Origin: Octopus vulgaris
Taxonomy: Eukaryota
Direction of reading: 5' to 3'
Length of the DNA stretch: 64,000 nt
NCBI GenBank assembly: GCA_951406725.2
Contig: OX597818.1
Location: forward strand, 51,584,001 to 51,648,000
In this document: in pieces, positions 1 through 64,000 of the stretch
Numbering within the stretch: position 1 is the first letter of the stretch
Layout: every line of letters starts with the position of its first letter
Notes under the pieces: model-generated
Told to the model about the DNA's origin: nothing
Databases searched by the model: none
What the model saw: only the letters and a program-made list of their open reading frames with translations
Translations under genes and position numbers: made by a program

Positions 1-59
1 ATCTATCTATCCATCCATCCATCCATCCATCCATCCATCCATCCATCCATCCATCCATC

Positions 60-118
<59 letters not shown>
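1..118. repeat. (ATCC)n/(ATCT)n tetranucleotide microsatellite
   Basis: Directly visible tandem ATCC then ATCT units. Confidence 0.97.
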
Positions 119-242
119 AATGGGTGCGCTTTTCGACTCGTATCAGTCTACGCACCGCCCTTAACAGGTCTGGCGGATTTCTTTCAACGTCTAGAAGTAT
201 TCTTGGGAACGTCTCGTCCATTACTCTTATCTATCTATCTAT

Positions 243-985
243 TTTATTACTCTTTTACTCTTTTATTTGTTCCAGTCATGTGACTGTGACCGACCCCAGG
301 ACTTATTCTTTGTAAGCCTAGTACTTATTCTATCTGTCTTTTTTGCCGAACCGCTAATGTTACGGGGACGTAAACACACCAGCATCGGTTGTCAAGTGAT
401 GTTGGGAGGACAAACACATACACACACACATACATATATATACATACTAGCAGTATCGCCCGGCGTTGCTCGGGTTTGTAAGGGAAATAACTATAAAGCA
501 CTTTTAGAGAGTTATAGCCAAAAAATAGCAAAAAAAAGGGAAAAAAATGATGGTAAATTTTTTTGATAGTTAAAAAGGCCGAGTTGCGTCCCCTACACCA
601 TCTGCGGTTTGTGTTTCTGATTGTCGACCCCATGTCGAATTTATCGATCTTTTTCTGAACTAGGGGAACTTTTCAAAATTTTCGCTGCGTTAGTTTTGAA
701 TTATGACATTGGGCTATGTGTGTGTCAAGTTTCATCAGAATCGGTTGAAAGCCGTGGTCAGAGTGAGGGTACAAGCAAACAGACACACAGAAACACGCAC
801 AGACAAACTGCCGTTTATATAGAGAGAGATATACGACGGGCTTCTTTCAGTTTCCGTCTACTAAATCCGCTCTCAAGGTTTTGGTCGGCCTGAGGCTATA
901 GTAGAAGAGACTTGCCCAAGGTGCCACGCATTGAGACTGAACCCGGAACCATGTGGTTGGTAAGCAAGCTACTTACCACACAGCC
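243..985 (-). mobile_element. tRNA-derived CORE-type SINE (family A), split by a Helitron inserted in its internal (CA/TA)n tract
   Basis: Reverse complement has a TGTGTGGTAAGTAGC...GGTTCAGTC pol III head, a CACCTTGGGCAAG CORE-like segment and a (GAGTAAAA)n tail. It matches many other copies in the window. Confidence 0.85.
447..829 (-). mobile_element. Non-autonomous Helitron, copy 1
   Basis: Minus strand starts TC and ends CTAG, has a subterminal hairpin CCCGAGCAACGCCGGG, is inserted between A and T, and has no TSD. Near-identical to 5807-6191 and 34011-34383. Confidence 0.88.
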
Positions 986-1024
<39 letters not shown>

Positions 1025-1049
1025 TCTATCGATTTTTTTTATTTGCAAA

Positions 1050-1385
1050 AAAAAAAGAAATATAACATGTGACTTCATTGACCGAGGTTACCGTGGTCTT
1101 TTCCTTAGGCTTTTCTTTCCAGGGGTAAACCTCACCTATCTTCCCCTTTACATTTCATATTGACATTTCTGTGATAACGATCCCTATTGATCTAATTTTT
1201 TTCCTTCCCCTCCCCCCCCCCTTAAAAAAAATTTATTTTATCCCCCCCTTTTTTTGTCCTCTTTCTTTCCATTTACGATCCCTTTTGATCGAAAACCAAA
1301 CCCCCTTATTTTACCCCCAAAAGAAAAGCTCTACTTTGTAATTTTGCCCTGTCTGTGTGCAGCCTTGTGTGGCTAATAAAGAAAC
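1050..1385 (+). mobile_element. 3' UTR fragment of a Tx1/L1-like LINE
   Basis: Ends AAGCTCTACTTTGTAATTTTGCCCTGTCTGTGTGCAGCCTTGTGTGGCTAATAAAGAAA, similar to the ends at 29557 and 31699. The latter is attached to a Tx1-like ORF. Confidence 0.55.
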
Positions 1386-1966
1386 ATATCTATAGATCGA
1401 ACTATTTATCTGTCTGTTTGTTGAAAAAATGTCCACGCGATAATGAAAGGTTCATAGAAAATGCAAAGTTCTGCACATCGTTTTCTCTTTTTTTCCTGAA
1501 AACTATAAAAAGTAATAATTTTTTTGTTTGTGTTTTAATAAAAATATAAGTGCGAGTGTACCTAGCTGGCCAATGTACTCTCCTTCGACCTTTGATTACC
1601 CTGTCAGTATGAAATGTATTGCTGTTGGATAACCCTTTCTACTGTAGGCACAATGCCTGAAAATTTTGGGGGGAGGTTTATATCGACCCCAGTGCCTAAC
1701 TGGTGTCCTTTCTGCACTGTTTTTGGTGAAGAAGCGAGTTAGACGGATCTGCTCTTCTTTGTGCCTCCTGTCGCGATGTGGGTTGACCTGGGATTTCAGG
1801 TAGAAATTTGTACAGGTGCTTTTTGAAGATTTCCACATCTGCACTTCGCAAATCTCTGACTTTGTTTAGCCAGATGTTAATACAATTGTGGTCCTCTGAA
1901 ACCCAAGCTGTTGCAGTACTGGGTCCTTATCCGAGATGAAGAAGATGAAATCTTTATTATCATGCA

Positions 1967-2370
1967 GGCGTTGGAGTGGCTGTGTGGTAAGTAGCTTGTT
2001 TACCAACCACATGGTTTTGGGTTCAGTCCCACTGCGTGGCACCTTGGGCAAGTGTCTTCTACTATAGCCTCGGGCCGACCAAAGCCTTGTGAGTAGATTT
2101 GGTAGACGGAAACTGGAAGAAGCCCGTCGTATATATGTATATATATATATGCGTGTGTGTCTGTGTTTGTCCCCGTAGCATTGCTTGACAACCGATGCTG
2201 GTGTGTTTATGTCCCCGTTACTTAGCGGTTCGGCAAAAGAGACCAATAGAATAAGTACTAGGCTTACAAAAGAATAAGTCCCGGAGTCGAGTTGCTCGAT
2301 TAAAGGCGATGCTCCAGCATGGCCGCAGTCAAATAACTGAAACAAGTAAAAGAGTAAAAGAGTAAAGAGT
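1967..2370 (+). mobile_element. Full-length CORE-type SINE (family A) nested in a LINE fragment
   Basis: GGAGTGGCTGTGTGGTAAG head, GGTTCAGTCCC B-box, CACCTTGGGCAAG core, internal (TA/TG)n, and tail GCTCCAGCATGGCCGCAGTC...AAGTAAAAGAG repeats. Confidence 0.9.
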
Positions 2371-3060
2371 ATGCAGTACCGTCCAGTTCGGTGACTGGTG
2401 TAGCTTTTAATTCCAAAGCTGGGAGCTAGACCCTCCAAGCTCTTCCAAATGTATATCACTACACATCTTTCCTGCTTTCTCTCTAATGCGTAGAGCTTTA
2501 ATTCTCGTAGCCTCTCCCAGTAGCTCATCTGTTTCACCGAGTCATTCTTCTTTGTGTAGCGGCACGAGATTGTCTCAAGTTTCGCCACCAATTTGACGCT
2601 CTGCGGCGACCACATTTAGAAGCAGGAACCCAAACGACCGAGAACACAAGTCCTTATTGTTGGTTCTCAATGATTTAAGAATCCACCCAGTTACTCACCT
2701 GCACAATGCTGCCATCTTGGTAATATGTACATGGAATGTTGCACCATTATTCATGTGGATTCCCAGATCACGCACCGATTCTAACTCTGGGATTGCATTG
2801 CTTCCTGGTCCTCTGTATTCCGATTGTAGTCTGTTTGTGGGTCGATAGTGGAGGGCTTGAAACTTATCATCATTGAACTGCATGTTATTTTCATCAGCCC
2901 AATTGTATATTGCATGCTGGTCGTTTTGCAGTTTTACTCTGTCATCGGGGTCTTTGATCGCCTTTGATACTTTTGTGTCATCAGCGTAGCAGGTGAGAGT
3001 GGCTGACTGTACGATTGAGGGAATGTCTGAGAGAACCACTACAAACAGTGGATTAATGTT
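2371..3060 (-). mobile_element. Degenerate CR1-like LINE reverse transcriptase fragment
   Basis: Translation includes TCYADDTKV (RT motif C), WADENNMQFNDDKFQ, VRDLGI, and YWERLRELKLYALE...IYIWK. Frameshifted. Confidence 0.85.
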
Positions 3061-3063
3061 TCC

Positions 3064-3151
<88 letters not shown>

Positions 3152-3186
3152 GGTGGTGGTGAGAAACAGAGAAGTCGCAGGATCAC

Positions 3187-3332
3187 TCATTTTTGCTAGC
3201 TGAGTGGACTGGAGCAACGTGAAATGAAGTGTTTTGCTCAAGAACACAACGCGTCGCCCGGTTCAGGAATCGAAACCACAATCTTACGATCATGATGCGA
3301 GACACCATAACTACTAACCCACGCGCCTCCAC
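3187..3332 (-). mobile_element. tRNA-derived SINE head (family C-related)
   Basis: Reverse complement GGAGGCGCGTGGGTTAGTAG...GGTTTCGATTCC, similar to 51953. Confidence 0.7.
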
Positions 3333-4102
3333 AACAGCAATAATACCATCAAAAATAGCCATGGCATCAATTTTCCAGGATTTACTGCAATTCAGACATA
3401 GCGCCTTGACTGTTGTAACGTTTCATCGATTCAGATGCCAGAAGCCCTTAAATTCCGTTAACATTTGACCAAATTTTTAAAAACAGTTATTTACCATTTT
3501 TGTCTAGGAATTATTACTTATAGCTGTCGGTCATGTATTTAGTTTGGTTGCATGATTTTCCGCTCACGATCCAATAGGTTTTGGTTTTAAAATCCAATTA
3601 TGGTCTTGTATCTCTTTATTAAAACTAAGAATTTTTGTTGTTGCTTTTCATTTGAACTTAATGCTGCGTTATCTTTCAAACAAGAATTGATGTTTCATCG
3701 TAAAAATATATCGTTCAAATATTAATAAAAGAAGAAAAAAAAGAAAGAGAATTATTAATATTCTGTTATTGGGTGATATCAAGAATTCAAACTAGAGTTT
3801 GTAATGTCTCCTGTCTAGGAATGAAATATTATATTCGGAATATATGTAAAACAAAGTTTCGATATAAATGTATTTAGGAATTTGTATACTGTATGTTTGT
3901 GTACACACACACGCGCGCTCGCTCGCATATATAGATACATATAATATTTTTACTAAAATGGCTTTCTGAAGCCTACATCTTATTCTGATCTTTTGTACAA
4001 TGCTGTTAAGATAGAACAAATCCTTGATAAAACAGAACAAAATATAAAAATAAAAAAATAATACAAAGCAAAAAAAAAACATAAAAAAACAGCAACAACA
4101 GT

Positions 4103-4440
4103 GGAGGCGCAATGCCCCAGTGGTTAGGCCAGCGGACTCGCGGTCGGAGGATCGCGGTTTCGATTCCCAGACCGGGCGTTGTGTGTGTTTATTGTGCGAA
4201 AATACCTAAAGCTCCACGAGGCTCCGGCCGGGGGTGGTGGCGACCCCTGTTGTACTCTTTCGCTCCAACTTTCTCTCACTCTTTCTTCCTGTTTCTTGTC
4301 CCCGACTTCCTACGCAACCGCTGAGCCTGGATGCGCATTCATCCATCCGTCGATGCTCTCGGTGACCTGCTTTCTCTTCTGCGGGTCTTACGAATAGCAA
4401 AGGACCACGTTTCGGACTTCTCCCGACGAAGACCGCTTCG
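4103..4440 (+). mobile_element. tRNA-derived SINE (family C)
   Basis: GGAGGCGCAATGCCCCAGTGGTTAGG A-box and GGTTTCGATTCCC B-box. Body shared with 13785, 19847 and 25255. Confidence 0.8.
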
Positions 4441-4919
4441 CTCAACAAACAAACAAACAGCAACAACAAAAAACAAAGAAAACCAAAATGTCTTCATCGG
4501 ACAAAAGACGGTGAGATGGCAGAATACATTCTGACAGCACGCCCGGACAAAATGTTTAGTCGCATTTCTTCCGGCTTTACGTTTAAATTTGAGTTCAAAT
4601 TCCGCCGAGGTCAAATTTGCCTTTCATTCTTTCAGGGCCGACAAAACAAGTACCAGTCAAATAATGGGGTCGATGGGTAATTAGATAGCCCCGCTCCCCC
4701 CTACCTTCAAATTTCAGACCTTGTGTTACGAGCAGAAAAAAAAACAAACAAAAAAAACGCTGGAGTGGCTGTGTGGTAAGAAGCTTGTTTCCCAACCACA
4801 TGGGTCCAGGTTCAGTCCCACTGCATGGCACCTTGGGCAAGTGTCTTCTACTATAGTCTCGGACAGACCAAAGCCTTGTGAGTGTTATACACACACGCAC
4901 AAACAGACGCGCGTATATT

Positions 4920-5302
4920 TACTCTTTTATTCTTTTACTTGTTTCAGTCATGTGATTGTGGCCATGCTGGAGCACCGCCTTTAATCGAGCAAATCGACCC
5001 CCAGGACTTATTCTTTGTACTTATTCTATCGGTCTCTTTTGCCGAACCTCTAAGTTACTGGGACGTTGTCAAGTGATATTGGGGGGACAAACACAGACAC
5101 ACAAAGATACACACATACATATATATACATATATATTCATATATACGACGGGCTTCTTTCTGTTTCCATCTACCAAATCCACTCACAAAGTTTGGGTCGG
5201 CCCGAAGCTATAGTAGAAGACACTTGCCCAAGGTGCCGCGAAGTGGGACTGAATTCGGAACCATGTGGTTCGTAAGCAAGATACTTACCACACAGTCACT
5301 CC
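4920..5302 (-). mobile_element. CORE-type SINE (family A)
   Basis: Reverse-complement match to 1967-2370. It abuts a partial plus-strand copy at ~4761-4915. Confidence 0.85.
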
Positions 5303-5806
5303 CACCAACATTTGTTGTCTACTCTGTTTAAAAATGTTAGTTTAAGTCAGTAACGTTATATTTGGAATATACCCTAATTGGCTACTTTCAGTTGTGGTTC
5401 TGATAAACTCTATGTACCTTGCCGTATGTTATGCAACCTTAGAATGGAGATTTTTCGAATCTTCTGAAGCACTTGGATACAAACAACTTATTATTCTTTA
5501 AGAAATTGTCTAATGGTAATTCAGTCGAGCATGAAACAATGAATGGAATAATTATTCAATGTTTATTTCTGTTATTCATATTTTTCTGTAAAGAAATATT
5601 GTTTGGGAGCAAATGTGAAAATAACGATTTACTTCATAGAGAGCAAGATCAAAGACACCGCGGGATGCAAGAGATATGAGATCGCCGTCTATACTTTTCT
5701 TAAGTATATCAGCAACTCGAAAGCATAATTCTGTAGACAAAAGCAATTAACAATTATTATCGGTCTGTTAATCATATACGATTATGTAAATGAGCTGTAT
5801 TAGCTA

Positions 5807-6191
5807 CTAGCAGTATCGCCCGGCGTTGCTCAGGTTTGTAAGGGAAATAACTATAAAGCATTTTTAGAGAGTTATAGCCAAAAAATAGCAAAAAAATGGG
5901 AAAAAATGATGGTAAATTTTTTTTTGAGATTTAAAAAAGGTAGAGTTGCGTCCCCTAGACAATTTGTGGTTCGTATTCCTGATTCTCGACCCCATGTCGA
6001 ATTTATCGATTTTTTTCAGAACTGGGGGAACTTTTCAAAATTTTCGCTGCGTTAGTTTTGAATTATGACATTGGGCTATGTGTGTGTCAAGTTTCATCAG
6101 AATCGGTAGAAAGCCGTGGTCAGGGTGAGGGTACAAGCAAACAGACACACAGAAACACGCACAGACAAACTGCCGTTTATATATAGAGAGA
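5807..6191 (-). mobile_element. Non-autonomous Helitron, copy 2
   Basis: A|TC...hairpin...CTAG|T on the minus strand. Homologous to 447-829. Confidence 0.88.
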
Positions 6192-6304
6192 TAAGCATTA
6201 GATTTTAATTTGTAGACTTCCGTAATGTAGTAATGTGAAATTTGGGGAAGAAATGAGCGAATTCTGATAAATTATTAAATAACTAGTCATTGCCTCGGCG
6301 AGGC

Positions 6305-7180
6305 CTAATGTTCAAAGGTCGTGCTTCACCACCTCATCCCAGGTCTTCCAGGGTCTACCTCTTCCACAGGTTCCCTCAATCGCTAGGGTGTGGTACGTTT
6401 TCACACAGCTATCCTCATCCATTCTCGCCACATGACCATACCAGCGCAATCGTCTCTCTTGCACACCACAACTGATGCTTCTTAGGTCCAACTTTTCTCT
6501 CAAGGTACTTACACTCTGTCGAGTATGTACACTGACATTACATATCCATTGGAGAATACTGGCTTCATTTCTTGGAAGCTTACACATATCCTCAGCAGTC
6601 ACGGCCCATGTTTCACTGCCATGTAGCATGGCTGTTCGTACACATGCGTCATACAGTCTGCCTTTTACTCTGAGCGCGAGGCCCTTTGTCACCAGCAGAG
6701 GTAAGAGCTCTCTGAACTTTGCCCACGCTATTCTTATTCTAGCAGTTACACTTTCAGCGTGCCCTCCCCCGCTACTGACTTGGTCACCTAGGTAACGGAA
6801 GCTATCAACTGCTTCTAGTTTTTCTCCCTGGAATGTAGCAGAAGTTGTTTTCTGCAGATTTTCAGTGTTATTTATTGCTCCAGAGCATCTGCCACATACA
6901 AAAACTATCTTCCTAGTTAGCCTTCCTTTGATATTGCTGCACATCTTATGTGTCCATAGCTTACACTGGGTACATCTTATGGAGTTTCTACCACGCCTTT
7001 TCTACAGATCGAGCAAGGGTTTGTGGTTTGTCTACCTTCTTACAGGACTTTGGTTTTAGCTAGGTTAACTCTAAGGCCCTTCGATTCTAATCCTTGCTTC
7101 AACATCTGAAACTTCTCCTCTAGTTCTGATAGTGACTCAGCAATTAGAGCAAGGTCATCAGCATAGGGGAGCTCCCAGGG
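6305..7180 (-). mobile_element. RTE-like LINE 3' fragment (RT C-terminal region)
   Basis: ORF 6312-6944 has VDSFRYLGD, RIRIAWAKFREL, MLHGSETW, RRLRWYGHVARM, GRGRPWKTW. An upstream xADDL-like motif lies near 7165. Confidence 0.88.
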
Positions 7181-7650
7181 GCATAATATATATATATTTG
7201 TAAAAAATGAAGTTCGAAAATGCTGCTATATTAGACAAATTTTTAATTTTTATATATACATTATTTATTTAACATGTTTCGTTTCTTGAAATGATGAACC
7301 TTATCAAAAAAAGTTATATATAAAAAAGATAGTTCATGCTATCAAATATAAAAAATTCATTTATAATATACAATAGAGCCAGACATCAAAAGTTCATATA
7401 TAGTGAAGTAAGTTCATGCTATATGTTTAAAGAGTATGATGCAGTGGTTCATAGTGGTCATATGCATTCAATATAAAAAATAGTTCAAAGTGGTGATATG
7501 CAGTCAATATAAAGAATTGATGTTCTTGAAAGAGCGAGGAATTCATTTTAGATTTTACTTTGAGTAACTGTGATGACTTTTGGTCGGTGTCCGCAGGACA
7601 GTTCTGGCGAACCTTGTGAATTGTTTGGGTTTTATATCACCTGTTAGGTG

Positions 7651-7754
<104 letters not shown>

Positions 7755-8019
7755 TATGGTACAAAAATACAATAGAAGACATTAAAACATTTGGACAGAT
7801 AGATGATACAAAGGCAGAGAAGACAAATAAAAAATAGAAGGACAAGCAAAGAAAAATGGGTCATTCGTGACTTTATTTCCTCAATCAAGTTCCAGAAATC
7901 ACAACTATTTCGGGCAGTTACACTTGAGATGGTTTGATCTGGTTGCCCCCCACCCAAAAGTCTTAGCTAAGAGCATTACACCCCTATATAAGAAAGCTAG
8001 TGAATGTGTGTGTATGCAT

Positions 8020-8405
8020 ACTCTTTTACTTTTTCAGTCATTTGATTGCGGCCATGATGGAGCACTGCCTTTAGTCGAGCAAATCGACCCAGGACTTCTT
8101 CTTTGTTAGCCTAGTACTTATTCTATCGGTCTCTTTTGCCGAACCGCTAAGTTATGGGGACATAAACACACTAGCATCGGTTATCAAGCGATGTTGGGGG
8201 ACAAACACAGACACACAACACACACACACATATACATATATACAATGGGCTTCTTTCAATTTCCATCAACCAAATCCACTCACAAGGCTTTGGTCGGCTC
8301 GAGGCTATAGTGGAAGATACTTGCCCAAGGTGACACGCAGTGAAATGAAACTGGAACCATGTGGTTGGTAAGCAAGCTACTTACCACACAGCCACTCCTG
8401 CACCT
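8020..8405 (-). mobile_element. CORE-type SINE (family A)
   Basis: Reverse-complement match to family A. Confidence 0.85.
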
Positions 8406-8507
8406 ATGTTTATCTATATATAATTATTTCTCGCCCACTCTCTCTCTATATATGTACATTGCATACAAATCACACGGACATATGTGTGTGAATGTACATA
8501 TATATAC

Positions 8508-8760
8508 CACATGGTTCTGAGTTCATTCTCACTGCGTGGCACCTTGGGCAAGTTTCTTCTACTATAGCCTCAGACCGATCAAAGCCTTGTGAGTAGATTT
8601 GGTAGACAGAAACTGAAAATAGCCTGTCGTATATATGTGTGTGTATATATATATATATATATATAATGTTAATCCAAACAAGAAAACAAAAAGACAACAA
8701 CGCAAGGATGTGGAACAAATAAAGTATTATTGGACGCTCAGGAAAGAAGGGAATATATAC

Positions 8761-8828
<68 letters not shown>

Positions 8829-9007
8829 CTGTGTTTGTTCCCCAACATCGCTTGACAACAGATGGTGGTGTGTTTACGTCCCCGTAACCTAGCGGTTCGG
8901 TAAAAGAGACCGATAGAATAAGTACTAGGCTTACAAAGAATAAATGCTGGGGTCGATTTACTCGAGTAAAGGCGGTGCTCCAGCATGGCCACAGTCAAAT
9001 AAAAGAG

Positions 9008-9008
<1 letters not shown>
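8508..9008 (+). mobile_element. CORE-type SINE (family A) with a foreign ~90-bp insert in its (TA)n tract
   Basis: Family A 5' half, then (TA)n, unrelated 8664-8752, (TA/TG)n, and the family A 3' half. Confidence 0.8.
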
Positions 9009-9059
<51 letters not shown>

Positions 9060-9179
9060 TTATAACCTTTATTGAAATAAAGGCATACTTAATTATTTTT
9101 TAATGAAAAGAAAACACTGATTGCTTTTTATTCAGGAGATATGATTCATCACCGTCCATTGTTTTGCTCGTTTACAATA

Positions 9180-10295
9180 AATAACGTGATATATCTCGAC
9201 TTTGCACAAACCTTTGATAAAGTCGACTATCGTATGCTACGTCGCAAGCTGCATGATCTCGGCATAGTTGGAAAACTTAAAGAATGGCTACATGACTTTT
9301 TAAAAGAGTTCAGGTAGTGGTGGCTAACGACGCCACCTCCAAGGAAACACAAATAACGAGTGGTTTCCCACAGGGCACTGTCCTGGGTGTCAATGCTATT
9401 CATGCCTCCCAATTGCCCAGATTATCACTTTGCTGGCTATGCAAGAGTCTCTCAGAGGATGCAGAGCCCTTGCGATGTTGCGCATCTGCAACAGGAGTTG
9501 GACGCAATATACAGGTGAGCTGAGGAAAATAACAAGCAGTTTGATACTGGAAAATTCCAAGCCCTGTGCTACCAACGCACAAAGCTGAATGCAAAACAGA
9601 CAGGATACACTGGCTCATGAAGAATTGCAATCCCTGAAGCAAAATCAGTGCTCAACATGAGTAATGAGCATCTTTCCAGGTGCATATTACTAAGTTGGCA
9701 ATAAGATGCTGATGGTTGGCCGGATGATTCCTTAGAACTTTCAGAACAAGAGGAGAGGAAACCATGAACAGAAAAACATCTGGAGAATATTTGTCCTCAA
9801 CCATTTAGATTACTGCTCTCAACAATGGTCACCACACAGTGTAAAATTAACGACGGAACTTGAAGCAATCCGGTGATCCTACACAAAGAAGATGAAAAAG
9901 TTAAGACTCCACTCCCTAGAACGGATGTGGGAGAGCTATGCAGTAATATACATCTGGAAAATTTTTAGAAGAACTTGTACCTAACTTTGGCATTGTAAGT
10001 TACACAGACAGCGGAAGGGGGCACCATGGCATTGTGCCAAAAATCCCAACATTTCTATGAGGATACAAGACCACATACTGCAACTGCTTGTGTTTCAAGG
10101 ACCCACAGCTCTTCAATATCCTCCCACAAAGCCTGAGAGACCCCCAAGAAGTGGATGTAGGTGTCTTTAAAACAAAAATGGATCTCCTCCTGCCAAGAGT
10201 TCCGGATGAACCTACCTCGCAGCAAGAAATTCAGATAAAGGCAGCATCAAACGCCCTCATCTACCAAATACCACATATCAGAGAAGGTTTAGTTT
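9180..10295 (+). mobile_element. Degenerate CR1-like LINE RT fragment
   Basis: IYLDFAQTFDKVD, SGFPQGTVLG, and C-terminal LFNILPQSLR...FKTKMDLLL...VPDEPT. Many stops and frameshifts. Confidence 0.85.
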
Positions 10296-10388
10296 AGTGA
10301 AAGAGTACACACACACACACACATTCTGTATGTATGTATGTATGTATGTATGTATGTATGTATGTATGTATGTATGTATGTATGTATG

Positions 10389-10432
<44 letters not shown>

Positions 10433-10436
<4 letters not shown>

Positions 10437-11734
10437 GTCGTCAAGTATGAAATTTGTAGAAAAGAAAAAATAGCTTGCTAATGTTTTATAAATACACGGA
10501 ATAACTTTATTCATCAAAGTATGCACCCGTCTTGTCAATACACTTTTGCCATTTTAGCAGTAGCTTGTCCAGCCCGGAACTGTAAAAGCCTGGCAATCGA
10601 GAGTCAATAAAATCTTGGAAGGCCTGTTTTACAGTATCAACGGAATTAGATATTTTTTCCTGTCAAAAAGTTATCATCCAAATTCTGGAAGAAGTGGTAG
10701 TCAGTGGGGGCAAGATCAGTTGAGTATGGTGGATGATGGAGAACTTCCAACTCCAATTCCTGTAGTTTCGTCAATGTCACTTTTGCGATGTGTGTTCTGG
10801 CGTTGTCTTGCAATAAAATTGGAGTGAATCTGTTGACTAATTTAAGCTGGGGTTTTTTTTTGTAAGTTTCTGCATCATTTGGTCCAGTTGGCCGCCGCAT
10901 ACTTTGGCCGTGATTGATGAGCCAAGTTTAATGAAACCATGATGGATCACACCAGCGCCAGACCACCAAACACACACCATCAGCGTCTTTTGATGAATTT
11001 TGCTTTTTGGACCGTGTTTTGATGGCTCGTCTTTGTCCGACCATTCTGCTGAACGCTTACGGTTGTTGTATTGAATCCATTTCTCATTACATGTAACAAT
11101 TCGATCAAAAAATGATTCATTTTTGTGACGAGACAGTAGCATAATGCAGGCTTCCAAACGTTGCTGTTTCTGATTTTCATCGAGTTCATGTGTAACCCAT
11201 TTATCCAACTTTTTCACTTTATCAATCTGAACTAGGTGAGTCAATATTGTTTGCTTGCTAACACCAAATAACAACAATAATTCACGGGCACTTTGAGATG
11301 GATCTGACTCGACGGAGGCTTTCAGTTCGTCATTATCCACCTTTGTTTCTAGTCGACCGCATTGCTCATTTGTGAGGTCAAAATTACCAGAACGAAATTT
11401 TGCAAACCAATTTGATACTGTCTGCTGTGTAATAACATTAGAATGAAATACTCCATTAATATTCCGAGCTGTCTGTGATGCTGTATTTCCAAGAAAGAAC
11501 TCATATTTCAAAACTGTACGAATTTCCGACTCTAAATTTCCATCTCTAAACAAAAATAGCAAAAAACGATTTATAAATACTTTTTAAAGCATAAAATAAG
11601 TTAGAATAAAGAAATAGAAGTGTCAGCTTTCTTAACAAAAAATAATGATTGCCAAAAAATAATAATGGTGCAAAATGAGTAGCTGTCAAAGTTTACCATA
11701 TACCTTTCTACAAATTTCATACATGACGACCTAA
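10433..11734 (-). mobile_element. Full-length mariner transposon (inactive)
   Basis: TIRs TTAGGTCGTCAAGTATGAAATTTGTAGAAA / TTTCTACAAATTTCATACATGACGACCTAA, flanked by TA within a (TA)n tract. About 1.3 kb. Confidence 0.95.
10545..11562 (-). pseudogene. Mariner DD34D transposase pseudogene
   Basis: WVTHEL (WVPHEL), IVTCNEKW (first catalytic D changed to N), LLQDNARTH, and HPPYSTDLAPTDYHFF. Split by frameshifts. Confidence 0.92.
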
Positions 11735-11749
11735 TATATATATACATAC

Positions 11750-11824
<75 letters not shown>

Positions 11825-11828
11825 CATA

Positions 11829-12150
11829 CACAAGGAGGTGCTAAAAAGTTCTTGGATTTAGGTAAAAGAAAATACAGGAGGATCAGTTAATTATGATTTT
11901 CTTCAACATTTTCCTCTCTCAGATCCACATACTTATTGTAGTGGTCCTTAGGCTTTTGTAAGCTCCGTAAAAAGAACTCGGAAGGTTGGAGCTCCAACCA
12001 GATCTCTGTAGCAGCGATCACTTCCAAATTTGAATGAGATTTTGGTCCTTTGAGATGTTACTTCAGTTGTGGAAAGTGGTGATAGTCGGAGAGGACCAAG
12101 TTAGGAGTTTAAGGTGGTTGGTCTACCAATCTGAAGCCAGTGTCACGTAT
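11829..12150. mobile_element. Degraded mariner-like fragment
   Basis: Mariner-like end (CAAGGAGGTGCTAAAAAGTTC) and a decayed SPDxxxxxF-like motif near 12080. Only one end recognised. Confidence 0.45.
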
Positions 12151-12261
12151 TTTCTGTAGAGTTTCAATTGCTAAATTCATGTAAAGTCTTTACGTTCTGA
12201 GTTCAACTTCGGCCGGGGTCGATTTTGCCTTTCAGCCTTTTATGAGTCGATAAAATAAGTA

Positions 12262-12744
12262 CCGTAAATCCTCGAGTATAATCCGCATTTTTTCCCCCCA
12301 AAATTTAAAGGTCAAAATTCCTAGTGCGTACAATATACGAGGTTAAAAATGAAAATTATTTTCTAAGCAATGTCCGAGTCTCTATTTGCTGTTCGGCAAT
12401 GTTTATTCAGACGCATTTTGTGATGTTGGGCGCGAAAATACCTTAAATCATCCATAACTTGCAGTTAGCAACATTTATTAAACGTTATTACTGTTATTTC
12501 TTTATTTTCTGCAAACAAAATGCACAAAAAAAGCTACACGTTTGCATTATGTTATATATACAATAATAATAAAGGACGTTACCGTATACAGTTTTACAAA
12601 CCAAGGACGTTATATAGCCCTCCTTGACTCAAGTTAGAGAAGAGGTGCGTATTATACACAAGGTTTAGGTTTTTCAGAGGTACAACCCCCTAAAATTCTC
12701 CTGCGTATTATACTCAAGGGCGGACTATACTCGAGGATTTATGG
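12262..12744. mobile_element. pogo/Tc2-type MITE inserted in a family B SINE
   Basis: TIRs CCGTAAATCCTCGAGTATAATCCGC / GCGGACTATACTCGAGGATTTATGG with TA on both sides. Confidence 0.88.
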
Positions 12745-12973
12745 TATCTGTTGAACGATGGGGTCAGTGTAATTGACTTACCCCCTCCCTTGAACTTCCT
12801 AGATCTGTGCCAAAATTTTAAACAAATATTCTACTAAGGTTTCTGACGCACAAACTGAAGATGTAACCGAAATTTAGCAGATTGATTCTTTCAGGTTGCA
12901 TACCTGGAGCAGTGGTAAAGAAAAAAAAAAAAAAAAAAGGAGAGACACACAAAAAAGAAAGAAGAAAGCAAAG

Positions 12974-13017
12974 GACCACTGATGAGGTCACAGGAGTGTG
13001 ACGAAAGAACTCTGGCC
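12974..13017 (+). ncRNA. Minimal type I hammerhead ribozyme motif in a PLE-like short repeat
   Basis: CCA-CTGATGA-G-GTCACA(GGAG)TGTGAC-GAAA-G(AA)CTC-TGG: stem I, core, stem II, GAAA, minimal stem III, CUC triplet. Confidence 0.65.
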
Positions 13018-13224
13018 GAAAGATTAAGATTAATGTAAAAAATAAATAACGCTGAAGCAAAGTAACACCAAATATATAGTGCGTGTGTTTTTACTGGCTA
13101 AACTGGCAAAATGACCATTCCGAAAAAAAATCATTTTCATTATTGTTAATTAGTGTGTAAAATTTCAATAGGAGAGCTAATGTGTAGAGCTAATTAATAT
13201 TTCAAACAAAAGTTACCCGTCATA

Positions 13225-13458
13225 CCTATTTCTTTACTACCCACAAGGGGATAAACACAGAGGTGACAAACAAGGACTGACAGACGGATTAAGTCGATTA
13301 GATCGACCTCAGTGCGTAACTGGTACTTAGTTTATCGACCCCGAAAGGATGAAAGGCAAAGTCGACATCGGCGATATTTGAACTCAGAACGTAACGGCAG
13401 GCGAAATACTGCTAAGCATTTCGCCCGGCGCGCTAACGTTTCTGCCAGCTCGCCGCCT
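13225..13458 (-). mobile_element. SINE family B (GGCGGCGAGCTGGCAGAA head; Meta-domain-like central segment)
   Basis: Reverse complement has a GAGTTCAAAT B-box, GTCGACTTTGCCTTTCATCCTTTCGGGGTCGATAAA, and a ...CCCCTTGTGGGTAGTAAAGAAATA tail. Confidence 0.85.
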
Positions 13459-13715
13459 TCTATCTAAGGTATACTTTTGCCACAATCGGAATATCAAGAA
13501 ATATGCGATGCATGCAATAATTATGATTTCACTTTTAAGAAATTTCTTGGTGTTTATAGAAAATGATGAAATGAATTTTAATTTTCAAAAGAAAATTGTT
13601 TATTACATTAAAATAAAATTTAAATAAAACAAATTTCTTATTTGCATAACTCCTCCCATAACATCTCTCTCAGTTACAACCTGCCTGCCCCTTCCTTCTC
13701 TTTTTTCTCCTTCAC

Positions 13716-13746
<31 letters not shown>

Positions 13747-13784
13747 GTAGCGTTCTTTTACTCACTGTCTACTACTACTACAAA

Positions 13785-14159
13785 TGGAGGCGCAATGGCA
13801 CAGTTGTTAGGGTAGCGGACTCGCAGGCGTGGGATCACGGTTTCGATCCCTAGACCGGGCGTTGTGAGTGTTTATTGAGAGAAAACACCACGAGGCTCCA
13901 GCAGGGGGTGGCGGTGGTGGTGGTGAACCCTGCTGTATTCTTTCACCACAACTTTTTCTCACTCTTTCTTCCTGTTTCTGTTGTACCTGTATTTCAAAGG
14001 GGCCAGCCTTGTCACACTCTGTGTCACGCTGAATCTCCCCGAGAACTACGTGAAGGGTACACGTGTCTGTGGAGTTACTCAGCCACTTGCACATTAATTT
14101 CACGAGCAGGCTGATCTGTTGATCGGATCAACTGGAACCCTCGTCGTCGTAACTGACGG

Positions 14160-14160
<1 letters not shown>
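13785..14160 (+). mobile_element. SINE family C inserted in the (CTA)n tract of duplication copy 1 only
   Basis: GGAGGCGCAATGG head. Absent at the paralogous site near 21970. Confidence 0.85.
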
Positions 14161-14218
<58 letters not shown>

Positions 14219-14713
14219 CACCACCACCACTACTACTACTACCCCACCCCCACCACCATCACTACTACTACTACTGCCGCCGCCACCACGACGACGACGA
14301 CGACGACGACCACCACCACCACCACCACCACCACCACTAAGCCTAGTAAGGGCAAGCATCTTAAACCTTTTATTTTTGCTCTCTCTGTATCTCTTTCTTC
14401 CGCTGTCTCCTCTTTCTCCAAATGATGTCATGCTTAACCGGAGAATCCAGCCCATCAACCAATAGACCGGCAATTATTATATAGAGATAATTTCAGAGCT
14501 ATATGCTTTTTTTTTTCTCGAATTCGTTTTCAATTTAATGAAAAATCTTTGTTGAATTTTGGGCAATTTAGGTCTCATTCGTTTAACTCTTTGGCTTATA
14601 TTGTATCGACGATGGCACTGACCGGCATCTATGTCAACTTGGTGGTGGTGTGAATCATCCAGTGCTCGAAATGCAACAAAGATTTTATGACGGTGTGCCT
14701 GGATTAGAGCTCA

Positions 14714-16690
14714 AAATGGAGATATAGACATTGTTTAATGTCTGGCTTTAAATATTCAGTTTGATCAGCTCTCGAGCCTAGACGCTTTCGACGATAAAAT
14801 GCTCTATGCCACTTCCTGTTTAAGATATAAGTTTATTTATTCCGCCGAGAAAGGATCAGGTCCTGCGACAAAATATGAAAAACATGATCCACATGAATCA
14901 CTCGTTGGCTCTGGACTAGGTTGATCTCTCCAGAGTTCTGCGATACTATCGTCAAAATCACGGCTCCATCTCGAGGTGTCAGGGTTCCATGTTTCGAAAG
15001 GACTTACCTGATGTTGAAATTCTTCAGGATCAACTGTTATATTCGCTGGGGAAGACCACCAACTGCTATCAGATAAATTTAGTGGTGGTGTGCCTGTCTC
15101 CGAGTTCGAATTAGAATGTAGACTTCCCATTTGGAAAGGAGATTCTTGATGTTGAAATTCTTCAGGATCAAATGTTATATTTGTTGCGTTTCCGAAAGAC
15201 AAAAAACTGGTATCAGATGGACTTGGTGGCGGTGTGCTCGGCCTAGACCCCAAAATGGGATGTAAACATTGCTTAATGTTTGGCTTTACAAATTCAGTTT
15301 GCTCAGCTCTCAAGCCTAGGCGCTTTCGACGATAAAATGCCCTATGCCACTTCCTGTTTAAGATATGGGAGTTTATTTCTACCGCTGAGAAAGGATCAGG
15401 TCCTGCGATAAAATCTGAAAAGCATGATCCACTTGAATCACTCGTCGGCTCTGGACTAGGTTGATCTCTCCAGAGTTCTGCGTTACTATCGTCAAAATCG
15501 CGACTCCTTCTCGAGGTGTCAGGTTCCCATGTTACGTTTATGAAAGACGACAAACTGCTATCAAGTGAACTTGGTGGCGTTGTGCTCGGCCTAGACCCCA
15601 AAATGGGATGTAGACATTGTTTAATGTTTGGCTTTACAAATTCAGTTTGCTCAGCTCTCAAGCCTAGACGCTTTCGACGATAAAATGCTCTATGCCACTT
15701 TCTGTTTAAGATATGACAGTTTATTTCTGCCGCTGAGAAAGGATCAGGTCCTGCGATAAAATCTGAAAAGCACGATCCACTTGAATCACTCGTCGGCTCT
15801 GGACTAGGTTGATCTCTCCAGAGTTCTGCGATACTATCGTCAAAATCACGGCTCCATCTCGAGGTGTCAGGGTCCCATGATTCAAAAGGACACACCTGAT
15901 GTTCAAATTCTTCAGGATCAACTGTTATATTCGCTGGGCAAGACCACCAACTGCTATCAGATAAATTTAGTGGTGGTGTGCCTGTCTCCGAGTTCGAAGT
16001 GGAATGTAGATTTCCCATTTGGAAAGGAGATTCTTGATGCTGAAATTCTTCAGGATCAAATGTTATATTTGTTGCGTTTCCGAAATACGACAAACTGGTA
16101 TCAAATGGGTTTGGTGGCGGTGTGCTCGGCCTAGACTCCAAAATGGGATGTAGACATTGTTTAATGTTTGGCTTTACGTATTCAGTTTGATCAGCTCTCA
16201 AACCTAGGCGCTTTCGACGATAAAATGCCCTATGCCACTTTCTGTTTAAGATATGGGAGTTTATTTCTTCCGCCGAGAAAGGATCAGGTCCTGCGACATA
16301 ATCTGAAAAACATGATCCACTTGTATCACTCGTTGGCTCTGGACTAGCTTTATCTCTCCAGAGTTCTGCGATACTATCGTCAAAATCACGGCTCCATCTC
16401 GAGGTGTCAGGGTCCCATGATTCAAAAGGACACACCTGATGTTGAAATTCTTCAGGATCAACTGTTATATTCGCTGGGGAAGACCACCAGCTGCTATCAG
16501 ATAAATTTAGTGGTGCTGTGACTGTCTCCGAGTTCGAATTAGAATGTAGACTTCCTATTTGGAAAGGAGATTCTTGATGCTGAAATTCTTCAGGATCAAA
16601 TGTTATATTTACTGCGTTTCCGAAAGACGACAAACTGGTATCAAATGGATTTGGTGGCGGTGTGCTCGGCCTTGAGCTCAAAATAGGATG
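14714..16690 (-). repeat. Intragenic tandem repeat, periods 540/540/348/~539 bp
   Basis: The HPIL-encoding anchor recurs at 16681, 16141, 15601, 15253 and, degenerate, at 14714. Each full unit has a 138-bp-spaced subrepeat (NITxDPEEFQHQxxPF). Confidence 0.93.
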
Positions 16691-17620
16691 TTCAGTTTGC
16701 TCAGCTCTATGTGAACTGGATTGGGGTGGCGGTGAAAATGAATTTAGTTCTGTCGAATTATTATTATTCTGTGAATACGAAAAGATCCGACGTTTCAGAG
16801 GTGCTGAAACTTTGCTCTCAGAAGTTCTTCTAAATGGACAGATTGTTTTTCTTTCAGGTGAGTTATATGACATATCTGCCAATGACAATTTGTGTTGTCG
16901 TGAAGATGTACGCGAAGGGTATAGTTTGGGTACATTGAGGCGATGTTGTTCTTGTGCTACGAAATGTTGGTACTCTTCAAAAGGTCTTCTGTTTAACGAA
17001 ATTTCATCACCATTATTTTCCTTCTTAGAATATTTGAGAGCACAAAGCAGTGAGTAAGGTAAATTAGTTACCCTATTTCGAATAATTTCTGTGGGATGTA
17101 GGTTTATTCTTGATGTCGAATATACTTTTTTACCTTTGGCCATACATTTTTTGTTCGTTGCAAAATTATCCTCGTCTGTCTTTGGTACAGATTTATCTTG
17201 TTCTACGATTCCGTTGTTCGATTTAACACCCTCTTCTCTATTCGAAGACTTACATTTCCGTCTGTTGTTTTCATTCGCGCCCTTATCGTCTGCTACTTCA
17301 CACATCTCTGTTTTCTCGTCTTTTGAGTTGTTATCTTTCGCTGAGCAATTTTCACCATCATTGTTTAATTGTTTCTTGTTTTGACTTTTCTCGACTCTTA
17401 TTTCAATCGTTTCCATCACACCATCAGCATCATTCTTATTTGTATTTTCACGATCGTTATCTTGAGAACCAATATGTCCAATATTATCTCCTGTAAAATC
17501 GCCGCATTTGTTCAGTCCTGTAGTTCTGTATAACTCCTTTTTTAATACGTCTGAATATTGTGAATGATCAGCCATTTTGTCAGTTTGGGAGCAGAGGTGT
17601 TCATAACTCGAAAAACCCAT
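14837..17620 (-). CDS. Intronless orphan gene, 927 aa: charged low-complexity N-terminus plus four copies of a ~180-aa module; function unknown
   Basis: 2.8-kb uninterrupted ORF in AT-rich DNA. Paralog at 22912-24360 with frame-preserving indels. No RT, transposase or gag motifs seen. The shared start may be MADHSQY (ATG at 17575, AAAATGG context). Confidence 0.75.
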   Translation of the reverse strand: MGFSSYEHLCSQTDKMADHSQYSDVLKKELYRTTGLNKCGDFTGDNIGHIGSQDNDRENTNKNDADGVMETIEIRVEKSQNKKQLNNDGENCSAKDNNSKDEKTEMCEVADDKGANENNRRKCKSSNREEGVKSNNGIVEQDKSVPKTDEDNFATNKKCMAKGKKVYSTSRINLHPTEIIRNRVTNLPYSLLCALKYSKKENNGDEISLNRRPFEEYQHFVAQEQHRLNVPKLYPSRTSSRQHKLSLADMSYNSPERKTICPFRRTSESKVSAPLKRRIFSYSQNNNNSTELNSFSPPPQSSSHRAEQTEHPILSSRPSTPPPNPFDTSLSSFGNAVNITFDPEEFQHQESPFQIGSLHSNSNSETVTAPLNLSDSSWWSSPANITVDPEEFQHQVCPFESWDPDTSRWSRDFDDSIAELWRDKASPEPTSDTSGSCFSDYVAGPDPFSAEEINSHILNRKWHRAFYRRKRLGLRADQTEYVKPNIKQCLHPILESRPSTPPPNPFDTSLSYFGNATNITFDPEEFQHQESPFQMGNLHSTSNSETGTPPLNLSDSSWWSCPANITVDPEEFEHQVCPFESWDPDTSRWSRDFDDSIAELWRDQPSPEPTSDSSGSCFSDFIAGPDPFSAAEINCHILNRKWHRAFYRRKRLGLRAEQTEFVKPNIKQCLHPILGSRPSTTPPSSLDSSLSSFINVTWEPDTSRRSRDFDDSNAELWRDQPSPEPTSDSSGSCFSDFIAGPDPFSAVEINSHILNRKWHRAFYRRKRLGLRAEQTEFVKPNIKQCLHPILGSRPSTPPPSPSDTSFLSFGNATNITFDPEEFQHQESPFQMGSLHSNSNSETGTPPLNLSDSSWWSSPANITVDPEEFQHQVSPFETWNPDTSRWSRDFDDSIAELWRDQPSPEPTSDSCGSCFSYFVAGPDPFSAE

Positions 17621-17651
17621 TCACTGTGAAATTCAAACCGGTCACTTCAGA

Positions 17652-17734
17652 TTGACTGTCAATGGATAGAAATCACTCTAAATGATTTATTGTTTTACAT
17701 TCAACTGTGACGTCACCAACGAATGTGACAGTCA
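17652..17734 (-). promoter_or_regulatory. Putative proximal promoter with a perfect CRE (TGACGTCA, 17708-17715) and two TGACAG/TGTCA palindromic sites
   Basis: Motifs lie ~30-115 bp upstream of the ORF and are retained in the paralog (CRE at 24428-24435). Confidence 0.45.
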
Positions 17735-18570
17735 TTTGCACTGTAGTAATAGTGGTAGTAGTGATATCATCGCTATCTCTTTACTCTTGCTGCTAATATG
17801 AATATTATGTTAAACATACAACAGCTGCTAATGGCAAAACCTGTGAAACAATAAACAAAATGTTTAGCTGTTTTTAGTTACGTATATTTCCGTTCTGTGG
17901 TCAAACATCCTGGGGTTGGTAAAATAAGCACTAATCAAATACTGAAGTAGACTTTAATCAGCTATTTCTTTTATCATAAATTTGTGGCTTTGTGTTTATA
18001 TTAAAATTCATTGTTATGTCTGATCGATTTCGCACCGAAAGACGAGCCACACATATATCTACCTAGAATTCGAAAAAAACTGGCAGAATTTGCTTTTATC
18101 AGACCATATTATAGACGACTAATATTCGTTTTCTTTCTTACAGGACTCTTTAGTCCAGCTGAACCTTTTGGTCTTATTAGTTTTTGAAATCATTGGCTTC
18201 TTTCTTGAAAGTCTTGGTTCATATTTAAGAACCTTCAATACCGTTCTTACGCAATGTGGATAACACATCCATGGAATTTACTGCCTCTGTTACAGTTACA
18301 CAATGATGTTTAATAACTTCCATTTTAACTAGCCTTTTCGCTCTCTCTAGAGCGCTTCTGCAGCCTCTCAGATCTGGTCTTTACCCTCAAAATGCCATTC
18401 TTCAATCCACCTCTTGACTATGTTATTCATATAGATACAAATAACAGCCGAATCTCCCTTAAATCAGAGCCAATTGTCTTATGTTGAACAGGTGCCGGCT
18501 TTGAGAAATAATAGGTCGCTGAAACTTGTATCTAGAAGGATCTATAATTTTAACATATACTCTTTACACG

Positions 18571-18807
18571 TACTCTTTTACTTGTTTCAGTCATTTGACT
18601 GTGGCCATGATGGAGCACCTCCTTTAGTCGAGCAAATCGACCCCAGGACTTATTCTATGTAAGCCTAGTACTTATTCTATCGCTCTATTTTGCCGAACTG
18701 CTAAGTTACGGGGACGTAAACACACCAGTATCGGTTGTCAAGCGATGTTCAGGGGACAAACACAGACACACAAACATACACACACAAACACACACACACA
18801 TATACAT

Positions 18808-18902
<95 letters not shown>

Positions 18903-19698
18903 TATTAGAAATAGTTTTTAAAAAAGTTTTTTTAGCTACTATTTCTAATGAGTTCAGTATGTGGCAAAGTAATTTATTTTGCTAAGCCCTTTTATATAAT
19001 GTAATAATTTGAATTCGCCTTAAATGGTCCCTTTACATACTGAACACTTGGTGAAATTGATTAATAATTAATTAATTTTACCCTCAATTGTTGAAATTAT
19101 AATTCATCTCTCTCTATTTAATGTTTCGGATTTTACCGAAAAAGCATAGTGTTTACTGATTTTAACCCACGCTGGTGGAAAGGGGAGAGCAGAAATTCTT
19201 CGCTTGCATATTTTGGGTGTGCTGGCACTGTTAGTTTCGAGCAGATCTTCAGAAGCGATAAGAAGCCGAAAGGGTATGCTCCCACTTTCAGTGTTTTCAA
19301 ATCCAAACCAAGGAGTTCTGAGCTGATGATAGAAATGTCGAGTTGACTAATCTTGAAACGTACGTTCTCAAATAACCTTTGCATTTGATTTTTTTTAATG
19401 TCTTTACCCCCATACTTTCGTGAGTTGAATTGAGCAAACACTATATGAGAGAGATTTTCTTTAAGTATTAGAAATAGTTTAAAAAAAGTTTTTTTAGCTA
19501 CTATTTCTAATGAGTTCAGTATGTGGCAAAGTAATTTATTTTACTAAGCCCTTTTATATAATATATATATATACATATATACATATATACGACGGGCTAT
19601 AGTAGAAGACACTTGCCCAAGGTGCCACCCAGTGGGACTGAGCCCGGAACCATGTGGTTGGTAAGCAAGCTACTTACCATACAGCCACTCCTACGTCT
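18571..19698 (-). mobile_element. CORE-type SINE (family A) split by an insertion in its (TA)n tract
   Basis: 3' half at 18571-18820, 5' half at ~19590-19698, and insertion 18901-19562 between them. Confidence 0.8.
18901..19562. mobile_element. Non-coding (TA)n-embedded element with a ~100-bp terminal direct repeat (period 563 bp)
   Basis: AGTATTAGAAATAG...CCCTTTTATATAAT at 18901-19000 and 19464-19562, with (TA)n on both sides. Confidence 0.75.
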
Positions 19699-19846
19699 AT
19701 ATAAACATATTTGTAAAGTTGTTCTCTATAGAAGTGAAAGATTTGCGAAGTTCATGACAGTAACAATAGTAGCAACTGCGAACATTTGCTTTATGAAAAA
19801 TTTGTCTTCAAGATAGGTGTTAGAGAACTGGTCAACGACAGCGTGA

Positions 19847-20040
19847 GGAGGCGCAATGGTCCAGCGGTTAGGGCAGCGGACTCGCGGTCGTAAGAACGCG
19901 GTTTCGATTCCCAGACCGGGCATTGTGAGTGTTTATTGAGCAAAAAACACTTAAGCTCCACGAGGCTCCGGCGGGGAGGGTGGTGAACCCCACTGTACTC
20001 TTTCACCACAACATTCTCTCACTCTTTCTTCCTACTTCTG
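19847..20040 (+). mobile_element. SINE family C, 3'-truncated
   Basis: GGAGGCGCAATGGTCCAGCGGTTAGGG...GGTTTCGATTCCC. Confidence 0.82.
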
Positions 20041-20680
20041 CCACAAAGCAGAGGAACCATGGTGTAACCCAAGATGGTGTGGTAAACTTTCAGACCCTAG
20101 TCTAGATTGCGAATCCTCTGTACCCCAAGATGGTTCAGCTCTCCACCCGTTAAAAGCCACCGTTTACAGAATGAGGATAACAACGTAGCTTTCGCGCCCG
20201 TGCAACCGCCAGTCTATCGCGAGTGGTGGGTGGATCTTCGAGTTGCCACACGCATTTTTAGTAGCTTAGAGTAGGCTCGGATTAGAGATTATTCGTTGTG
20301 GCTAATGGCGTGAGTCCTGATTGGAAGAAGAAGACCGCATAAGCAAATATCATTCTGCCTGTCTCCCTTTTCTCAATATACAATATCTGTACATCACTTT
20401 AAACACAACACTACACTACACTACACACACACACACACACAACGCATATATCACCTTTCTTCAACTGAAGCAGCAAAATTTGAAAAAAATCTAACGATAA
20501 CCTACGTTGACAAGTAGTAAAGGTAGTGGAATAAGTTAGCATGTCATGATATTTCCGAAATATCTGCCTCTGTCGAAGAATAACAGATATTTCAATGAAA
20601 GACGATGTCCAAAATCTAGTTCTTCTTTTTTCCTTACAGCCAACAAACAGTTCAGTTGTATCTACCGTTATATTCATTTT

Positions 20681-20773
20681 GTTTAACGTTCATTTCGTTT
20701 AACGTTCATTTCGTTTAACGTTCATTTCGTTTAACGTTCATTTCGTTTAACGTTCATTTCGTTTAACGTTCAT
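20681..20773. repeat. 16-bp minisatellite (GTTTAACGTTCATTTC) x ~5.8
   Basis: Perfect tandem copies starting at 20681, 20697, 20713, 20729, 20745 and 20761. Confidence 0.95.
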
Positions 20774-21284
20774 GCCATTTAGTTGACGGTGTTTTGAGAA
20801 AGTAACATCAAGTGATCACATTGCCTTTCATCCTTTCGGGGTCGATAAATAAGTACCAGTTTGCACTGGAGTCGATATAATCGACTTAATCCGTTTGTCT
20901 GTCCTTGTTTGTGCTCTCTGTGTTTAGCCCCTTCTGGGTAGTAAAGAAATAGGTATTTCATCTGCTCCAGGTATGCAATCAGAAGGAATCAATCTGCTAA
21001 ATTTCGGCTACATATTCAGTTTGTGCGTCAGAAACCTTAGTAGAGTGTCGGTTTCAAATTTTGGCCCAAGGGCAGCAAGTTCAAGGAAGGAAGTAAGTCA
21101 ATTACAGCGACGCCCATTGTGCAACAGGTACCTATTTTATCGACCCGAAAAGAATGAATGCCAAAGTTGACCCCGGTCGATTTTGAACTCAGAACGTAAA
21201 GACGAACGAAATGCCGTCGTGCACTTTACCCGAGCGTGCTCACGATTCTGCCAGTTTATCGCCTTAAACCTTGGTACAATATTC

Positions 21285-21666
21285 TTTTCTACTCTAGGCA
21301 CAAGACCCGAAATATTTGGGGAGGGGGCCAGTCGATACTTAATTTATCGACCCCGAAAGGATGAAAGACAAAGTTGCCCTCGGTGGAATTTGAGCTCAGA
21401 ACACAAAGACAGACGAAATACGGCTAAGCATTTCGCCCGGCGTACTAACGTTTCTTATCTCTCACAGAGAGGACAAACAAGGACTGACAGACGGATTAAG
21501 TCGATTATATCGACCTCAGTGCGTAACTGGTACTTAATTTATCGACTCCGAAAGGATGAAAGGCAAAGTCGACCTCAGCGAAATTTGAACTCAGAACGTA
21601 ACGGCAGACGAAATACGGCTACGCTTTTCGCCCGGCGTGCTAAAGTTTCTGCCAGCTCGCCGCCTT
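21285..21666 (-). mobile_element. Dimeric SINE family B
   Basis: Two consecutive family B bodies, ending in GCCAGCTCGCCGCC on the plus strand. Confidence 0.8.
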
Positions 21667-21966
21667 CTAACTCAGGTATACTTTTGCCACAATCGGAATA
21701 TCAAGAAATATGCGATGCATGCAATAATTATGATTTCACTTTTAAGAAATTTCTTGGTGTTTATAGAAAATGATGAAATGAATTTTAATTTTCAAAAGAA
21801 AATTGTTTATTACATTAAAATAAAATTTAAATAAAACAAATTTCTTATTTGCATAACTCCTCCCATAACGTCTCTCTCAGTTACAACCTGCCCGCCCCTT
21901 CCTTCTCTTTTTTCTCCTTCACTGTGTGTGCGTTTGTGTGTGTGTAGCGTTCCTTTACTCACTGTC

Positions 21967-22061
21967 TACTACTACTACTCCTACTACTCCTACTACTACT
22001 ACTGCTGCTGCTGCTGCTACTACTACTACTACTACTATTACTACTGCTGCTGCTGCTGCTG

Positions 22062-22159
<98 letters not shown>

Positions 22160-22193
22160 GCTGCTGCTGCTACTACTGCTGCTGCTGCTGCTG

Positions 22194-22249
<56 letters not shown>

Positions 22250-22250
22250 G
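21967..22250. repeat. (CTA)n/(CTG)n compound trinucleotide repeat
   Basis: Directly visible. The paralogous tract at 14161-14337 is (CTA)/(CCA)/(CGA). Confidence 0.95.
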
Positions 22251-22911
22251 CAAAGCCTAGTAAGGGCACGCATCTTACACCTTTTATTTTTACTCTTTCT
22301 GCATCTCTTTCTTCCTCTTTTTCCTCTTTCTCCAAATGATGTCATGCTTAACCGGAGAATTCAGCCCATCAACCAATAGACCGGCAATTATTATATAGAG
22401 ATAATTACAGAAGTATATGCTTTTCTTTTTTTTTTTCAAACATTAGATTGTGGTCATGCTGGAGCACCGCTTCGAAGAATTTTTAGTCGAATGAATCGAC
22501 CCCAGTACGTTTTTTTTAAAAACTCTGGTACTTATTCTGTTGGTCTCTTTTGCCGAATTGCTAAGTTACGAGGACGTAAACAAACTAACACCGATTGGCA
22601 AGCGGTGGTGAGACAAACATAGATACAAAGATACACACGTACAGATAGATATATAAATACACGCACATTCACACACACACACACACACATGACGAGTTTC
22701 CAGTTTCCATTGACCAAATCCACACACAAGGTTTTGGTCGGTCTGAGACTGTAGTAGAAGACACTTTCTCAAGGTGCCACGCAATGGGACAGAACCCGGA
22801 ACCATGTGGTTGGGAAGCAAGTTTCCTACCGTCAAGCCACATGTTTTTTTTTTCTAGAATTAAAAGACAATACATCATTTTCAGTTTTTTCTTTATTTAA
22901 AATCTTTGTAT

Positions 22912-24360
22912 TTAAAACAAACGCTGTTCAATGTCAGGCATTTGATATTTGACTCGTGATTCTCTAAGCTTTAGATTATTGCGACCATAATATATGTTGT
23001 TCCACTTCCTGTTTAAGAGATGCGAGTTTATTTCACCCGTTGACATAGAATCACGTCCTGCGACAAAATCTGAAAAACTTGACCCACTTGAGTCACTCGT
23101 TGGCTTTGGACTATGAGCACCTCCACAAATTCCTGCGAAACCATCGTGAAGATCACGACTCCATCTCGAAGTGTCTCGGTCCCATGTTACAAAAGGACAT
23201 ACTTGATGTTGAAATTTTCGAGGATCAACTATTGTATCCGGCCCAGCGCTCGAAATGCGATGGAGATGAATTGATGCTTCTGGTGGTGATGGGCTGCTGC
23301 TACCAGGACTTGGAAACCTATATCGTGACGTTGTGTTTCGCCCAGAGTTCGAAGGGCTGTGAAGACGAAATGATGTTTCTTGGGCCCAACGTAATCGAGC
23401 AAGTTCTAGAGAATCTCGTAACTGGTTAAATCGCTGTGAATTAGATTGGCATGGCGGTAAAGGTGAATTCAGATCTGTTGAATTATTTGTATTCCGTGAA
23501 TACGAAGAGGTTCGACGTTTCACAGGCGCTGAAACCTTGCTCTCAGAAGTTCTTCTCAGTGTACACATTGTTTTTCTTTCAGATGAGTTATATATCCTGC
23601 CTTCCGACGAAGTTTTATATCTTCGTGACGATGTACGTGGAGGGTATAGTTTAGATACATTGAGGCGGGGTTTTTCTTGTGTTATGAAATTTTGGTACTC
23701 TTCAAAAGTTTTTCTGTTTGACGAAATTTCATCACCATTATTTTCCTTCTTAGAATATTTGAGAGCACAAAGCAATGAGTGAGGTAAATTAGTTACCCTA
23801 TTTCGAATAATTTCTGTGGGATGTAGGTTTATTCTTGGTGTCGAACATCCTTTTTTTCCTTTCGTCATGCATTTTTTATTCGTTGGAAAATTATCCTCGT
23901 CTGTCTTTGGTACAGATTTATCTTGTTCTACGATTCCGTTGTTCGATTTAACACCCTCTTCTCTATTCGAAGTCTTACATTTCCGTCTGTTGTTTTCATT
24001 CACGCCCTTATCGTCTGCTACTTCACACATACGACATATCTCTGTTTTCTCGTCTTTTGAGTTGTTATCTTTCGCTGAGCAATTTTCACCATCATTGTTT
24101 AATTGTTTCTTGTTTTGACTTTTCTCGACTCTTATTTCAATCGTTTCCATCACACCATCAGCTTCATTCTCAATTGTATTTTCACGATCGTTATCTTGAG
24201 AACCAATATGTCCAATATTATCTTCTGTAAAATCGCTGCATTTGTTCAGTCCTGTAGTTTTGCATAGATCGTCTGGATATTGTGAATGATCAGCCATTTT
24301 TTCAGTTTGGGAACAGAGGTGTTCATAACTCGAAAAACTATCATTCTCTGTGAAATTCAT
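22912..24360 (-). CDS. Intronless orphan gene paralog with a single copy of the C-terminal module
   Basis: Open frame (track ORF 22912-24369 begins at GTG; first ATG at 24360; shared MADHSQY ATG at 24297). The N-terminal ~300 aa are closely similar to the 927-aa ORF. AATAAA at 22892-22897 follows the stop. Confidence 0.75.
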   Translation of the reverse strand: MNFTENDSFSSYEHLCSQTEKMADHSQYPDDLCKTTGLNKCSDFTEDNIGHIGSQDNDRENTIENEADGVMETIEIRVEKSQNKKQLNNDGENCSAKDNNSKDEKTEICRMCEVADDKGVNENNRRKCKTSNREEGVKSNNGIVEQDKSVPKTDEDNFPTNKKCMTKGKKGCSTPRINLHPTEIIRNRVTNLPHSLLCALKYSKKENNGDEISSNRKTFEEYQNFITQEKPRLNVSKLYPPRTSSRRYKTSSEGRIYNSSERKTMCTLRRTSESKVSAPVKRRTSSYSRNTNNSTDLNSPLPPCQSNSQRFNQLRDSLELARLRWAQETSFRLHSPSNSGRNTTSRYRFPSPGSSSPSPPEASIHLHRISSAGPDTIVDPRKFQHQVCPFVTWDRDTSRWSRDLHDGFAGICGGAHSPKPTSDSSGSSFSDFVAGRDSMSTGEINSHLLNRKWNNIYYGRNNLKLRESRVKYQMPDIEQRLF

Positions 24361-24509
24361 GCTGGTCACTTCAGATTGACTGTCAATGGATAGAAATCAC
24401 TCTGATTTATTGTTTTATTTTCAACTGTGACGTCACCAATGAATGTGACAGTCATTCGCGCTGTAGTAATAGTGGTAGCAGTAATATCGTCGCTATCACT
24501 TTACTATTA

Positions 24510-25100
24510 TGTGTTTTTTTTTTAATAAAAAAGGAAAACATGACTTATGCTAAAACGAAAAGGGGAAAAAGGCAGGTTCCAAATTTTGAACCCGGCAGCC
24601 TAAAAGGCCCAGCAACTAATTTTACCTTTCTTCGATGATTAAGCTGGGCTACTCGCACCCACCTTTTTCATCACTTCCTTCCATCGTTTCACATACTCTT
24701 TCTGTGGCAGGTTCCTCTTCTCCAACCCCATCTTGCTCTTCAGATGATATCTGAAGTAGTTTAACAAACCGGGGCCAGAGACGAAGGATCCTGTTACAAA
24801 ACCTTCCATTCTGGTTCTCCACACACACACACTTTCAGTACTGCCACCGTACAGTAAAAACAAGCCTCACCTTCCTTGGAGAGTCCAGTTGGCGGTATCA
24901 TCTTTATCATAGATCCAGCCGACAGCTGTACTCGTCCCAGCCAATGATTCGCTTAAAGCCAAAAGTAAGCCAAGTTTTCATTTATGTCATATTACAACTA
25001 CATTTTTAAGTCTCATTCGAACTCATATAACATTCTTTGTATTTGTCTGTCTTGTTATGTCCATATCTATGTAAGATCGCATGATTGTAATAAAGATTTT
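24510..25100 (-). mobile_element. Tx1/L1-like LINE 3' fragment inserted upstream of gene copy 2
   Basis: CVWRTRMEG...LLNYFRYHLK resembles the C-terminus of ORF 31945-32601. Flanked by GCTATCACTTTACTATT / GCTATCGCTTTACTATT. Confidence 0.6.
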
Positions 25101-25254
25101 GCTATCGCTTTACTATTGTTGCTAATATGAATATTATGTTATACATACAATAACTGCTAATGGCAAAATCAGTGACACAATAAACAAAATGTTTAGCTGT
25201 TTTTAGTTACGTATATTTCCGTTCTGTGCTCAAACATCCTGAGATTGGTTAAAT

Positions 25255-25642
25255 GGAGTGGAAGCACTCTGTCGGTTACGACGACGAGGGTTCCGGTTGA
25301 TCGGAATCAACGGAACAGCTTGCTCGTGAAATTAACGTGCAAGTGGCTGAGCACTCCACAGACACGTGTACCCTTAACGTAGTTCTCGGGGATATTCAGC
25401 GTGACACACAGAGTGACAAGGCCGGCCCTTTGAAGTACAGGTACAACAGAAACAGGAAGTAAGAGTGAGAGAAAGTTGTGGTGAAAGAGTACAGCAGGGA
25501 TCACTACCATCCCTGCCGGAGCCTCGTGGAGCTTTTAGGTGTTTTCGCTCAATAAACACTCACAACGCCCGGTCTGGGAATCGAAACCGCGATCCTATGA
25601 CCGCGAGTCCGCTGCCCTAACCACTGGGCCATTGCGCCTCCA
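25255..25642 (-). mobile_element. Full-length SINE family C
   Basis: Reverse complement of the family C head. Flanked by GATTGGTTAAA / GATTGGTAAAA (TSD-like). Confidence 0.87.
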
Positions 25643-25899
25643 CGATTGGTAAAATAAGCACTAATCAAATACTGAAATAGATGTTAATCAACTGGTTAAC
25701 GGCAGCATGAACAAATATCAGCCAAGAGACTGTCTCTGGATGAACTTTGAAATGATGTTGAAGTCAGAAAAATATAAGGTCAATATTGATAACTGCCAGT
25801 AAAAGGCTTCTAACAAAGAATTGAAGAATCGCAAGGAAGTCTGTGTTTCGTACTACGCTGAAGGATTACGAATGATAAGCGGAATAATTCAATTCAATT

Positions 25900-26115
25900 T
25901 TTATTGGCTCAAAAAGCAAAATCAAGACCATGTAGGGGAACAGGGAGTTATGTACAGAGAGGGTGGTCATACAGAGAGTTCAGACCATTTCTGGTCAAGA
26001 GAGACTTTGAACCGAGCGGTCGTCGGCATCTTCACTATCTCGTCCGGCAGCTTATTCCACGGATCCGCAACCCGGACGGAGAAAGCCCATCTCCTTCGAT
26101 TGAGATGAATATTCG
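25900..26115 (-). mobile_element. CR1-like LINE 3' end
   Basis: HLNRRRWAFSVRVADPWNKLPDEIV; same family as 43870-44510. Confidence 0.85.
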
Positions 26116-27444
26116 TTGACCAAGTGGTTTTGGTGAGTTTGTAACTCAACATCTAGGAAGATAAATTCGTGTAGACATACTTTTGTGGCTTGACCAATGT
26201 CCTGTTAAATTACGTGGAGCCTGGATATGAACTGAAGTCTCATGCCAAACAGTCGCCGATTTCTCTAGGAAATGAGCGGAGAGAAAACTCTCTCTGAGTG
26301 TTCGAATGGAGTTGTAGATATCTAGAAAACTTCGATGGTTTAGAAATTCTTTACCATTTGGTTATGTAACTTGTTTAAGACAGCTGCTGTTTTAGTCCTG
26401 TAATTGCTACTTAGCGGGATCTCAGTATAATATACCGTATTTTGCGGAATATAAGACGCGCTTTTTTCTCAAAATTTGACCTCAAAATCACTGTGCGTCC
26501 TGCATGGTGAAGGTCAGTTTTGAGGTCCAGCTTTGGACCTTGGCACCCCCCTTGTTTAATAATACAAACAACTCAGACAACTTCCAAATGAATATAATGG
26601 TATATTAAGCTGTACACGATGTGTACAGGACCTTGTTCATACTACATTTACTCATTCCATATCCCAGCATCCCGTAATTATCAGTACTGCGGTTCATGGT
26701 TCTCCGTGGCGCTTTGTCGAATTATGTTCATTTCCTGCTTAATCTCAGCGCTACACATTTTAACTTTTCTACTTCCCTAAACATTGTGGCTTTATTCACA
26801 ATTAACACTGGTGGCAATACTATGAGTAAAATGGCCTCATAATACCGCAATCAAAGTTTGCCTACTGTAACATGAACTTACCATCTTTGCTTACCAAGCC
26901 AAAACAATGGAAGTGGCGCCGCCACTCGAGCGGCTTAGAAACTAACATACACCATTGGCGCGGATTTTAAACACACCTTCAGTGCTCACGTCTGTACTGA
27001 AAACCAGACATTTTTCCGATTGATAATTTTTGAAACTATCAGAATGCCATAACAGGTTAAACATAGAATGTTCCATAAGTGACTGTGATAATTCGTTAAC
27101 TAATAGCTGTGGTGGGGGCAAACCACATGCTGTCATCGGTGTTTATAGATTTCCAACCAGTAACTATTGTTATATTTCCTGTATCAACAAGTGTTTGAAC
27201 TCAGAACGTAACGGCAGACGAAATACGGCTAAGCATTTCGCCCGACGTGCTAACGGTTCTGCCAGCTCGCCGCCTTATAATGGGGCAAAATATTACCATT
27301 CAGTGAAGTGAACAACAGGAACTGACACACAACACGAACTATTGGCCCCTTGTGGGCAATAAAGAAATCGAACTGACACCAACAGGCCGTATGAAGAGGC
27401 CTACATCGTATAAATAAAACAAATCTTTAATGAAGCACAAAATA

Positions 27445-28010
27445 TTGGGTTGTCCGGAAAGTTCGTGCCGATTTTTAAAGGAAAGAAAAAGGTCAAAAAA
27501 TACTTGCCATTACATTTTTAATCAACCAAATATAAACCATTTTGTTGCACAATGCGTCTCCATCTTTCCTTTGACTTGAAAATACCCTCTTCCCAGAATT
27601 GAGGTGGTTTCATGGCAAAGAATTCATCAAGGTATCTTTTTACGTCATTCAAGGAATTGAAATTTTTACCATTAAGACTATTCTGCAGAGACCTGAGTAA
27701 GTGGAAATCTGAAGGAGCAATATCTGGTGAATATGGAGGGTGAGGTAACACATCCCAGCCGAGCTGCAGCAATTTTTGTCTGGTTCCCAAAGCATCAAGT
27801 GCCGAAAAAGAACTTTCTTATCTTCCATTTTAAAGGGTTACAGAATTAACACAGGTTATAGGAACATAAACCTTCTTCCACGAAAAGATAGCTTAAACTG
27901 TGCTCTAAATGGAGGTGTAGTCAAATCATATTTTATGGACTCAACCATGTTCTAAAATAAGTCGAAAGGTAAGCTACTATAAATCGGCACGAACCTTCCG
28001 GACAACCCAA
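27445..28010 (-). mobile_element. Internally deleted non-autonomous mariner
   Basis: TIRs TTGGGTTGTCCGGAAAGTTCGTGCCGATTT / AAATCGGCACGAACCTTCCGGACAACCCAA with TA TSD. Retains the C-terminal HPPYSPDIAPSDFHL. Confidence 0.93.
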
Positions 28011-28256
28011 TACTTCAATTCTATCTAACACTTAAACAAACAACGGAACAATTGTCTCTCCGTTATAACCACCACGCGGACATTGTTTTGGTAATACCGA
28101 CCGAGTCTGACACCGACAAAACATATGCGCAGTTGAAGTGAGCAGCCGGCCAAAATCAATGACATCACCAGTTTAAGCACGGACCTGCTCGGGGTAGCAC
28201 ATTGCTATTCTCAATCTATTCAATCAGAATTACAGTAAATATCAGTAACATATATG

Positions 28257-29362
28257 TTTCTTTATTACCCACAAGGGGCTAAACATAGAGGAGACAAACA
28301 AGGACAGACAAACGGATTAAGTCGATTACATCGACCTCAGTGTGTAACTGGTACTTAATTTATCGACCCCGAAAGGATGAAAGGCAAAGTCGACCTCGGC
28401 GGAATTTGAACTCAGAACGTAACGGCAGACGAAATACGGCTACGCATTTCACCCGGCGTGCTAACGGTTCTGCCAGCTCGCCGCCTTAATATCAGTAACA
28501 TATATCAGTAACATATAATGGGGCAAATATTACCTATTTCTTTACTACCCACAAGGGGCTAAACACAGAGAGGACAAAGAAAGACAGACAAATGGATTAA
28601 GTCGATTATATCGACCCCACTGCGTAACTGGTACTCATTTAATCGACCCCGAAAGGATGAAAGTCAAAGTCGACCTCGGCGGAATTTGAACTCAGAACGT
28701 AAAGACAGACGAAATACCGCTAAGCATTTCGCCCGGCGTGCTAACGTTTCTGCCAGCTCGCCGCCTTAATATCAGTAACTGACACGCAACACGAACTGTT
28801 GGCCCCTTGTGGGGAATAAAGAAATCGAACTGACACCAACAGGCCGTATGAAGAGGCCTACATTTTCCCAGAGTATAAGATGGCCTTCAGGTTGTGTGTA
28901 CCTTACCTTCTTAAAGTGACAGTCACCCATTCTTTTCTACTCTAGGCACAAGGCTCGAAATTTTTTGGGAGTGGGGCAATCGATTAGATCGACCCTAGTA
29001 CGCAACTGGTACATAATTTATCTACCCTGAAAAAATGAAAGGCAAAGTCGACTTCGGCGGAATTTGAACTCAGAATGTAAAGACAGACGAAATACTGCTA
29101 AGCATTTTGCCCGGCGTGCAAACGTTTCTTATATCTTTACTGCCCACAAGGGGCTAAACACAGAGAGGACAAACAAGGACAGACAAACAGATTAAGTCGA
29201 TTATATCGACCCCAGTGCGTAACTGGTACTTATTTAATCGACCCCGAAAGGATGAAAGGCAAAGTCGACCTGGGCGGAATTTGAACTCAGAACGTAACTG
29301 CAGACGAAATACGGTTACGCATTTCGTCCAGCGTGCTAACGTTTCTGCCAGCCCGCCGCCTT
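28257..29362 (-). mobile_element. Cluster of family B SINEs (28257-28487, 28535-28767, dimer 28932-29362)
   Basis: Family B consensus. Long TSDs such as AATATCAGTAACATATAT and AGTGACAG(T/C)CACCCATT. Confidence 0.87.
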
Positions 29363-29556
29363 AGTGACAGCCACCCATTGAAAAGTGAGTATGTGTGTGA
29401 GTGTGTGTGTGCACGCGCGTGTGAGTGCGTGCACGTGTGTGTGTGTGTGTGTGCGTGCGCGCGTATGTACGTGCGTATGTGTGTGTATGAGCGAGTATAT
29501 GTATACAGTCATGGATGATTCTTGTAAGAAACTATATATATATATATATATAAGAT

Positions 29557-29995
29557 AGATTTCTTCATTGGCCACGCAGGGCTGAACACAGAAGGGACAA
29601 AATACAAAGTAGAGCTTTTCTTTTTGGGAAGATGAGATGGGAAAAAAAAGGGTCGGATTCCGATCAAAAGGGATCGTGAAAAAGAAGTGGGGACGATTAA
29701 TAGAGATCGTGTATCACATAAGATAGAATTATCCATGAAAACACAGTCGCACACTTTGCTACGAGACTCCCTGTCTTTGAGACTTTCCTGAATCTAAGAC
29801 AATTAGTAAAAGTTTGAAGGGAGAATAAAATTTGTAATGAAAAAAGAAAATTTGCGAAACGGTGAAAAAGATAAGAAAAGCAAATCAAAGATAACGATAA
29901 ACCAGATAACTAGAAACTTGAGACTTTTCCTTACTGCCAAACTGTCTGCTACCCCATGAAAATAAATGAGAAGCTTGAAAGGAAAGGTCATCTAA
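29557..29995 (-). mobile_element. 3' UTR fragment of a Tx1/L1-like LINE
   Basis: Reverse complement ends AAGCTCTACTTTGTATTTTGTCCCTTCTGTGTTCAGCCCTGCGTGGCCAATGAAGAAAT, homologous to 1325-1385. Confidence 0.55.
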
Positions 29996-31048
29996 TGTAG
30001 CGGTTTTCAAGTTGGGCCCATACTGTCTCTAAAGGTCCGTATAAGATTTTTAGGGATCCACATAATAAAATAGTAAATTGAGGATCTACAATTGAATTTT
30101 AAAGGTCCCTGAAAAAATTTTGCTTTAGATCTATGTATTGGCATATACTGCAAGAAATAGCTAGGTTTCTTTCTCTAACATTTTACATAGTTTAACCTAA
30201 TACGTGGAAAACAAAAGCGAAGAGCATCTTCAGAAATCAAAGAAGATGAAAATGTCAATGATTCAGAAACATTCACAGATAGCAGGGACCTGTTTGACGG
30301 ATTCAAATTAACCGCATACTCTATACTGCATCAGTATCACTGGTGAAGCTGTAAATTCTTGGACACCCAAATAATCAGGAAAATTTTCTTAAAATATCGT
30401 AAAACGTGGCAGATACCCTTCGCAACACGTGCATTCAAGTCAGATGTTGGGGGAGAATATAGCTGCTTTGCTTGATAATACTTTTAAAAATATGGAGAAA
30501 TTCTTTGTCTTTTTTTCCATTTTAGATGAAACAGATTATTTTCTGGCAAAGAAAGCCATCCCGCACTTTCATCTCCCTGGAACCAACTTGCATGGACAGA
30601 CCAGAGTGGCCTCCGCAGGTGGCTGCTCTGCTACTGGAAAAAGAGGATTTATTTCACACATCAGACTCCTTCCCAAAGGAGGGTTATAGATTACTTTCTT
30701 GGTACCCCGACTAGCGGATGCAGGGATGCCTGCAGGTCCCAAGAGAATTAATCGGGGACTTGAGATGAGAGGTTCATCGCCTCAATATGTGTCTTATTAT
30801 GTTTTAAATTGTAATGGATTTCTTAGTCCAAAAAATTGTAAAATATTGTAAATTGTAAGAGGGTTATTAACTCATTCAGTGTTTTTCAAAAGAACAATGT
30901 TTTAGAGAAGCAAAAGTCGTCGGGCGCTTTTTGTCTTCTCCCATTATTATCATCCTTGTATCATTATCATTCACCTCATTAATGTCCTTGTCCAGCCCGC
31001 AGGCTACATTACTCTATGTACTGCCTTTGTGGCAAATTCAATAAAATA

Positions 31049-31082
<34 letters not shown>

Positions 31083-31084
31083 TT

Positions 31085-31141
<57 letters not shown>

Positions 31142-31698
31142 GAGGAGGAGGAGGAGGAGGAGGAGGAGGACAAGAAGAAGAAGAGGAGAAGGAGGCCACA
31201 AAAGATCGTTTAACAGTAATACAAGAAACACTTTGAAGTGTGATAATTTATCATTCAGAAATACCAGAACCAGTGAGAAAAATATCGGAAATATATCTGC
31301 CTATCACTTGGACATTAAACTAATAGGACTGGATGACAATGGAAAATTTCATAGTGGACATTATATCATACTTTTATGCAGCAGTGCGAAGATATTGTGA
31401 AAATCATGACCATGAGCATAAAACTGTTGGTGTTTAATAATGCACATGGCCACTGCTAGATTTTCCCTTCAACCTTCTGATCTGTATTCTTGTAGAGATA
31501 ATTTGCGTATTATCAACGCATGAATCAAGGCCTGTTACCTTTGCGAGCTTCGCGAACAGTTTATTAAAGAAACAGATGACCAGGAGTAGTGGGAAAACAT
31601 TACTATATCTAAAAAGATCATAGATAATATAACAGACCGAGACAAGCGACTAAGAACTGCATGATTAGAGTTTAGAAATCTTGGTCAAAACCATCCAA

Positions 31699-32603
31699 TT
31701 TCTTTATTAGCCACAAGGGCCCAAACATAGAGGGGGGGGAGCAATACAGCGTGATTGGGGTGAGACACACAATGATTATATGGCTTTTAAAATTTTACAA
31801 AATATAATGGAATCGAATGAAATCGAATGAGATACAGCAAGGACGAAATACAAACATGAAATGAAGCAGAGAGATGGCTTACGCTCCGACCCCCACGGGC
31901 CCCTTTCTCCTACGGAAACTTTTGTGTGCAGACTTATGACATGTTCACGAGGAATCTTTCATTCCCAGCACCCTCGCAACATTCAACCATCTTTCTTTGA
32001 ACATTTTCTTTGACAGGCATCTTCTCTCCAGCCTCACCTTCCTTTTAAGGTGGAAGATAAAATATCTCACCAACCCGAGACCGGAGATGAGGTTGCCTGT
32101 CGCCAAACCTTTCATTCGCGACTTCCATACCACCTCTTTCGCTATTGCTACTACTGCGAGAAAACATTGCTTACCTTCTTTCGTGAGGAAATCCGGCGGG
32201 TCAATTTTTACGATTGACTCAGACGACAGCTGTACTCTTCCCGAACCTAACAGCAGATGTTCTGCATAAGCCCACACTTCAGACACTCCCGGACACTGAA
32301 CAATAGCGTGCAGAACGGTTTCCCTATCCCGCCCGCATCTTGGACAGTCGGCAGTGGTAGTTCGACCGTGTCGTGCGAGCTTATCCCGAACGGGTAAGGC
32401 TCCTCGGTAACATTGCCAGGCCAGGGATGTTTGGAAATTATCCAAACAGCCCGGCCCGAACGTCCGTCGGAACAGACTGTCTAACTGGTTATCTCCGAGA
32501 CCTAGGGTCTTCTCTAGAGTATCGCCGTTCCCAGCCTTTACCAACCTGCTATAGAAAAAATGTGGTGGTACCAAAACCGCTAGCATCACCCAACCATCCA
32601 TGA
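31699..32603 (-). mobile_element. 5'-truncated Tx1/L1-clade LINE with zinc-knuckle C-terminus
   Basis: ORF 31945-32601 has AWQCYRGALPV...CPRCG..RETVLHAIVQCP...KEVVWKSR. The 3' UTR ends GCCCTTGTGGCTAATAAAGAAA. Possible TSD AACCATCCA. Confidence 0.85.
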
Positions 32604-33299
32604 CTTTTTGGAAACCTACGATGAGATTGTACCAGCATCCATCAATGGCGTCATTCAGTTGGCCAATGGAGGAAGAATGTAAAATGTTAATGCGTCCATT
32701 AAGGGAGACATTAACAGACTTTCATGGTTTGTTTTGTTTTGTTTGTTCCTTCTCGAGCCATGGCTGGCTCATAGGTTCCCCACCTGAACAGGACGCCGGT
32801 CCGTCGCAGGTGAGTTGCAAGATGCAGGAGGAAAGAGTGAGAGAAAGTTGTGGCGAAAGAGTCAGCAGAAGTTCGCCATTACCTTTTGCCGGAGCCGTGT
32901 GGACTGTTTTCGTCTTTGAACGGAATTCTTTTGGGAATTTTATGACCGACTTTGTTAGGTTTTAAAGTTTTCCTTTTGTTCTCTGTTCTTGTTTGAAGCT
33001 AGTTTTCTTATGCAATATTTTTCACCTCGATTTTTAAACATTTTATAAACTCGAGTGTACCATTGAAAAACAGAGGAGACATTGCCATTCCCCGCCTCCC
33101 TTTTAGCAACTCCATTATCGCCCTATTTTTCTTCAACGCCTCCCTGGTTCTCTCTACCACCACAGGGTTGCGGTTCCGTTCACTTTGGGATCCACTGGTG
33201 TAGAATTTCAGTGAAATTCTATTGGGACATAATAAATAACAAATTTCATTTCAAAACATTTCTACTTATTACGTACATACGTCCTACAGAAATGCAGGT

Positions 33300-33372
33300 G
33301 GGGAATTAGCTCAAGTGGTAGAGCGCTTGCTTAGCATGCGAGAGGTACCGGGATCGATACCCGGATTCTCCA
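33300..33372 (+). tRNA. tRNA-Ala(AGC)
   Basis: 73-nt cloverleaf GGGGAATTAGCTCAAGTGGTAGAGC...TTAGCAT...GGATCGATACCCGGATTCTCCA with the G3:U70 Ala determinant, followed by TTTT. Confidence 0.93.
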
Positions 33373-33782
33373 TTTTGTCTAACATTGTTTTGGTTTTTGA
33401 TGAGATTGTTCATTAATGTGTTTTCAGTTCGATTTTTAAACATTATTGCCAAAAAAAATAGAGGGGTCATTGCCATCCATCGCCCTCTTTTAGGAACAGC
33501 ATTATCGCCACATTTTTCTTCAACGCCTCCCTGGCTCTCTACCATCGCAAGGGTGCGGTTCTGTCCACTTCGGGAACCAATGGTGTAGACTTTCAGTGAA
33601 ATTCCATTGGGGTATAACAAATAAACAAATTTAAGTTCAAAACATTTGTACTTATTACGCACCTACGTACCATATTTTCAATAAAATTGGAAACAATACT
33701 ATGTTGACCTATGATTCTGTCACAAATTGCTATTATGGTGTTAATTTCATTTATCATTATTTCTGCTTTTATCGTTGCGAGT

Positions 33783-33855
33783 GGTGATTTAGCTGAAGTG
33801 GTAGATCGCTTGCTTAGCATGCGAGGGGTACCAGGATCGAAACCCAGATTCTTCA
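33783..33855 (+). pseudogene. tRNA-Ala(AGC) pseudogene
   Basis: Same body with multiple stem-breaking substitutions in the acceptor, D and T arms. Confidence 0.85.
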
Positions 33856-34010
33856 TTTCTCTCTTATATTTTTTAGCTTGTTGATGGATTGTTCATTTAT
33901 GTGTTAATGTATTTTGGTGTGTTGAAATCGCGTTAGAACTTGAAATGTCTTTTCTTTTTGAGTACGTGACAAATTGATCAATACTGCTCTTTTTTTTTTA
34001 TATATTTGTA

Positions 34011-34383
34011 TCTCTCTATATATAAACGGCAGTTTGTCTGTGTGTGTTTCTGTGTGTCTGTTTGCTTGTACCCTCACCCTGACCACGGCTTTCAACCGAT
34101 TCTGATGAAACTTGACACACACATAGCCCAATGTCATAATTCAAAACTAACGCAGCGAAAATTTTGAAAAGTTCCCCCACTTCTGAAAAAAATCGATAAA
34201 TTCGACATGGGGTCGAGAATCAGAAACACAAACCACAGACTGTCTAGGGGACGCAACTCGACCTTTTTAACTAAAAAAAAAAATTTACCGTCATTTTTTT
34301 CCCATTTTTTGGCTATAACTCTCTAAAAATGCTTTATAGTTATTCCCCTTACAAACCCGAGCAACGCCGGGCGATACTGCTAG
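34011..34383 (+). mobile_element. Non-autonomous Helitron, copy 3
   Basis: A|TCTCTCTATA...CCCGAGCAACGCCGGGCGATACTGCTAG|T. Confidence 0.9.
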
Positions 34384-34519
34384 TATATGTATAATACGAA
34401 GCTTGAAATGGGTTAATCATCTGAATTTATTCATTTGCTTCAAATAATGCATAAAAGAATTTTCGGAAGTACTCTACAAGCCTGCAGATGTGTAGATCAC
34501 GTGATGACATATCACTGTC

Positions 34520-34755
34520 CTATTTCTTTACTACCCGCAAGGGGCTAAACACAGAGAGGGGACAAACAAGGAGAGATAAACGGATTAAGTCGATTATATC
34601 GACCCCAGTGCGTAACTGGTACTTAATTTATCGACCCCGAAAGGATGAAAGGCAAAGTCGACTTCGGCGGAATTTGAACTCAGAACGTAACGGCAGACGA
34701 AATACGGCTACGCATTTCGCCCGGCGTGCTAACGTTTCTGCCAGCTCACCGCTTT
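34520..34755 (-). mobile_element. SINE family B
   Basis: Consensus match. TSD-like TGATGAC(A/G)TATCACTGTC on both sides. Confidence 0.87.
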
Positions 34756-34976
34756 CAATGATGACGTATCACTGTCATCGTTGTAGACGTCGTAGGTAGA
34801 CAATATCACAGTAAAATTTCGTTACGCAAATATCCAACACATTATCTTCACTCTGCTTCGTTGTGTGACATCATTAATTTATAACCATTTCCTTACATAT
34901 ATGTAAGACAAAGTAATTATTTTCCTTTCATATGATATGTTTGGCCAAATTCGTATAATTCCCCAATATAAGGTAC

Positions 34977-35400
34977 GGGATCTTTTCGGTTTGAACGGCA
35001 GTTTTTTCTAGCAGTGTCATATGAAATTGTCACCCATAATTATGACCCTAGTATCGATCTATTGCTTTTCAATCTGTTTTAGGGTTAGGGTTAGGGGTGG
35101 GGGAAAGTGTATCTTTTTTTCTTCACAAATGTAAATAAACCCAATCTGTTTCTTAAACCAGGGACATATTCATACGGCACAGAATGTTTTTTTTTAACTC
35201 AATAGACGTCAGTGATTGGTTGAAATTGCAGAAATTGAAGAAAAAAAAACAACAAATATCTTACAAACTATAGAATTTTCTCAATAAAGCCAAGAGAAAA
35301 AGATGTTTTATAAACACATTCTACCAGTATACGAAGTTTAAAAGTGTTTAGTTGCGTGGAAATTATTTTAAAAAACTGCCGGTCAAACCGAAAAGATCCG
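34977..35400. mobile_element. MITE with ~30-bp TIRs, 6-bp TSD and internal (TTAGGG)3
   Basis: GGATCTTTTCGGTTTGAACGGCAGTTTTT / AAAAACTGCCGGTCAAACCGAAAAGATCC, with AGGTAC on both sides. Confidence 0.85.
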
Positions 35401-35452
35401 AGGTACGTTCTCTGGCTCTTTGATTAGTGATTATAGCGCCAGAGGTCAACCT

Positions 35453-35870
35453 TACTCTTTACTCTTTTACTCTTTTACTTGTTTCAGTCATTTGACTGCG
35501 GCCATGCTGGAGCACGCCTTTAGTCGATCAAATCGACCCCGGAACTTATTCTTTGTAAGCCCAGTACTTATTCTATCGGTCTCTTTTGCCGAAACGCTAA
35601 GTGGCGGGGACGTAGACACACCAGCATCGGTTGTCAAGCAATGCTGGGGGGACAAACACAGACACACAAACACACACACACACACACATATATATATACA
35701 TATATACGACAGGCTTCTTTCAGTTTCCGTCTACCAAATCCACTCACAAGGCATTGGTCGGCACGGGGCTATAGCAGAAGACACTTGCCCAAGATGCCAC
35801 GCAGTGGGACTGAACCCGCGACCATGTGGCTGGTTAGCAAGCTACTTACCACACAGCCACTCCTGCGCCA
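35453..35870 (-). mobile_element. CORE-type SINE (family A)
   Basis: Full-length reverse-complement match. Confidence 0.88.
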
Positions 35871-35994
35871 CATCCTGACACCTTGGATGTCAAAAATACT
35901 GTTTTCGATTTTGCTTTACATAATAATTGCAAATGTTTCATAATTCATATTTGACATTAAATTTGTATAGAATAAGATTGTTAGATTATATGCA

Positions 35995-36303
35995 TAGGCG
36001 CAGGAGTGGCTGCGTGGTAAGTATCTTGCTTACCAACTACATTGTTCCGGGTTCAGTCCCACTACATTGTTCCGGGTTCAGTCGACTTTGCCTTTCATTT
36101 TTTCAGGGTCGATAAATTAAGTACCAGTTGCGTTCTAGGGTCGATCTAATCGATTGCCCCACTCCCCAAAAATTTCGAGCCTTGTGCCTAGAGTAGAAAA
36201 GAATAGGTGACTGTCACCTTGGGCAAATGTCTTTTACTATTGCCTCGGGCCGACCAAAGCCTTGTGAGTGGATTTGGTAGACAGAAACTGAAAGAAGCCC
36301 ATC

Positions 36304-36360
<57 letters not shown>

Positions 36361-36582
36361 CGTTCGTGTGCCTGTGTTTGATCCCCCAACATCGCTTGAC
36401 AACCAATGCTGGTGTATTTACATCCCCGTAACTTAGCGGTTCGGGAAGAAAGAGACCGATGGAATAAGTACTAGGTTTACAAAGAATCAGTCCTGGGGTC
36501 GATTTGCTCGACTAAAGGCGGTGCTCCAGCATGGCCACAGTCAAATGACTGAATCAAGTAAAAGAGTAAAAGAGTAAGAGAG
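35995..36582 (+). mobile_element. Family A SINE interrupted by a family B fragment (~36080-36210)
   Basis: Family A head, then GTCGACTTTGCCTTTCA segment, then resumption at CACCTTGGGCAAA. Confidence 0.78.
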
Positions 36583-36889
36583 TCAAAGAAAAATCTTTTT
36601 TTTACATAAGAAAAAATTATTCTGAAGATCTTTTTGTTGAGGTTAAATACGTTTTGAAATTTCGTTTTGATTTGTCAACGTATGCGATATTCTTTTACCT
36701 GCAAAATGATTTTTATCTACAGGTAGTTTTATTCACTTAATTTTTACGATGAACAATTATTTTTCGCATTTCTATTGGCAATATTCAACTGCTAAATTAA
36801 TTATTGCTATAACAATCATGTATCTACATGTATGACGTGAATTTCATGTTACATACATAGTAATAGCTGTGTAAGGGCTAAGTAAGACT

Positions 36890-36962
36890 GGGGAATTAGC
36901 TCAAGTGGTAGAGCGCTCGCTTAGCATGTGAGAGGTACCGGGATCGATACCCGGATTCTCCA
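36890..36962 (+). tRNA. tRNA-Ala(AGC)
   Basis: Intact 73-nt cloverleaf, G3:U70, loop TTAGCAT, one G-U in the anticodon stem. Confidence 0.9.
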
Positions 36963-37517
36963 TTACGTCTATTTGTTTTGCTTCCCCTCATTTTCATGTT
37001 TTATGGTGTTGTAGTTTCTATGAATTGCTTTGCGTACTTTGATTTGTGACAAATTGCATTACAATATTTCTTAGATTAGAGAAGAGCTCCATTTAATCTT
37101 TTGGTAGTGTTAAAAATTATGGTTCATCACAATTCTATATGGTAATTCCGTGGATGGGCTCCAGACTAACTGGTTTTTACTCAAACCTATCAGTAATTCA
37201 GTAATGAACCTATAATGACTACTGGAAACAGCTGTAAGCCAAATTTGCTCCAGTAAAGGAATGATATGTAATGACCATTGTTTTTAACTTGTTTCTTATA
37301 TATACATTATTTTAAACTTATCTCTAATATATATATATATATATATATATAATAGTTATCGCCATACTAATATGGCATTCTTATAAAAATAAGAAAAAAG
37401 CTGTCCGCTTATTAGCTCCATGAGGCCATCGCCTTAAGTTAGCTATTTGATACACAAACTGTATCCATATAACCTTCGAACAAGGGAGGTCAGTCGCTCC
37501 ACACTACTTGACCGGCA

Positions 37518-37559
37518 GCTACAGACGCGTTTCGGAGTATTGCCCCTTTTCAATGCAGC
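37518..37559 (-). ncRNA. Type I hammerhead ribozyme, U3-A8 variant (also 37881-37922, 38243-38284, 38604-38645, 38966-39007)
   Basis: Reverse complement GCTGCA-TTGAAAA-GGGG(CAATA)CTCC-GAAAC-GC-GTC-TGTAGC. Confidence 0.82.
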
Positions 37560-39135
37560 GTAGCCAGCCAGTAGGTGTCGCTTCCGACAATCTCTGTTCG
37601 ATGGTTTTATTTACCTAGTTTCGGTGGAATACATCCACTTGTTTTCAATAATAGAAATATTAAAATAACTAAGTCTCTCTAAAAGAGAACAGCGGCAGCG
37701 TTCCCGGAAAATAATAGTTATCGCCATACTAATATGGCATTCTTATAAAAATAAGAAAAAAGCTGTCCGCTTATTAGCTCCATGTAGGCTATCGCCTTAA
37801 GTTAGCTATTTGATACACAAACTGTATCCATATAACCTTCGAACAAGGGAGGTCAGTCGCTCCACACTACTTGACCGGCAGCTACAGACGCGTTTCGGAG
37901 TATTGCCCCTTTTCAATGCAGCGTAGCCAGCCAGTAGGTGTCGCTTCCGACAATCTCTGTTCGATGGTTTTATTTACCTAGTTTCGGTGGAATACATCCA
38001 CTTGTTTTCAATAATAGAAATATTAAAATAACTAAGTCTCTCTAAAAGAGAACAGCGGCAGCGTTCCCGGAAAATAATAGTTATCGCCATACTAATATGG
38101 CATTCTTATAAAAATAAGAAAAAAGCTGTCCGCTTATTAGCTCCATGAGGCCATCGCCTTAAGTTAGCTATTTGATACACAAACTGTATCCATATAACCT
38201 TCGAACAAGGGAGGTCAGTCGCTCCACACTACTTGACCGGCAGCTACAGACGCGTTTCGGAGTATTGCCCCTTTTCAATGCAGCGTAGCCAGCCAGTAGG
38301 TGTCGCTTCCGACAATCTCTGTTCGATGGTTTTATTTACCTAGTTTCGGTGGAATACATCCACTTGTTTTCAATAATAGAAATATTAAAATAACTAAGTC
38401 TCTCTAAAAGAGAACAGCGGCAGCGTTCCCGGAAAATAATAGTTATCGCCATACTAATATGGCATTCTTATAAAAATAAGAAAAAGCTGTCCGCTTATTA
38501 GCTCCATGAGGCCATCGCCTTAAGTTAGCTATTTGATACACAAACTGTATCCATATAACCTTCGAACAAGGGAGGTCAGTCGCTCCACACTACTTGACCG
38601 GCAGCTACAGACGCGTTTCGGAGTATTGCCCCTTTTCAATGCAGCGTAGCCAGCCAGTAGGTGTCGCTTCCGACAATCTCTGTTCGATGGTTTTATTTAC
38701 CTAGTTTCGGTGGAATACATCCACTTGTTTTCAATAATAGAAATATTAAAATAACTAAGTCTCTCTAAAAGAGAACAGCGGCAGCGTTCCCGGAAAATAA
38801 TAGTTATCGCCATACTAATATGGCATTCTTATAAAAATAAGAAAAAAGCTGTCCGCTTATTAGCTCCATGAGGCCATCGCCTTAAGTTAGCTATTTGATA
38901 CACAAACTGTATCCATATAACCTTCGAACAAGGGAGGTCAGTCGCTCCACACTACTTGACCGGCAGCTACAGACGCGTTTCGGAGTATTGCCCCTTTTCA
39001 ATGCAGCGTAGCCAGCCAGTAGGTGTCGCTTCCGACAATCTCTGTTCGATGGTTTTATTTACCTAGTTTCGGTAAACTAGGTAAATAAAACCATCGAACA
39101 GAGATTGTCGGAAGCGACACCTACTGGCTGGCTAC

Positions 39136-39177
39136 GCTGCATTGAAAAGGGGCAATACTCCGAAACGCGTCTGTAGC
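39136..39177 (+). ncRNA. Type I hammerhead ribozyme, U3-A8 variant (also 39498-39539, 39860-39901); predicted cleavage after C39171
   Basis: Stem I GCTGCA/TGTAGC, extended by TGGCTGGC/GCCGGTCA and CTAC/GTAG. Core TTGAAAA. Stem II GGGG/CTCC. GAAA. Palindromic stem III ACGCGT. GUC triplet. Confidence 0.85.
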
Positions 39178-40127
39178 TGCCGGTCAAGTAGTGTGGAGCG
39201 ACTGACCTCCCTTGTTCGAAGGTTATATGGATACAGTTTGTGTATCAAATAGCTAACTTAAGGCGATGGCCTCATGGAGCTAATAAGCGGACAGCTTTTT
39301 TCTTATTTTTATAAGAATGCCATATTAGTATGGCGATAACTATTATTTTCCGGGAACGCTGCCGCTGTTCTCTTTTAGAGAGACTTAGTTATTTTAATAT
39401 TTCTATTATTGAAAACAAGTGGATGTATTCCACCGAAACTAGGTAAATAAAACCATCGAACAGAGATTGTCGGAAGCGACACCTACTGGCTGGCTACGCT
39501 GCATTGAAAAGGGGCAATACTCCGAAACGCGTCTGTAGCTGCCGGTCAAGTAGTGTGGAGCGACTGACCTCCCTTGTTCGAAGGTTATATGGATACAGTT
39601 TGTGTATCAAATAGCTAACTTAAGGCGATGGCCTCATGGAGCTAATAAGCGGACAGCTTTTTTCTTATTTTTATAAGAATGCCATATTAGTATGGCGATA
39701 ACTATTATTTTCCGGGAACGCTGCCGCTGTTCTCTTTTAGAGAGACTTAGTTATTTTAATATTTCTATTATTGAAAACAAGTGGATGTATTCCACCGAAA
39801 CTAGGTAAATAAAACCATCGAACAGAGATTGTCGGAAGCGACACCTACTGGCTGGCTACGCTGCATTGAAAAGGGGCAATACTCCGAAACGCGTCTGTAG
39901 CTGCCGGTCAAGTAGTGTGGAGCGACTGACCTCCCTTGTTCGAAGGTTATATGGATACAGTTTGTGTATCAAATAGCTAACTTAAGGCGATGGCCTCATG
40001 GAGCTAATAAGCGGACAGCTTTTTTCTTATTTTTATAAGAATGCCATATTAGTATGGCGATAACTATTATTTTCCGGGAACGCTGCCGCTGTTCTCTTTT
40101 AGAGAGACTTAGTTATTTTAATATTTC

Positions 40128-40157
<30 letters not shown>

Positions 40158-40158
<1 letters not shown>

Positions 40159-40565
40159 CTCTTTATACTCTTTTACTTGTTTCAGTCATTTGACTGCGGC
40201 CATGCTGGAGCACCGCCTTTAGTCGAGCAAATCGACCCCGGGACTTATTCTTTGTAAGCCCAGTACTTATTCTATCGGTCTCTTTTGCCGAACCGCTAAG
40301 TGACGGGACATAAACACACCAGCATCGGTTGTCAAGCAATGCTAGGGGGACAAACACAGACACACAAACACATACACACACATACATACATATATATATA
40401 TGCATATATACGACAGGCTTCTTTCAGTTTCCGTCTACCAAATCCACTCACAAGGCATTGGTCGGCCCGGGGCTATAGCAGAAGAAACCTGCCCAAGATG
40501 CCACGCAGTGGGACCGAACCCGGAACCATGTGGTTGGTTAGCAAGCTACTTACCACACAGCCACT

Positions 40566-40568
<3 letters not shown>
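40158..40568 (-). mobile_element. CORE-type SINE (family A)
   Basis: Full-length reverse-complement match. Confidence 0.88.
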
Positions 40569-40661
<93 letters not shown>

Positions 40662-40753
40662 AGGAAAATGCCACTTATATTTGAACACTATACAAATATT
40701 CTTTTAAAAAAACTTTACTTTTAATTTTTCTAAATTTAATTATTTAATTGTTA

Positions 40754-40790
40754 CAGTTGAAAAGGTCTCAAATGACTGAAACCGGTACTG
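40754..40790 (+). ncRNA. Minimal type I hammerhead motif (U3-A8 variant) in a ~185-bp insert between two (TA)n tracts
   Basis: CAG-TTGAAAA-GGTC(TCAAAT)GACT-GAAAC-CG-GTA-CTG, with palindromic stem III ACCGGT and a GUA triplet. Confidence 0.68.
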
Positions 40791-40838
40791 AAATGTTCTT
40801 TACAAAATTATTTTAGCATTTTCTATCCTGACTTGTTT

Positions 40839-40904
<66 letters not shown>

Positions 40905-41006
40905 AGAGAAATGGTAAGACAACAAAAGAATGAAAGAGACCTCAATATTATATAAATAGAGGAATTTATCTGTAAATGTAATATGTGACAATTATTCCGT
41001 AGCCAT

Positions 41007-41067
41007 GATAAAACTCCGAGTTTCGGATGTCGGGGTGGAAATCCACGCCGCCATCTCCTCAGTTATC
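41007..41067 (-). ncRNA. Type I hammerhead motif in a (TA)n-adjacent short element
   Basis: Reverse complement GATAA-CTGAGGA-GATG...CATC-C-GAAA-CTC(G)GAG-TT-TTATC. Confidence 0.62.
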
Positions 41068-42309
41068 CGGCCAACGGAAAAATGCTATGAAAATATAAAT
41101 AATATTCAACAACTACTGTAGTTGAATAATATTCTTAGGGCCGCAATTTACTCTCACGCAGCACCTTTCTGATCTTGTCGCTAATTCAGTTCTTAACAAA
41201 ATTGAAAACTGTTAACATTTTTGAAGAGGACTGGTTGTTAGCTACATTTTGGCATTAAAAAATTGAGATTTGATCCAGTAGAAAAAAAGTTTACATGAAA
41301 AATTTGTAGCAACGTTATAGGAGAGTAAGTAACGGCATTAATCAAATTTAGATGTTAATAACTTTTTTGTTTTTTAAAAGCAAAATATATTCACCTTAGC
41401 TTCAATGATAGCAGAAAACATGAAGAATTTCTTAGTTTTGTTCCCATACAACAAAAGTTTATATAAAAAATGTTGTGTGGTAAAATATGAAAAAGAAATA
41501 TAAGGCAAAAAATTAGATTTAAGTATAATTAACTTTTTTATTTTAAAAACAATCTATATTTTAATTAACTTTAAATGATAGAGCTCAATTCGAGGAATTT
41601 CATGGTATCAATCTCATGCAATGAAGTTTTAAAAGAAAATAAAGTTATGAATGTTTGTTTCTCAAATTTGAGGGTGATGATATAGTTCTATACATTTTTA
41701 TAAGGGGTCTTTTAATATATGTCACCGGCGTCATTGAGGTAAGAAAAAAATTATCAACGACACCGCTAATTGACTCATTTGACACATTATTAATTAGCAT
41801 AATAGCATAGCCTGGAAAAAAGCATGGATTACATGGAACAATGCGAGCAAGAGAAATAATATTCTTAAAGTTATAAATCTGGAAAATTAGAGGACAAGTT
41901 ATTACTGAGATTCGAACCCAAGAGCCATCGAACGAGAGTCCGCTACTCTATCCACTAGGCCATGTGCCTCCACGGTATATTTTATGTAACGATATATTAT
42001 TGCGATATTTTCTGCCTGTGACATCTACAAAGCACTTATGTATCGTCACGTGATCTACACACACGTAAATTTATAGAGTAATTCTTGTATACAGGTGCAC
42101 AACTAAAACAAAAAGGGATAGGGGTGGGGTGGGGGGCATCAGGTGCACTGTTGGCGAATTTCGCAGTACGCTTGATGCGCCCCCGCCAGCTCTGTATCTC
42201 CTTTTGCTTTTAGTTGCAGTTTACCTGAGCAAATGATTAAACAAATGATTAAATACTGGAGAATGAACAATACATAAAAAAATAAATAAAATAGAAAAAA
42301 ACATTGGAA

Positions 42310-42382
42310 TGGAGAATCCGGGCATCGATCCCGGTACCTCTCGCATGCTAAGCGAGCGCTCTACCACCTGAGCTAATTCCCC
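42310..42382 (-). tRNA. tRNA-Ala(AGC)
   Basis: Perfect cloverleaf, G3:U70, downstream T6 terminator. Confidence 0.94.
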
Positions 42383-42702
42383 ACTGGTAGTAGTCCAAAT
42401 GCATATAACATAAAATGAAATAAACTTCATATTAGTGGCGGGTTATTCAGAGAATAACAAATTTAGCAATATGATTCTGTTTATAGAGATGACAAAAATT
42501 GATTATTTATTTGAATAAACAAAACTATCCAGCGATAACAGTTACTGTCAGAAATATGCAATAATAGAAAAAGGACAGGGAAAACCATACGGAAATCTGT
42601 CGTAATATTGCTTAAGAATATTAAAAAATATAGACTTTATAACTAGATAATACAGTTTTGTATTTGAGTAGCATATGGGAACCGGTATTGAGGAAGAATA
42701 AA

Positions 42703-42932
42703 GGCGGCGAGCTGGCAGAAGCGTTAGCACGCCGGGCGAAATGCTTTGCGGTATTTCGTCTGCCGTTACGTTGTGAGTTCAAATTCCGCCGAGGTCGACT
42801 TTGCCTTTCATCCTTTCGGGGTCGATAAATTAAGTACCAGTTACGCACTGGGGTCGATGTAATCGACATAATACCTATGTCTGTCCTTGTTTGTCCCCTC
42901 TATGTTTAGCCCCTCGTGGGTAATAAAGAAAT
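42703..42932 (+). mobile_element. SINE family B
   Basis: Full length, flanked by a 17-bp TSD GGTATTGAGGAAGAATA. Confidence 0.9.
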
Positions 42933-43601
42933 AGGTATTGAGGAAGAATAGGAAAGTATATCAGCCGAAACGTTGTGTTAACAACAAACAAGATGAGGAC
43001 AAATATCCGTCAAATGTAAATAATGTTTATAACTAGACTTATAATTCATTTCGTTGACTAAGGGTTTTTGAAATATCATTCAAATGATAATTCGGTATTA
43101 TTTTTAGTTGTGCAACTCTACACACTGGCTCTGGAATGAAATTTACTCTGGAGGGGCAAACCCAGGTTTAAAACTTTTTTTAAATACAATAATAAATCGA
43201 TTATATCAACCCCAGTATTCAACTGGTACATAACAAGATATAATATTAATTACTTTGTCTTATGTGTATATAGGAAATTGTGAGATATAAATTAGGAACA
43301 AATAATTAGAGATATATTCCTGCCTGTGACTTCCACAGTGACAATACTGACGTACCATCACGTGATCTACAAATCTGCATGTTTGTTGAGTAATTCTGAA
43401 TATTTTGAATATGATCAATAAAACAAATTATTAAATCCTGGAGATTAACCTATTTAAAGAAACCAAGTAAAAGCTGTACGTTGTATATCAGTTTCACGCA
43501 TATATACATATGAAAAAGATTTAAAGTTTCAATGCAATTTAAACACGCTAAAATAGTGGTAAAGCATTAATGAACAAAGCATCAAAAACAAACAAAAAAG
43601 A

Positions 43602-43660
43602 TGGAGAATCATGGTATCGATCCCGTATCTTTCACATGCTAACGAGCAGTCTATCACATC
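43602..43660 (-). pseudogene. tRNA-Ala pseudogene (5'-decayed)
   Basis: TGGAGAATCATGGTATCGATCCCGTATCTTTCACATGCTAACGAGC on plus. Flank duplicated with 45888. Confidence 0.75.
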
Positions 43661-43805
43661 ACTGCTTTTGTTAATTAATTTTGTTCTTTGTTCTTTGTAA
43701 CAAAATGAGGAAGATATTTTGCTATTTATTTATGTAACGAAATTTTATTGTGATATTTTCTGCTTGTAATTTCTACAGTGAAAGCGCTGATGTATCACAA
43801 GAACA

Positions 43806-44428
43806 GTATTGAACCGTGATAGGAAATTCAACAAAAAATATACTTCATCTAGTGAGAGATAAATATTATATCGGAATGCTCACAGCAGCCATATTCCTAC
43901 CACTCTATGTCACGCTGGTGAGACCCATATTGGAGTACGGGATTCAAGCCTCTTCTCCTTATCTCCTCAAAGACATACAGCATCTCGAAAGAGTCCAGAA
44001 GCTGGCTACCCGCATGGTTCATGGTCTCAAAAATTTGTCCTATGAAGAAAGGCTGAGGACGCTCGACCTTTATTCTCTTGAAAAACGCCGCCGCCGTGGT
44101 GATCTCATTCTCGCCCACAACATCATAAGCGGAAAGTGTAACCTCTCGAAAGAGCTGTTCTTCACTCCTGCTCCAGAGCGTCGGCTGCGGGGTCATTCCG
44201 AAAAGCTCTACCTGCGACGATTTCATCTCAATCGAAGGAGAGGAGCTTTCTCCGTCCGGATTGCGGATCCGTGGAACAAGCTGCCAGACGAGATGGTAAA
44301 GATGCCGACGACCGCTTTGTTCAAAGCCTCCCTGGACCTCAAGTGGCCTGAACTCTTTACATGAACACCACCCTGTACTTAACTCCATGTCCCCCTACAT
44401 GGCCTTGCTATTTGCTTTTGAGCCAAAT

Positions 44429-44491
<63 letters not shown>

Positions 44492-44582
44492 GTAACTAAC
44501 TAACTAACTATTATTCAAAAGTCACAAATTCTCTCACCAGATGGAGTACTTTTTTTGATGAATTTTCTATCACGGTTCAGTA
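43806..44582. mobile_element. Short MITE with ~55-bp imperfect TIRs, interrupted by a CR1 insertion
   Basis: TGAACCGTGATAGGAAATTCAACAAAAAA...TCATCTAGTGAGAGA (43810-43859) is inverted at 44530-44580. Confidence 0.6.
43870..44510 (+). mobile_element. 5'-truncated CR1-like LINE with (ACTA)n tail
   Basis: Open frame LYVTLVRPILEYG...LERVQKLATRMV...YEERL...RRRRGDLI...WNKLP, short 3' UTR, tandem ACTA tail. Confidence 0.93.
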
Positions 44583-44757
44583 CATTATATACCTCCTAAC
44601 GTAGGCTTTTCACTGCAAATTCATACTATGATATGATTGGCGTGATTGTTTGTTGAATGACTCTAAAGATTCAACTAAGAATATTATGGATTTATACCAC
44701 GTGGATAACTCTACCAAAAATATACCAGCACCATCGAATAAACTATACCTCAGGATA

Positions 44758-45157
44758 TTCTTTTCTACTCTGGACACAAGGCCCGATATTTGGTGGGGAG
44801 GGACCAGTCGATTAGATCGATCCCAGTACGCAATTGGTACTTAATTTATGGACCGCGAAAGGATAAAGGGCAAAGTCGACCTCGGCGGAATTTGAACTCA
44901 GAACGTAAAGACAGACGAAATACCTATTTCTTTATTACCCACAAGGGGCTAAACACAGAGGGGACAAACAAGGACAGACATAGGTATTAAGTCGATTACA
45001 TCGACCCCAGTGCGTAACTGGTACTTAATTTATCGACCCCGAAAGGATGAAAGGCAAAGTCGACCTCGGCGGAATTTGAACTCAGAACGTAAAGACAGAC
45101 GAAATACCGATAAGCATTCCGCCCGGCGTGCTAACGTTTCTGCCAGCTCGCCGCCTT
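44758..45157 (-). mobile_element. Dimeric SINE family B inserted in a PLE remnant
   Basis: Two bodies. TSD-like TATA(C/T)CTCAGGATATT. Confidence 0.85.
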
Positions 45158-45720
45158 TATATCTCAGGATATTACTTGAGAAAGTTGAAGACCTCGTTAA
45201 ACGGATGAGATGGAAAACTTTATTTTTTGATTCCAGACTATCTCCCTCATATAGAGAAAGGTATGATTTAAAGACACGGAAATATCCTCCTATTGTTAAC
45301 GATTTAGCCCCCTCTGAGTCTGAGCTCCTTAATTTAGTTACTAATATTATATTTCGAAAAAACTCATATCCCCTTTCAGTCTAAAAGGAAATCTGAGACT
45401 AAATACTTTAGAAATTCTAAAAAGGAGTTTGTTTTTTCAGACAGGACTTATTAACCTATGTGAAGTTACTAATGATTTATACGTTAAGTTGCTAAAAGAC
45501 ATCATTTTCTCTAAATATTATATAAGAAAACTAGCGTAGAGAGATACAATGATGTCAAATTCCTCGCTAAACGTAGCAATTTCGATGATAGATTAAAATG
45601 CTTAGCTAAGAGGGGGGGGGGTGTTTATTACTTTAAAAGACCATAAGCCCAATTTTCATAATAATCCTTCCTGTAGATTGTTAAACACACCGATATCTCA
45701 GATTAGGCAAGTAGCTAAAA
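45158..45720 (+). mobile_element. Degenerate Penelope-like RT N-terminal fragment
   Basis: EKVEDLVKRMRWKTLFF and [21 protein letters not shown] resemble the PLE RT start. Stops and frameshifts present. Confidence 0.7.
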
Positions 45721-45887
45721 TAAAACCATGTCCGTGTTTGTGTATTTTCTATGTATGTGTGTTCCATATCAGTTTCACGCATATATATATATGAAAGAGA
45801 TTTAAAGTTTCAATGCAATTTAAACACAATAAAATAGTGGTAAAGCATTACTGAACAAAGCATCAAAAAAAAAAAAAAAAGAAAAAA

Positions 45888-45954
45888 TGGAGAATCAGGG
45901 TATCGACCCCGTATCTTTCACATACTAACGAGCAGTCTACCACATCACTAATTT
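45888..45954 (-). pseudogene. tRNA-Ala pseudogene
   Basis: Degenerate copy sharing ~120 bp of flank with 43602. Confidence 0.72.
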
Positions 45955-46136
45955 GGCTTTTTCCTCAGTTTTTGCCTAAGTGGATGTGACATAAAATGAA
46001 ATCAACGTCATATGAGTGACTCGTGATTCAGACAATAAATTTAGCAACAAAAGTCTGTTACAAAATGATCGAAACACTAAAATAGTATATTAAGGAAAGA
46101 AAAAAAATAAGGAAGATTCGCATGAAAATTCTTATG

Positions 46137-46209
46137 TGGAGAATCCGGGTATCGATCCCGGTACCTCTCGCATGCAAAGCGAGCGCTCTACCGCCTGAGC
46201 TAATTCCCC
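46137..46209 (-). tRNA. tRNA-Ala(TGC) on the same body as the AGC genes
   Basis: GGGGAATTAGCTCAGGCGGTAGAGCGCTCGC-TTTGCAT-GCGAGAGGTACCGGGATCGATACCCGGATTCTCCA. All stems intact. Confidence 0.92.
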
Positions 46210-46789
46210 AGTGTCAATCATTCGGTAAAAGCATACTTTATATAATGTTAAATATTAAAAAATCAAGCACACTGTATAAACAAGTTAAAAAGAGATATGA
46301 AAACTCAATTAACTCCAGCAAAAAATCTTGTATTCAATATATAGGCATTCTTTCGATATAACTCGACAAAATCAAAACATTTCACTTCGGATGTTTCCGT
46401 GGAAGTAAATGACAGTTCGATTCTATTTTCTGCTTGGAAATTTGCGGATTTTACATACACACATGAAACAGGTAAGAACAAATATGCAAGGCTTTTTTTC
46501 TTCAAATTTGAAATGAGACATTGCTGGCATAATTTCGTTATATCTATACTCCACAACCCACGGAAATACCCGAAGTGAATTGCTTTGATTTTGTCGAGTC
46601 ATATCGAAAGAATGCCAATATATAGCTAGATTAGTGATTATAGCCTCATAGCTCACTTCCGAAAGTCATTTAGCATAAAATTGTTTTCGATTTGGGTCGT
46701 TTGAGCCTCTTTCGTATTGCAAGCTCTTGATGGTCTTCTTCGCGCCAGGCACGAAGCTGGAATTAAACCGAAAGAGTGCGATAACAGAA

Positions 46790-47180
46790 GTGGTCGAAAA
46801 GGGGTTCCTTTGAAGGTTCTCGGGAGTAACGTTACTTGATAGAGTGCGTAGCTCGGAAATCAGGGAGTCTCCCCAGGTCGAGCATCGACGTCAGAGCATT
46901 GAGAGGTCACAGCTCCGGTACTACGAACATATGGTAAGAATGTTGCAGGAAGGAATGGAAAGACGGATTCTTCAAGTCGAGTAAACCGGCTGGAGACATG
47001 GAGTAGACCAAGAACGAGATGGTTGGCCAATATCCATAGTCTCAGGTGGACATCGTTTGGAATCCAACAGGAAAATGCAGAGACGGTTACTTCTGATGGG
47101 ACCTTATGGAGGAAGTGCCTGAGGATTGTACCCCCATGACCCACCCAAGAATATTGATCGAAAAAGATGGATGGATGGAA
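46790..47180 (+). mobile_element. RTE-like LINE 3' end with (GGAT)n tail
   Basis: Decayed IERSQLRYYEHMVRM...RPRTRWL. A related minus-strand fragment lies at ~52230-52465. Confidence 0.65.
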
Positions 47181-47429
47181 TGTTTTCGATTTTTGTTGTG
47201 TAACTGCTACATGATAATATTAATCTTTCACAATTTATTTTTTGATGTTACGTTTGTATATTTTTTATGCAACGGTAGGTTTTCTATGAATGTTTACACA
47301 ATCAAAGAAAACTACTTTTCACATAAGACAACTTATTTTCTTTTGAAGATTCTGATGTATTTTTATTGGGGCTAAATGAGTTTTCGATATTTTGTTTTAA
47401 CTTGTTTATAAATCAAAAATTTTCAAACA

Positions 47430-47502
47430 GGGGAATTAGCTCAGATGCTAGAGCGCTCGCTTAGCATGCGAGAGGTACCGGGATCGATACACGGATTCTC
47501 CA
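47430..47502 (+). tRNA. tRNA-Ala(AGC) variant, possibly pseudogene
   Basis: Full length, but the D-loop GG is changed to GC and there is a T-stem mismatch (CACGG). Confidence 0.7.
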
Positions 47503-47539
47503 ATAACAGGTTATTTAAACTGTATCGTTTTTTCTTTTT

Positions 47540-47920
47540 AGACGCAGAAGTGACTATGTGGTAAGTACCTTGCTTATCAACCACATGGCTCCGGGTTCAT
47601 TCCCACCACGTGGCACCTTGGACAAGTATTTTCTACAATTGCTTCTGGCCGACCAAAGCCTTGTGAGTGGATTTGGTAGACGGAAACTGAAAGAAGCCCA
47701 TCGTATATGTATTTATATGTATATATGTTTGTGTGTCTGTGTTCCCCCTAGCATTGCTTGACAACCGATGCTGGTGTGTTTACGTCCCCGTAACTTAGCG
47801 GTTCGGCAAAAATACCCGATAGAATAAGTACTAGTCTTACAAAGAATAAGTCCTGGGGTCGATTTGCTCGACTAAAGGCGGGGCTCCAGCATGGCAGCAG
47901 TCAAATGAGTGAAACAAGAG
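47540..47920 (+). mobile_element. CORE-type SINE (family A)
   Basis: Consensus match. Confidence 0.85.
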
Positions 47921-48007
47921 TGCATGGATTTTTTTTATTATTAGCATCATATTTCTTACGATAACTGCTAATATAATGGACATTGTTTGCATTTCTACAG
48001 ACGGTAT

Positions 48008-49816
48008 TCTTTGATATCTTTCGGCACCCTCTTTGATATATTTCGGCACCCCCTTTGATCTCTTTCGGGATTCCTCTTTGATCTCTGTCGGCACCCTCTT
48101 TGATCTCTTTCGGCACCCTCCTTGATCTCTTTCGGTACCCTCTTTGATCTCTTTCGGCACCCTCTTTGATCTCTTTCGGCACACCCTTTGATCTCTTTCG
48201 GGATTCTTCTTTGATCTCTTTCGGGATTCCTCTTTGATCTCTTTCGGGATTCCTCTTTGATCTCTTTCGGGATTCCTCTTTGATCTCTTTCGGGATTCCT
48301 CTTTGATCTCTTTCGGGATTCCTCTTTGATCTCTTTCGGGATTCCTCTTTGATCTCTGTCGGCACCCTCTTTGATCTCTTTCGGCACCCCATTGATCTCT
48401 TTCGGCACCCTTTGATTACTTTCGGCACCCTCTTTGATCTCTTTCGGCACCCTCTTTGATCTCTTTCGGCACCCCCTTTGATCTCTTTCGGCACCCTCTT
48501 TGATCTCTTTCGGCACCCCCCTTTGATCTCTTTCGGGATTCCTCTTTGATCTCTTTCGGCACCCCATTGATCTCTTTCGGCACCCCTTTGATCTCTTTCG
48601 GCACCCTCTTTGATCTCTTTCGGCACCCTCTTTGATCTCTTTCGGCACCCACTTTGATCTCTTTCGGCACCCTCTTTAATGTCTTTCGGCACCCTCTTTG
48701 ATCTCTTTCGGGATTCCTCTTTGATCTCTTTCGGCACGCTCTTCGACCTCTTTCGGCACCCCTTTGATCTCTTTCGGGATTCCTCTTTAATCTCTTTCGG
48801 CACCCTCTTTGATCTCTTTCGGCACCCTCTTTGATATTTTTTGGGACCCTCTTTGATCTCTTTCGGCACCCTCTTTGATCTCTTTCGGAACCCTCTTTGA
48901 TCTCTTTCGGCAACCTCTTTGATCTCTTTCGGCACCCTCTTTGATCTCTTTCGGCATCCCTTTGATCTCTTTCGGGATTCCTCTTTGATCTCTGTCAGCA
49001 CCCTCTTTGATCTCTTTCGGCACCCTCTTTGATCTTTTTCGGCACCCTCTTTGATGTCTTTCGGCACCCTCTTTGATCTCTTTCGGCACCCTTTGATCTC
49101 TTTCGGGATTCCTCTTTGATCTCTGTCGGCACCCTCTTTGATCTCTTTCGGGATTCCTCTTTGATCTCTGTCGGCACCTTCTTTGATCTCTTTCGGCACC
49201 CTCTTTGATCTCTTTCGGCACCCTCTTTGATCTCTTTCGGCACCCTCTTTGATATTTTTCGGGACCCTCTCTGATTTCTTTCGGCACCCTCTTTGATCTC
49301 TTTCGGCACCCTCTTTTATCTCTTTCGGGATTCCTCTTTGATCTCTGTCGGCACCCTCTTTGATCTCTGTCGGCACCCTCTTTAATATCTTTCGGCACCC
49401 TCTTTGATCTCTTTCGGCACCCCTTTGAACTCTTTCGGGATCCCTCTTTGATCTCTGTCGGTACACTCTTTGATCTCTGTCGGCATCCTCTTTGATCTAT
49501 TTCGGCACCCTCTTTGATCTCTTTCGGCACCCTCTTTGATCTCTTTCGGGACTCCTCTTTGATCTCTTTCGGCACCCTTATTGATCTCTTTCGGCACCCT
49601 CTTTGATCTCTTTCGGGACTCCTCTTTGATCTCTTTCGGCACCCTCTTTGATCTCTTTCGGGACTCCTCTTTGATCTCTTTCGGGACTCCTCTTTTATCT
49701 CTTTCGGCACCCTCTTTGATCTCTTTCGGCACCCTCTTTGATCTGTTTCGGGACTCTGATCTCTTTCGGCACCCTCTTTGATCTGTTTCGGGACTCTGAT
49801 CTCTTTCGGCACCCTC
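48008..49816. repeat. 21-23-bp minisatellite (CGGCACCCTCTTTGATCTCTTT / CGGGATTCCTCTTTGATCTCTTT)
   Basis: About 1.8 kb of interspersed unit variants. Confidence 0.96.
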
Positions 49817-50357
49817 TTGTCAAAATTGTTTCAAAATTTTTGGCACAATGCCAGAAGAGGTAAGTCGATTTCATCGATATCAGTTCTAAACTGATACTTA
49901 TTTTTATCGACTCGGAAAAGATGAATGGTAAAGTTGACTTCGGTGACATTTAATATTTATTTCTTTATTGCCCTAAGGGGGACAAACAAGGACAGACGAA
50001 GAGATTAAGTCGATTCGGCCGATCCCAGTACGACCCCCGAAAGTATCAAAGGGAAAGTCGACCTCGGCGGAATTTGAACTCAGAACGTAAAAGCAGACGA
50101 AATACCTATTTCTTTACTACCCACAAGGGGCTAAACACATAGAGGACAAACAAGGACAGACAAAGGGATTAAGTCGATTATATCGACCCCAGTGCGTAAC
50201 TGGTACTTATTTAATCGACCCCGAAAGGATGAAAGGCAAAGTCGATCTCACTTATATAAGTGCAGTTTGAATATGCAAATACACATATTCAAATACATAT
50301 AAGAATTTAAATACATGAATAATACAATAAAAAGTTTAAAAAAAGCAAAAATAAAAA

Positions 50358-50430
50358 TGGAGAATCCGGGTATCGATCCCGGTACCTCTCGCATGCTAAG
50401 CAAGCGCTCTACCACTTGAGCTAATTCCCC
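50358..50430 (-). tRNA. tRNA-Ala(AGC)
   Basis: Identical to 33300-33372 in reverse, with a T5 terminator directly downstream. Confidence 0.93.
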
Positions 50431-50779
50431 CCTCGCAATGAATTGCCGCCAAAACTAAATCCATATAATATATTAAGTTGAATCAATGGCATATTAGTAT
50501 CTGGTTAGGTACGTAGTAAGTACAAATGTTTTCAACTAAAATTTGTTTGGAATTTCACTGAAAGTCTACACCATTGGTTCCCGAAGTGGACAGAACCGCA
50601 CACTTGTGGTGGAAGAGAGAGCCAGGGAGGCATTGAAGAAAAATGGGGCGATAATGGATGGCAATACCCCCTCTACTTATCAGTGGTACACTCGACTTTT
50701 GACAGTAATGTTTAAAAATCGAACTAAAAACACATAATTGGAACAATCTCATCAAAAACAAAAACAATGTTAGACAAAT

Positions 50780-50852
50780 TGGAGAATCCGGGCATTGATC
50801 CCGGTACCTCTCGCATGCTAAGCAAGCGCTCTACCACTTGAGCTAATTCCCC
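50780..50852 (-). tRNA. tRNA-Ala(AGC)
   Basis: Intact cloverleaf with T-loop ATCAATG. Confidence 0.9.
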
Positions 50853-51664
50853 ACTCACGCTAAATTGCCGCCAAAACTAAATCCATATAATATATTTAGT
50901 TGAATCAATGGCATATTAGTAACTGGTTATTCAGACAATACTAAAGTTGGCGACTAAATATTCTTCATGGAGATGAGAAATTTGATTGTACATCTAAATT
51001 TTCTCAGCTAAAGAAATCTATCCAAACAGAAGCTGCAGTAGGAAACATTAAAAAAATGGTAAAAAATATGTATATATACATATATACGACGGGCTTCTTT
51101 CAGTTTCCGTTTACCAAATCCACTCACAAGGCTTTGGTCGGCCCGAGGCTATAGTAGAAGACACCCAATGTGCCATGCAGTGGGACTTTACCCGGAACCA
51201 TGTGGTCGGTAAGTAAGCTACTTACCACACAGCCACTCCTCCGCCTATACATACATTATAATATATTTTATTGATTTTTCATGATTGAAATTAAAGTGGA
51301 GGGTGGGGTGAGTGGGGGAATAATGATAATTGCATATAAAATGACAGAAACGTTCTGTGATTCGAATGTTCTGCATCGGCAAAAAATCCTTTAATAAAGC
51401 TCACAAAACGAAGACTATAGAATCTCTCGTTAAACGCAACTGCAAACTTTAAATCGCCCGCAGAAATATCGATTAAATATTGTGTAATCATTCGTTATTT
51501 CTTTATGACTGTTTATAATGTAATCATTCCTAGATTTCCAAAAACTATTCTGAAATTTGCGTTTCAATGAATTTAATGCTTGAATATATAGTTGCACTCA
51601 AAAAGCGTTTCAAAACTTTTATGAATATATATTTCTCATCAGTATAGCCTAGTATAGCTTTTTA

Positions 51665-51920
51665 ATATTCTCCCAAAGAGTCTGAGGAACCTGCACAAAG
51701 TAGATGTAGGCGTTTTTAAATCAAAGCTGGACATCTTCCTGTCGGGAGTCCCAGAGGAACCTACCTCACGGCAAGAGGTGCAAATGAGGGTAGCTACATC
51801 AAACTCCATTCTTCACCAAGTGCCACATATTGGTGGAGGCTCTCAGTAATAACTGTGTAGCAAAACGGCGGTGCATCAGTATGGCCGCAGCTATGAGCTG
51901 AAACTACAGCAAGAAAAGAT
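51665..51920 (+). mobile_element. CR1-like LINE 3' end including 3' UTR
   Basis: NILPKSLRNLHKVDVGVFKSKLDIFLSGVPEEPT (homologous to 10110-10290), then stop, then GGCGGTGCATCAGTATGGCCGCAG...CTGAAAC...AAGAAAAGA. Confidence 0.8.
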
Positions 51921-51952
51921 AGCTGGATTTAAAGTAGGGTATATTAGGATTT

Positions 51953-52190
51953 GGAGGCGCGTGGCTTAGTGGTTAGGGTGTTGAACTCATGATCGTAAGG
52001 TTGTGGTTTCGATTCCTGGACCAGGCGATGCGTTGTGTTCTTGAGCAAAACACTTCATTTCACGTTGCTCCAGTCTACTCAGCTGGCAAAAATCCTGCGA
52101 CCGATCGGCGTCCCGTCCAGGTGGGGAATTTCTACGCCACTGAAACCGGGAAACCGGCCCTTATGAGCTTGGCATGGCTCAAGAAGGAAC
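51953..52190 (+). mobile_element. tRNA-derived SINE (family C-related)
   Basis: GGAGGCGCGTGGCTTAGTGGTTAGGG...GGTTTCGATTCC. TSD-like ATATTAGGATTT. Confidence 0.8.
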
Positions 52191-52502
52191 ATATTAGGAT
52201 TTAATAATTAATTCATTTTCTTTGATATCCTTCCATCCATATTCGCCCACTATTCTTGGGAGGGTCGTAGGGATAGAGCACTTTGGCAGCTCCTCCATAA
52301 GACCTTGACAAAGCAACAATCATTGCAGTTTCAGCTTGGATTCCCAAACTTTAGCAACTAAAAGTAAGGATATTATCCAGCAATATTGCTTTTGATCTAC
52401 CCCTTGGTCTCCTGCCTGTTGGCTCGGCTTGAAGAATCCCTCTTGCGAATCTTTTCTGGACATTCTAATCACATATGTGTAGTAAAGGGGTGTGACCTCC
52501 CA

Positions 52503-52559
<57 letters not shown>

Positions 52560-52569
52560 AGTGAGTCTG

Positions 52570-52927
52570 GTATGGTTCCGGGTTCAGTCTCACTGTGTGG
52601 CACCTTGGGCAAGTGTCTTCTACTATTGCCTCGGACCGACCAATGCCTTGTGAGTGGATTTGGTAGACGGAAACTGAAAGACGCCCGTCGTATATATGTA
52701 TATATATATATATATATGTATGTGTGTCTATATGTTTGTGTGTCCGTGTTTGTCCCCCCAACATCGCTTGACAACCGATGCTGGTGTGTTTATGTCCCCG
52801 TAACTTAGCGGTTCGTCAAAAGAGACCGATAGAATAAGTACTAGGCTTCCAAAGAATAAGCCCTGGGGTCGATTTGCTCGGACCGACCAATGCCTTGTGA
52901 GTGGATTTGGTAGACGGAAACTGAAAG
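52570..52927 (+). mobile_element. CORE-type SINE (family A) with internal duplication
   Basis: Consensus match. The CTCGGACCGACC...GAAACTGAAAG segment is repeated at ~52877. Confidence 0.8.
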
Positions 52928-54046
52928 GTTGGTAAAAGAATCTCTCGTCTTCTTTGGCTGTCATTGCAAAACAAATAAGCGCCACTTCCAAGTGGTAGTA
53001 CTTTATTCGTATTGAGGTTTTCTATTTCTATTTTATATAAGAGTAAAGTTACTTTCATGAGATTCTTATTCCCATTCGAAATTAAATTTCTATTCCGTTT
53101 CAAATGTAAATTCATGAACTTTGACATTAACATTGTTGAACAATATAATTATGTGCAACAAAATCTCCACAAACTAGAAATCCTAGCCATAATTAGAATC
53201 CCCATGAACGACAATCACGAAATATCAATATGGAATAGGATATAAACAACAAAATCCATCATAAACTAAGAAACCAAGAACCCCTTAACAAGTTCAATCC
53301 TACGAGAATGAAGGACAAGTTAGAATATCGAGAACACAAAATTCAAAACATTCACAGACGATAAGCATATAAGACATATATTCCCATCATCAGCTGCTCA
53401 ACGGATGCCACTGTGGTTTCGACACTTGGACAGTAAAGGCATAAATCTAGGTCGTTGATATTCAACATAGAAATAATATAATACAGCGTGATATGATTTG
53501 TGAAAAACCTTTTGGTAAAGTTAAGCTGATATTTATACACATTTAATGGGTAGAAACCACGCCCCCTCTATTCTTAATACATTTTTAATTCGTAAGTTTG
53601 TTCTTAGCAGTAGAAGATTGTTTATACTATGTGGTTTATATTTTTTTTTTCTTATTTCAAAACTTACAACGAGATAAATTGTCGATAACATAGATTTTAT
53701 GTATCGCAGAAATGTTGTATTAAAACCACAGTTTACTTATGTAGAATAATAAATAACTACTTTATCGCTTGCTGTATAGCACTGCAGCGTTATTCATCAT
53801 ATTGTTTCGCCGGTGAAGAGGATTCGCCTTCTCTACTAAATCTTGCCTTCCATACTAAAAATAGCCACTATCACTTAATACAAAGTAATACTATACGTGA
53901 AAGTATAACCATACATGAACGAACTGCAGAAAGAAAGAAAAAGAAAATGAGAAATTATATGCAAGTTTATTATATACTATAGCCTCGGGCCGACCAAAGC
54001 CTTCTAAGTGGATTTGGTAGACGGAAACAGAAAGAAGCCCGTCGTA

Positions 54047-54113
<67 letters not shown>

Positions 54114-54218
54114 ATATGTTTGTGTGTCTGTGTTTATCACTGCCCGGAATCGAACTCGGAATCTTAAGGTTAGTAGCCCGCACTCTTAACCACTACGCCA
54201 TATACCCATAGGTAGTGA

Positions 54219-54221
<3 letters not shown>

Positions 54222-54278
<57 letters not shown>

Positions 54279-54292
54279 TGATGATGATGATG

Positions 54293-54326
<34 letters not shown>

Positions 54327-54327
54327 T

Positions 54328-54410
<83 letters not shown>

Positions 54411-54417
54411 AATGATG

Positions 54418-54470
<53 letters not shown>
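54222..54470. repeat. (AAT)n/(GAT)n microsatellite
   Basis: Directly visible. Confidence 0.97.
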
Positions 54471-54521
54471 AACATCGAAAAATACCTTAGGAATGAGAAC
54501 CCCCGTTCGAAATTTCCCCAA

Positions 54522-54567
54522 GACACCTGATGAAGGCTGGAGGGTATATTAGCCGAAACATTGTGTT
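54522..54567 (+). ncRNA. Hammerhead-like motif in a PLE-like short element (~54470-54665)
   Basis: GACAC-CTGATGA-A-GGCTG...TAGCC-GAAAC-ATT-GTGTT. A partial second copy at ~42960 reads GAAACGTTGTGTT (palindromic AACGTT). Confidence 0.6.
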
Positions 54568-55392
54568 AACAACAAACAAGATGAAAACAAATATCCGTCA
54601 AATTTAAATAATGTAAATAATGTAAATAATGTACATAATTCTTCATCTCGTAAATATAGAACTGTATTAGGATCGATTTATTCGACTAAATTCTTCAAGG
54701 TGATACCCCAGTACGGTTGCAATACAATGATTGAAACAAGGAAAAGATTTTTAAAAAAATGAAAGATTCGTAAAAACAAAAGTAGATAGAACTGTAAATA
54801 TTGTTTTCTACTCTAAGCACAAGGCCCGAAATTTTGGGGGAGAGGGCTAATCGATTTGATCGACCCCAGGATCTAATTTATCAAACCCGAAATGATAAAA
54901 GGCAAAGCAGACCTCAGCGGAGTTTGAACTCAGAACGTAAAGGTATACGAAATACCGCTAGCATTTCGCCCGGTGTGCTAACGTTTCTGCCAGCTCACCG
55001 CCATGATAGAACAGTAAGTATTACTTGTCTTCAAGATTATAAGAACGGGAATACAAAGCTGCTCTGCAATACATAGATTGCTTCACCAACACGATCAACC
55101 TTATTAGACAACGATGGCTTTTTAATTAAACAGTATTTCTCTGGTAATGGATTATTGGATTTGATTAGGTGAATATACTTTTATAAATATTATGAAATTT
55201 AACGACTTAAGTCACTAATAATACTAGATAAAAAAGTTGTCGATAATATAGGTGCAGGAGTGGCTGTGTGGTAAGAAGCTTGATTCCCAACGACATAGTT
55301 CCGTGTTCAGTCTCACTGCGTGGCACCTTGGGCAAGTGTCTTCTAAAGCCTTGTGAATGGATTTGGTAAACGTAAACTGAAAGAAGCCCATC

Positions 55393-55446
<54 letters not shown>

Positions 55447-55448
<2 letters not shown>

Positions 55449-55650
55449 GTCCGGCATTCGCCATTATAGATCGCTAGCCATTACACATTCTTTATTTTCT
55501 CTTCTTGTTTCTTTTTGTGTTCCTTTCTGTAGAAGAGCGTAGGCTCGAAACGTAAAAGACTTTTTCACTTCCCGAGCGTTAAACTAATACATCTGTTTGT
55601 TGTCTACACCACCTGTCTTCGTCTTCTGTTTTTTTTGTGAATTCTCCCCA
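55447..55650 (+). mobile_element. (TA)n-embedded short element with a degenerate hammerhead-like motif (55523-55558); related copy at 60960-61146
   Basis: CTTT-CTGTAGA-A-GAGC(GTAG)GCTC-GAAAC-GTA-AAAG, with (TA)n on both sides. Confidence 0.6.
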
Positions 55651-56074
55651 TATATATATATATATACAAACACACACAAGCGTACATAAGAGATATACTG
55701 ATTAATTTTTTTATCGCTCACAGGGGGCTAAATATAGAGGGAACAAACAAGGACAGACGAAGGGATTATGTGGGTAGGCTGAGGGTGGGGCTAGAGGTGG
55801 GGTATGTGGGAGTTGGTGTAAGAGATGGGGTGGGAGTAGGATGGGATGGATAGGGAAGGTGGGGTTGGATTGTGTAGGTGTAGGGTTACGAGGGAGGGGT
55901 GACGATGAAGGTAGATGGGGACGGAAGAATGTGGGTAGGAATGAAGAGAAGAGAGGAGAGTAGGAGTGAAGAGAAGCAGGAGTCGGAGCAAGAGAAGAGA
56001 GGTGGGTGGGAGGAAGTAGGTATGAGAGGGAGAGTGGAGAGGGGTGGAGAGTTGAGCCCATGTGGCACAAAGGA

Positions 56075-56650
<576 letters not shown>

Positions 56651-57483
56651 TGCTTTCAGTTTCCGTCTAACAAATACACTTACGAGGCTTTAGTCGGCCC
56701 AAAGCTCTAGTAGAAGACGCTTGCCCAAGATGCCTCGCAGAAGAACTGAACCCGGAATCATGTGATTGAGAAGCAAGCTTCTTACGCACAACCACGGTAA
56801 GCTAGCAGAATTGTTAGCATCGGAAAAAAAAGTTTTTATGGCACGCAGTTCTGAGTTCAAACTCAGCCGAAGTAAACCTCACCTTTCAGCCTATCAGCGT
56901 CGATAAGAAAAACATACCTATTTCTTTACTACCCACTGAGAAGACAAACAAGGACAGACAAACGGATTAAGTCGATTATATCGACCCCAGTGCGTAACTG
57001 GTACTTATTTAAACGACCCCGAAAGGAAGAAAGGCAAAGTCGACCTCGTCGGAATTTGAACTCAGAACGTAACGGCAAACGAAATACGGCTACGCATTTC
57101 GCCCGGCGTGCTAACGATTCTGCCAGCTCGCCGCCTTAAGAAAAACATACCAGTCATGTACTAGGGTCAATAAAATCAACTAACATCCTCCCTTCGAAAA
57201 CTGTTGAACTTGTACCTAAATCAGAAAACTAAGGTTGTGATGAATCATTCATAAATATATTTATGACGATATAATTGCCAGGTTTTGGATGAGGTTTGCA
57301 ATGTTTGTCTGCTCCAATGGAAATGTTGATCGAAATTTAGTTGCTTAAAAAACAAAATGCAATAAATATAAATTCCGCTCCTGTATAAGTCGAATAAAAG
57401 AAGAATGGTGAGAATTTTACAGTTTAATTGATTTTGTTTTTATTTGTTAAAAGATTAAGATATTTAGAAGACAAACACACACC

Positions 57484-58668
<1,185 letters not shown>

Positions 58669-58885
58669 TAAAGCACAATGGAACTTCAGGCAATTTTAAG
58701 CTGTACTTATCTTTGCTCGAATCACTTCTGCAGTATTACTGAACAACAGCAAAAACAACGGTCTTCTGATCCCAACATAACAATCATACCACTTAATTAC
58801 AATAATTAGAAATGCAAATATGTTATAAAGACCCTTGAGAAGAAATGGGTCGTCAAGCTTTTGAATAGAAGCATGCCAAACATAA

Positions 58886-59307
58886 GGCGGCGAGGTGGCA
58901 GAATCGTTTGCACGCCGGGTGAAATGCTTAGCGGTATTTAGTCCGTCGTTACGTTGAAATTACGAGTTCAAATTCCGCCGAGGTCGACTTTGCCTTTCAT
59001 CCTTTCGGGGTCGATAAATTAAGTACCAGTTACGCTCTGGGGTCGATATAATCAACTTAATCCGTTTGTTTGTCCTTGATTGTCCTCTTTGTGTTTAGCC
59101 CCTTGTGGGTAGTAAAGAAATAGGTATTTCGTCTGCCGTTACGTTCTGAGTTGAAATTCCGCCGAGGTCGACTTTGCCTTTCTTCCTTTTGGGGTCGATA
59201 AATTAAGTACTAGTTACGCACTGGGGTCGATGAAATCGACTTAATCCGTTTGTTCTGTCCTTGTTTGTCCCCTGTGTGTTTAGCCCCTTGTAGGCAATAA
59301 AGAAATA
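58886..59307 (+). mobile_element. Dimeric SINE family B
   Basis: Two tandem bodies. TSD-like AGAAGCA(T/G)GCCAAA. Confidence 0.85.
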
Positions 59308-59754
59308 AGAAGCAGGCCAAATACAAGAACCTTTTGGTGTGTTGCGGGTAGAAGGAATGACAGGCGTGGCTATTTCCAGACGAGGTTGACTTTAGACGAT
59401 TCCCTGCTCAGTCAGTATTGAGAAGGCTTACAGCCATTGAAATAACGGAAAGTGAGAAAAAGGCAGCTGTGAGCAGGATATAAGAGACAACAGAAAGGGT
59501 CTCTTAAAAGTTATGGAGCGCAGGGATTAGTTAACCTGGAAACTTAGAAAGAATGATGAGCTGTGAATTGGCTACCACGGGTTACTCATCGGTGGGAAGG
59601 TGTGACGGTTCAGGATCGAAATACCGAATGATCTTTGGATAGACCCGATGGCATCAAATCCTTCTTTTCAAAGTTACACTTACGAAAGGTGAATGGAGAG
59701 GCATCTTCTTTTTAGACATAATCAATATGTTATATACTTGATCGGATATCTTTT

Positions 59755-59937
59755 ATCTTTTATTTGTTTCAGTCATTAGACCGCGGCCATGCTGTAGCAC
59801 TGCTTTTAAGAATTTTTAGCTGAATGAATCGACCCCAAGTACTCTGTTTTGCCGAACCGCTAAGTTGCGGTAACGTAAACACACCAACACTAGTTGTCAA
59901 TCGGTGGTGGGAGACAGACAAACACACACACACACGC

Positions 59938-60007
<70 letters not shown>

Positions 60008-60365
60008 ACACACACTTCTTTCGGGTTCTGTCTACCAAATCCACTCGCAAGACTTTGGTCGGCCCGAGCGCGCCGGGCGAAATGCTTAGCGGTATTTCGT
60101 CTGCCGCTACGTTCTGAGTTCAAATTCCGCCGAGGTCGACTTTGCCTTTCATCCTTTTGGGGTCGATTAAACAAGTACCAGTTACGCATTGGGGTCGATA
60201 TAATCGACTTAATCCGTTTGTCTGTCCTTGTTTGTCCTCTTTGTGTTTAGCCCCATGAGGGTAGTAAAGAAATATATAGCAGAAGACACTTGCCCAAGGT
60301 ACTACGCAGTAAGACTGAACCCGCAACCATGTGGTTGGGAAGCAAGCCTCTCGCCACAGAGCCAC
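59755..60365 (-). mobile_element. Family A SINE with a nested plus-strand family B SINE (~60068-60272)
   Basis: Family A halves flank a family B body. Confidence 0.8.
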
Positions 60366-61143
60366 CATATATTTTCGCGCAGGCAGTACCATCCACGCAA
60401 GCAAGCATTATAGAACGTACGAAGACAACCTGTTTTAAAAAGTTTTCACGACAGTGACAGGTTTTATAAATAAATACCATTAACACTTTGATAACTTAAG
60501 CGTACGTATAAAAAAAATGATATAACATACAAAATAAACAATATTTTTCCATTGTCAATAATTTCAGGATTTTAATGCCGTTTCTTACCAGTATTCATCA
60601 AAATGTGCAAATTTGTGCATCCCTCTTCAATTCAATTTTTCTCCATTTGCGGTTTTTCCTTTTATAGATGAAATCTTGAATTTGTTTCCCCTCAAAATTT
60701 GCGGAGTAAAGAAACTTTATATCACAATACTATTTCTGTACTAAAATTTAAATGCTTGAAAGAGATAAGCATTTTCGTTACAGAAAGTATGGCTGTGTGG
60801 TAAGAAGTTTGCTTCCCAAGCACATGGTTCGAAGTCCAGTCTCACTGCGTGTTTACCTTGGACAAATGTCCTCTACTATAGCCCCAGGCTTACCGAAGCC
60901 TTGTGAGTGGATTTGGTACTCAAGGAAACTGCTGAAAAATGCCCGTCACATATATATGCTGGACTGTTAAAATCTGCAAGAATTTTTCCATTCTCTCTCA
61001 CTTTATTTTCTCGTATTCCTTTCTGTTGAAGAGCGTAGGCCCGAAACGTAAAACACTTTTTCATTTTCCCGAACGTCAAACTAATGCACTTGCTTGTTGT
61101 TCATACACCTGTCTTCGTCTTTTGTTTTTCTATTAATTTCAAC

Positions 61144-61218
<75 letters not shown>

Positions 61219-61233
61219 GTGTGTATATGTATG

Positions 61234-61266
<33 letters not shown>

Positions 61267-61530
61267 ACATATATGCATACATAGGTACAGGACGTCACCA
61301 ACTGTAAACAACATGAAGTGCGAAAACATGCTGGGGTTTTGACTTGAAGAATTTTTACTCGAATGCATCGATCTCAGGACATATTATTTAAAAAAATCTT
61401 GTCCTTATTCTATCGGTATTTTTTGCTGAACTGATAAGTTACGGGGACGTAAACACACTAGCACCATTTGTCCGTTGGTGGGTTGTAGGACAAACACACA
61501 TACACACACACCCACACACACACACGCACG

Positions 61531-61567
<37 letters not shown>

Positions 61568-61569
<2 letters not shown>

Positions 61570-61714
61570 CTGGCTTCTTTCAATTTCCGTATACCAAATC
61601 CACTCACACAGCTTTGGTCGGCCCATGGCTATAGTAAAAGACATTTGCCCAAGATTTCGCGCTGTAGGACAGAACCTAGAACCATATAGTTTGAAAGCAA
61701 GCTTCTTACCACGA

Positions 61715-61754
<40 letters not shown>

Positions 61755-61902
61755 CGACTGGCTTCTTTCAATTTCAGTCTACCAAATCCACTCACACAGC
61801 TTTGGTCGGCCCATGGCTATAGTAGAAGACATTTGCCCAAGATTTCGCGCTGTAGGACAGAACCCAGAACCATATAGTTTGAAAGCAAGCTTCTTACCAC
61901 GT

Positions 61903-61946
<44 letters not shown>

Positions 61947-62093
61947 GACTGGCTTCTTTCAATTTCCGTCTACCAAATCCACTCACACAGCTTTGGTCGG
62001 CCCATGGCTATAGTAAAAGACATTTGCCCAAGATTTCGCGTAGTAGGACTGAACCTAGAACCATATAGTTTGAAAGCAAGCTTCTTACCACGT

Positions 62094-62155
<62 letters not shown>

Positions 62156-62302
62156 GACTGGCTTCTTTCAATTTCCGTCTACCAAATCCACTCACACAGC
62201 TTTGGTCGGCCCATGGCTATAGTAAAAGACATTTGCCCAAGATTTCGCGCTGTAGGATAGAACCTAGAACCATATAGTTTGAAAGCAAGCTTCTTACCAC
62301 GT

Positions 62303-62336
<34 letters not shown>

Positions 62337-62483
62337 GACTGGCTTCTTTCAATTTCCGTCTACCAAATCCACTCACACAGCTTTGGTCGGCCCATGGCTA
62401 TAGTAAAAGACATTTGCCCAAGATTTCGCGCAGAAGGACTGAACCCAGAACCATATAGTTTGAAAGCAAGCTTCTTACCACGT

Positions 62484-62529
<46 letters not shown>

Positions 62530-62676
62530 GACTGGCTTCTTTCAATTTCCGTCTACCAAATCCACTCACACAGCTTTGGTCGGCCCATGGCTATAGTAAA
62601 AGACATTTGCCCAAGATTTCGCGCAGTAGGACTGAACCTAGAACCATATAGTTTGAAAGCAAGCTTCTTACCACGT

Positions 62677-62720
<44 letters not shown>

Positions 62721-62867
62721 GACTGGCTTCTTTCAATTTCCGTCTACCAAATCCACTCACACAGCTTTGGTCGGCCCATGGCTATAGTAAAAGACATTTG
62801 CCCAAGATTTCGCGCAGTAGGACAGAACCTAGAACCATATAGTTTGAAAGCAAGCTTCTTACCACGT

Positions 62868-62937
<70 letters not shown>

Positions 62938-63084
62938 GACTGGCTTCTTTCAATTTCCGTCTACCAAATCCACTCACACAGCTTTGGTCGGCCCATGGCT
63001 ATAGTAAAAGACATTTGCCCAAGATTTCGCGCAGTAGGACAGAACCTAGAACCATATAGTTTGAAAGCAAGCTTCTTACCACGT

Positions 63085-63120
<36 letters not shown>

Positions 63121-63267
63121 GACTGGCTTCTTTCAATTTCCGTCTACCAAATCCACTCACACAGCTTTGGTCGGCCCATGGCTATAGTAAAAGACATTTG
63201 CCCAAGATTTCGCGCTGTAGGACAGAACCCAGAACCATATAGTTTGAAAGCAAGCTTCTTACCACGT

Positions 63268-63315
<48 letters not shown>

Positions 63316-63462
63316 GACTGGCTTCTTTCAATTTCCGTCTACCAAATCCACTCACACAGCTTTGGTCGGCCCATGGCTATAGTAAAAGACATTTGCCCAA
63401 GATTTCGCGCTGTAGGACAGAACCTAGAACCATATCGTTTGAAAGCAAGCTTCTTACCACGT

Positions 63463-63508
<46 letters not shown>

Positions 63509-63655
63509 GACTGGCTTCTTTCAATTTCCGTCTACCAAATCCACTCACACAGCTTTGGTCGGCCCATGGCTATAGTAAAAGACATTTGCCCAAGATTTCG
63601 CGCTGTAGGACAGAACCTAGAACCATATAGTTTGAAAGCAAGCTTCTTACCACGT

Positions 63656-63719
<64 letters not shown>

Positions 63720-63866
63720 GACTGGCTTCTTTCAATTTCCGTCTACCAAATCCACTCACACAGCTTTGGTCGGCCCATGGCTATAGTAGAAGACATTTGC
63801 CCAAGATTTCGCGCTGTAGGACAGAACCCAGAACCATATAGTTTGAAAGCAAGCTTCTTACCACGT

Positions 63867-63907
<41 letters not shown>

Positions 63908-64000
63908 CACATACGACTGGCTTCTTTCAATTTCCGTCTACCAAATCCACTCACACAGCTTTGGTCGGCCCATGGCTATAGTAAAAGACATTTGCCCAAG
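61568..64000 (-). repeat. SINE-derived satellite: ~150-bp family A 5' half plus variable (CA)n, at least 13 units, running off the window
   Basis: Near-identical units ACGACTGGCTTCTTTCAATTTCC...CTTACCACGTACG(CA)n. The first unit joins a family A 3' half at ~61335-61500. Confidence 0.93.

Follow-up and report, generated by a model that had tools for sequence, protein, structure and literature searches.

A young, two-armed hammerhead repeat family in Octopus vulgaris, probably a non-LTR retrozyme inserted by Penelope-like machinery

We analyzed a 64,000-nucleotide stretch of the Octopus vulgaris genome (contig OX597818.1), hereafter the window, which contains a tandemly repeated element at 37349-40133. 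Tandem Repeats Finder divides the element into two blocks, 37349-39073 (4.8 copies) and 39074-40133 (2.9 copies), each with a period of 362 bp. Since the first block is the reverse complement of the second, the element consists of two back-to-back arms that are joined at their 5' ends within (TA)n. With unit position 1 set at 39074, the left arm (37349-39073, minus strand, 4.77 units) runs from unit position 359 to 273 and terminates without a tail at an end point referred to here as site A. The right arm (39074-40133, plus strand, 2.93 units) runs from unit position 1 to 336 and terminates at a second end point, site B, with a tail of 63 nt. The end motifs occupy 37349-37360 for site A (minus strand) and 40121-40133 for site B (plus strand), and the head-to-head junction (39073/39074, within 39070-39077) is blunt and lacks microhomology in this copy. 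A (TA)n target tract adjoins the left arm (37327-37348) and another adjoins the right arm (40134-40158); beyond the latter lies an abundant host repeat that is unrelated to the element.

No differences separate the right arm from the periodic unit (100% identity), and the left arm shows three: a substitution, an insertion, and a deletion. The only ATG open reading frame of at least 30 amino acids is a 38-codon frame, one per unit. The initial annotation had described about 7.7 almost identical, non-coding units of 362 bp, in agreement with these results, and its bounds (37351-40131) were nearly right, the true ends being 37349 and 40133. It had also read the locus as one head-to-tail array, which tandem repeat finding and strand comparison reject, as 37349-39073 runs on the minus strand and 39074-40133 on the plus strand. 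The initial annotation had further overlooked that the two arms are inverted, that their outer ends fall at a fixed pair of points, that the hammerhead core is a variant, and that the unit contains a promoter-like motif. The internal promoter-like sites face outward, whereas host read-through across the locus would yield a transcript that folds into a hairpin of roughly 1 kb.

Several other repeats and genes share the window. Seven tRNA-Ala genes (six AGC and one TGC) lie within 33299-50853, one of them on the plus strand approximately 390 bp left of the element. A 22-bp minisatellite with 82 copies and a strong strand skew occupies 48008-49818. About 13 tandem copies of a roughly 193-bp unit, composed of (CA)n and the 3' portion of the abundant host repeat, fill 61527-64000; the same host repeat flanks the hammerhead element at 40156-40560.

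Each unit carries one hammerhead motif, as the initial annotation claimed. We counted eight cores, three on the plus strand (39136-39177, 39498-39539, and 39860-39901, with predicted cuts after 39171, 39533, and 39895) and five on the minus strand (38966-39007, 38604-38645, 38243-38284, 37881-37922, and 37518-37559, with C17 at 38972, 38610, 38249, 37887, and 37524, respectively). The first two plus-strand cut positions had been given correctly, and the third is additional. A generic type I hammerhead scan of the 64-kb window returned no motifs beyond these eight. Folding recovered the type I fold with a GUC site, the palindromic stem III, and the long extension of stem I proposed earlier (about 39118-39195 for the first plus-strand motif); stem I is predicted to have 6 bp and stem II 4 bp. 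The fold is considerably more stable than expected for the 131-nt extended motif (z = -3.46), compared with just -1.13 for the 53-nt core by itself. Because the core reads U3-UGA-N-A8-A9, its 3-8 pair is U-A in place of the canonical C3-G8. The type I core is otherwise complete, with a 3-8 base pair, GAAA, an NUH cleavage site (here GUC), and type I topology. The same covariation is known from Schistosoma Penelope hammerheads (PMC4209133). The Rfam hammerhead models did not match the element at the gathering score or even at E 10, and the U3-A8 core implies that Rfam-based scans overlook whole families.

Comparison of genomic copies favors conservation of the hammerhead fold. Among 11 of 65 variants, picked to span the subfamilies and representing only two or three related lineages, 97.3% of stem cells are paired. 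Four pairs are altered on both sides between subfamilies, one of them preserving the stem III palindrome, so the covariation whose absence would have spoken against the motif is present, albeit in few independent lineages. Position 7, which is free in hammerheads, carries each of the four bases within the first 100 of the 1,549 exact matches to the core. The units of both subfamilies fold strongly as circles (z of -6.1 and -5.4). A whole-genome search with the Rfam Hammerhead_1 model returned six unrelated motifs, none with a Penelope ORF nearby. Three fetched loci (L245, L246, and L249, near 1500-1610) hold hammerheads of another family, in which stem II is very long, and L244, L247, and L248 contain more hammerhead motifs.

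A profile built from 15 U1 upstream regions, pseudogenes included, predicts an snRNA-type promoter within the unit. Among 724 ranked positions, unit position 37 is the best candidate start with columns -70 to -41 and the second best with columns -70 to -1. It ranks first or second with a combined U1 and U2 profile and just 57th or 81st with a profile of eight U2 regions alone. The best U1-profile site of the older subfamily is likewise 37. Predicted proximal promoter elements lie at 39412-39429 and 39774-39791 (plus strand) and at 38714-38731, 38353-38370, 37991-38008, and 37628-37645 (minus strand), and unit positions 37-53, which include the predicted start, correspond to 39472-39488 (plus strand). 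Simple patterns for Pol III A and B boxes found neither. As the promoter-like motif falls just past site B, a unit would be driven from the preceding unit, and under this model the right arm of the window's copy would release no more than one monomer and the left arm no more than three.

The element belongs to a large dispersed family. A genome-wide search recovered 1,549 exact core motifs, compared with 0 in the control, and 209 matches at approximately 99% identity, drawn from 40 of 987 candidates, are spread over many contigs. The family is thus not confined to this locus, and the near identity of its dispersed copies supports the recent activity proposed previously. It is multicopy, dispersed, and recently mobile, and it is built of tandem non-coding units in the 150- to 450-bp range with one type I hammerhead each, all as expected of a retrozyme. 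A second subfamily has a 360-bp unit that is about 80% identical, with 2,724 candidates.

Throughout the family, the outer ends of the arms fall at two places, site A (unit positions 268-279, typically 273) and site B (325-337, typically 336). One A and one B end were found in 31 of 37 young loci (the others being five one-armed loci and one with an unclassed end), in 7 of 11 loci that bear a LINE (described below), and in 11 of 29 loci of the older, 80%-identical subfamily, the remainder of the latter two groups being one-armed or having one end unclassed. The older loci were selected for a B end, so the test in that set is the other arm. Wherever both outer ends could be classed in this first set, they formed an A+B pair (49/49). 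A further set gave A+B in 22 of 30 loci, counted by eye and including one repeat of locus L170, with the rest one-armed or unclear. No A+A or B+B locus occurred in either set. TA-rich DNA adjoins 67 of 68 arm ends, and the window's copy is flanked by (TA)n on both sides.

The arms meet at variable points. Microhomology of at least 3 nt occurs at 9 of 16 scorable arm-arm junctions, compared with 5.4% by chance; seven further junctions had insertions, and eight were not scorable. The two 5' ends of a locus are usually far apart on the unit, the longer arm can carry either end type (A in 20 cases and B in 11), and the longest arms reach 9.9 and 11.45 units. We considered whether the template runs off at the predicted start or cut site, but only 0 and 3 of 68 arm 5' ends lie there (1.3 expected each), with no pile-up. 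The 5' ends do cluster at unit positions 129-147 (15/68, compared with 3.6 expected) across many loci, for which local structure may be the explanation.

One A and one B end with a one-sided tail is the Penelope "tail" signature. Penelope-like insertions are described as carrying an inverted 5'-truncated copy and a 30- to 40-bp tail at one end (10.1101/2021.04.23.441226; PMC3846280), and the octopus loci have an inverted 5'-truncated copy, a tail on one end only, and AT-rich or (TA)n targets. A purified anole Penelope-like protein, predicted to act as a dimer, cleaves AT-rich DNA and extends the two strands, starting at a pair of neighboring internal sites between which the tail lies (PMC11167929). 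The hammerhead family is young and protein-free, and its one-A-one-B rule is unbroken; it therefore provides direct genomic evidence for Penelope mobilization. This genome-wide paired-end footprint supports the earlier suggestion that Penelope-like machinery, a probable enzyme in this case, inserted the element, and the genome-wide evidence likewise supports its identity as a retrozyme.

The hammerhead element itself lacks the RT and GIY-YIG ORF of an autonomous Penelope-like element, whereas autonomous elements with intact 781-aa RT and GIY-YIG ORFs are present in the same genome. Among 15 loci of this 781-aa family, two copies are two-armed, and in both of these one end is short and the other long, within (TA)n. 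The family is abundant and intact at L130-L143, where it has (TA)n targets, an ORF upstream that reaches 479 codons, and no detectable hammerhead. We rejected it as the partner of the hammerhead unit, as its tail is 40 nt rather than 63 nt, it has no hammerhead, and the two share no sequence. No autonomous partner sharing the unit sequence or the 63-nt tail was found among 150 of 6,136 GIY-YIG candidates that were scored, with 46 loci fetched, and a pattern search for B-site copies that continue differently returned ordinary copies only. Two other candidates also failed: the ORFs beside the unit in L057 and L061 belong to an APE-RT LINE, and an 80% match beside a GIY-YIG gene (L088), considered as the terminal repeat of that gene, is the second retrozyme subfamily, facing it. 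Separate Penelope fragments lie 0.1-2.4 kb from a unit at five loci.

A LINE occupies the predicted start site of the unit at other loci. This 5.35-kb element encodes a CCHC ORF1 and an APE-RT ORF2, both intact in L160 (L160:1982-7339), and is provisionally of the L1/Tx1 type, a placement that follows its domain layout. Among 30 loci fetched, all 16 copies with at least 93% identity follow unit position 53, 13 of them after a unit and 3 after the duplication of another copy. Insertion duplicates 17 bp corresponding to unit positions 37-53. Three 5'-truncated copies (L151, L165, and L256) are in register and the host units differ in subfamily, which indicates targeting rather than mere descent. 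The LINE-bearing loci are L151-L154, L157-L167, L255, and L256; the site is empty in all eight units of the window's copy. Older relatives of the LINE lie at the first 17 bases of U1 snRNA (L226:1756-1919, L155, and L156) or at scattered sites. Tx1-clade elements are known to target snRNA genes and other transposons (PMC4494074), and our literature searches did not find a LINE homing to the predicted start of a retrozyme as a target class.

Further LINE-related sequences were observed. Four to five LINE copies cluster on C2 near 73.05 Mb, the older relative in L156 lies between two U2 genes, and old fragments related to the LINE 3' region occur in the window at 24590-24940 and 32001-32464 (86% and 66%). 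In L287, the sequence upstream of a U2 start resembles the LINE 3' end, which hints at a possible U2-targeting sister family.

Taken together, we consider it likely (probability roughly 0.6) that the locus is a young insertion of a non-coding hammerhead repeat family into (TA)n, with two arms bearing the Penelope tail signature, copied by a Penelope-like RT-endonuclease from a predicted circular 362-nt RNA. Judged by sequence, it is a putative non-LTR retrozyme mobilized by Penelope-like machinery, in agreement with every test applied except the Rfam match. In the proposed cycle, transcription would start at position 37 of a unit, driven by an snRNA-type promoter located where the preceding unit ends, and would read through into further units. 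Adjacent hammerheads, probably paired via the palindromic stem III, would cut at position 98 and release 362-nt monomers, which would then be ligated into circles. A Penelope-like protein, whose footprint is observed, would cut (TA)n, and each DNA end would prime at a different fixed site, one at A (approximately 273) and the other at B (approximately 336), so that a Penelope-type protein would insert the repeat by using the two ends of a single break as primers. Rolling-circle copying would yield multi-unit arms, and the two arms would be joined at variable points, often through short microhomology, as the junctions show.

Sequence variants within the arms bear on the template. In 24 of 25 cases, a recurrent allele occurs throughout the units of its arm. 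Of the rare alleles, six are present in all copies of their locus, ten in some but not all, and 75 are singletons. Both arms share the recurrent allele in 8 of 12 cases, two of the four misses being L058, which is not a true arm pair, and the recurrent alleles of L063 differ between its two arms. This homogeneity, the lack of indels across the cut site in all 142 copies counted, the long arms, and the absence of a stop at the start or cut site fit repeated copying of one unit, although a homogeneous linear multimer could also give this pattern. In L255, a 3' piece of the LINE lies within an arm and directly abuts the opposite arm, which makes a monomer circle an improbable template in at least one case.

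We consider it unlikely that the same element and enzyme operate from an uncleaved linear multimer, with a slow or incidental hammerhead and no need for a circle. Such a route would accord with the finding that hammerhead cleavage is dispensable in vitro for anole Penelope insertion, where uncleaved RNA is the main substrate (PMC11167929), with the weak stem III and U3-A8 core, and with L255, which was copied past a hammerhead site into LINE sequence; a homogeneous source locus would likewise give homogeneous arms. However, if the promoter of a unit lies in the preceding one, each linear cycle would lose at least one promoter and arrays would be expected to contract; instead, there are arms that span 9.9 and 11.5 units, and the family has undergone renewal across its subfamilies. 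Compensatory change also maintains the pairing of the hammerhead.

Copying from a circle with two primers is also preferable to a quite improbable scheme in which there is a single primer, the second arm is copied from the first cDNA after it folds back, and endonuclease trimming of one end leaves the tail. Endonuclease resolution and self-priming have been proposed for Penelope inverted repeats (10.1101/2021.04.23.441226; PMC3846280), and the alleles common to both arms and the junction microhomology suit a fold-back as well. Fold-back is nevertheless at odds with the occurrence of either end type on the longer arm, the different recurrent alleles of the L063 arms, the distance between the 5' ends of a locus, and the extension of both strands from two sites by the purified protein (PMC11167929). 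It is more improbable still that the arms are terminal-repeat remnants of an autonomous Penelope-like element rather than an independent RNA element. Their geometry is identical to that of Penelope insertions, and in the young subfamily both site A and site B fall within the 38-codon ATG frame, but the older subfamily stops this frame early, the units form perfect multi-unit tandems with their own promoter-like motif, and a search of 79 sources and 30 more (with 20 of 120 proteins as queries) showed no unit fused to Penelope coding sequence. Plain satellite DNA expanded by unequal crossover, a model discussed for vertebrate retrozyme arrays (10.64898/2026.07.22.740005), would account for units in tandem but has a negligible probability given the dispersal at 99% identity over many contigs, the inverted arms, the (TA)n targets, and the paired-end rule that contradicts it; local expansion may still add units after insertion.

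Building on the circular, Penelope-pasted element, we tentatively propose a three-layer system, which we regard as somewhat doubtful as a whole. In it, a hammerhead RNA circle that has an snRNA-type promoter of its own would be inserted by a Penelope dimer, which would prime from the two ends of a single break, necessarily at two different sites of the same circle. A LINE lineage would have switched from U1 genes to the transcription start of this RNA, and its 17-bp duplication would keep the downstream ribozyme intact, so that the flanking hammerheads could process the LINE RNA. Two-site priming on one circle, if true, would account for the tail and the inverted repeat of Penelope elements at large. 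The family bears on which enzyme moves animal retrozymes and on how Penelope elements acquire their inverted arm and one-sided tail, and it offers a 362-nt substrate for studying two-ended priming and rolling-circle copying.

Metazoan non-LTR retrozymes, described from coral, from mussel with units of 350-390 bp, and from axolotl with units of 330 and 350 bp (PMC7229834), are among the closest known systems. They share with the octopus family non-coding tandem units some hundreds of bp long with one type I hammerhead each, a short palindromic stem III, a GC content below 50%, a strongly self-paired predicted circle, and thousands of motifs per genome. The octopus element differs in its U3-A8 core and in its two-armed insertions, whose end points are strictly paired, and the word "inverted" is absent from the main text of that source; circles have been demonstrated for these retrozymes, while that of the octopus unit, including its self-cleavage into 362-nt monomers and circularization, is predicted. 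Vertebrate retrozymes resemble the family in their proposed use of Penelope machinery as non-autonomous derivatives, but that case rests on distribution and phylogeny and invokes local amplification, and "tail," "mollusc," and "octopus" are absent from its main text (10.64898/2026.07.22.740005). Endonuclease-bearing Penelope-like elements share the tandem and inverted 5'-truncated copies, the one-ended tail, the AT-rich or (TA)n targets, and a hammerhead near the repeat end (PMC11167929; 10.1101/2021.04.23.441226; PMC3846280). In contrast to these elements, with tails of 30-40 nt, the octopus unit has no RT or endonuclease ORF, its tail is approximately 63 nt, and the whole element is one repeated unit. 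The Cercyon Penelope hammerheads of Schistosoma have the same core covariation but are minimal and mostly single (PMC4209133), whereas the octopus motif has canonical helices of 6 and 4 bp and occurs in tandem. Newt satellite 2 is similarly a hammerhead tandem repeat with an internal snRNA-type promoter, demonstrated in the newt (PMC2220036) and predicted in the octopus. Literature searches of openly available main texts returned no printed octopus retrozyme, no account of this family, and none of these features in retrozymes. The retrozyme class is already known (PMC7229834) and its dependence on Penelope was previously proposed (10.64898/2026.07.22.740005); to these the octopus family adds a footprint of strictly paired ends, a variant core, and a predicted promoter exploited by a LINE.
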